This document shows, piece after piece, positions 1 to 33,019 of a stretch of 33,019 bases of DNA; positions within the stretch are counted from its first letter, which is position 1; each line of letters opens with the position of its first letter. Source of the DNA: a virus (Duplodnaviria > Caudoviricetes); the IMG/VR virus record IMGVR_UViG_3300035531_000018, positions 1 through 33,019 of that record; one strand, 5' to 3'. A program made the position numbers and the translations under genes. Below the pieces are notes generated by a model. It made no database searches, was not told the origin of the DNA, and saw only the letters and a program-made list of their open reading frames with translations.

Positions 1-123
1 TTGCATCATTGTGTAGAACGTATCGCACGCTAGATCGTAGTTCTTGTAGAACGTGCCATCTATCACGTAGCCACCTTTGACTTGGTGCATTGCTAAACCT
101 TGGTCTGTTAATAAAACTAGCAT
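1..123 (-). CDS. 5' part of a 50-aa hypothetical protein (full copy at 32843..32995)
   Basis: ATG at 123 preceded by AGGAGGtaagatt; reads MLVLLTDQGLAMHQVKGG... and continues across the circular junction. Confidence 0.7.
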   Translation of the reverse strand, partial: MLVLLTDQGLAMHQVKGGYVIDGTFYKNYDLACDTFYTMMQ

Positions 124-126
124 AAT
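1..126. repeat. Direct terminal repeat, copy 1 (circular overlap)
   Basis: 1-126 is identical to 32873-32998; the copies diverge at 127/32999. Confidence 0.95.
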
Positions 127-154
127 CTTACCTCCTAGATTATCCCTCTCTCTC

Positions 155-179
155 GAGCCACCATCTTAGATGGCGACTC
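155..179 (-). other. 11-bp RNA hairpin between the ribozyme and the next RBS
   Basis: Minus strand GAGUCGCCAUC-UAA-GAUGGUGGCUC pairs fully using G-U pairs, which favours the minus strand. Confidence 0.6.
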
Positions 180-191
180 TATATTAGAAAG

Positions 192-265
192 GAGTTCGGC
201 TATCTCATCAGTGCATCTTACCGAAGGATGCAGACGCCCAGTGGGCGTTTCGAAATATTTAACTC
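192..265 (-). ncRNA. Hammerhead ribozyme, type II
   Basis: Minus strand: C-GAAA-CGCCC(acu)GGGCG-UC / UGCAUC(cuucgguaa)GAUGCA-CUGAUGA-G. Intact catalytic core, perfect stems I and III, GUC cleavage triplet at 235-233. Loop I UUCGGU can pair with downstream GCCGAA, and GAGUU/AACUC closes the outer stem. Confidence 0.92.
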
Positions 266-269
266 TTTT

Positions 270-578
270 TTACTTTTCTTCTAATAATTTTACTGTATCA
301 ATAAAACGTCCACCATCTTTAATAATTTTAATATAACCTTTATTTTCTAATGCTCTAAGGCTTGATGAACTACAACTTGTTAATGCTATGTTATCTAAAT
401 TTTGTAACCAATATTCTTTATAAGATTGTTCTTTTAATTCCATTTCGATTTGCCATTGTGATTTGTTATCATAATTTGCTAACACATAACTTTCATAAGT
501 TTCATGTGCTTTGGCTTTTTTTATTTTTTCCTTAATACCATCTAATATATTTTGTTGTGTTTGTGTTAATTTTTTCAT
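270..578 (-). CDS. Hypothetical protein, possible C-terminal winged-helix; first gene of the early operon
   Basis: 102-aa ORF with GAGGAGG RBS; C-terminal SLRALENKGYIKII resembles a wHTH end; AT-rich. Confidence 0.7.
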   Translation of the reverse strand: MKKLTQTQQNILDGIKEKIKKAKAHETYESYVLANYDNKSQWQIEMELKEQSYKEYWLQNLDNIALTSCSSSSLRALENKGYIKIIKDGGRFIDTVKLLEEK

Positions 579-612
579 AATTTAACTCCTCCTCTTTCTT
601 AATTACACCCAT

Positions 613-641
613 ATATTAACATATAAATATTTACTTGTCAA
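613..641 (-). promoter_or_regulatory. Sigma-70/sigma-A promoter (early operon)
   Basis: TTGACA (641-636), 17-bp spacer, TG-n-TAATAT (618-613). Confidence 0.8.
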
Positions 642-661
642 GCATTTATTTATAAATAATT

Positions 662-695
662 AAAAAAAAGATGCACAACTCACTTGTCATACATC
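662..695 (-). terminator. Probable intrinsic terminator after the helicase
   Basis: Imperfect stem GATGTATGACAA..TTGTGCATC followed by a T8 run on the minus strand. Confidence 0.5.
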
Positions 696-2003
696 TTTTT
701 TATGTTTTTTCCTACTCGCCAGCACTCGCTTAGCCCAATAATAAGGCGCCTTATACCCCCTCGCCTTACCAATAGCCACTAACTCGCTCAAGGTCTGGGC
801 TCTGCCTTGCTCTTGGCGTTTGCGTTTACGTTCTAACTTCTCGACTCTCTCCAACTCAGCAGTCCGCTCTTGTTCTATCTCTCGCTTGGTCTTACCGTTA
901 TCGTGTCCACAATATGGACATTGCCTGTGTGTGCCCGAATATACAAGCATACAAGCATCGCAACGCCTAACCAGTATGTCAGGTTCCCCTGAGGCATTAG
1001 ATGTCCTCATACGCCCTTTAAGTGCCCATTCTCTAGACTCTGTTGGTAGTCCGTGGCGGTAACAGTTGCCGACTAGGTCGTATATTGTGGCTCGCTTGCC
1101 TGGTCTAGGTCTGAGACAGCGCATGGACTGCTGTATATATAAAGATAGTGACATAGTAGGTCGTAGCAGTATGACTGTGTCACAGTCTGGGACGTCGAAG
1201 CCTTCACCTATGAGGTCGACATTACTTAGCACTCTTATATCACCCTTACGGAAGGTTGCCACTATCCTATCACGCTCTTTCTTTGGTGTGTTACCATCAA
1301 AGTGGACAGCCCCTGTCCTATCACATAGAGCCTTGCTAAACGCAACGCTAGGACAGTAGATGATGGTCTTCTTGTTTGGGTCTATGTAATTCTCAACCTT
1401 GCCATATATCTTAGACTTCATTAACTGTGCTGTGACATCATCCATGTCGAAATCCATGCCACGCATTTTATACTCTAGTTGCTCGGTCTTAGGTGCATAG
1501 TAGTCGTACTCACTCAGCCAGCCATCTTTAATAAGGCTCTCGGCTGATTCACCAACAACTAAGTCATCAAAGATGTCACCTAGCGCCTTACCATCTCGCC
1601 TAATAGGCGTTGCAGTCAAGCCGACCATAGGCACATCCTCAAAGTAGTCAATGATATTGTACCACGACTTAGCCTTAGCATGATGTGCCTCGTCGAAAAT
1701 GATTAAAGTTGGCTTCTTGTATCGCTCAGGGTGTCTTGTGATGGTCTGCACCATACCTATAAAGACATTGTCGGTTGAGATTCCGAACTCTTTAAACGTA
1801 GTGCGTGTTTGGTCAATCAACTCACGCCTATGGACTAGGAACCACACATATCCATCGTGCTTGGCTATATGCTTATGTGCCATGTCAGCAAAGCAGACTG
1901 TCTTTCCAGCGCCACAGGGTAAGACTACAAGTGGTTTAGAGTGATTGTGGAACGATAAGCGTGTAGCGTTGACTAGATCAAGTTGATATGGTCTTAGTTG
2001 CAT
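687..2003 (-). CDS. SF2 DEAD/DEAH-box helicase with C-terminal Zn ribbon
   Basis: LRPYQ Q-motif, PCGAGKT Walker A, DEAHH, TAT, GEGFDVP, QQSMRCLR; CxxC..CxxC near the C-terminus. Confidence 0.95.
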   Translation of the reverse strand: MQLRPYQLDLVNATRLSFHNHSKPLVVLPCGAGKTVCFADMAHKHIAKHDGYVWFLVHRRELIDQTRTTFKEFGISTDNVFIGMVQTITRHPERYKKPTLIIFDEAHHAKAKSWYNIIDYFEDVPMVGLTATPIRRDGKALGDIFDDLVVGESAESLIKDGWLSEYDYYAPKTEQLEYKMRGMDFDMDDVTAQLMKSKIYGKVENYIDPNKKTIIYCPSVAFSKALCDRTGAVHFDGNTPKKERDRIVATFRKGDIRVLSNVDLIGEGFDVPDCDTVILLRPTMSLSLYIQQSMRCLRPRPGKRATIYDLVGNCYRHGLPTESREWALKGRMRTSNASGEPDILVRRCDACMLVYSGTHRQCPYCGHDNGKTKREIEQERTAELERVEKLERKRKRQEQGRAQTLSELVAIGKARGYKAPYYWAKRVLASRKKHKKDV

Positions 2004-2357
2004 TTAATCAGTCCCCTTAAATAAGTTAAGTTGTTTATATTGTGGCTCATCAGTGATAATCAAATCAGTAGGGCTTAAATGCCATAATTTACTTCTATCA
2101 TTTAAAGACCTTACAACATAATTGCCTTTATATTTTCCAGTATCCATAATTTCATATTTACATTTATGAGTATATAACCAACTTGGCAAATATGTTTCTT
2201 CTTTAGATAGTTTAGGTATGACAATTTTACCTAATATTCTTTTTTCAGCTTCTTTTGATAAAACCATATATGAACTAGAATATAAATCATCATACCCTTC
2301 CATCTTTAAAACACATCTATTTTTTACGTTTTTAAGCCATTCTATATGAACTATCAT
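2004..2357 (-). CDS. Hypothetical protein (AT-rich insert between primase and helicase)
   Basis: 117-aa ORF coupled to its neighbours by overlap or abutment; ends in KQLNLF. Confidence 0.7.
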   Translation of the reverse strand: MIVHIEWLKNVKNRCVLKMEGYDDLYSSSYMVLSKEAEKRILGKIVIPKLSKEETYLPSWLYTHKCKYEIMDTGKYKGNYVVRSLNDRSKLWHLSPTDLIITDEPQYKQLNLFKGTD

Positions 2358-4612
2358 ATCTCATCATACTCTTCCTTACTCAATCTGTTATAGTCGTTAT
2401 CTGGCTTAATCACGATGCCTTTATAGTGCATCTTGCCACTGACTCTAATCTTCCTATATTTACGTGACATATTGCGACCGAACATAGTGTGGCTTAGTTG
2501 GTACTCTTTGTTAGCCTTGGCGTAGTTAGAGAAGTTCTCGAACAACTCAGCAGATGATGTCGAGTCGCCGTCTATCTCAATACAAACCTCATTAAGCCAA
2601 CGTTGCACGATGTCCATCTCACTGCGATAGTCCTTGTGCGCTTCTTTCAACGCCTCAAGCTCTTTCAAACCATCTTTTAAGTATAATATAGCGCCCTTAA
2701 TCATCCAACCTAGTATTTGTGGCATCTCTTTAAGTAACTTAGTCTTAAGTTGCTTGTCTTGTTTCTCATCAGGGATGACCTTATTGAAAGGTATTACTTT
2801 AATACGTCTCCATATACCGTGATCCGTTCCAGTGATGCGTGGCTTGTAATTACTACTCATAAATATCTTCATAATAGGCGTGAACTCGAACTCGTTACCA
2901 TATAAGAATCTTGCCACAATGTTACCAATACCACTGGTGTATGTCTTGATGGCTGACTCGTTCAACTTGTCATTATGCTTAGCCTCATCAGTCATAACAA
3001 AACGTGTGCCTTTAAGTCTCGCAACATCGCCTAAGTTCCCTGACCCTTTGTTGTACTTCTCTAATAAGATGTCAGCGTTGCTGGTCTTACCATATGACCC
3101 TAGCGCCTCGTTGACTACATCTAAGAGTAGACTCTTACCATTCGACCCATCTCCGAACAAAAAGAACATACACTGCTCTTGAGTGAGGCCTGTCATAGCA
3201 TAACCTAGCACTCGTTGGATATAGTTGATGATTGACTTATCGCCCTCGAAGATGTCATTAAGGAACGATAGCCATTTGCTTGGCTCGTTCTTTAAGTCGA
3301 CCTCATAAGGCGTATACTGGCTCAACATAAGTGTCTTATCGTGTGGTTTGATGTCGCCACTCTTTAAGTCCACAACACCACTTGCTGTGTTGAACAACAG
3401 TGCATCTTTGTCAAAGTCGTTGTTAGTCGCTGGTACGCCCTCTATATGCTGGCTCTCTTTAAGCATAGATGCTTTGCCGTTCGATTGCAAGGTGCGTTTG
3501 ATGTTCTTAATAATAGCCTTGCGCACGTTCTCATCATCGACTGACTTCAACTTATAACGCATCTCTTCAACGACAACCTCAGCGAAGTTCTTGATATTAT
3601 GATACACATCAGTCTGCCAGTACTCGCCGTTCCAATACATCCAACTCTCGTTGTCGACATTATAGCGCACGATGTCACCATAGCGCTCAATAAAGCGCCT
3701 AGCGTTGCCAGTGTCAGTGAGTGAGTAGTCATCGCTCTTGTATACCTTAATGCTCTTGATAGCCTTTTTAATGGTCATCTCTCGGTAGTCATCACGTTGC
3801 TCCCACTTCTTCATATGCTTAGTATCTTTGGTCGCATAATATGGACTAGCCATAAATGCCTCGTTTATAGCGTGGTAGTTGCCTTTTAAATAATAAGCCA
3901 ACTTATTACATAGGGCTAGGTCTAACTCGTTCTCATTCGCGCCACTACCTGGCGCTGTGCCGTTCCATAACTCTTTGAACTTAATGTCATTAAAGTATTT
4001 ATCAGCCTCGAAGTCAGTTGTTATGACCTCGCCTGTGTCCACATCTACATCGTGCTGTACGCCAACGCCTTTTTTTTGCATATACTTATCTAATATGTAT
4101 GATATGTCTATGTCAGCGATGTTCGCACTGAACTTGACATCTCCTGTGATCGTTACGAACTTGTGTGTTTGGTCTGAAAGATATATCTCTAACCCTATGT
4201 TTTGGTTGTTTATGTAATAGTACATTTTATTAAGTGGTGTGTTGGTTTTAAAAATCAACCTAATGCCAGTGCCACTCGGTGACACCTCCGTATAGGTTGA
4301 ACAATAATCAATGACATCCATCGCCATCTCGCTCAAGTGACCATCTTCATCAATGCAATGGTCAATGTCTATGGCTGAGTAGCCGTTGAATATGCCTAAG
4401 CCAAGTCCGCCAGTCAACTGGCCATCCTTGTTATAATTATAATACTTAGACACATTCTCTAGTGCTACTTTCCAAGAATGAAACGTTGACTTATCATTAG
4501 ACTTAGCCAAGCGACCAGTGACAAGGTCATAAGGTACTTTGCCCCTGTCGCTCAACTTCCAACCACACCATACCCCATGTAACTTTAACTCTTCAGGTAT
4601 GTTGTCAAACAT
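2354..4612 (-). CDS. Primase-polymerase / D5-like (P4-family) primase-SF3 helicase
   Basis: N-terminal NIPEELK..WCGW, AIDIDHC, EVSPSGTGI (PrimPol); TDTGNARRF (D5_N); GDGSNGKS Walker A; DHGIWRRIKVIPF. Confidence 0.95.
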   Translation of the reverse strand: MFDNIPEELKLHGVWCGWKLSDRGKVPYDLVTGRLAKSNDKSTFHSWKVALENVSKYYNYNKDGQLTGGLGLGIFNGYSAIDIDHCIDEDGHLSEMAMDVIDYCSTYTEVSPSGTGIRLIFKTNTPLNKMYYYINNQNIGLEIYLSDQTHKFVTITGDVKFSANIADIDISYILDKYMQKKGVGVQHDVDVDTGEVITTDFEADKYFNDIKFKELWNGTAPGSGANENELDLALCNKLAYYLKGNYHAINEAFMASPYYATKDTKHMKKWEQRDDYREMTIKKAIKSIKVYKSDDYSLTDTGNARRFIERYGDIVRYNVDNESWMYWNGEYWQTDVYHNIKNFAEVVVEEMRYKLKSVDDENVRKAIIKNIKRTLQSNGKASMLKESQHIEGVPATNNDFDKDALLFNTASGVVDLKSGDIKPHDKTLMLSQYTPYEVDLKNEPSKWLSFLNDIFEGDKSIINYIQRVLGYAMTGLTQEQCMFFLFGDGSNGKSLLLDVVNEALGSYGKTSNADILLEKYNKGSGNLGDVARLKGTRFVMTDEAKHNDKLNESAIKTYTSGIGNIVARFLYGNEFEFTPIMKIFMSSNYKPRITGTDHGIWRRIKVIPFNKVIPDEKQDKQLKTKLLKEMPQILGWMIKGAILYLKDGLKELEALKEAHKDYRSEMDIVQRWLNEVCIEIDGDSTSSAELFENFSNYAKANKEYQLSHTMFGRNMSRKYRKIRVSGKMHYKGIVIKPDNDYNRLSKEEYDEI

Positions 4613-4627
4613 TGTTTAGCCTCCTAA

Positions 4628-5269
4628 TTAAAATGGTAGGTCGTCCTCTATGTCAGTGAAGTTTCCTGTGTCGATAGATTGATTGTTGCTAGTGGTAGCA
4701 ACTTTCAACTTCTTAATTTTTAAGTCCTTAACTTTACCTTGACTGAACGCTACAAGTGAACGCTCTTCTCTACATTTGATTGACTCTTTAATCTCGCCAT
4801 CATCGGCTTGGTATTCTTCTAAGCCAAAGTTAGCAACAAAGAACTTACCTGCTAGTTTAGTCTCATCAAACGCTGGCGCGAACTTGAAGCCTTTGTTTGA
4901 CTTCTCAACAGCAGTGATAAAGGCTGTGAAGAAGCGTTGCGCTGTCTCTTTATATGACTTGTGCAACTTACCACGCCACGGCCAATCGCCGAACTGTTCC
5001 ATTTGTTTGTAAAAGAATCCATACATATCTTTTTTATCTTGTTCTTGCAACTTGGTTTGGATAATTGACTTGTCAACCTCAGGACAAGCAGTCATAATCT
5101 CTTTAAGGTGCTTCATACCACAAATATCATACTTGATAACTAACTTTTCTTTATTCGGCTCATCAGTCGTCTCTAATATCTTCACGATATATTGTGTTGG
5201 CTCTAACTCGCTAAAGTTACTTACTTCTTCCGTGCGTTCTAATTCGTTCCAATTTTCTATTTTTTTCAT
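4628..5269 (-). CDS. Putative single-stranded DNA-binding protein (DUF669-like)
   Basis: Lies downstream of the Sak4-like ATPase; FITAVEKSN motif; acidic DIEDDLPF tail typical of SSBs. Confidence 0.7.
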   Translation of the reverse strand: MKKIENWNELERTEEVSNFSELEPTQYIVKILETTDEPNKEKLVIKYDICGMKHLKEIMTACPEVDKSIIQTKLQEQDKKDMYGFFYKQMEQFGDWPWRGKLHKSYKETAQRFFTAFITAVEKSNKGFKFAPAFDETKLAGKFFVANFGLEEYQADDGEIKESIKCREERSLVAFSQGKVKDLKIKKLKVATTSNNQSIDTGNFTDIEDDLPF

Positions 5270-5676
5270 TATTCATTTCCTCCAAATATAGTCCTATAAT
5301 TAGATACTGTAATTGTTTCAATTTCTTCTTCTTGTGGATACCCATAGACTTCTTCATACATTTCTTTAATCTTCATACCATTTTCAACGCCAATACGTTC
5401 ATAGCAAATATCTTCGCAATCATAGTCAAATAACATAGTTCCTTTATTATCTTCAATTCTTATTAAATGTTGATTATGTTTAACCGTTACCTTAACAACA
5501 CCAAACATTTTCTTTATCTTATTTTCAAAGCGTTCTAATGCACGTTGCTTTTGTTGATTTAAGTGTTTTTGCTTTTTAGATAACTGATTGTTCTTCTTTT
5601 CTTTATCTATGTATAACTGTATTCTTTCATCTTCTAACGCTTTTAACTCTTCATCAATCTGCTTAACAGCTTTCAT
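5269..5676 (-). CDS. Hypothetical protein with N-terminal coiled coil
   Basis: 135-aa AT-rich ORF tightly packed between its neighbours. Confidence 0.7.
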   Translation of the reverse strand: MKAVKQIDEELKALEDERIQLYIDKEKKNNQLSKKQKHLNQQKQRALERFENKIKKMFGVVKVTVKHNQHLIRIEDNKGTMLFDYDCEDICYERIGVENGMKIKEMYEEVYGYPQEEEIETITVSNYRTIFGGNE

Positions 5677-6297
5677 CTACTCGGCCTCCTTAATGCCATA
5701 ATATTCTCTAATAATATCATTAACTTGCTTCAAATCATTATCTATCTCTTCTGCATCGAACATATCTGCTGGGCTTTTAGCCACATCATATCCATCACTT
5801 TGTGTTCTGAAGAAGTAACCATCTTGTGTCTTGTGACTTCTTAACACAATAGTGAACATACCCTCAATGCTAATCTTTTCATCTAACAATTTACCAATAG
5901 TCTTCGGTCTAACCTCTCCTGCCTCTTTCTCATCCTCGTGCATCACTAAGTAGACCACCTTGTCATCGCTTAGGTCACGCTTAATGAACATAATCAAGTT
6001 GAAAAAGTTGTTTGCTAGGTCTGTGAACTTTTGATAACCTTTCTCGTTCGATCTACGCATGAACTCGTTCGTGATTAGATACCCTGCATCATCTACGACT
6101 AGCGTTGATGCTTTACTCTTTGTTAATGCTGACTTGATATTCTCATAATTGTCACTGTCATATGTCTTAGGTGCGTTCCTGAACGGCAACTCTTTACCTA
6201 ACACGTTAATTATTCCTGCCTCGCCATCAGCGAAGTTCCTCAACGAGTAAGACTTACCAGTCCCACTCTTGCCCATAATTAAAATTGCTTTAGCCAT
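5677..6297 (-). CDS. AAA ATPase, Sak4-like phage recombinase (AAA_24)
   Basis: GKSGTGKS Walker A, LVVDDAGY Walker B, KTIGKLLDEKISIEGMFTIVL; start moved to MAKAILIM, which has an AGGAGG RBS. Confidence 0.88.
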   Translation of the reverse strand: MAKAILIMGKSGTGKSYSLRNFADGEAGIINVLGKELPFRNAPKTYDSDNYENIKSALTKSKASTLVVDDAGYLITNEFMRRSNEKGYQKFTDLANNFFNLIMFIKRDLSDDKVVYLVMHEDEKEAGEVRPKTIGKLLDEKISIEGMFTIVLRSHKTQDGYFFRTQSDGYDVAKSPADMFDAEEIDNDLKQVNDIIREYYGIKEAE

Positions 6298-6463
6298 TGT
6301 TTTCCTCCTTATCATTGACTAACTTATCATTCATAGCCTCTAGTTGCTTAATATGTCGCTCTAGAGTCTGAATCTTGCCTTGATACATGGCGTTGAGAGA
6401 GCGTAATCTCATCGCTTCCGCTTGCCATATCTTTAATTGTTCTTTTGTCTTCTTGCCAAACAT
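6290..6463 (-). CDS. Small coiled-coil hypothetical protein
   Basis: Start MFGKK after GGAGG RBS; overlaps the next gene. Confidence 0.7.
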   Translation of the reverse strand: MFGKKTKEQLKIWQAEAMRLRSLNAMYQGKIQTLERHIKQLEAMNDKLVNDKEENNG

Positions 6464-6465
6464 CC

Positions 6466-7125
6466 TTACCTCCAACCTAACTTCTTCTTTGTGTTATATA
6501 TGTTTAAAGCGTTCTTAAACACTTCAAAGTATAACTCTTCTTGATTGACTTTTCTAACCTCAAAGCCCTCCGACTCATCTCTACCTATTCTTAGTATCAA
6601 CACCTCATCGCACAACATACCGTTCTCACGCAATAATTGCGCGTATGCTGAGACTTGGCAGAACTGGTCATCGTATATAGCCTTGCTCGTTTTAAAGTCT
6701 ATCAGCACGTATTTTTCGCCTATTCTCGCATATAGGTCGACTGTGCCACCGTATCTATACTTAGCACTTGATAGCATCAACTCACTTCTTAGGTATTGTG
6801 GGTTGTTTTCTTGCTCCCATTCAAGGAACTTATTGAAGCCTACATCACTAATCTTAACCTGTGTCGGTGTGTAGTCAGCGAAGTCGGTCTCAATACCTTT
6901 AATATGGTCTTCAATGCGCTTATGCACTAATGTGCCAATGCTAGCCATCTCATCAGTATACTTGCGATAGTCGATGCCTTGCATCCCTAAGTCCCACGCC
7001 CAATACATTAAGGCTGGTTTGTTGATAACACCTAATATGGTGGTTGTCCCTGGCACACGCTTACCATCGACATAGTAGCGTTGATGTGCAGAGTAACGGC
7101 TATTCTTCTTCGTTTTCGTTGCCAA
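6466..7125 (-). CDS. PD-(D/E)XK family exonuclease
   Basis: PGTTTIL, GTLVH, YGGTVD, LIDFKTSK, QVSAY motifs; TTG start with AGGAGG RBS. Confidence 0.88.
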   Translation of the reverse strand: MATKTKKNSRYSAHQRYYVDGKRVPGTTTILGVINKPALMYWAWDLGMQGIDYRKYTDEMASIGTLVHKRIEDHIKGIETDFADYTPTQVKISDVGFNKFLEWEQENNPQYLRSELMLSSAKYRYGGTVDLYARIGEKYVLIDFKTSKAIYDDQFCQVSAYAQLLRENGMLCDEVLILRIGRDESEGFEVRKVNQEELYFEVFKNALNIYNTKKKLGWR

Positions 7126-7324
7126 TTAACATCATCCTCCTTATATGGCGTGGCTCTAACTTATAATAGTCTGCAAGTAGTCTAACAGTCGCTAAGCCGA
7201 CTTTTTGCCCTTGTTCAATCTTAATCAACGTTGGCGTTGATACATCAAGCAACTTAGCGTAGTCATCTTGAGTCATAGCCAAGTCTTGTCTTTTGTCTTT
7301 CACGAATGTACTTAATTTATTCAC
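7100..7324 (-). CDS. XRE/Cro-type helix-turn-helix regulator
   Basis: MTQDDYAKLLDVSTPTLIKIEQG is a classic HTH_3 pattern. Confidence 0.88.
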   Translation of the reverse strand: MNKLSTFVKDKRQDLAMTQDDYAKLLDVSTPTLIKIEQGQKVGLATVRLLADYYKLEPRHIRRMMLIGNENEEE

Positions 7325-7575
7325 TCTCTTACCTCCCTTTCAAAGAGTCTAGTAACATGATTCTTTAACGCTCTAATCTCGTTCATAAGGCGCTTAATGC
7401 TTGTCGCCTCACTTGTAACCATCTTGTGTCTAAGATACCCTTGCAACGCCTGCTCTAAATCTCCATAATATCCTAACACAACATACTTCTCTTCATCTTT
7501 GTACCCACACTTTCTTATACTAAGTTGCGTTCCATCGTTCACGAGCACAATATCCTTCTCTAAATCAATCCTCAT
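7321..7575 (-). CDS. Hypothetical phage protein, first gene of the replication operon
   Basis: 84 aa, GAGGAGG RBS, LGYYGDLEQAL motif seen in small phage proteins. Confidence 0.75.
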   Translation of the reverse strand: MRIDLEKDIVLVNDGTQLSIRKCGYKDEEKYVVLGYYGDLEQALQGYLRHKMVTSEATSIKRLMNEIRALKNHVTRLFEREVRE

Positions 7576-7606
7576 TCACGCACCTCCTCTTTACTAGCGC
7601 AAGTCT

Positions 7607-7615
7607 ATTGTACCA
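7607..7615 (-). promoter_or_regulatory. Extended -10 promoter of the replication operon
   Basis: TGGTACAAT about 30 nt upstream of the ATG at 7575; no consensus -35. Confidence 0.6.
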
Positions 7616-7673
7616 TAGGTTATAGCAAACGTATAGACTTTTTTTATATTTTTTTTTATTTTTCTTTTATATT

Positions 7674-7785
7674 ACATAGTTTTTTACATAGTTTGCATAG
7701 TTTAGAGTGAAAATACATAAAGTCCTATATGAGAAAAAAATGTATAAAAGTTAGTAAAAAACGCCCTAAACTATGTAAACCCTGT
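7674..7785. repeat. Inverted-repeat element A (iteron-like arms around an AT-rich core)
   Basis: ACATAGTTTGCATAGTTTAG (7686-7705) and CTAAACTATGTAAACCCTGT (7766-7785) form a 17/20 inverted repeat with a 60-bp spacer; an extra ACATAGTTT sits at 7674. Confidence 0.8.
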
Positions 7786-7825
7786 ATTCTTGGCTAAACT
7801 TGGGCATCTATCATTTTTTTTGCAT

Positions 7826-7853
7826 AAAAAAAAGCATCAGCCGAAGCCGATGC
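7826..7853 (-). terminator. Intrinsic terminator ending the late operon
   Basis: GCATCGGC-TTCG-GCTGATGC followed by T8. Confidence 0.92.
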
Positions 7854-7863
7854 CTTTTATTTT

Positions 7864-8115
7864 CTATCTATCTATACGCTCTAAAGTTGCGTTGTCGTAG
7901 CACATCATATAGTCGCGCCCGTCCTCGACAATGCAAATTAAGTCGCCGTACTCTCTTATGGTACCGAAGTTAGTCCAAGCAACAACAATAACCTCGCCAG
8001 TGTCTTTGTCAATAACGTTGTATCTGCCCTCATCATACACCTTCGGCTTGTTGCAACTGATCATCGCTAACAGTGTCAGTGTCAGCAACAACATTAACAT
8101 TATCTTCTTCATCAT
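7864..8115 (-). CDS. Putative lipoprotein
   Basis: MMKK, hydrophobic stretch and LAMISC lipobox-like signal; AGGAGG RBS lies inside the upstream gene. Confidence 0.75.
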   Translation of the reverse strand: MMKKIMLMLLLTLTLLAMISCNKPKVYDEGRYNVIDKDTGEVIVVAWTNFGTIREYGDLICIVEDGRDYMMCYDNATLERIDR

Positions 8116-8917
8116 CTGCCTCCTTAGTCTTCTTCAACTTATGGTTGCCTTGCTTGTAGTCAACGTAACTATCATATAATATGTTCTTTAACACAACCTT
8201 CTTTGGTATCTCATACTTAAACTTAAAGATTTGTGGGAAGTAAGTCATCAAGAACGTTATTATCAACCCTACGGATATAATAAGCAAACTCACGAACGCT
8301 GTTCCGACATTGTCTAACACGAACATCATGTTGACTGTCATTGAACCAAACAACACGCCAGTGAACGCTTTTCTTATTTGTTTCTTCAACTTACCCTCGT
8401 TCTTTTTCATTGAGGCTTGGTAGTCTACGTTACCGTTCTTCGTAACCTCGTAATATAAAGGTAAGTTAAACCCATATATATTGTGTCTAATAGGCTTCAA
8501 GCCGTCATACTCTTTGCGCTCTTCTTCAGTCAACTCATCGACTGTTTTGTCGCCTACGCTGAACAAGTAGTCTTCTTGCACTGTCACTAACTCGTGAACG
8601 TTCAAAGCCTTAACATATGCTCTAAAGTCTTTCATCTCATTATTAACATTCGTTATCAATTTATTATTCAACTTGTCAGCCAACTCGAACTCTTCGCTGT
8701 TAAGTCCGTTGCTCGTGCCTGAATCATATGCACCACTGACCATGTTCACATTAAGCCATATCACGAATAATATTTGTATCCATGTGTTGTGGTCTTTGAC
8801 AGTCGACTCAAGCGTACCATCGAACGACATGACCCTATAAGCGAAGTAACCAATCAAGGACAACACTATAATTATCCATACATAATTCTTGTACACTTTG
8901 TCCATGAACTTAGGCAT
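8033..8917 (-). CDS. Membrane protein (2 TM, soluble domain, 2 TM)
   Basis: 294 aa; hydrophobic segments near aa 12-30, 45-62, 184-201 and 206-227. Confidence 0.85.
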   Translation of the reverse strand: MPKFMDKVYKNYVWIIIVLSLIGYFAYRVMSFDGTLESTVKDHNTWIQILFVIWLNVNMVSGAYDSGTSNGLNSEEFELADKLNNKLITNVNNEMKDFRAYVKALNVHELVTVQEDYLFSVGDKTVDELTEEERKEYDGLKPIRHNIYGFNLPLYYEVTKNGNVDYQASMKKNEGKLKKQIRKAFTGVLFGSMTVNMMFVLDNVGTAFVSLLIISVGLIITFLMTYFPQIFKFKYEIPKKVVLKNILYDSYVDYKQGNHKLKKTKEADDEEDNVNVVADTDTVSDDQLQQAEGV

Positions 8918-9591
8918 TACTTGTCACCACCCAACGCATCTTTAAGACTTCGCATCAAGTCGCTCTCGACCTTGTCAGCCTCATCATCAGTAATAAAGTT
9001 CTCGTTCACAAAGTACTCTAGACAATATATAGCCCAACTGATAGTTGCGATTAAGAACACCATAAATAAATTACTCACTATTGTATCAATGACTAATAGC
9101 ACTAACGTACCAGTCACTAATGCAAGCAGTGTCGATATGCGTGGGTATTTCTTGTACCACTGCATCTTACCTTGCACAACCATCAACACAATGAACACGC
9201 CAACTGCATTAATAAGGAACGCCATAGGCAACTTATACCCTGTCGAGCGTTGCAACTCTAACGCCTTAATGTCTTTCAACTCTCCATCCTCAACGCCCCA
9301 GTAGCCATCATCGGTCTGGATAATAGTCTCCTCATCGTAATAGAACACTGTACGCCCATCCTCATAGGCGAAAACACCCTCGATAACAGCACTTTCCTTG
9401 TCAGTGTATATATAAGTGTCAGTTATGATTAAGTCCTCGCTATCCGCGTGTTTTATGGTGTAATCAGGGTTGATATTGAATAGTGTTGCTGACAAGAACA
9501 AATACAACGGCAACGGCACTGCTAAAGTGAATATGGTTATTATCTTATATATCAACTTTTGCTTATTCTTCTTGGCTGCCATATAAAGCAC
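8917..9591 (-). CDS. Membrane protein (1 TM, acidic beta-rich loop, 3 TM)
   Basis: 224 aa with four hydrophobic segments. Confidence 0.85.
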   Translation of the reverse strand: MLYMAAKKNKQKLIYKIITIFTLAVPLPLYLFLSATLFNINPDYTIKHADSEDLIITDTYIYTDKESAVIEGVFAYEDGRTVFYYDEETIIQTDDGYWGVEDGELKDIKALELQRSTGYKLPMAFLINAVGVFIVLMVVQGKMQWYKKYPRISTLLALVTGTLVLLVIDTIVSNLFMVFLIATISWAIYCLEYFVNENFITDDEADKVESDLMRSLKDALGGDK

Positions 9592-9988
9592 CCTCTATCT
9601 GCTCTTTGATAGTTTGCTCGATTAACGGATTGGATAATTTACTACCAAGATCAATTTTTAATAACTTAATTAACTCATCGTTTTGTGTCTTGACTTTAGC
9701 AAGTTCTTCTTGCAACGCTTGATAATGTCCAACCATCGCTAACCACTTGTCCATAGCAGTCTTATTCATATCTAATTGCTCATTCTTAGCCTTAGTCAAG
9801 AACGCCCTAACTGCTACTGCGCCTGAGCCCAACAAGAACGTTGATGAGCCACTGACTAATGCTGTGAGCCAATTAAGGTCTAATATATCTTGATACTCGA
9901 CTGGTAGCGATAAATACACAAACGATAATATTGAGTAGCCTAACAGTGTGTACACACCGATATTAAATAATTTACCTTTTAACTTCAT
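9563..9988 (-). CDS. Membrane protein (2 TM and C-terminal coiled coil), possibly holin-like
   Basis: 141 aa; two N-terminal hydrophobic helices then a heptad-rich tail. Confidence 0.8.
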   Translation of the reverse strand: MKLKGKLFNIGVYTLLGYSILSFVYLSLPVEYQDILDLNWLTALVSGSSTFLLGSGAVAVRAFLTKAKNEQLDMNKTAMDKWLAMVGHYQALQEELAKVKTQNDELIKLLKIDLGSKLSNPLIEQTIKEQIEGALYGSQEE

Positions 9989-10191
9989 CGTGAAATCAAC
10001 CTCCTAACAACTTCTACATTTTCCAACTTAGCCTTCTTTAATTCTTCCTTAGTCTCTCTAAGTTCACTCTCTAATTTAGAGATGGTCTCGTTCGTTTCTT
10101 TTTTGAATTTAACCAACTCTTTTGTCACTGGTAGTTCCTGAATGTCTACCCACTTGATCTCGGCACCTTTGCCTTTGATTCCAACTTTCAC
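9985..10191 (-). CDS. Small coiled-coil protein
   Basis: 68 aa; overlaps both neighbours by 4 nt. Confidence 0.7.
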   Translation of the reverse strand: MKVGIKGKGAEIKWVDIQELPVTKELVKFKKETNETISKLESELRETKEELKKAKLENVEVVRRLISR

Positions 10192-10466
10192 TTTCTTACC
10201 TCCTTAAAATCTTCTTTATAAATCAATCTATATATAATTACGGACAACGGCAATATAATAAGCGGTTTTTCTAACGCAAAAGGCGACCATAAAAATATTA
10301 AATAAGCCTTTGCAAAAGTAGATAACCAACTCGGCACAAAATCAATAAAAGCAATCGCATACCAAATGCCGTTAGTAATACACCAAATAACAAGAACGAT
10401 AGGTAACATTTTAGGGGTGAGATATGGTTTCACCCACCCCCACGTTACATTAAGAATTTTCTTCAT
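10188..10466 (-). CDS. Small hydrophobic membrane protein (holin candidate)
   Basis: 92 aa, 2-3 TM segments, charged C-terminus. Confidence 0.75.
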   Translation of the reverse strand: MKKILNVTWGWVKPYLTPKMLPIVLVIWCITNGIWYAIAFIDFVPSWLSTFAKAYLIFLWSPFALEKPLIILPLSVIIYRLIYKEDFKEVRK

Positions 10467-10584
10467 CTAACTTTTCTTGAACAGCCTCACGATAAGGTGT
10501 CGGCACTTGCTCAATGGTAATCTTGCCATTTTTAACTGACTGTGCTAATGACTTTACTAAAATACTTTCTTCAATTTTTGTCAT
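10450..10584 (-). CDS. 44-aa CD1375-like small protein (not in ORF track)
   Basis: MTKIEESILVKSLAQSVKNGKITIEQVPTPYREAVQEKL...; the G-x-x-T-I-E-Q-V-P-x-x-x-R-x-x-V pattern typically follows tail-fibre genes in Bacillota phages. Confidence 0.75.
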   Translation of the reverse strand: MTKIEESILVKSLAQSVKNGKITIEQVPTPYREAVQEKLDEENS

Positions 10585-10596
10585 AATGTTTCCCCC

Positions 10597-13500
10597 CTAT
10601 CTTGCTACATAGTAATGAATATCAAATTCATCAACTAAAATGTCGCCTACATAAGCCGTATCATCTCTATATAATTTCATAATCATAATTGCACTGTCGC
10701 CATAGCCTACACCACTAATTGGACTTTCACCATATACCATATTTGATATTGTGCCACTCGACCACGTTGCAGTATTAACATTCATTGTGTAAGTCGTGAA
10801 AGTCGCTGGTATTGCTTCGCCATCAGGGTTGTAAATCTTATAATCAATCTTGAACACAGGTTGTCCACTACCTGCAAGCCTACAATGAACGTGCGGAACT
10901 AATGGACTGTCAGTAACTCTATTATGTGGTAACTGTGCTATGATGTAAAGTATTTCGTTTGTATTTCCATTAGGGAATAAGTAGCCAATGTTCGTGCTAT
11001 CAAAGTCAGGTCGCCCACTCGCTGGTTGCGAAAGTGCCGTAACAGGAAAACGTAAATCTTCCATAGCCATATAGTAATTTATTGTCGTTAAGCCATCAAC
11101 GTAAGTTCCTGTATAATAATACTCAACATAGAATAAGTCGCCATCAGTTGCCCCTGTAATCGCTGATATTTGATTAGATGTCAGGGTTGCTGTCGATGTA
11201 TCGAATTCAGTTTGTGAGCCATCGCTATTGATTTTAATGAGTTTATCTATTGTGCTAATGTCATATGTCGTTGTAAGACCCGATGAGTATGAAAGCACTT
11301 CTTGATACACGTTATCAACGTAAACTGTGCCGTTAGGGTGTCCTTGTAAGTTGCCTATTGGTTGCAGTTCGGTTTCAATAGGTGTTGCGAGTTCATATGT
11401 CAAGAAACCATCGCCACTTGTGCTGTCAGTGCCTATGATACCTGTTTCACTACCACCTGCCGTTAAGTAATTTATAAATACGCCACCACTTTTAGCATCA
11501 GGGTAATTCGTAAGGTCAACACTAACAACACCTGTAACATCATCAGTGCCTATGCGTTGTGTCTTAATAAGTTTACCGTTAACAGTATCTACACTATCTT
11601 TAGTATCGCCTATTGAATACCCCACGCCACCGTTCACGAACATATCGTGATTAACGTATGGCTCGTATGTGGTTGCTGTTGAGCCTTGTTCGAGTTGAAG
11701 TGTGTCTAAATCAGCCTCTTTTGAATAAGATAAAATTGCATAAATAGCATTTGAAGGTGATGTGTCCGTTGTTGCACCATCTACGAAGGTTGACAATGTT
11801 CTTGATATATAATTTTTATCATAATCATACCACGAGATATAATTTGAGTAAGTCATATTGTTGTCAATATATCTGGTATAATTAACCCCACCTATAATTT
11901 TAATATAATTAGTCCTATTTCTATTATTAACAGTCGGTTGTAGAATACCTGTTAATGAGTTTGCTTCTTCACTTAACACTATATCATTTCTATCAAACAA
12001 ATTCTTCCCAACAGCCCTATAACGCTTGTTCATGTTCTCGCTTAATATATTATTAGGCAACGTTCCGTTTTGCACCCATAAGTCCATTTGTGCTTTGATT
12101 TCACTATCACTCATTAGGTCAAACGTTGTGTCATACATTGGTGAGTATTGTTTGTTTGCTATATCAGTTTCAGTATCGTTGATATTTACTTTGTATATAA
12201 CGTTTGTAAGTGTTGCACCGTTTGCCACTACTAATGTAATAGTCGTGCCTTCTAATGTAACCACGCCACTATAATCAGTGCCATAGACTGCATTTAAGGC
12301 TGTTACGCCATTAAATAATGTGATAACGCCATCACTTGTACCACTAACATAATCTTGGTTAATATATGCTTTGTCAGTTGCGGTTAAACCTGTAACTAAT
12401 GTGAAAGTTGTTTCAGCCGTTGCTGTTCCGCTTAAAGTTATTTGATTACCACTTACAGTTGCAGTGATACCATTTGTTGTTGTAGTTGTAAGGTTAAACT
12501 TATTCTCACTATCTAACAACAACCCCTCTTGCTTAACTTTCAATTCAGCATTGGCTACATCTTTGCCTAATGCTATAACATCAGTACCTTGTGCCGTTCC
12601 TGTTTCTTCGCCTGCGTTTATCTTGCGTAACGTTTCTTGCGTATCGGCTAATTTCTTATCAAGTTCGGCATCTTTTGTTTTTAAGTTTAGTATATCAGTA
12701 TCGTTGCTTACGATATTATCAGCGTTTGTTTTGATTTGTGTGTCTAACGCTTGATTTGCTTCTTGTTGATTTGTTGCACTATCTAAATAATTACTTCCAG
12801 TTTCATCAACAACGATTTGTTCATCGTTCATAGGTTGTAATTCAATACCATAGATTTTTAATGTATAACCTGTTGCTACGTTACTAAATGTGATATCAGT
12901 CGCACCTACTGTTGCTGTGATAGTTGCGTTATCGAAAAACTCTAAAACTGTTCCATTTGTCAATTCACTCATAGGCACTTTATCGGTATCTATTTCGCCT
13001 GTTGCTATTTCTCTACAAACAAATAACACTTGGTTTTTATCAGTTAATGTGCTTAACGCTAATACACCAGTATCACCTAATGGTGTTGGTGTTAAATCAG
13101 TTTGTGTAACCCCATAACCACTAAAATAATCACTTATGATACCATCAACTTCGCTTTCGGTATAGTATCTATTGTCTAATTGTCCTGCATCTAACTCACT
13201 CGCTTTATAATAAGCGGTCGCTACATCAAACGCTAACAATTTTGAATAATCTTCTTTACTCATTAAGCCATCATTAACTGCACTTGCTAAACTAATAATC
13301 GCTTGTCCCATATTTTCCCAACTGTCGCCATCGTAATACCATTCGTTGTCATCGGTATCAACTAACACATCACCTGTAACAGGTGTTCTTGAGAAGTTAG
13401 TATCAATGTAAGTTGTAAGTAATGTTGTGTCAGCCGTAATCTCAGCAGTTGTATTGCTAATCAAACCCCTAAACACATATGCACCTTGTAACGCACTAAT

Positions 13501-14661
13501 CAATGATCTAATATCGGTATGACTATCAACAGCGCTATTATGAGTCGATATTTTCGTATTAACATTTATAATCGTTTCTTTTGTATCAAGTGTATCTTTA
13601 ACCAATTTAGCACTTGGATATTGTGTGTCATTTGGTGTTCCCCAGGATACGATTTTATTGGCAAGTAACTCTCTTAAACTAATTGCTGTTGCATTAGCAC
13701 CAATGCTATTTGCATTTGCATCAACTTCCGCTTGTAATGCTGATAAGAAAGCCGTTTTAGTTATATTTACATAGTTAGCACCACTTCTAATCAATATATC
13801 GTTATCAGCGATACTTGTTTCAACTACATTCGCCAAGTCTTTTAAGACATTCGTTACGGTCATAACTTCTTCATTACCTGACCCACGATTGATTATTAAG
13901 TTTGTGCCGTCAAAAGTTATTACAACTGTGCCATCAGCGCTATATAATGTAATACTACCAACGTTGTCTATGTCGTTGCTATCCATGTCTAAGTCGTCTG
14001 TCATTTTGCGTGTGCCATCTTTTCTCAACATCTTACTTAACTCTTCAAGTATAAGTTCAGTGTTACTTGGTGCGTGGCTTGGGTCTTCAGTGAATATACC
14101 TTGCTCTAGGGCGAAGTCTGCGACCTCTGTCACTTGCTTACTCACACCTACTTGTTTTTTTGCTTCATAATCAACCCAAGTCACTAGGTCTGCATCATAG
14201 TACCAATCCGTGTCAGTATCAATAACCCTAACGAACTGGTCATCCGTTGCGCTTGGGTAGTCCGCTGCCAACGCTGCGATTATCTCAGCACTAACCTCAG
14301 TGTTATACTTCTCAACGCCTAAGAAGTCGCCCTCAATATACCAAAACTCTACCTTAACCCTAACACCTGTTGAGTTCATAAGACTCATATCATTAAGCAC
14401 TGCGCCTGGCAACACAAAGTTCCATCTTGAATATTCGCCCTCTGCGCTTAATGGTGACATATATAGGCGCTCGGTTGCTCTTAATTTAGGATTGACCACG
14501 CTACCTTTAAGTCCTTGCACGACTGCATAGGCTGTGTTGAAGCCACTGACAGGCGCTAACACCTCAATGGTGTTGGCCTGTTCAGCGTACGCTCTTATCG
14601 GTTGCGATGTCTGAGTGTCTATCGCTAGCGTCTCGGTGTACGTTATCTTGTTTAGATTCAT
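10597..14661 (-). CDS. Large tail fibre / receptor-binding protein (1354 aa, multi-domain)
   Basis: Follows the tail genes; acidic and Thr-rich; DGLMSKEDYSKL fibre motif, coiled coils, GKNLFD...QLEQGSTATTYEPY carbohydrate-binding-like domain. Confidence 0.85.
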   Translation of the reverse strand: MNLNKITYTETLAIDTQTSQPIRAYAEQANTIEVLAPVSGFNTAYAVVQGLKGSVVNPKLRATERLYMSPLSAEGEYSRWNFVLPGAVLNDMSLMNSTGVRVKVEFWYIEGDFLGVEKYNTEVSAEIIAALAADYPSATDDQFVRVIDTDTDWYYDADLVTWVDYEAKKQVGVSKQVTEVADFALEQGIFTEDPSHAPSNTELILEELSKMLRKDGTRKMTDDLDMDSNDIDNVGSITLYSADGTVVITFDGTNLIINRGSGNEEVMTVTNVLKDLANVVETSIADNDILIRSGANYVNITKTAFLSALQAEVDANANSIGANATAISLRELLANKIVSWGTPNDTQYPSAKLVKDTLDTKETIINVNTKISTHNSAVDSHTDIRSLISALQGAYVFRGLISNTTAEITADTTLLTTYIDTNFSRTPVTGDVLVDTDDNEWYYDGDSWENMGQAIISLASAVNDGLMSKEDYSKLLAFDVATAYYKASELDAGQLDNRYYTESEVDGIISDYFSGYGVTQTDLTPTPLGDTGVLALSTLTDKNQVLFVCREIATGEIDTDKVPMSELTNGTVLEFFDNATITATVGATDITFSNVATGYTLKIYGIELQPMNDEQIVVDETGSNYLDSATNQQEANQALDTQIKTNADNIVSNDTDILNLKTKDAELDKKLADTQETLRKINAGEETGTAQGTDVIALGKDVANAELKVKQEGLLLDSENKFNLTTTTTNGITATVSGNQITLSGTATAETTFTLVTGLTATDKAYINQDYVSGTSDGVITLFNGVTALNAVYGTDYSGVVTLEGTTITLVVANGATLTNVIYKVNINDTETDIANKQYSPMYDTTFDLMSDSEIKAQMDLWVQNGTLPNNILSENMNKRYRAVGKNLFDRNDIVLSEEANSLTGILQPTVNNRNRTNYIKIIGGVNYTRYIDNNMTYSNYISWYDYDKNYISRTLSTFVDGATTDTSPSNAIYAILSYSKEADLDTLQLEQGSTATTYEPYVNHDMFVNGGVGYSIGDTKDSVDTVNGKLIKTQRIGTDDVTGVVSVDLTNYPDAKSGGVFINYLTAGGSETGIIGTDSTSGDGFLTYELATPIETELQPIGNLQGHPNGTVYVDNVYQEVLSYSSGLTTTYDISTIDKLIKINSDGSQTEFDTSTATLTSNQISAITGATDGDLFYVEYYYTGTYVDGLTTINYYMAMEDLRFPVTALSQPASGRPDFDSTNIGYLFPNGNTNEILYIIAQLPHNRVTDSPLVPHVHCRLAGSGQPVFKIDYKIYNPDGEAIPATFTTYTMNVNTATWSSGTISNMVYGESPISGVGYGDSAIMIMKLYRDDTAYVGDILVDEFDIHYYVAR

Positions 14662-14717
14662 TATTGCCCTCCTTTTTTATTACTTTATATTTCGTTTTAA
14701 ACTTACCTTTCATATTA

Positions 14718-15071
14718 TCACTCGATTGTATAAGTATAGTTTTCTAGTCTCAGCGTTTCGCCATCTTCTAACGTGATGGTGCTGTCGAACAAGTCGGTCT
14801 TAACTGCTGAATCTGCCGCCAAAGGGTCTCCATCATAAGCAGTCAAACTTGAACTAAACAACGCTACACCAATGATATTTATGCTAGATCCGCTTGAGTT
14901 AGTGAAGTCCATCTCCGTGCTATTAGCCAACACACCACTGCTTGCACTCGCCCAACTCGTGGTTACAAAGCCATCACATAAGTTAGAGCCTTCAATGATA
15001 TAACCAATTTTGTCAATAAAGCCTGTTGCGTTAAGCCTGTCTAATAATATGTTCTTGTTTTCATTTGTCAT
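14718..15071 (-). CDS. Small tail-tip / fibre-attachment protein
   Basis: 117 aa; SWASASSGVLANSTEMDF..IGVALF..TITLEDGETLR resembles small beta-sandwich tail-tip proteins. Confidence 0.6.
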   Translation of the reverse strand: MTNENKNILLDRLNATGFIDKIGYIIEGSNLCDGFVTTSWASASSGVLANSTEMDFTNSSGSSINIIGVALFSSSLTAYDGDPLAADSAVKTDLFDSTITLEDGETLRLENYTYTIE

Positions 15072-15072
15072 T

Positions 15073-17988
15073 CTATATTTCCTCCAATTCTACAATATAA
15101 TAATCATATGTCGCTGGCAACGTTCCATCTGTCACACGGATAATATCGCCCTCGAATAATGTAACACTTAATTGTGTCTCAATTTCTTCGATAGTCACAT
15201 TAGATGGTGTGCTGTCAGTAAATGTGTAATCATAGTTAGTATCTAATGTCGTGGCAAGCACTCTTTGAGTCATCCTATACATACTATTGAATAATGTCCT
15301 ATTATCAAACTCAACATTTCTGTTGATAATGCGTTTAATCACATAATCTGCTGTGAATGATGTTGAGTTACTAAAACTTGCACGCTCTACTTCTATCCAT
15401 TTGCTCCAAGCCACGCTGAACGATGTTAGGTTGCTGAAGTTAGCATCTTTGAAGTAGAAGTCTAAGTCTCTCTCGAATCTTGTCAATTTAAAGTTGAACT
15501 TAATCTCGCTCACTGAATTATTACCTGCTATGACTATCTCATCGCCATACGCTAGGCACCAGAACTCTATCGCCTCATCTAGGCTATCAAGCACAGTCAA
15601 TGTCTGCCCTGTCAAGTTAACCTGTCCACCACTCACTACTGTGTCAGTCGCCCTAACGTACTTGTCGAACACTGTATAGGCTGACAAGCCTTCATATAGT
15701 GTCAGTGTCGGCGCTGTCTCGAACTCTTTGATTAAGTTGTTGTACTTAGTGAACGCGTTACCTATCACTATGTCCTCATCCTCGCTATACACGACTAACT
15801 GGCTCGTGAACGCTAACGATGCATTGATATCTTTGTCTAGTCGATAGGTTTTGTTCTGCCAATAGTCCCCTGAGCCATTACGCACTCGCGGATAATACTT
15901 GCGACTTGCTGTGTCGTCTAAATAGTCGACCTCGTTCTCTAACGTGAACGACATAGTGAATAGACTAAAATCATCCTCGTTCACATAATACACTGGGTCT
16001 TTATACCAAGCATATGTGCCTCGGCCTGCATCACCAGTGAATATCATACCATTACCAGCAATGCGTGGGTCATCGAACGCGAAGTGTAACAATATCATGT
16101 TACCACTTCCTACCCCAACGACTGGCGCATCTATACGCCTACTGCTCGCCAAGATGTTCGCGTTAGTCAACGGCTTATTGTACGCGCTATCATAGTCTAA
16201 TATGTTGAGCGCTACTTTCTCGCCATCTGCTGTTAGTAATGATGAGTCCACTTTATCATCACCTTGATACGCCTCTATGTACTGTCTATATATAAAGTTC
16301 GATTGCACTGCCTTACCAGTGAACGCATATGCGCTCGGTTGCCTTGACACTGCATACTCTCTATCGGTGTTAGAGAAGCCCTTAGCCATATCGGCTATAC
16401 ACACAATATTGTTCGTGTCTATTTGCCACCTAACATCAATGATAAGCCACTCGCCTACATAGTCGCCTAGTTGCCAGCGCTCAGCCCAAGTGTTGAACGA
16501 CTGCGTAACGTTCTTGATCACGTTACCTATACGGTTGGCTAAGGCGTTGTTGTTCTCGATGTATCTACCTATATCAACAAATGAGTCTCGCTGGTTATTA
16601 AGTATTGTTGTCTTATTCAACGTACCAGCAGTGTACTTCTCAGCAACGAAGTCAATGTCTCTACGTGGTCTGTATTTAAAACGCGCTTCGATGTTTTCAG
16701 TGTTTTCATCAATATAAAATCTATTTCTCAAGTTCCTTAATGTAATTATCTCTAGCCGTTCAGCGAACGTTAAGGCTTTAAATATCGCTTTAGTCTCACT
16801 TGATGCTGGGCTGCCATCATCGTTCAATAAGTAGTTGTCTATCAAGTTATCCCATTCGTTCTCTAACGCTGAATAGACTGCGTATTGATTAGTTGCACTT
16901 CTTAAGTGATAAATGTTGTTAGGGAAGCCTAAAAACCCTGTAATTTGTGAATATAAGTTCTCAATGTATCGTCCCTGCGCATCGTACGATACACAATTCT
17001 CTTTAACTCTCTCAGGTGTGCCATCGCCTAACCATTCATTGAAGAAGTCATCACCAATCGACTTTAATGAATTGAATCGTTCAGTCTCTAACACATTACG
17101 GGTAATATCAATGTCAATAGACGCGCCTGCTTGCAAATAATAGCGCTCGCTACCCACTGCGCCTTCATAGTCAATGTAAGTGTTGACCTTTAACTCTTTA
17201 CGCACATACACCTTATCTATCGCCATAATAGGGCTGTCCAACTCGTATCTCAGCGCTGAGGTCTGGAACATTGTCCCCTCGTTGCGTGGCGTGACCCAGC
17301 CTGCCTTCGATGGGTACCATATATAACTCGACTCATCAACTGCGTTGCGTGACTTAGCCAGTACCTCGGTTGCGTAGTCTATGTCGTTGACTGTCGACTG
17401 CTCGCCTTCAGTTGATAGTGTCAGCGCACTACCTCTCTTGGTGTATAACTCGTGCGTGATTGTCCAAGTATCAGTCGCGCTGTCGTAAGTCGCCCTTGGT
17501 ATAGCGTTGATTGACCTAAATAAGTCATAGACTATCTCGGCCAGTGACCCGCTGTATTCTTTGTTAGGGACTTGCGTGTTGAACAAGTCATCATCCGTGT
17601 AATCGAACAAAAAATCTTGATACTCTTCTAACTCTCGCTTATAGATGTCTAGTATCTCCCTTATGGTATATGGCTCGCCATTTTTTAATGTGAACGCTCT
17701 ATCAACTGGGAACACTGTCTCTAACTTAAGCATACATTCGCCTAAGTTGATTTGGTGCTCATATAAATCATCTTTGAGTAGCAACGGCTCATCTGACTGC
17801 ACGACATATTGTTCGTAGTCGCCAACCTCACCTAACTTGACCACACTGTATGGCTCGTATCTCTCTGCTCTCGTGCTCACGACTGTTATCTTGCCGTAGT
17901 CAGCAACCTCTTTACGGTTACGCTCAGCGACTGCCTCGACAACATCGGTTAGCACATCATCTATAAATACACTAATCATAATACACAC
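15073..17988 (-). CDS. Putative baseplate hub / Tal-like tail-tip protein (971 aa)
   Basis: Position in the tail module; segments such as LAEIVYDLFRSINAIPRA and WQLGDYVGEWLIIDVRWQI resemble gp27/Tal-type hub elements. The start may be the Met at 17979. Confidence 0.6.
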   Translation of the reverse strand: MCIMISVFIDDVLTDVVEAVAERNRKEVADYGKITVVSTRAERYEPYSVVKLGEVGDYEQYVVQSDEPLLLKDDLYEHQINLGECMLKLETVFPVDRAFTLKNGEPYTIREILDIYKRELEEYQDFLFDYTDDDLFNTQVPNKEYSGSLAEIVYDLFRSINAIPRATYDSATDTWTITHELYTKRGSALTLSTEGEQSTVNDIDYATEVLAKSRNAVDESSYIWYPSKAGWVTPRNEGTMFQTSALRYELDSPIMAIDKVYVRKELKVNTYIDYEGAVGSERYYLQAGASIDIDITRNVLETERFNSLKSIGDDFFNEWLGDGTPERVKENCVSYDAQGRYIENLYSQITGFLGFPNNIYHLRSATNQYAVYSALENEWDNLIDNYLLNDDGSPASSETKAIFKALTFAERLEIITLRNLRNRFYIDENTENIEARFKYRPRRDIDFVAEKYTAGTLNKTTILNNQRDSFVDIGRYIENNNALANRIGNVIKNVTQSFNTWAERWQLGDYVGEWLIIDVRWQIDTNNIVCIADMAKGFSNTDREYAVSRQPSAYAFTGKAVQSNFIYRQYIEAYQGDDKVDSSLLTADGEKVALNILDYDSAYNKPLTNANILASSRRIDAPVVGVGSGNMILLHFAFDDPRIAGNGMIFTGDAGRGTYAWYKDPVYYVNEDDFSLFTMSFTLENEVDYLDDTASRKYYPRVRNGSGDYWQNKTYRLDKDINASLAFTSQLVVYSEDEDIVIGNAFTKYNNLIKEFETAPTLTLYEGLSAYTVFDKYVRATDTVVSGGQVNLTGQTLTVLDSLDEAIEFWCLAYGDEIVIAGNNSVSEIKFNFKLTRFERDLDFYFKDANFSNLTSFSVAWSKWIEVERASFSNSTSFTADYVIKRIINRNVEFDNRTLFNSMYRMTQRVLATTLDTNYDYTFTDSTPSNVTIEEIETQLSVTLFEGDIIRVTDGTLPATYDYYIVELEEI

Positions 17989-18406
17989 TACCTTTGCCTA
18001 TACTGACCCTACGCCCTCTTAACTTATTCTCCATCTCGGTTGCAACGTTGCGCCTGTATATCTCGCGTTGTCTCAATACCTCATCGACTGAGCCTTTGAT
18101 AGCAACACCTGCTATTGCTAATGGTCCACCCTTCGCTATCAGCAATGCATAACCCCCTGCCATCATAGCGCTATTGATTCTTGACTGCAACACCTCGTTA
18201 CCAGTTGTCTTGGCTATCTCGCTACGTGCAGCGCCTATGACTGCCTGCGCGACTAATGCACCGCCTGCTATGAGTGCAGCGTTGCGCCCTAGATCATGGC
18301 TTGATGAGGCTATCTCGTTGGTCGGTGATTGCGGTGACATAGGCGTGTCGCCAGTTATCTCCTTACGCTCATATATTGTATAATTGCCTCTATTGAAGAA
18401 TGCCAT
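17972..18406 (-). CDS. Ala/Gly-rich hydrophobic protein; candidate miniature tape-measure / ejection protein
   Basis: 144 aa, two Ala/Gly-rich hydrophobic helices, located in the tape-measure slot between tube-like and hub-like genes. Confidence 0.55.
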   Translation of the reverse strand: MAFFNRGNYTIYERKEITGDTPMSPQSPTNEIASSSHDLGRNAALIAGGALVAQAVIGAARSEIAKTTGNEVLQSRINSAMMAGGYALLIAKGGPLAIAGVAIKGSVDEVLRQREIYRRNVATEMENKLRGRRVSIGKGSVYYD

Positions 18407-18407
18407 A

Positions 18408-19244
18408 TCAAGTCACCACCTCCGCGAACTCTACGACTAACTTACGTACACTGTTACGCTTAGCCGACTCATTAGCCGACCGCACTATCACTGTGTCTTC
18501 GAAGTCGCCTAATACTTCGTGCGTCTCTTTAAGTGTATACGTTCCTTTAAGTGTCGCTCTACTTCTCGACTCGTTGAACAGCGCCACACACTTAGCGTTG
18601 GTTGGGTCGTAGTTGATAGTCAATGTCACCATCTTAACGCGCCCTGTCACTGTGTTGAAGTCGTTGTCGGTTGTTGCTTTCTTGTCGGCAGTGTAGAAGC
18701 GCCTAGTCGTGCTCACATCAGCGTTCACAACATCTAATTCTAAACCATCTAAGTACCAAGTGCTTGATTGACCGAACTCGCCGATACCTAACTCGGTTAA
18801 ATTAAAAGTCACACTCAATATCGCATACTGCGCTGTCTCGCCTAAGAATGTCCAACCTCTATATTTCGGATATGGGCTGACCTTGACCGAATACTTTGTA
18901 CCATCAACCGTGATGCTCGATCCGTTCATCGCTCGGCAGACTGACTGGATATTAGCATAGTCTAAGTCCGTTGTTGCATCGTATGCATCGCCGTTGATAG
19001 GTACTAGCATACCGACCTCAAGCAACCAATCGACTCGGTTGTTGTTCTCAACGAACGGCACATCCTCACTAGTCGTTAACGCTACTGGCCTGTACTTGAC
19101 CTCTTCATTGACTAACTTACCTTCAACAGGCTCATATACGGATAGCCTATCGGTCTCAAACCTGAATAAGAAGTTACCTTTATAAACCAACCCATCTGTG
19201 TTGCTATTTAATTGTTCGATAAAATAGTCGAATATCTTTTGCAT
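18408..19244 (-). CDS. Tail structural protein; possible tail terminator / tail tube fusion
   Basis: 278 aa, beta-rich, appears two-domain, follows the neck genes. Confidence 0.55.
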   Translation of the reverse strand: MQKIFDYFIEQLNSNTDGLVYKGNFLFRFETDRLSVYEPVEGKLVNEEVKYRPVALTTSEDVPFVENNNRVDWLLEVGMLVPINGDAYDATTDLDYANIQSVCRAMNGSSITVDGTKYSVKVSPYPKYRGWTFLGETAQYAILSVTFNLTELGIGEFGQSSTWYLDGLELDVVNADVSTTRRFYTADKKATTDNDFNTVTGRVKMVTLTINYDPTNAKCVALFNESRSRATLKGTYTLKETHEVLGDFEDTVIVRSANESAKRNSVRKLVVEFAEVVT

Positions 19245-19621
19245 TATCTTAAACCTCTCATTCTTGCCGTGTCACTAACCCAACTTGGCTCGGTGCTTAC
19301 TTTCTCTAATGCACCTTGCTTTATCATGTTAGTTGACCCACGCCTGTTATTGTAGTTTTCATAGCGACTTAATACGCTCTTGTCTTGACTTGCACCAAAC
19401 CTATTCAATGCACCGACTGTCTGTTGACTTATAAAGCCTTTGTTCTTATCTGTGTAAATAGTACCTTCTTCGTTGAAGATAATATACGGCACTCGCTCGG
19501 TATCGTAGACTGTTAATAGGAAGTGTGCAGTCTCGTAATACCTTGCCCCAGCCAAAAACATAAAGCCTGTATCATAAGGCATCTGCGCTTGAACAATCGA
19601 ACGCATATCTTGTAAATTCAT
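19244..19621 (-). CDS. HK97 gp10-like neck / tail-completion protein
   Basis: MPYDTGFM motif and later PYIIFNEEGT, matching the P-x-D-T-G and Y-x-x-x-x-E-x-G-T pattern. Confidence 0.65.
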   Translation of the reverse strand: MNLQDMRSIVQAQMPYDTGFMFLAGARYYETAHFLLTVYDTERVPYIIFNEEGTIYTDKNKGFISQQTVGALNRFGASQDKSVLSRYENYNNRRGSTNMIKQGALEKVSTEPSWVSDTARMRGLR

Positions 19622-19926
19622 GTTGTCTCTATAACCTTGTCTTTGCGATAGTAACCGCGCCTAGAGTTGTTGTTGTCAGCCTTGATTTTAATTTCTGGAA
19701 GTGCGGTGATACGTTTCTTAACATCGTTCATCATTATCACACCTTTAATCTCGAACTCAACATCGCTATCCGTTATGAATCTACTACCGCTATCCTTGAC
19801 AGGTTGCCCTATGAAGTTGCTAATAGTCTTGTCGTTGGTTACATTATTACAATAGATTAAGTGTTCGTTGCCATCTAAGTCAACGTATATCAATCTTAAC
19901 TGGTTATACTTCGGCTTATGTCTCAT
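19618..19926 (-). CDS. Putative head-closure (stopper) protein
   Basis: 102 aa, beta-rich, second gene of the neck block. Confidence 0.5.
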   Translation of the reverse strand: MRHKPKYNQLRLIYVDLDGNEHLIYCNNVTNDKTISNFIGQPVKDSGSRFITDSDVEFEIKGVIMMNDVKKRITALPEIKIKADNNNSRRGYYRKDKVIETT

Positions 19927-20312
19927 CGCTTTCTCGCCCCATCTAATAACATCGCTATCCTTAACTCGTTAATAACTGTGCGTGGGTACTTGTTCTTCGG
20001 TTGATCTAAATACTCGTTCAAGTCCATACCACTCTCCATAGCGCCTTTAACGTGCTCAATTATCGCTCTCTTGAGTTGGTATTGCTCTCGTTGTTGGTTG
20101 TTGTCAACTTTGGTCTGCATATAACTAACATGGTCGCTCATGTAAGGCCCACGATATGCACTATATATCAACGACCAAATGTCTTGTGAGAATATGCGCA
20201 TCGCTTTCTTTAAATTGTTGCCTAACACAAGTCCTAACTCTTGCTCAGTGTACATTGTGTTGTCTAACACATCGCTCACATCTATGTAATACTCGTTGTT
20301 CTCTTTGTACAT
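19923..20312 (-). CDS. Putative head-tail adaptor
   Basis: 129 aa, helical; QLKRAIIEHV and YPRTVINELRIAMLL resemble gp15/gp6-type adaptors. Confidence 0.6.
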   Translation of the reverse strand: MYKENNEYYIDVSDVLDNTMYTEQELGLVLGNNLKKAMRIFSQDIWSLIYSAYRGPYMSDHVSYMQTKVDNNQQREQYQLKRAIIEHVKGAMESGMDLNEYLDQPKNKYPRTVINELRIAMLLDGARKR

Positions 20313-20325
20313 TTTATACCTCCTT

Positions 20326-20360
20326 AAAAAAGGAAGGGTAAACCCTCAAGCTTACCCTTT
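20326..20360 (-). terminator. Terminator-like hairpin after the capsid block
   Basis: AAGGGTAA...TTACCCTT stem followed by CC and T6, overlapping the next RBS. Confidence 0.6.
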
Positions 20361-20492
20361 TTTGTTTGAAGATTTTTTTACAGGTCTTTTCTCTTCAACC
20401 CATGATTTTGACTTCAAAAACTCTTTTGCGTGTTTCAAAGGCATCTCTTTGATTTGCCCTGTCCTAACGTGTCTAATAATCTTTGTTTCCAT
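20352..20492 (-). CDS. 46-aa basic protein after the major capsid gene (not in ORF track)
   Basis: AGGAGG RBS; METKIIRHVRTGQIKEMPLKHAKEFLKSKSWVEEKRPVKKSSNKKG. Confidence 0.8.
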   Translation of the reverse strand: METKIIRHVRTGQIKEMPLKHAKEFLKSKSWVEEKRPVKKSSNKKG

Positions 20493-20516
20493 CGATTACT
20501 ACCTCCTTAATTATTA

Positions 20517-21398
20517 TTAAATAGATGCTGATTGTAATAATTTAATTCTTGCAGTTGTTGAGTCTAACAATGTATCTTTGTAGACTAATCTACCTTGTAA
20601 CGCTGATGCACCGATATGTTTGCCATCTTTTAAGTCGTTAATCGCTGGTAATACTTTCCAGTCTTCAACAGTTTGCGCCCATGGCGTTGCAAACACTAGA
20701 TATTCGGTAGTAGTGTCTTGCCCTGCTTCATAGACAGTATCTTCAACCATTAAGTTATCAGATACATAAACCATTGCGCCACCAATCTTAGACACAACAC
20801 CTTCTCTTACTAACTCTGCACCGATGGTCGATGCTGTGTTAGAGAACTTAGTGTCAGTTAATAGTTTTTCCCAAGTGCTTGATGGGATAACTACTTTAAT
20901 GTCATTGATGTTAATACCTAACTTTCTAACATTAGCGATAGATGCTAAGATAGTCTTATACATATTATCCGCTGTTGTCTCAGTAGTCGTTGTCTCTGCT
21001 GTCGCACCATCTTCTAATACGCTGATCGCATATAGTTCTTGATTACGCCCTAATGAATAGGCTGCTGAGTCGATACGTTGTGCAACTAGGTTATCTGGAA
21101 CTGCTGATGCCTCATAACCATCAATAAGTTCGTTAACTGCTACGTTTTGGTCTACTAACACTTGTGTGTAAGCAGTTGCTGAAGTCGTTAATGATACACC
21201 ACTAACCACATCATAATTAGCCACTGTTACTTCAGTGTTTCTTGTTGGGATATTGACTGCGCCACCTTTAGGGTCGCCTTCATAATCTCTTCTAAATAAG
21301 TTTCTTACTACGTTCTCTTTACGTTTGAGTGCTACGATATCCTGTGCGTATCTAATTCTCAAATCGTGTGTTCCGTTTGTTGGTAATTTAATTGTCAT
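20517..21398 (-). CDS. Major capsid protein (HK97 fold)
   Basis: 293 aa after the scaffold; RDYEGDPKGGAVNIP, GVVSKIGGAMVYVSDNL, SALQGRLVY. Confidence 0.92.
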   Translation of the reverse strand: MTIKLPTNGTHDLRIRYAQDIVALKRKENVVRNLFRRDYEGDPKGGAVNIPTRNTEVTVANYDVVSGVSLTTSATAYTQVLVDQNVAVNELIDGYEASAVPDNLVAQRIDSAAYSLGRNQELYAISVLEDGATAETTTTETTADNMYKTILASIANVRKLGININDIKVVIPSSTWEKLLTDTKFSNTASTIGAELVREGVVSKIGGAMVYVSDNLMVEDTVYEAGQDTTTEYLVFATPWAQTVEDWKVLPAINDLKDGKHIGASALQGRLVYKDTLLDSTTARIKLLQSASI

Positions 21399-21419
21399 TA
21401 TTATTTCCTCCTAATTTTT

Positions 21420-21935
21420 TTAATCTAAATCAGGGTGTCTCTCTTTCAGGACTGCTCTATAACCAGGCTCAGTCGGTGTCTCTTCGCCACCTTCACGTTT
21501 GCCAAATGTTATAGGCTCTTTCTTGAATAGGTCTGGTTTCTCTTCTCTGTACGCCTTAAACGCATCCTCGAACGCTACCTCATCACTTACTCGCTTGTTG
21601 ACATTGAATAAAATGTAGTCAACTCGGTCTGGGTCAGTGATGCCTTGCGAATACAATGCCTCTTTGCGTTGCAAGTTCGTTAACTCACCTTGTGTCTTAG
21701 CAAGTGCCTCTTGCACCTCTTGGCCTTGGTTAAGTTTCTCTGCTAACTGCTCAACGTTCTCGACCTCGAAAGTCTTTAAGAACTCGCCTCTAGCATCCTC
21801 TTTAGCCTTGTCGGTCTGCTTGGCCACAACATTGTTAATGTCGTTGTTGATAGCCTCTGTCACCTTAGCCCAATCAATCTGTCCTTCTTCGTTAGAATAC
21901 CCTTTAATAATTTTTTCTAATTCTTCTTGTTTCAT
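21420..21935 (-). CDS. Capsid scaffolding protein
   Basis: Acidic coiled coil, YREEKPDLFK motif, directly upstream of the capsid gene. Confidence 0.85.
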   Translation of the reverse strand: MKQEELEKIIKGYSNEEGQIDWAKVTEAINNDINNVVAKQTDKAKEDARGEFLKTFEVENVEQLAEKLNQGQEVQEALAKTQGELTNLQRKEALYSQGITDPDRVDYILFNVNKRVSDEVAFEDAFKAYREEKPDLFKKEPITFGKREGGEETPTEPGYRAVLKERHPDLD

Positions 21936-22030
21936 TTACTGCTACCTCCTTGTTTGGGTGTGAGCCACCTTACCTGGTTTATGGTTGACCAGCAACCTAT
22001 ATTTAGCAACCTAGCCACTTCCAAACTCGG

Positions 22031-22828
22031 CTACTTAACATACTCTAAATAACACCGACAGTTCACTCGCTCACCCACTGGCAACAACATATCACCTGGA
22101 TGGTTAGCCCTTAAGCCACCTGCTCTGAACAGGCTCCCTATCGGCACCTTCTTGTCCTTGACTGCGTTGTGCCATGGCGTGTCTCTTACGACCTTATCAC
22201 CTTGTGTGCGCCATATCTTGTGCGTATAACCCTCAGCCTCATGCACCTCAATGCTGACTATCTCGGCTTGCTCGTGTGCCTCTGTCCTCAATACTCGCTT
22301 GACCTTCCATTCCTCGTTGGTCTGTCTAAGCAAACTCTCTGGGTCAATGCCTTTCTCAAGCGCCTTATTCAAGTCACGATAGTTCACACTAGCACCCTTT
22401 ACTTGCACACGCACATTTGCACGCACTGCCTTGTTGACATTGGTCTCGTTGCTAAGTTCAAACTCGTTCCACACTAACCTTGCCCTCTTAGCAACCTTGC
22501 CTCTAGACATATCATACATCTTCTTAACGAAGCGTTCAGGCGCTCTTACGCTATACATCGCCATCAGCCCTGCGACTGCTCTGAACTCTCGCTTAGAGGA
22601 CTCTCTACGCAGTATAGAGCGCACTTGCGCTATGACCACATATAACTTAGCCTTATCTAATAAAGACTTGTCTACACCCCTTATAATGCGCTCTATACCC
22701 TCTGTTGTGGTTGGACGCTCTTGTAATAGGCGTTTGCTTATCTCTCTTTGATATCTTAACTGTCTTGGGTCGTTGGCTATAACTTGTTGTAAGGCTCTAT
22801 TCAGCCTGTCTATTGTCTTCATCTTCAT
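22031..22828 (-). CDS. Minor head / head morphogenesis protein (SPP1 gp7 / Mu F-like)
   Basis: RVLRTE, KIWRTQGDKVVR..H, HPGD....ERVNCRC. Confidence 0.9.
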   Translation of the reverse strand: MKMKTIDRLNRALQQVIANDPRQLRYQREISKRLLQERPTTTEGIERIIRGVDKSLLDKAKLYVVIAQVRSILRRESSKREFRAVAGLMAMYSVRAPERFVKKMYDMSRGKVAKRARLVWNEFELSNETNVNKAVRANVRVQVKGASVNYRDLNKALEKGIDPESLLRQTNEEWKVKRVLRTEAHEQAEIVSIEVHEAEGYTHKIWRTQGDKVVRDTPWHNAVKDKKVPIGSLFRAGGLRANHPGDMLLPVGERVNCRCYLEYVK

Positions 22829-24278
22829 CTAATGTGTATGACTCGGTGTACCTCGACTGCTCAGCGCTAATGTCTGCTAACGCTTCAGCAACCATCGACT
22901 TGGCCTCTTCATCGCTGACCTTCAGCACCTTAGCCACGACTTTATATTTAGGTATCATACCTTTGTCAGCCAACATGAACATATCATCTTTCTCTTGCTC
23001 ATCGTTAGTGACAATGGAATCGTCAAACACTATCTCTATTTTCTCGCTATCAATATCGCCATCATATCGCCCTGCAACGTTCTCTAACTCTAGCACAGCA
23101 TAGATCATGCCCTTGATAGCCTCGCTTAACACTTGCTCGTGTTTCTTCTTCGTTCTATATGTGTCGTTGTTTGAAGTTATGACTGCTTTCTCGTTCTGGT
23201 AGTTGACACCCTCTTCGCTGAATGCGTAGAAGTTCTTGCCTAGCCCTGCTCTAAAGCCTATCAACTTGACCACTTTGTCTATCGCTAAGCCCAGTTGGTC
23301 GAACTGGAATTTGCCTTGAAAGAACTCGACTGGCTTTTGCTTGTCTCCAACGTTCTCCATCGGATACATCTCAATGGCTGTGTCTTGCTCATCGATGTAT
23401 CTAACATACGACACTTGCCCTGTCGCCTCATCAGTCTGCATCTTTGTCCCAGCGAACTCACTCGACAGCACAATGCGTGTCTTGTTGTTAAGCCCTTCGT
23501 TCTGATACACATCGAATAATATATCTGCGTTCTTGAAATAACTTATCATGGTTGAATATATACTCACACCATGCGGTAAGTTAATATTATGTTGGTTTTG
23601 AATGTTCGGCCTAATCACTTGGAAGAACGGATACGGCATCTCGAACTCCATAACAGGCTCACCATCGTACACTAACGCTAACGGTGCCTCTTTACCTAAC
23701 TCGCCTTTCTTGTCGCTCATGTACGCCTTATGCTCGACCTTATACACACCGTTCTTGACACTATGATACACCAAGTGTGACACATAGTTGTCTTTGACTT
23801 TGTTTATTGTGTAAGTGACTAACGCAGTCAAGCGACCGTTATCCCATGCTAATGGAAATCCGTTTTGGAAGTTGATGAAGTCTATCTTAGTCTCACCCTC
23901 TTCTAGGTATTCGACCATATAGCCCATACCCATACCAAACGCTAACTCTAACAGGTTGGCGAACTGTGTCTCGAAGTTGTTATCACTCAACACGTTCTTA
24001 ACCAACTCTGCTGTATTCTCGTTCTCAATCTTAATCTCGCATTTGTTGTTCCAAATAAGGCTGACCCAGTCCTCGCATAACTTCTTCGGCATGTTCATTG
24101 TCATACGCTCGAACTCTCTTTGCTTACCTGCAACGCTCTTCTTGAAGGTATGAAAGCCATTGACATCGCCACGATACCAACTAAACCATTGTTCTTGTTT
24201 CTTGTCTATGTCGCCAACTATTGGATTAAACCCATGTCTGCGACTGACACTAATTATATCTTGTAAGTACCCTGCCAC
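22797..24278 (-). CDS. Portal protein (SPP1/A118-like)
   Basis: 493 aa after TerL; WFSWYRG, MNMPKKLCED, PHGVSIY, IVFDDSIV. Confidence 0.92.
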   Translation of the reverse strand: MAGYLQDIISVSRRHGFNPIVGDIDKKQEQWFSWYRGDVNGFHTFKKSVAGKQREFERMTMNMPKKLCEDWVSLIWNNKCEIKIENENTAELVKNVLSDNNFETQFANLLELAFGMGMGYMVEYLEEGETKIDFINFQNGFPLAWDNGRLTALVTYTINKVKDNYVSHLVYHSVKNGVYKVEHKAYMSDKKGELGKEAPLALVYDGEPVMEFEMPYPFFQVIRPNIQNQHNINLPHGVSIYSTMISYFKNADILFDVYQNEGLNNKTRIVLSSEFAGTKMQTDEATGQVSYVRYIDEQDTAIEMYPMENVGDKQKPVEFFQGKFQFDQLGLAIDKVVKLIGFRAGLGKNFYAFSEEGVNYQNEKAVITSNNDTYRTKKKHEQVLSEAIKGMIYAVLELENVAGRYDGDIDSEKIEIVFDDSIVTNDEQEKDDMFMLADKGMIPKYKVVAKVLKVSDEEAKSMVAEALADISAEQSRYTESYTLDEDEDNRQAE

Positions 24279-25675
24279 TCTTTATCATTCCTTTCATAGC
24301 CTTTCATACGTAGTATTGCGTTCTCGATCGGTATAATGTCATCTAGGAAGCAATACTCGAAACTATCCAGACTGTCAACGTTCGTTGTTGAATCATCTTT
24401 CCTGTTGTCGTGCTTGTCTCTCTCAGCCTCGCTTAAGGCTCTAATAAGCTCCTTGTTGCTCTTGTCTATGATTAGATAGTCTGCACCAAACATTAGGTTA
24501 ACTATCTGTATTCTTTCCTCTATCGCATCAGTCTCTTTCTTATGCCTAATAGTCTTGTTGACTGGCTGTATCGTAAAGCGCCCAATGCCTCGCCTTGTCT
24601 TCTCTTTGCGCAAATATTTCCAAAATGTCTTGTTAGCACTGTCCACATACACCTTAAGAGGTTTAGCGAACTCTAACCAATAGTCCTCCATGAACTCGAA
24701 GAAGTCCTCAGCGTACTCCTCAATGCCCTTGTCGCCTTTGCTGACGCCGTTCTTGTGATAGTAAGTGTCTAGCACCCTTGCGCCCTTGTAGCTCTTTAAG
24801 ATACCGAACAGCGTAAACACTGTCGCATCAGTCTCGCCGTAGTCGACACCAACACTGAACTTGATATACTCATTAGGGTCTCTTAGCACCGTGTCAACGT
24901 GCACTTGCTCATTGAACTTCTTATACACCGAGCCAGATAAGTTGGCTGGTAAGCCTAGATAGATGGACTTGTACTGCTCGTAATCTATCTCTTTCAGCGC
25001 CTCTATCTCTGCTAACGCTATATCACCTAGCCACTCTCTTTGTTGCCACTCTGGTGCATCGTTGTAGTTAGTGTGTTGGATATATGTGTCACGCCCAATG
25101 CGCCCTTGCATCTTTCTTAGCCACTCATACACCCAATGGCTAGTCTTGGGCGGTGGGTTGAACTCATACAATATTATAAACCAATCCTTCTGCTCTCTAA
25201 CGTAGTTAGATATAACATTGTTCATCTCCGCTTCAGAGTCGAACTGCGTTATCTCGAACAGCCACAATATCTTTATCTTGTTACCCAACTTAGTCGGTCT
25301 TGCACCCTTGCTACTCTCGTAGTCGTTCAAGCCAACGAAGTGGATATAGTTACCCTGATCCGTGTTCATCCATAGCGTTGCGTTCTTGCCGACTGGGTAG
25401 TTCTCATGCGCTGTCAATTCCCAACATAAGCGCTGGAAACCTATCTTAAGCCCAGCGAACGTTGTATCTCTATGGTCTTTGTACACCTTACGCACCACGA
25501 CTGCCTCTGCTTGAGGGTCACTGGCCATCAAGAACGGTATCTTAACCTCGTTCGTGCTGGACTTAAAAGACAACCGCCCACCTTTGTTGATTTGATGGAC
25601 AGTGTGCTTATCGTTAAAGTGCTTCAGATGCGGTTGTGCGACAATCTCACTTATCTTAATCTTCTTCGCTGTCAT
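24254..25675 (-). CDS. terL: Terminase large subunit (PBSX-like)
   Basis: KGGRLSFKSS Walker A-like, FNPP, HTNYND, GVDYGETDAT nuclease motif, DSLDSFEY. Confidence 0.93.
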   Translation of the reverse strand: MTAKKIKISEIVAQPHLKHFNDKHTVHQINKGGRLSFKSSTNEVKIPFLMASDPQAEAVVVRKVYKDHRDTTFAGLKIGFQRLCWELTAHENYPVGKNATLWMNTDQGNYIHFVGLNDYESSKGARPTKLGNKIKILWLFEITQFDSEAEMNNVISNYVREQKDWFIILYEFNPPPKTSHWVYEWLRKMQGRIGRDTYIQHTNYNDAPEWQQREWLGDIALAEIEALKEIDYEQYKSIYLGLPANLSGSVYKKFNEQVHVDTVLRDPNEYIKFSVGVDYGETDATVFTLFGILKSYKGARVLDTYYHKNGVSKGDKGIEEYAEDFFEFMEDYWLEFAKPLKVYVDSANKTFWKYLRKEKTRRGIGRFTIQPVNKTIRHKKETDAIEERIQIVNLMFGADYLIIDKSNKELIRALSEAERDKHDNRKDDSTTNVDSLDSFEYCFLDDIIPIENAILRMKGYERNDKEWQGTYKI

Positions 25676-26006
25676 CCACAATCACCGTAGGTGTTGGCTT
25701 CTTCGTATAGTTGATGTCTTGGCGGTCGGTCCAACCGAAGTTCTTAAGTGCGAATATGTCACCTGCTCGACCGTTCTGTCTAAGTGACAACTCATAAGCG
25801 TTCTCGACTCTCATACGAGCCATATTAATCATATGTTTAAAGCCATCACGCTTAGCGTAATTATAGAAAGTATCTTTCACAATACCTAAATGCAAACACA
25901 CCCCAGTGATAGTTATTTGTTCAACTGGAGTTATTTTAAAATATTCATCTAACTTTTCTTTCATTCGCTCAGGTGTAAATTTTAATTCTGATCCGTTCAA
26001 AAGCAT
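25656..26006 (-). CDS. terS: Terminase small subunit
   Basis: TITGVCLHLGI..DTFYNY HTH and GDIFALKNFGWTDRQ; directly upstream of terL. Confidence 0.88.
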   Translation of the reverse strand: MLLNGSELKFTPERMKEKLDEYFKITPVEQITITGVCLHLGIVKDTFYNYAKRDGFKHMINMARMRVENAYELSLRQNGRAGDIFALKNFGWTDRQDINYTKKPTPTVIVDDSEED

Positions 26007-26061
26007 CCATTCACATCCTAACTTTTTTTAGGAGTCCGACTCCGCTCTCTTGTACACCCAT

Positions 26062-26070
26062 ATTATACCA
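26062..26070 (-). promoter_or_regulatory. Extended -10 promoter of the late operon
   Basis: Perfect TGGTATAAT about 55 nt upstream of terS; no consensus -35. Confidence 0.7.
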
Positions 26071-26125
26071 AAAAAAGTGTTTTTTTAGTAGTAAAAGCCG
26101 ATAACGGCCAAACTTGGCGCTAAAT

Positions 26126-26307
26126 ACAAGGTATGCAGGGTTTAGCCCCGATTTTACAAACTTTTCTATATATTTTTTCTCACGTATAAAGTTTAGAAAA
26201 AAAGGTAATAACTATGCAAACCCTGTCTCTTGTTCATTATTGGCAAAAAATGGCGACATAGTTTGATGGCTAAATATAGGGAAATATGCAGGGTATGCAG
26301 GGTTTGA
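26126..26307. repeat. Inverted-repeat element B plus an extra half element
   Basis: ACAAGGTATGCAGGGTTTAG (26126-26145) and AATAACTATGCAAACCCTGT (26207-26226) with a 61-bp spacer; further ACATAGTTTG (26256) and GCAGGGTATGCAGGGTTTG (26288). Confidence 0.8.
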
Positions 26308-26447
26308 CCCAAAAAAGACAAAACTTTTTAGAAAAAATAAAAGTATAGAAAAAATATATAAAAGTTTTAGTAAAGTTTTAGATGGCTGTTGGCAGTCGGC
26401 GAGTCAGAGTGCTAGAAAAGGGGTCGTTGAGCAGGCGCTAGAGCAAG

Positions 26448-26471
26448 AAAAAAGACACCCAAAAGAGTGTC
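26448..26471 (-). terminator. Intrinsic terminator ending the early operon
   Basis: GACACTC-TTTT-GGGTGTC followed by T6, overlapping the VRR-NUC stop codon. Confidence 0.85.
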
Positions 26472-26775
26472 AGTTGTCTTGTATGGTGTCAGCGAGTCGT
26501 TGCCATTGATCTAGGCTGCGCACGACATATGAGTTGGGCAGTAGCGCTTGGAACTTCTTCTGCTCAGGACTCAGGCGACCCTTAGGTGTCTTTAGTTCGA
26601 TATAATAAGTTGCGGTCTTAGTGATAATAGTCAAGTCAGGCCAGCCTTCAGGCACGCCAGAGTTGAAATAGAATCCACTCGGTCGCTCACACCCACCTGG
26701 GTTGAAGTGGTAGGCCTGCCAGCCACGTCGCCCGCAATCAAGCATCACTTGGCGCTGAAGGTTAAGTTCGCGCAT
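26470..26775 (-). CDS. VRR-NUC domain nuclease (resolvase-like)
   Basis: GVPEGWPDL, YIELKTPKGRLSPEQKKF. Confidence 0.93.
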   Translation of the reverse strand: MRELNLQRQVMLDCGRRGWQAYHFNPGGCERPSGFYFNSGVPEGWPDLTIITKTATYYIELKTPKGRLSPEQKKFQALLPNSYVVRSLDQWQRLADTIQDN

Positions 26776-27112
26776 TGGATACCAGCCACTCCTTCATGGC
26801 GTAGAAGCCTCTTGCTGGGGGTATGAGTGTGTAGCCAACCTCATTAGGCTCGGCGGTGAAGTGCGGGAAGCGTCGGCGGATGTCGTTGAGTTGAGACTCA
26901 GTGAAGCAATAGCAGACCTCGCCACGCCTTAGATCATAGCAAGCCTGCCATACGAGTTCGTTGTAGTAGTTGCGCTGTTTGTCTGAATGCTTGACTATAC
27001 GGCGATGCACATACGATGATGAGCGCCCTATGGTGTCGGCAACCTGCTTGATCGTGTAGCCCTTGTCATACAACTTAAGACAACGTGCAGTGCGGCTGGC
27101 CATCACAACCAC
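26762..27112 (-). CDS. HTH DNA-binding protein (possible transcription activator)
   Basis: LYDKGYTIKQVADTIGRSSSYVHRRI. Confidence 0.75.
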   Translation of the reverse strand: MVVMASRTARCLKLYDKGYTIKQVADTIGRSSSYVHRRIVKHSDKQRNYYNELVWQACYDLRRGEVCYCFTESQLNDIRRRFPHFTAEPNEVGYTLIPPARGFYAMKEWLVSNART

Positions 27113-27501
27113 CCTAACTCAATCATCTTTTGGTGGATGGCGAGGTGTAGTTCTAATTTAATCACTATATCGCCATTTATATCTGACAATGGACTTCTTA
27201 CAACATATCCTTCAACTTCTTTATAGAATACTATTTGTATTTTATCGTCTTTATTATATGGATATATCTCACAATCTTTTATTTGTAAATAGTTAGCACC
27301 TTTAATGCTTTGATTCATAAGTGCAAACCCCAACGCCTCGAACATTGTTTGTGCTGTTTGGTGTAAGTCATTCACATTAACATTGATTAAATCATAGTTA
27401 TCTTTTTCTACCCAAGCCCAATTAGTTGTTTCTTTAATATCAAGTATCGTACAAAAATAACCCTCTTTGTTATTGTGAACTCTATCGCCTACTTTAAACA
27501 T
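27103..27501 (-). CDS. Hypothetical phage protein
   Basis: MFKVGDRV start; TAQTMFEALGF and AIHQKMIELGWL are recurrent phage motifs. Confidence 0.8.
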   Translation of the reverse strand: MFKVGDRVHNNKEGYFCTILDIKETTNWAWVEKDNYDLINVNVNDLHQTAQTMFEALGFALMNQSIKGANYLQIKDCEIYPYNKDDKIQIVFYKEVEGYVVRSPLSDINGDIVIKLELHLAIHQKMIELGWL

Positions 27502-27853
27502 CTTGCGCCTCCTTATCGTGGATGTTGGCTATGATTTCACCGTTTTGTGAAGCGAAAAACATAATGTATGCTAAGTCACCATCTTCTAAAGGAACTGCAC
27601 TAAATGAACCGCTTTCAAATTGTATTTTACAATCAATAGTAGTGTTTTCCATTTTATCTTTAACTTTTATTATATCCCCCTCAAATATCTCTTTGCCGTT
27701 TTTGTCATAAAGTCCTGTGGATTGTTCGAGGATGTATCTATCTTGCTTTAATTCTATTGTCTTATCTTTAGCATTAACAATAGTTGGAAATGGTGCAAAG
27801 CATACATATTTATTATCTAATTTATTCCACGCTCTAAACTTAATCGTTCTCAT
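27494..27853 (-). CDS. YopX family protein
   Basis: IKFRAWNK, QSTGLYDKNGKEIFEGDII, EIIANIHD. Confidence 0.93.
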   Translation of the reverse strand: MRTIKFRAWNKLDNKYVCFAPFPTIVNAKDKTIELKQDRYILEQSTGLYDKNGKEIFEGDIIKVKDKMENTTIDCKIQFESGSFSAVPLEDGDLAYIMFFASQNGEIIANIHDKEAQDV

Positions 27854-28079
27854 CTTTAGCCTCCAAATAAGACCTTAAAGCCTTGTTAATTTCTAAAATC
27901 TCCTCGTTAATATCTTCAGGGCTAACCTTGTCATTCACATATAATTTTATTAACTCGTTTTTTCTCTTATACAATTTAATAATATTGTCTTTTCTATCAA
28001 TAATTGCATACAAATTACTTTCAGTTTTTAGAATGTAATCTATAAGTTCTTGTTTGCTTAATTTTTCAATGTTCATCAT
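27840..28079 (-). CDS. Hypothetical protein
   Basis: Likely start MMNIEK; overlaps its neighbours. Confidence 0.65.
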   Translation of the reverse strand: MMNIEKLSKQELIDYILKTESNLYAIIDRKDNIIKLYKRKNELIKLYVNDKVSPEDINEEILEINKALRSYLEAKDEND

Positions 28080-28446
28080 CCATTCTCCCCTCATAAAATC
28101 GGCCTATTAGGGTTATTAGGTGTGGGGGTAAACTTGCGTTGAAACCTATTTCACCTTCATAACAGACAACAATAACTCTTTTTTTAATATATTCTTTACC
28201 GTTCATATCTCGCTTTTTAAGCCCTGTATAAAATGCAGTTCCAAATTCTTTGTTTTCATATAATACATCAGTATCATAATACTCACTCAACGCATCGCAC
28301 ACCTCTTGCTCGGTCGGTGGGGTTAGGTTATCAAGTGTATTTTCTACTATCTGCATATCATTATTACATAACTCCCATTCTTTCAATGTTACATTATTTG
28401 ATAATCTTTCCATTAGATTTCTAAATGCTTCAGTTTGTTTACTCAC
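28066..28446 (-). CDS. Hypothetical protein
   Basis: 126 aa, GTG start with GAGGTG RBS. Confidence 0.75.
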   Translation of the reverse strand: MSKQTEAFRNLMERLSNNVTLKEWELCNNDMQIVENTLDNLTPPTEQEVCDALSEYYDTDVLYENKEFGTAFYTGLKKRDMNGKEYIKKRVIVVCYEGEIGFNASLPPHLITLIGRFYEGRMDDEH

Positions 28447-28603
28447 GTTCTACCACCTCTCTATATTCGTTTACATCTTCTTGATTGTTTACTTCATCTC
28501 TAAATAATTTGTCATTTTTATATCTTTCTACATAACTATCAAAATCTAAATTCTTATTGTCTTTTAACCAGAATGCAAATAATATGCCTAAAATAACTTT
28601 CAT
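28439..28603 (-). CDS. 54-aa hypothetical protein (not in ORF track)
   Basis: MKVILGILFAFWLKDNK...; ATGA overlap with the upstream gene, fills the gap exactly. Confidence 0.6.
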   Translation of the reverse strand: MKVILGILFAFWLKDNKNLDFDSYVERYKNDKLFRDEVNNQEDVNEYREVVERE

Positions 28604-28977
28604 TTTATCTCTCTTTCTATAATTGCAATATCGTTAAATGTATCCCAATCCATTTCTAAATCTATATCTAACCAATTTAATTGTTTTTTTATACTTTTAT
28701 ATACCCTTTGATATCTTTTTATGCGTTTCTCAAGATTTTCTACATATTCAAAATGTTTATTCATTTTTTCTCGATATTCTAAACCAAAATTATCTTTTTC
28801 CATTAACGGTATTGTTGTTATTTTTATAACGTCATCTTTTAACGCTTCCAACTCTTTCGCTTGTTGTGCTTTTTGCTTAACAACCTTCTCAAGTATCTCA
28901 TAAGCCTCTTTATGTTTAGTGCTAATAATGCTATCTTCAAACATCTCTAACGCTTCCATTTCTAATGATTTATTCAT
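28600..28977 (-). CDS. Hypothetical coiled-coil protein
   Basis: Start moved to MNKSLEM, which has an AGGAGG RBS. Confidence 0.75.
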   Translation of the reverse strand: MNKSLEMEALEMFEDSIISTKHKEAYEILEKVVKQKAQQAKELEALKDDVIKITTIPLMEKDNFGLEYREKMNKHFEYVENLEKRIKRYQRVYKSIKKQLNWLDIDLEMDWDTFNDIAIIEREIK

Positions 28978-29257
28978 CTTTGACCTCCTTTGGCATTTGG
29001 TAGATTTGTGTTCCTTTATATGTATATTCAATCAATTCTCTATCTCTTCCTTGAAAATACTCATATCTTGTAATATCACTTTCTTCTATTACGCTTTGTA
29101 TTTCATCAAGCACTTCTAACGCACGTTCTTTTGTTTTGTATGTGCCTAAGTTATAAAATCTATTTGCTGGGTCAAAATGATATTTAATCTCTTTACCTTC
29201 AAGAAAAAACTTATCTATATTTAATAATCTTGTTCTATCCTGCGTTCTAATCCACAT
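28970..29257 (-). CDS. Conserved phage hypothetical protein
   Basis: Start MWIRTQD after AGGAGG; LGTYKTKERALEVLDEI...IYQMPKE is a common Bacillota phage family pattern. Confidence 0.85.
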   Translation of the reverse strand: MWIRTQDRTRLLNIDKFFLEGKEIKYHFDPANRFYNLGTYKTKERALEVLDEIQSVIEESDITRYEYFQGRDRELIEYTYKGTQIYQMPKEVKDE

Positions 29258-29948
29258 TGTTATTTCCCTCCTTAACCAATCTCGGCACACTCTTGCGTAT
29301 CTCGAGCGTTTTCTTGCCTTGTAGTATATTTATAGCGTGTTCGGATCTAATGCTTATTAACAGGCATTTTTCGCCTTTGTAGTAAACGTATTGATAAGGG
29401 TGTGGGGGTGTGGTTAATATTTTCTCTTTTAACCCCTCTTTTAATTGTTTCATAAACAGTCCATCAATATCAGTTTTTTCTTTTTCTAATTGTTCTATTT
29501 CCCAAAGATACCATAAGGTGCTGCCAAAATCATCATTCATATCTGCTTTGTAAAGTTCTTTTAGTTCAATCACCTCATCAAACACAACAAGGTCTTTAAT
29601 GTGCCAAGCGTAGAGTGTATTGCCTTTGCCGTAGTCTTTTAATTCTTTAGTCGTTAGACAACTACCTATACATTCATCGTATTCATAATTTTCACGCATA
29701 TTTATAATTGTTCTTTGTTTACCTATTGTGTAATCTCTAATTTGTCTTGTATAATCTGTTCTTGGTATCTCTTCCCACTCATCAAACTCAAAACTCGCTA
29801 CCACTTTGCCGTTGAGTAAATCATCTTTTGTAATACCTATTTCATTTAAAGACATATTTGATTTGTGTAATTGTTCAGGCATATCAGTATAATGTTGTTC
29901 ACGCCATAAATACGGCTTACTCTTTGGTATATATATTAGTGTTTTCAT
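29247..29948 (-). CDS. ASCH/PUA-like protein, apparently circularly permuted
   Basis: LNGKVVASF, SCLT..EL.DY, LYAWHIKDL and PPHPYQYV come first; LLISIRSEHAINILQGKKTLEIRK is at the C-terminus. Confidence 0.8.
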   Translation of the reverse strand: MKTLIYIPKSKPYLWREQHYTDMPEQLHKSNMSLNEIGITKDDLLNGKVVASFEFDEWEEIPRTDYTRQIRDYTIGKQRTIINMRENYEYDECIGSCLTTKELKDYGKGNTLYAWHIKDLVVFDEVIELKELYKADMNDDFGSTLWYLWEIEQLEKEKTDIDGLFMKQLKEGLKEKILTTPPHPYQYVYYKGEKCLLISIRSEHAINILQGKKTLEIRKSVPRLVKEGNNNVD

Positions 29949-29949
29949 A

Positions 29950-30252
29950 TCACAACTCCCTCTCCTTGCTCTTTACTTTATAAATCAAATCAGCAATTTC
30001 ATCTGCTTCGATATAACCTACAACATCATCATCTAAATCTTTGATAAAATCTTTTGTTACCCAATTACCGTTTTTATCCCATATAGCAATTTCTGCGTTC
30101 TTGCATTCCATTTTTCTTGGTGTTCTTTCAACTGCTATTGCGTTATCAAGATTATAATTTTCACAATAATTTCCATAACCAATTTGAACGGATATAATGA
30201 GCCCGTTTTCAAACTCTAAATGAAAACCTTTACCATTAATAATTTTAATCAT
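29950..30252 (-). CDS. Hypothetical phage protein
   Basis: Likely start MIKIING; FENGLIISV..G.GNYC, AEIAIW, DDVVGY. Confidence 0.8.
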   Translation of the reverse strand: MIKIINGKGFHLEFENGLIISVQIGYGNYCENYNLDNAIAVERTPRKMECKNAEIAIWDKNGNWVTKDFIKDLDDDVVGYIEADEIADLIYKVKSKEREL

Positions 30253-30389
30253 CACAAATCCCTCTCTTTCCATTTATCATATTCGTTATCTAATTCTTCC
30301 TCCACCTCTTGCTCTTCTTCCTCATTCTCTGGTGGGTCGATAGGGCGTTGCTGTTTTAGTAATGTGCGTTCCCATTTGGTTAGTTTCAT
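30252..30389 (-). CDS. 45-aa acidic protein (not in ORF track)
   Basis: GGAGG RBS; MKLTKWERTLLKQQRPIDPPENEEEEQEVEEELDNEYDKWKERDL. Confidence 0.7.
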   Translation of the reverse strand: MKLTKWERTLLKQQRPIDPPENEEEEQEVEEELDNEYDKWKERDL

Positions 30390-30643
30390 TGTGTGCCTCC
30401 CTTGCTTAATTTTCTACATAAATTTAACTCATATTCATTTAATTTTTCTTTTTTACCGTTAACCCATTTATAACAATGACTATCATTTGTATATTTTATA
30501 TATTCATATGGTTCGATTAGATTAAATTTATTTCTTTCAAGGATAAGGTAATCAAATTCACTTTTTTGTGTTTTAGTATGATATACCCACATATTGCTTG
30601 TGCATTCCCAAGCAACATTATTTGCAAAATATGTCTTTTTCAT
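30386..30643 (-). CDS. Hypothetical protein
   Basis: 85 aa, AT-rich, ATGA overlaps at both ends. Confidence 0.65.
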   Translation of the reverse strand: MKKTYFANNVAWECTSNMWVYHTKTQKSEFDYLILERNKFNLIEPYEYIKYTNDSHCYKWVNGKKEKLNEYELNLCRKLSKGGTQ

Positions 30644-30747
30644 TCCCTTTCCACCTTCCCATCACAATAGATACATTGTGTGCCTTCTAGCTTAGTGTCA
30701 GCGCTATATTGCTCTTTGTTACATTTGGTGCAGATGTATGTTGTCAT
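30640..30747 (-). CDS. 35-aa Zn-ribbon protein (not in ORF track)
   Basis: MTTYICTKCNKEQYSADTKLEGTQCIYCDGKVERE has two CxxC pairs. Confidence 0.75.
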   Translation of the reverse strand: MTTYICTKCNKEQYSADTKLEGTQCIYCDGKVERE

Positions 30748-30748
30748 C

Positions 30749-30961
30749 CTACTCCACCTCCACGCCTAACACTGTCAACACTTCGATAATCTTGTCTTGA
30801 CCATAGCCTTCATCAACTAACTTCTCGATCAAGTCGGTTAGCTCGAAGCCGTTGTCTTGTAAATAGTTCCTGTTTGTTAGCCAACGCTCGTTTGTGTCGA
30901 ACGCCTTGTTTTCTTCATATGCCTCAATAAATCTACTTACTTCTAATTTGCTTATTTGCAT
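30749..30961 (-). CDS. Hypothetical protein
   Basis: 70 aa, AGGAGG RBS. Confidence 0.75.
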   Translation of the reverse strand: MQISKLEVSRFIEAYEENKAFDTNERWLTNRNYLQDNGFELTDLIEKLVDEGYGQDKIIEVLTVLGVEVE

Positions 30962-30972
30962 TTCAATCCTCC

Positions 30973-32181
30973 TTATAAATAATCAAATATATCATACTCA
31001 ACAATAGCACTTTTGATTCTTGCTTTTGCTATTTCTAAATATTCTTCTTCTAACTCACATCCTATATAGTGCATTTTTTCTTTTTTACAAGCGATAGCGG
31101 TCGTTCCACTACCCATATAAGGGTCAAGGACTAAACCGCCTTTAGGCGTAACTAATCTTACTAAATAACGCATAAGGTCGATAGGTTTAACAGTTGGATG
31201 GATGTTGCGTTTGATTGTCTTACCGCGTTGAAATGGATTATCAATACTTTTTTCTCTACCATCATTGATAGTGTCTTGTTCAAACCCATACAATCCCATA
31301 TTTCGTTCGCTTTGACTTGCTTTGGCACAATAGAAGAAGCGTGAGGCGGAGCCATTATCATTGTAGCCTTGATTTGTTTTATCTTTCTCGCCCATATCGA
31401 ACATAGCATTTCTACTATCTCTATTACCTGGTCTATATGAACCACCAACATCTGGAAAAATACTCACAACTTCATCACTACCATCGTGAATAACGTTAGC
31501 AGGAAAGCGACCGTTTACGGTGTTACCATTATAATCATTGTCAAAACTACAATTAAATGTATGTTTTTTAGCCTTTGCTGGAGAGTTAAATCTTTCTTCA
31601 GTCCCTACCCTACACTCATCAATATTAATACCGCCAGTGCCATATTTAAGCACGTTCTCGGCTACAGTGCCTTCTAAAGGCTTTCGTGCCATTACAATAG
31701 GCTCTATTGATGGTTTAAGAGCAGTTCCCCAGCCTTCGTATATTTTTGCTAGGTCGGTTGTATATTTAGTTAATTTGCCTTCTATTGCCTTACCCACATC
31801 ATACGACTTTGGAAACCCACTACCATATACCCAAGCAATTTGGTCACGTATCTCAAAACCTGCAAAGCGTAAGCCCATCACTACCCAATCATATGTTCTT
31901 GTTCCTGCGAATGATAACAAGTGTCCACCAGGTTTTAGAACTCTTAAACATTCTTTCCATAATATAGGTTGCGGAACGAAAGCATCCCACTCTTTACCCA
32001 TAAAGCCTTTACCTTTAATATCGTGATAGCCTTTTTCTATCCAGTCTTTCATTACCTCTACAACATCAGGCTCTTTGCCTAAACCATAAGGAGGGTCGGT
32101 CACAATAGAATCAACGCTGTTGTTAGGCATATCTTTTAGTATATCTAAATTGTTACCTAAATATATCTTATCTTTGTCCAT
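30973..32181 (-). CDS. Orphan DNA methyltransferase (N6-adenine/N4-cytosine, beta class)
   Basis: IVTDPPYG catalytic motif at the N-terminus; HPTVKP and LDPYMGSGTT SAM motif at the C-terminus; start MDKDKIY after GGAGG. Confidence 0.95.
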   Translation of the reverse strand: MDKDKIYLGNNLDILKDMPNNSVDSIVTDPPYGLGKEPDVVEVMKDWIEKGYHDIKGKGFMGKEWDAFVPQPILWKECLRVLKPGGHLLSFAGTRTYDWVVMGLRFAGFEIRDQIAWVYGSGFPKSYDVGKAIEGKLTKYTTDLAKIYEGWGTALKPSIEPIVMARKPLEGTVAENVLKYGTGGINIDECRVGTEERFNSPAKAKKHTFNCSFDNDYNGNTVNGRFPANVIHDGSDEVVSIFPDVGGSYRPGNRDSRNAMFDMGEKDKTNQGYNDNGSASRFFYCAKASQSERNMGLYGFEQDTINDGREKSIDNPFQRGKTIKRNIHPTVKPIDLMRYLVRLVTPKGGLVLDPYMGSGTTAIACKKEKMHYIGCELEEEYLEIAKARIKSAIVEYDIFDYL

Positions 32182-32275
32182 TCTTCGTTGCCTCCAATTC
32201 ACGCTCCAACTCTTTAACTTTCTTTTCTAATTCTTGTATTCGCTCGATCATGTATAACTTCACTCTATCTTCCAC
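32168..32275 (-). CDS. 35-aa coiled-coil protein (not in ORF track)
   Basis: GTG start after GGAG; (M)EDRVKLYMIERIQELEKKVKELERELEATKNGQR. Confidence 0.6.
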   Translation of the reverse strand: MEDRVKLYMIERIQELEKKVKELERELEATKNGQR

Positions 32276-32408
32276 GCTTAATCTCCAGTTGCACAATATC
32301 GTATGTTCGCTTGTCTTCTTCAGTCACCACATCATCAGCGAAGAATACCTTAACTTCTTTTTTAGGTATGTCTACATATAGTTCATCATCTATCTTTTTT
32401 AGTTTCAT
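32265..32408 (-). CDS. 47-aa hypothetical protein (not in ORF track)
   Basis: MKLKKIDDELYVDIPKKEVKVFF...; fills the gap with overlaps. Confidence 0.6.
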   Translation of the reverse strand: MKLKKIDDELYVDIPKKEVKVFFADDVVTEEDKRTYDIVQLEIKRGR

Positions 32409-32571
32409 CTAGCCACTCACCTAACGCTTCCTCTAATGCCTTGCTCGGTAATCTTCCGTGCAAAACAGCGTTAAGGTGCTGTCTAGTGACCCCTAACGCC
32501 TGTGCTAATTCCTTTTGTGTCATATTAAGTTCAATAAGTCTTATTCTTACTCGACTTGCTACACTCTTCAT
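32386..32571 (-). CDS. XRE/Cro-type helix-turn-helix regulator
   Basis: MTQKELAQALGVTRQHLNAVLHGR. Confidence 0.9.
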   Translation of the reverse strand: MKSVASRVRIRLIELNMTQKELAQALGVTRQHLNAVLHGRLPSKALEEALGEWLDETKKDR

Positions 32572-32758
32572 TTACTACCCTCCCACAGTTTGTAATATTG
32601 ATACTAAAGCCTTGATACATTATGCGCTCGCCTCTAAGCACGTTATACTGGTTATCAGGCAACATAACCTGTCTCGGTATAAAACCGTGTCTCTTAACAA
32701 AACAATCTACCTCATCTAAAACCATTTGAATTAACTCTTTGACTGTGCATTTAGCCAT
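32531..32758 (-). CDS. Hypothetical protein
   Basis: 75 aa, AGGAGG RBS. Confidence 0.7.
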   Translation of the reverse strand: MAKCTVKELIQMVLDEVDCFVKRHGFIPRQVMLPDNQYNVLRGERIMYQGFSINITNCGRVVNEECSKSSKNKTY

Positions 32759-32853
32759 TCTAAATACCTCCTTATATTTTTTCCCTCTTTAGGGTCGAGT
32801 CCTTGTTCGTTGCACCAGTTGATATATGCTTGGTGTTGTTGTTCAATGTTCAT
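32731..32853 (-). CDS. 40-aa hypothetical protein (not in ORF track)
   Basis: MNIEQQHQAYINWCNEQGLDPKRGKNIRRYLEWLNAQSKS; GAGGTG RBS. Confidence 0.65.
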   Translation of the reverse strand: MNIEQQHQAYINWCNEQGLDPKEGKNIRRYLEWLNAQSKS

Positions 32854-32995
32854 ACACGACCACCTCATCAGGTTGCATCATTGTGTAGAACGTATCGCAC
32901 GCTAGATCGTAGTTCTTGTAGAACGTGCCATCTATCACGTAGCCACCTTTGACTTGGTGCATTGCTAAACCTTGGTCTGTTAATAAAACTAGCAT
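32843..32995 (-). CDS. 50-aa hypothetical protein (not in ORF track)
   Basis: MLVLLTDQGLAMHQVKGGYVIDGTFYKNYDLACDTFYTMMQPDEVVVYEH; spans the terminal repeat. Confidence 0.7.
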   Translation of the reverse strand: MLVLLTDQGLAMHQVKGGYVIDGTFYKNYDLACDTFYTMMQPDEVVVYEH

Positions 32996-32998
32996 AAT
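32873..32998. repeat. Direct terminal repeat, copy 2
   Basis: Identical to 1-126. Confidence 0.95.
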
Positions 32999-33019
32999 AA
33001 ATCACCAAAATATTTAATA

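What the first reader, a model, noticed from the sequence alone, without database searches (positions are those of the whole stretch)
7864..10466. Endolysin-free membrane-protein cassette in the lysis slot
Seen: after the tail fibre the late operon ends with six coupled genes: a 92-aa membrane protein, a 68-aa coiled coil, a 141-aa 2-TM protein, two 4-TM proteins (224 and 294 aa) and a lipoprotein. I recognise no amidase, peptidase, muramidase or cell-wall-binding motif here or elsewhere in an apparently complete genome. Known: tailed phages of walled bacteria almost always encode a holin and an endolysin; 4-TM proteins of 220-290 aa are larger than typical holins. Inference: an undescribed multi-component membrane-disruption or non-lytic release system for a wall-less host. 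This is the best candidate for a new system in the window.
Basis: partly seen in the sequence, partly recalled or inferred. Interest (0 to 1): 0.85.

Follow-up and report, generated by a model that had tools for sequence, protein, structure and literature searches.

The report
Endolysin-free phage membrane exit module
A complete phage genome with no recognisable cell-wall-cutting enzyme carries, where lysis genes normally sit, a fixed block of four genes of no known family (three predicted membrane proteins and a small coil), which likely lets tailed phages break out of bacteria that have no cell wall.

Summary
Confirmed and refined. The six ORFs are real and overlap head to tail. No wall-hydrolase family was found in any of 115 ORFs of this circular-assembled genome. 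The conserved unit is four genes, not six: 68-aa coil, 141, 224 and 294 aa. Across 64 loci, every junction that could be seen keeps this order (58 of 58, 50 of 50, 44 of 44). The 92-aa protein (16 of 35 loci) and the lipoprotein (10 of 51) are accessory. None of the four matches Pfam, PHROGs or a solved fold. CRISPR spacers (7 of 31) tie a sister clade to a 1-Mb genome with no MraY or MurG found. A close relative (capsid 93% identical) has the block swapped, with mapped breakpoints, for a different three-gene membrane block of similar layout, again with no lysin found. Best reading (0.55): a late membrane complex that breaches or buds the single membrane of a wall-less host. Main rival (0.2): a DNA-entry device, since these phages have very short tape-measure-position genes. 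Function, complex formation and this phage's own host are untested.

The parts
10450..10584 (-). 44-aa small ORF after the tail fibre (XkdX-like position; that name is recalled, not from a call)
   Evidence: PHROG 1382 E 1.7e-9, unknown function; 5 profile members
10188..10466 (-). 92-aa small membrane protein, accessory; holin-sized
   Evidence: no Pfam or PHROG hit; next to the core in 16 of 35 loci with sequence there; an early-region copy in L010 and L062; kept in G955
9985..10191 (-). 68-aa soluble protein: short N-terminal beta-like part plus predicted coil; core gene 1
   Evidence: a 64-128-aa ORF (some cut by contig ends) sits directly upstream of the 141-aa gene in 44 of 44 loci, overlap 4-16 nt; only 11 were joined by profile search, the rest share a C-terminal motif by eye
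9563..9988 (-). 141-aa protein: predicted two TM helices (second glycine-rich) plus cytoplasmic coil ending in a conserved K-L-S-N-P-L motif; core gene 2
   Evidence: alignment A3; 44 homologues; upstream of the 224-aa gene in 50 of 50 loci; charge profile
8917..9591 (-). 224-aa protein (start may be ATG at 9582): TM1, acidic outward beta domain (residues 44-107), three more TM helices; core gene 3
   Evidence: model pLDDT 79.6; 106 representatives at 50% identity; upstream of the 294-aa gene in 58 of 58 loci; no fold match
8033..8917 (-). 294-aa protein: 2 TM, about 120-aa helical cytoplasmic domain, 2 TM, basic tail; core gene 4 and the most conserved
   Evidence: 310 homologues; model pLDDT 70.3, pTM 0.56; five full-length matches to uncharacterised viral models, E 2.5e-5 to 4.8e-4; no PDB match
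7864..8115 (-). 83-aa lipoprotein-like ORF overlapping the variable tail of the 294-aa gene; accessory
   Evidence: signal-like N-terminus ending in Cys; in 10 of 51 loci with a downstream ORF
7822..7860 (-). intrinsic-terminator-like hairpin with UUCG loop and U-run closing the late operon
   Evidence: -18 kcal/mol, z -4.78, 0 of 200 shuffles as stable
7897..10063 (-). segment replaced as a block in close relative G955 (3' end of the 68-aa gene through most of the lipoprotein gene)
   Evidence: DNA similarity to G955 stops at 10064 and resumes at 7896; replacement ORFs of 331, 164 and 342 aa
17972..18406 (-). 144-aa gene in the tape-measure position; context only, suggests a very short tail
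   Evidence: genes in this position are 145-187 aa in G001, G002, G004, G005, L011, L042 and G955; the assignment is by position only

Best explanation
The four core genes form a fixed, overlapping block in the late operon of phages with no detectable endolysin, and likely encode a host-membrane complex that breaches the single membrane of a wall-less bacterium to release progeny. Predicted anatomy: the 294-aa four-TM protein, with its conserved cytoplasmic domain, is the oligomerising core of the lesion. The 224-aa protein sits beside it with a beta domain facing outward. The 141-aa protein adds a glycine-rich TM and a cytoplasmic coil that would pair with the soluble 68-aa coil as scaffold or timer. 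With no peptidoglycan, a membrane breach would be enough for lysis, so no enzyme is needed. Whether exit is by rupture or by slow budding-like release is open. Shown: gene content, order, conservation, block exchange, absence of HMM-detectable lysins, spacer link for a sister clade. Inferred: topology, complex formation, oligomer, exit function, host of this phage.
For: Position after the tail fibre, coupled by overlaps and closed by a hairpin. No lysin family in 115 window ORFs, in 44 ORFs of complete G002 and 24 of G001, or in 39 ORFs of G955 (20 also against PHROGs). Order kept at 58 of 58, 50 of 50 and 44 of 44 junctions in 64 loci, across phages with different early regions. The 294-aa protein has 310 homologues by single-sequence search against 12 for the tail-module 278-aa protein. 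Basic inner loops and acidic outer loops fit host-membrane insertion. G955 fills the same slot with another block: a signal-bearing TM-plus-coil protein, a small 4-TM and a large protein of the same 2-TM/domain/2-TM layout. A Cas9-type array in G508 has 7 of 31 spacers matching cassette-bearing phage loci, against 0 in 20 shuffled rounds. G508 has no MraY or MurG match and one weak Mur-ligase match. G006, which holds a cassette contig, has no PBP, MraY, MurG or Mur-ligase match. TGA ends 10 of 32 genes, so the host is not a code-4 mycoplasma. PMC13375369 (passages) reports budding-like release for the short-tailed Acholeplasma phage L3, listed without a sequence.
Against: No experiment and no informative fold (best VIA Z 7.4 and 6.2; Foldseek PDB none at E 0.001). 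In the L009 clade the block lies between two large tail-module genes, not at the operon end. In G955 the tail genes also diverge (37-56% against 69-93% for head genes), so the swap could track the tail. Three large membrane proteins are more than simple rupture should need (inference). No spacer matches this window, and a class-wide sample of 399 genomes gave no spacer-like match. G508 has one PBP, though on a 2.4-kb contig of 46% GC against 33-37% for two other stretches. Ten of 151 genomes of that family have MurG-like matches at E 1.8e-26 or better, all below the cut-off. One cassette contig is in a gammaproteobacterial bin that has PBPs and MraY. One homologue (P0069) is on record on a 5.6-Mb contig. 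The genomes are incomplete bins.
Confidence: 0.55

Rival explanations
1. The block is a DNA-entry device: virion-borne proteins that would form a channel across the host membrane and stand in for the very short tape measure.
For: Tape-measure-position genes are only 144-187 aa in eight genomes or loci inspected. The block sits inside the tail module in the L009 clade. The G955 swap goes with diverged tail genes.
Against: Multi-pass topology with positive-inside bias and a signal-peptide-like N-terminus on the G955 331-aa protein (by eye) fit insertion through the host secretion machinery. Known ejection proteins are soluble until release (recalled). This reading would also leave the genome with only the accessory 92-aa protein for exit, and it is next to the core in only 16 of 35 loci.
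Confidence: 0.2
2. The block is a late membrane scaffold or host-control device (anchoring particle assembly at the membrane, excluding superinfection, or blocking a membrane-acting defence), and exit is done by a small holin-like protein alone.
For: The 92-aa protein is holin-sized and survives the G955 swap. An overlapping lipoprotein is present in 10 of 51 loci. Block exchange between close relatives is typical of host-interaction modules (recalled).
Against: The core has no own promoter signal above chance (11 found, 11.6 expected) and is coupled to late genes. Its order never varies. The 92-aa gene is not at this place in 19 of 35 loci, although two of those hold distant look-alikes.
Confidence: 0.15
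3. The host has a wall, the endolysin is too divergent to detect, and these are unusual holin or accessory lysis genes.
For: Many ORFs have no family, including the 971-aa and 1354-aa tail proteins. A cassette contig lies in a walled gammaproteobacterial bin. P0069 is on a 5.6-Mb contig. PMC10868615 (passages) predicts a mix of walled and wall-less species in these Bacilli orders.
Against: No lysin family in four complete or near-complete genomes, as far as scanned. No soluble enzyme-sized ORF lies in the slot in the loci listed. The spacer-linked genome lacks MraY and MurG matches. The gammaproteobacterial contig is 2.7 kb at coverage 0.7 by its own title.
Confidence: 0.1

Closest known systems
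Holin-endolysin lysis cassettes of tailed phages of Bacillota, such as PBSX xhlA-xhlB-xlyA (recalled)
   Same: Same late-operon slot after the tail fibre, overlapping small membrane genes, terminator-like hairpin at the end.
   Different: No endolysin family found. No holin family matched by any of the six window proteins; single relatives gave only scattered weak holin hits. The two main proteins are 224 and 294 aa with folded extramembrane domains.
Acholeplasma phage L3 (MV-L3) and SpV3-type short-tailed Mollicutes phages (PMC13375369, passages read)
   Same: Tailed dsDNA phages of wall-less hosts; L3 has a 39-kb circularly permuted genome, a tail of about 10 x 20 nm and budding-like release. 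This phage is 33 kb with a very short tape-measure-position gene.
   Different: L3 is listed without an accession and no exit genes appear in the passages read, so no sequence comparison is possible. Kinship is untested.
Bacterial bestrophin (KpBest; PF25539)
   Same: Same order of elements: two TM, cytoplasmic helical domain, two TM. It tops the non-significant Foldseek list for the 294-aa model (E 0.46).
   Different: TM-scores only 0.11-0.22. Profile-profile probability 0.15% against six bestrophins. No Pfam hit.
Overlapped two-component spanins, Rz/Rz1 type (recalled)
   Same: A lipoprotein gene starts 65-113 nt inside the 3' end of the upstream membrane gene.
   Different: The upstream gene has four predicted TMs and no outward coil, the lipoprotein is in only 10 of 51 loci, and the likely host has one membrane.
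Five uncharacterised viral proteins in BFVD (A0A8S5M2A9, A0A2Z4GU85, A0A345BNV1, A0A8S5S6F4, A0A8S5M9I1)
   Same: Full-length structural matches to the 294-aa model: 293-307 aa, E 2.5e-5 to 4.8e-4, TM 0.37-0.56, well above the next row at E 0.17.
   Different: 12-15% identity and no function. Their gene neighbourhoods and hosts could not be retrieved.

Membership tests
Holin-endolysin cassette | A peptidoglycan hydrolase gene in the genome | tested here: not met
   No such Pfam family in 115 ORFs, none in PHROGs for 48. Sequence profiles only.
Holin-endolysin cassette | A hydrolase too divergent for HMMs, detectable by fold | not tested
Holin-endolysin cassette | A protein of a known holin family | tested here: inconclusive
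   No hit for the six window proteins; scattered weak hits in 1-3 relatives. Holins are often missed by profiles (recalled).
Holin-endolysin cassette | Timed membrane permeabilisation | not testable with these tools
   Needs expression assays.
Bestrophin channels | Sequence-profile homology to PF25539 | tested here: not met
   hhalign probability 0.15%, E 0.4 (an earlier run, held two spurious rows); no Pfam hit. Both profiles are shallow.
Bestrophin channels | Bestrophin fold | tested here: inconclusive
   Foldseek E 0.46 and above, TM 0.11-0.22; bestrhodopsin Z 6.0, 78 aligned, rmsd 4.3; model pTM only 0.56.
Bestrophin channels | Pentameric channel | not tested
Two-component spanin | Lipoprotein gene overlapped with an inner-membrane gene and always co-occurring | tested here: not met
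   Overlap present, co-occurrence 10 of 51.
Phage of a peptidoglycan-deficient host | Host link to a genome lacking mur, mraY and PBP genes | tested here: inconclusive
   Met for the L009 sister clade through G508 spacers, apart from one PBP on a GC-discordant contig; no link for this window.

The most novel reading that the evidence does not exclude
This is the first gene-level view of how tailed phages leave wall-less bacteria: a dedicated, exchangeable four-part membrane machine built on a new 4-TM family, with at least two alleles and distant structural relatives in other phages, which ruptures or buds the host membrane without any enzyme and would explain the budding-like release long reported for L3-type phages.
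Probability: 0.45. Interest if true: 0.9.

Novelty: categorically new. Interest (0 to 1): 0.74.

Why it matters
Lysis by tailed phages is understood almost entirely as holin plus endolysin (recalled). How tailed phages exit Mollicutes-like cells is described only by morphology in the review passages read (PMC13375369). This block names four candidate genes, a natural swap allele and a spacer-linked host group, so the question becomes testable in a laboratory Acholeplasma strain or in L-forms. If the entry rival is right instead, it would be a new DNA-delivery device for near-tailless phages. Either way it adds new membrane-protein families.

Tried and rejected
Bestrophin: rejected by profile, inconclusive by fold. 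MotA/ZorA, claudin-like and pore-toxin folds were considered from topology (recalled); none reached significance, and no MotA, ZorA or claudin row was listed. Solved-structure sequence searches gave best E 0.67 and 0.1. ESM Atlas gave only unnamed clusters at 0.88-0.89 and no named hit. Member-wise PHROG and Pfam scans gave no consistent family; the top was MFS_1 in 16 of 85, best E 5e-4. Homology between the G955 block and the window block was tested and not shown: hhalign E 0.02-0.3, and local shuffles reached the real score in 16, 102 and 101 of 300; a non-corresponding pair (294-aa profile against the 331-aa protein) beat all shuffles, so the test is unreliable. No relatives in 50,697 named phage records. 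MT836120.1, the best capsid match, is a long-tailed phage fragment without the block. The 294-aa profile found 1 full-length match in 401 genomes of G006's order; the 342-aa protein gave 3 marginal ones. Literature: eight full-text searches listed no paper that, by title or abstract start, describes this block; five returned nothing; subscription papers are not covered. Earlier-finding look-ups by place and sequence were empty. Four duplicate loci (L028, L049, L066, L071) and L001 were dropped before counting; the 64 loci are not independent (27 distinct at about 90% among 46 complete 294-aa genes).

Full report
OBSERVATION. The window is one 33,019-base virus record. Its first 126 bases recur at 32873-32998, so the assembly closes on itself. 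It encodes a tailed phage: terminase, SPP1-type portal, head protein, primase and helicase. The six ORFs are present as described, on the minus strand after the 1354-aa tail fibre, with overlaps of 4, 4, 29, 1 and 83 nt. A 44-aa ORF precedes them and a strong hairpin with a U-run follows. None of the six matches Pfam or PHROGs. All 114 ORFs of at least 50 aa and the 44-aa ORF were scanned against Pfam with no wall-hydrolase or wall-binding hit. This is a profile result; no fold search for a divergent lysin was run.

CONSERVATION. The 294-aa protein has 310 homologues and the 224-aa protein 106 representatives at 50% identity. I collected 10 viral, 2 genome-bin and 55 metagenome loci, dropped four duplicates and added the window, giving 64. 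Wherever the contig reaches far enough, the 224-aa gene precedes the 294-aa gene (58 of 58), the 141-aa gene precedes that (50 of 50), and a small coil gene precedes that (44 of 44). Only 11 of the coil genes were linked by profile; the rest share a C-terminal motif by eye. The 92-aa gene is adjacent in 16 of 35 loci and the lipoprotein in 10 of 51. The system is therefore four genes with two passengers. The loci are not independent: 27 of 46 complete 294-aa genes are distinct at about 90%. The block follows the tail fibre in most clades but lies between two large tail-module genes in the L009 clade.

ANATOMY (predicted). The 294-aa model (pLDDT 70, pTM 0.56) has two helices, a helical domain of about 120 residues, two more helices and a long basic tail; most invariant residues lie in the middle domain. 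The 224-aa model (pLDDT 80) has one helix, a confident beta domain and three more helices. Charge counts over the alignments put the basic termini and loops inside and the acidic beta domain and short loops outside. The 141-aa protein has two hydrophobic segments, the second glycine-rich, and a coil ending in a conserved motif. A plain hydropathy scan called fewer segments. No solved fold matched. Bestrophins led the non-significant list but failed a profile test. Five uncharacterised viral models matched the 294-aa model over its full length at 12-15% identity, so the family is probably wider than sequence search shows.

A NATURAL SWAP. G955 (35 kb, 90% complete) has a capsid protein 93% and a terminase 89% identical to the window's but no match to the 294-aa profile. 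It keeps the 44-aa and 92-aa genes and the start of the coil gene. DNA similarity then stops at window 10064 and resumes at 7896. Between lie a 331-aa signal/TM/coil protein, a 164-aa four-TM protein and a 342-aa protein with the layout of the 294-aa one. Homology to the window's genes is not shown. No lysin family was found in 39 of its ORFs. The three membrane genes thus move as one unit, and their slot is refilled by membrane proteins, not by an enzyme. G955's tail genes are also more diverged (37-56%), which keeps the entry reading alive.

HOST. One homologue of 120 listed is named from an Acholeplasmataceae bin, and one locus lies in 'Tenericutes bacterium ADurb.Bin087'; binning is weak evidence. 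Searching 401 genomes of that bin's family with L009 DNA found G508, whose Cas9-type array has 7 of 31 spacers matching cassette-bearing phage loci over 25-30 of 30 bases, against 0 in 20 shuffled rounds. G508 gave no MraY or MurG match and one weak Mur-ligase match that looks like FolC by eye; its one PBP is on a 2.4-kb contig of discordant GC. None of 151 family genomes passed the MurG cut-off, though ten had strong sub-threshold matches. A further family bin, G516, holds the 141-224-294 genes. TGA is a stop in 10 of 32 window genes. Against: a 2.7-kb cassette contig in a walled gammaproteobacterial bin, P0069 on a 5.6-Mb contig, and no spacer for this window itself. PMC10868615 (passages) reports peptidoglycan loss in Izemoplasmatales and in some RFN20 families, and a mix of states in these orders; the tools did not name G508's family.

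MECHANISM. I commit to an exit module (0.55). The four products would be made late in fixed ratio, insert in the host's only membrane and assemble; the 294-aa protein would form the lesion or neck, the 224-aa protein brace it from outside, and the two coils scaffold or time it from inside. Without a wall no enzyme is needed. PMC13375369 (passages) describes budding-like, slowly lethal release for the short-tailed Acholeplasma phage L3, which has no listed sequence; this block is a candidate for that behaviour, but kinship with L3 is untested. Rivals are a DNA-entry channel replacing the very short tape measure (0.2), a scaffold or exclusion device with the 92-aa protein as sole holin (0.15), and a hidden endolysin in a walled host (0.1).

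NOVELTY. Eight full-text searches listed no description of this block; I read passages of three papers (PMC13375369, PMC10868615, PMC8440029) and only listings of the rest, and no supplements. An earlier scan note (e1-5955051) proposes an unrelated TatC-based endolysin-free block; it is an untested parallel, not support. The block works, by my reading, like a lysis cassette, but fails the endolysin test for membership, and none of its four proteins belongs to a known family. Verdict: real, conserved, unexplained; categorically new if the function holds; interest 0.74.

Noticed in passing
L125:3865-6589 (G955): Alternative block in the same slot: hybrid 82-aa coil, 331-aa signal/TM/coil protein, 164-aa 4-TM, 342-aa protein of the 294-aa layout. 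No family; homology to the window block not shown. A second record, L127, has an identical 342-aa gene.
   Followed up: partly
window 17972-19244: Tape-measure-position gene of only 144 aa, and a 278-aa gene whose two halves look by eye like a tail terminator fused to a tube or distal-tail domain: a possible minimal-tail design.
   Followed up: no
L017:14410-16015 (G002); also L004, L006, L007, L031: Reverse transcriptase (RVT_1) with a 103-117-aa neighbour directly upstream of the block, probably a diversity-generating retroelement; template and target repeats not checked.
   Followed up: no
L116 (G508:C73): Cas9, Cas1, Cas2, Csn2 and a 36-bp-repeat array with at least 31 spacers, 7 against one phage clade.
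   Followed up: yes
L037:1652-2650: Its 332-aa protein is identical to P0069, which is on record on a 5.6-Mb contig, far larger than the other candidate host genomes. Unexplained.
   Followed up: partly
L010:11826-12167 and L062:8704-9045: A second or relocated copy of the 92-aa membrane gene family in the early region.
   Followed up: no
L042:7955-8563: A 202-aa ORF that looks by eye like an HNH-type homing endonuclease, inserted between the small membrane gene and the core.
   Followed up: no
L044 and L072: The 141-aa and 224-aa homologues are each split in two ORFs; frameshift or assembly error not checked.
   Followed up: no
window 32999-33019: 21 bases beyond the 126-bp terminal repeat that do not match the start; probably an assembly overhang.
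   Followed up: partly
window, whole: All main genes are on one strand and no integrase family was found, in line with only two genome bins holding the block in the scan of species genomes.
   Followed up: partly
L020:138-920 (G005): 260-aa ORF before the terminase genes that looks by eye like S-adenosylmethionine synthetase.
   Followed up: no

Follow-up and report, generated by a model that had tools for sequence, protein, structure and literature searches.

How does a phage build a tail when the genes for a siphophage-type neck are followed, almost at once, by the gene for a baseplate hub? Tailed phages carry long non-contractile, contractile or short tails, and the short tails are made of different proteins. 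The locus considered here lies in a 33,019-nucleotide stretch of viral DNA, hereafter the window, and a preliminary description had read it as a long-tail-derived apparatus cut to a stub. In this study, we follow the locus through family searches, predicted folds and the gene order of its relatives.

The tail cassette and its relatives

Six minus-strand ORFs were found where the preliminary description had placed them and with the sizes that it gave (Table 1), and this cassette directly follows the genes for TerL, an SPP1-type portal, gp7, a scaffold and the major capsid protein. The 126-bp terminal repeat identifies the window as a circular phage genome (CheckV completeness, 94%); therefore, no tail gene is missing through fragmentation. 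Primase, helicase, Sak4 and exonuclease genes were also detected on this genome in the Pfam and PHROGs scans.

Table 1. Features of the window, with positions counted from its first base.
Feature	Position	Strand	Basis
Likely head-tail adaptor, 129 aa (SPP1 gp15-like)	19923-20312	-	After capsid gene; conserved
Likely stopper, 102 aa (SPP1 gp16-like)	19618-19926	-	Position and size only; conserved
Tail completion / Neck1 (HK97 gp10-like), 125 aa	19244-19621	-	phrog_5 matches in relatives; PxDTG motif
278-aa protein, whole gene	18408-19244	-	Predicted two-domain fold
278-aa protein, N-terminal domain, predicted tail-terminator-type fold, about residues 1-152	18789-19244	-	AlphaFold2, VIA, Foldseek
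278-aa protein, C-terminal domain, predicted tail-tube fold, about residues 153-278	18408-18788	-	VIA
144-aa protein, likely mini tape measure / pilot protein	17972-18406	-	Position, size
971-aa predicted baseplate hub / Tal	15073-17988	-	AlphaFold2, VIA, Foldseek
117-aa protein, likely whisker/collar-type fibre accessory	14718-15071	-	Family profile versus neck/connector chains
1354-aa likely tail fibre / receptor-binding protein	10597-14661	-	Position
Major capsid protein	20517-21398	-	phrog_267, E 8e-16
SPP1-type portal	22797-24278	-	PF05133, E 5.5e-24; phrog_533, E 3e-85
Terminase large subunit	24254-25681	-	PF04466, E 4e-18
Five small late genes, usual lysis-module place	8033-10466	-	Four of five with predicted membrane spans (hydropathy scan)
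126-bp repeat of bases 1-126 (assembly circularity)	32873-32998	.	Sequence identity

Tube, chaperone, sheath and tape-measure families had no match among the ORFs compared (44 with Pfam, 30 with PHROGs); no sheath or wedge family was found among the 44, and no sheath-sized ORF lies between the neck and the hub. The only ORF between the 278-aa gene and the hub is the 144-aa gene, which overlaps the start of the hub gene, and there is no separate tube or Dit gene. The claim that no separate tube gene is present was borne out, with the amendment that a tube fold is predicted for the second half of the 278-aa protein. The six cassette genes have zero Pfam or NCBIfam matches and two weak PHROGs matches (E 0.0078 and 0.042), and the family escapes annotation pipelines accordingly. 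PDB sequence-profile searches with the 278-aa, 971-aa, 129-aa and 125-aa families returned nothing. There is no recognisable endolysin, that is, no lysin family among the window ORFs scanned, and Pfam lysins were not found in the late-region ORFs of G218, G242, G163, L027 and MD08, for which genome coverage is partial and absence is not implied.

Among 30 distinct loci that hold both the 278-aa gene and the hub gene, 29 have no more than 520 nt between the two. The window is one of the 30, and some of the contigs are nearly identical to one another; one gap is shortened by a run of N, and loci without a hub match had been removed before counting. This distance leaves room only for a protein of 139-158 aa, and it agrees with the family searches in upholding the earlier claim that chaperones, a sheath and a long tape measure are absent. 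The only wider gap belongs to a partial, duplicated copy in L060. With such a constant gap, the arrangement is not due to chance. Moreover, the cassette is retained down to about 20-30% identity across the 30 loci, with its own hub and fibres, and it occurs behind at least two unrelated head modules. The complete GenBank genome OP947164 (PinkBerry-associated phage LS06-2018-MD08) carries the same cassette, with a 283-aa protein (E 4e-31), a 147-aa protein (E 4e-12) and a hub (E 9e-48) as counterparts; according to its published annotation, the matching genes are labelled hypothetical and the hub fibronectin-like, and the phage is assigned to no host (PMC10370329). BFVD models from Siphoviridae sp. 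ctr592, cttDR14 and ct43U4 match the 278-aa model over its full length (TM 0.80, 0.76 and 0.55), a comparison of the proteins alone. A tblastn search of a phage collection with two distant 278-type proteins and one distant hub gave no match.

Predicted folds from neck to fibres

The adaptor and stopper labels are likely, given the position and size of the 129-aa and 102-aa proteins. One distant positional equivalent of the former matches the head-tail adaptor family phrog_541 weakly (E 0.015), and the latter had no family match. The 125-aa protein had been called gp10-like, and its relatives agree: phrog_5 was matched by two of 12 close members (best E 0.0069) and by two of nine distant members (E 2.6e-5 and 3.1e-4), the window's own protein having no phrog_5 match, and a PxDTG motif is conserved in the family. 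Beyond the hub, the 117-aa family profile matches 110-aa chains over their full length (Sf14 neck 9c39_K, E 0.0027; Bas63 connector 9mt4_I, E 0.039), and one of its 11 members has a weak match to Pfam Gp80 (E 0.073). The 1354-aa protein, the counterparts of which range from 1225 to 1480 aa in relatives, had no match in Pfam, PHROGs or NCBIfam.

The 278-aa protein had been listed without a function, and its predicted identity emerged from the fold comparison. The AlphaFold2 model consists of two domains (pLDDT 93, pTM 0.82). Residues 1-154 resemble the T5 p142 terminator (8bcp; VIA Z 9.2, rmsd 3.5, 135 aligned), the necks of P74-26 (Z 9.6), SaPI1 (9.6) and NF5 (9.3-9.4) and the A-1(L) terminator (8.3), and Foldseek relates the model to lambda gpU (E 0.02). 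The C-terminal domain resembles the YDC107 tail core (Z 11.8, rmsd 3.8, 125 aligned), the RcGTA tube (Z 11.6, rmsd 2.7, 119 aligned), the monocin tube (Z 11.5), the lambda tail (11.2) and the SPP1 tube (10.3), although at Z 11 a modelled tube fold is not separable with certainty from a Dit fold. We therefore consider the protein to be, as predicted from its model, a tail-terminator domain joined to a tail-tube domain, the latter of which would stand in for both tube and Dit.

All 52 aligned homologues, a set chosen as full length, span both halves. In P0006-P0008, identity is 100, 99 and 91% in the N-terminal half and 34, 39 and 38% in the C-terminal half, as expected of natural crossovers at the domain boundary. 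In the strongest recombinants (L001 and L005), identity drops at this boundary, and the N-terminal half tracks the neck genes whereas the C-terminal half tracks the 144-aa and hub genes. However, both halves are equally diverged in P0002-P0005, L008 and L011, and the step is therefore not general.

The preliminary description allowed that the 971-aa protein might prove to be a helical tape measure or a podovirus nozzle. The AlphaFold2 model of residues 4-840 (pLDDT 84) instead presents, in model residues 1-540, a core of gp27 type interrupted by a large insertion, a beta-rich part to about residue 840 and a variable C-terminal tail; among homologues, the C-termini vary, and some carry Pfam PF09479. 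VIA matched a phiCD508 needle entry (Z 17.0), VgrG1 (16.0), the monocin tip (15.9) and the 80alpha baseplate (15.8), with alignments of about 280 residues over model residues 1-540. The top Foldseek match is a 953-aa HFTV1 tail chain (E 3e-12), for which the whole-chain rmsd of 27.6 Å indicates that the two proteins share domains only. By its modelled core, the protein is a gp27/Tal hub and hence neither tape measure nor nozzle.

A probable one-ring tail and its alternatives

One protein is predicted to unite the tail cap with a single layer of tube, and the tail of the particle is therefore likely to be a stub of one ring. We assign a probability of roughly two in three to the reading in which a siphophage apparatus, known here from its genes alone, has been reduced to a fused terminator-tube ring between the head connector and the hub. 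The predicted terminator and tube folds, the gp27/Tal-type hub and the absent tube and tape-measure genes support the earlier view of a long-tail apparatus cut to a stub, which is likely shorter than any solved tail of the long-tail type. From the head outwards, the order would be portal, adaptor (129 aa), stopper (102), 278-aa hexamer, hub (971) and fibres (117 and 1354). We infer the oligomeric state and the number of rings; the terminator layer would face the stopper, the tube layer would sit directly on the hub trimer, and the height of the ring would come to about 8 nm (two layers of 3.8 nm each, the thickness given for a ring in PMC8718954). With a terminator on every tube domain, polymerisation would end after one ring, which would account for the lack of chaperone genes. 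Below the gp10-like protein, the lumen would be closed by the 144-aa protein, anchored in the hub by its C-terminus; upon receptor binding, this protein would be ejected, its hydrophobic segments helping to open the membrane.

It is unlikely, if still credible, that the 278-aa protein stacks upon itself and forms two double rings, four layers of about 16 nm in total and still very short, with the 144-aa protein as ruler. At the whole-protein ratios of RcGTA and HFTV1 (36 and 31 residues per ring; PMC7296036, PMC12494034), 144 residues correspond to 4.0-4.6 layers, and the tight length conservation of the counterparts (139-158 aa in 27 loci, mean 146, SD 4.4) fits a ruler. Terminator and tube belong to a common fold family, and a tube-on-terminator contact is therefore conceivable. 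However, terminators such as lambda gpU and T4 gp3 end polymerisation (PMC8718954), chaperone genes are absent, and the helix-like stretch of the 144-aa protein, picked by eye, measures about 90 residues or 13.5 nm and must also reach the hub, the first 38 residues being proline-rich.

A shade less probable is a stub of the modelled kind in which the 144-aa protein does not descend from a tape measure but acts as a plug or ejection protein, as in podoviruses, the fusion alone setting the length. In RcGTA, the tape measure is itself similar to the P22 tail needle (PMC7296036). A one-ring tail needs no ruler, and the 144-aa protein has neither a family match in Pfam, PHROGs or NCBIfam nor fold evidence. 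However, a profile match places it in the tape-measure position, between the tube-fold gene and the hub, in 27 of the 30 loci; 19 of 19 family members contain a 19-residue window with a hydropathy of at least 1.3; the C-terminus is conserved, basic and aromatic; and the N-terminal strand is one that we take to resemble tape-measure N-termini. By position and size, the protein would be a mini tape measure.

We regard as improbable a side-by-side placement of the two domains in pseudo-hexameric trimer rings of the T5 pb6 or HFTV1 gp41 type, three or four high and with no true terminator. Tandem tube-fold trimers are known (PMC8718954, PMC12494034), but the 278-aa protein contains no internal duplication at the sequence level, its halves being unalike (hhalign probability 0.5%) and matching different ring types. 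Moreover, over its whole chain it superposes badly on the tube proteins of T5 and DT57C (rmsd 19.8-21.6 Å), as against 6.2 Å for the hexameric gp53 of phiCD508. Highly improbable is a defective or helper-dependent element that borrows its tube and tape measure, as satellites borrow tails from other phages, or an assembly missing those genes: no particle is known, but the genome is circular and complete, OP947164 is complete, an integrated prophage has the same layout, the cassette is retained at low identity with its own hub and fibres, and the terminal repeat rules out incomplete assembly.

Beyond the one-ring tail itself, a wider reading, which we hold tentatively and at slightly less than even odds, is that these phages form a widespread undescribed tail class of long-tail lineage and podovirus shape. 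In this class, a terminator-tube fusion would limit itself to one ring on a gp27 hub, a tape-measure remnant of about 145 residues would serve as plug and membrane opener, and release would proceed without a recognisable endolysin. Its members would infect wall-less Izemoplasmatales and related basal Bacilli, and the class may account genetically for the morphotype of Acholeplasma virus L3, which is unsequenced.

Host and known systems

The host of the window phage is likely a wall-less Izemoplasmatales bacterium. One locus (L034) comes from a record with the title Ca. Izemoplasmatales, and profile searches of whole genomes detected the 278-aa gene in 5 of 158 Izemoplasmatales genomes (seed included), 4 of 400 genomes of a class sample and 3 of 400 of a phylum sample, two of these being Izemoplasmatales genomes already counted; a pattern scan of genome contigs with the 278-aa profile gave no locus, whereas these whole-genome searches did. 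PBP or FtsW was matched in 0 of 5 Izemoplasmatales bins holding close relatives, although the contigs are short (2.7-12.5 kb) and mis-binning is possible. One hub contig was placed in a bin titled Gammaproteobacteria. The bins without PBP or FtsW favour the proposal that the stub suits a host with only a membrane to cross. However, the cassette also occurs in PBP-encoding hosts, although the hub genes there were assigned partly by position: a 3.2-Mb contig that encodes three PBPs carries an integrated distant relative of identical gene layout. Therefore, the membrane is not the whole explanation, and wall-less hosts only is rejected for the family as a whole. The close relatives are candidate phages for free-living wall-less bacteria, and the morphology of the prophage in the chromosome contig is testable if its host can be cultured.

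Neither a terminator-tube fusion nor a one-ring siphophage tail was described among the matches listed in searches of papers open without subscription. The siphophage tails of SPP1 and lambda share the terminator ring fold, the gp27-like hub and the gp10/gp16.1-like protein, but the cassette has no separate polymerising tube gene, no long tape measure with chaperones and no separate Dit. It differs from podovirus tails (T7/P22 nozzle, phi29 collar) in that the large distal protein is by its model a gp27/Tal hub (residues 1-540) and not a nozzle or knob, and from myophage contractile tails in having no sheath or wedge genes.

The 278-aa model fits a 272-aa phiCD508 neck chain, gp53 by its length, over both domains (Z 8.9, rmsd 6.2, 212 aligned). 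According to the account of phiCD508, gp53 has 273 aa and two tandem domains and forms a hexameric ring below the stopper (PDB 9GB5; PMC11948020), which provides a precedent for a stacked two-layer hexamer. However, the tail below gp53 is contractile and 57 rings long, its tube, sheath and tape measure being separate proteins, and the two gp53 domains are described as mutually similar (PMC11948020). Domain II of the 278-aa protein, by contrast, has its best matches among tube proteins, and neither a tube nor a sheath gene comes after it. HFTV1 likewise has a hub-sized chain, the 953-aa top match, and a rigid short non-contractile tail (PDB 9H4P; PMC12494034), but its 56-nm tail has eleven tube hexamers, a 341-aa tape measure and a separate connector ring (PMC12494034). 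Acholeplasma virus L3 (MV-L3), a tailed phage of a wall-less relative, has a 60-nm head, a tail of about 10 x 20 nm and a circularly permuted, terminally redundant genome of 39 kb (PMC13375369). It fits the predicted look and genome class, as compared by a table description without sequence, and may be an unrelated podovirus.

RcGTA, the shortest tail of its kind according to a review (PMC8718954), is built, as predicted for the cassette, from an adaptor, stopper and terminator of siphophage type together with a tube fold, a hub and a short tape measure (PDB 6TBA/6TOA; PMC7296036). Its terminator is separate, however, its tube consists of five hexamers, Dit forms a further hexamer, and the tape measure is about 216 residues long (PMC7296036), whereas in the cassette, known from genes only, the predicted terminator and tube folds are joined in a single chain, a Dit gene is lacking and the candidate for the tape measure has 144 aa. 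Unlike an RcGTA-type gene transfer agent, the phage genome has replication genes of its own. If the one-ring reading is true, the cassette defines the minimal gene set for a stub of the long-tail type, a single gene fusion offers a simple route from long to short, the role of a tape measure can be tested where nothing needs measuring, and a short tail has been made of long-tail parts, with one ring versus six in the shortest described example.

Genome context and conservation of the cassette

Because bases 1-126 are repeated at 32873-32998, we consider the record to be an essentially complete circular genome of ~32.9 kb, and its CheckV completeness is 94%. The six open reading frames (ORFs) of the neck-tail cassette (129, 102, 125, 278, 144 and 971 aa) lie on the minus strand at the positions assigned in the preliminary description, which had proposed a siphophage-type neck with an ultra-short tail. 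They follow genes for TerS, TerL, an SPP1-type portal, gp7, a scaffold and the capsid protein. None of the six has a match in Pfam or NCBIfam, and PHROGs returned two weak matches only (E 0.0078 and 0.042). A scan of 44 ORFs recognized no tube, Dit, chaperone, sheath or long tape-measure gene elsewhere in the genome.

Thirty distinct loci that carry both a 278-type gene and a hub match were compared; the window is one of them, some of the contigs are near-identical, and Ns shorten one of the gaps. In 29 of these loci, at most 520 nt separate the two genes, the lone exception being a duplicated partial copy, and a 144-type match lies inside that gap in 27 of the 30. The cassette sits behind at least two unrelated head modules. 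In three loci (L008, L010 and L015), the same cassette accompanies a terminase, portal and capsid module different from that of the window, which represents modular exchange at the capsid-adaptor boundary. The cassette is also present in the complete genome of the PinkBerry-associated phage LS06-2018-MD08 (OP947164), and BFVD contains full-length structural matches from three Siphoviridae sp. records and one unnamed entry. The observation is real and conserved.

Coordinates of features in the window and in loci carrying the cassette
Sequence	Coordinates	Strand	Feature
Window	8033-10466	-	Small membrane proteins at the usual lysis-module place
L060	959-3120		Equivalent of window 8033-10466
L067	15317-17492		Equivalent of window 8033-10466
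L062	1562-3780		Equivalent of window 8033-10466
Window	20352-20492	-	Unlisted basic 46-aa ORF between capsid and adaptor genes, with a terminator-like hairpin and a run of Ts after it
Window	30973-32202	-	Early-region N6/N4 DNA methyltransferase (PF01555)
L050	2349-2990		213-aa protein in which the 117-aa whisker-like domain occurs twice in tandem
L051	9124-10521		Enlarged 278-type protein
L055	630-1997		Enlarged 278-type protein
L060	10788-12795		Second copy of stopper-like, gp10-like and partial 278-type genes; the duplication is probably an assembly artefact
L062 (G163:C17)	6618-9764		ParM-like actin ATPase and FtsK/SpoIIIE protein beside an integrase-like gene
G242:C1 (L067-L069)	about 2737500-2779400		Prophage

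Predicted folds of the ring and hub proteins

Homologue searches with the 278-aa protein yielded 12 close proteins and 52 representatives, and the model built from the alignment of 52 full-length members reached a pLDDT of 93.2 and a pTM of 0.82. Residues 1-154 resemble terminator or neck rings (necks of P74-26, Z 9.6, SaPI1, 9.6, and NF5, 9.3-9.4; T5 p142 entry, 9.2; A-1(L) terminator, 8.3), most of the neck chains being identified from entry title and length only, and residues 150-278 resemble tail tube proteins (YDC107 tail core, Z 11.8; RcGTA, 11.6; monocin tube, 11.5; lambda, 11.2; SPP1, 10.3). This split was reproduced when 48,161 chains were searched independently, and the two halves are dissimilar as profiles. 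In three natural variants, identity to the window protein is 91-100% over residues 1-150 and falls to 34-39% past residue 154. At two loci (L001 and L005), the N-terminal half tracks the neck genes and the C-terminal half tracks the 144-aa and hub genes; the other loci have no such step between the halves.

In T5-type tube proteins the tandem domains are arranged next to each other, and these proteins are a poor match to the whole model (rmsd about 20 Å). The model aligns over both domains to one solved chain, which comes from the phiCD508 neck and is 272 residues long (Z 8.9, rmsd 6.2, 212 residues), and which we identify by its length as gp53. For gp53, a hexameric terminator built from two tandem domains has been described (PMC11948020). 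The fit across both domains supports a stacked two-layer hexamer as the predicted form of the 278-aa protein, and because the two-domain terminator was already known, the fusion as such is less novel. Enlarged 278-type proteins of 444-465 aa (L051, L055 and the homologue P0030) carry extra sequence that perhaps forms accessory domains on the ring.

The 971-aa protein was folded over residues 4-840 (pLDDT 84). About 280 residues across model positions 1-540 align to gp27/Tal/VgrG hubs (Z 15-17), with a large insertion remaining; the assignment rests on these positions, and positions 545-837 are barely covered. The best Foldseek match is a 953-aa tail chain of HFTV1 (E 3e-12), and past residue 840 the homologues vary freely. 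The model thus identifies a predicted hub. The preliminary description had left room for a helical tape measure or a podovirus nozzle, and both identities are ruled out by the hub match.

Hosts and release

A close relative (L034) occurs in a record titled uncultured Ca. Izemoplasmatales, and another relative occurs in a bin titled Gammaproteobacteria. The 278-aa profile was positive in 5 of 158 genomes of the former record's order, seed included, and eight contigs from four of those genomes contain the cassette, which in some of them is truncated by a contig end or by Ns. Positives numbered 4/400 in a class sample and 3/400 in a phylum sample, two of them being the same Izemoplasmatales genomes. 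Published accounts describe the order as wall-less (PMC10470597, PMC10868615), and neither PBP nor FtsW was found in the five positive Izemoplasmatales bins, which are incomplete genomes. The close relatives partly support the earlier suggestion of a host with only a membrane to cross. However, the family as a whole speaks against a wall-less-only reading: a distant version occurs in 3/12 genomes from a different order of Bacilli (profile E-values of 2e-15 and 4e-7 in two of them), and all three encode PBPs. The presence of PBP genes is no proof of a thick wall.

In one of these genomes (G242), a contig of 3.2 Mb carries the distant version as an integrated prophage close to secA; this prophage has a serine recombinase as well as genes of 148, 113, 100, 271, 148 and 800 aa. 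The prophage appears to split what we take, from the sequences, to be a comFA-like helicase gene, near presumed sbcCD-like genes. The L062 contig, a 40-kb apparently circular phage contig, is possibly a phage-plasmid.

Pfam scans of the window and of late-region ORFs from five relatives (part of each genome) revealed no lysin. The small membrane proteins may constitute a lysin-free release system; a PBP-encoding host's prophage likewise has them, without a recognizable endolysin.

A proposed one-ring tail and its nearest counterparts

By position only, the 129-aa protein is the putative adaptor and the 102-aa protein the putative stopper, and the 125-aa family matches phrog_5 (tail completion/Neck1). 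A 117-aa family, elsewhere than in L050 present as one or two separate paralogues per locus, resembles 110-aa chains of the Sf14 neck and the Bas63 connector. The Bas63 chain is probably one of the whisker and collar proteins described for that phage, which are related to GP4 fibre I (PMC12609058). The 144-aa family, for which no match was found, measures 139-158 aa in 27 loci, the two longest being first-start ORF calls. Its members have a short strand at the N-terminus, a linker rich in proline and a C-terminus whose basic and aromatic character is conserved, and one or two hydrophobic segments are present in 19/19 sequences. Its position and anatomy suggest a tape-measure remnant.

We propose that six copies of the 278-aa protein would form a single ring between the stopper and the hub trimer, the terminator domains on the stopper side and the tube domains on the hub side. 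Capped by its own terminator, a tube domain could not extend, so that chaperones and a long ruler would be dispensable. At 3.83 nm per tail layer (PMC8718954), the ring would be about 8 nm high, hub extra, and the helix-like stretch of the 144-aa protein (90 residues, limits chosen by eye, or 13.5 nm) would span the ring and the hub cavity. Alternatively, the 144-aa protein may measure two double rings, which is possible by length: the whole-protein ratios of RcGTA (216 tape-measure residues, 6 rings; PMC7296036) and HFTV1 (341 residues, 11 rings; PMC12494034) give 4.0-4.6 layers, and two double rings are compatible with this value.

The cassette would work like a siphophage tail but lacks three defining features, namely a separate tube, a Dit, and a long tape measure with chaperones. 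A podovirus tail is ruled out because the distal protein is a gp27 hub. Literature searches, with subscription papers outside their coverage, brought up no account of such an arrangement. Speculatively, Acholeplasma virus L3 might share the morphotype: PMC13375369 tabulates it, with no accession, as having a circularly permuted genome of 39 kb and a tail of about 10 x 20 nm. The phiCD508 gp53 is likewise a two-domain terminator, but it is placed on a 57-ring contractile tail, and the nearest solved short tail, that of RcGTA, differs in having five tube rings and a Dit.
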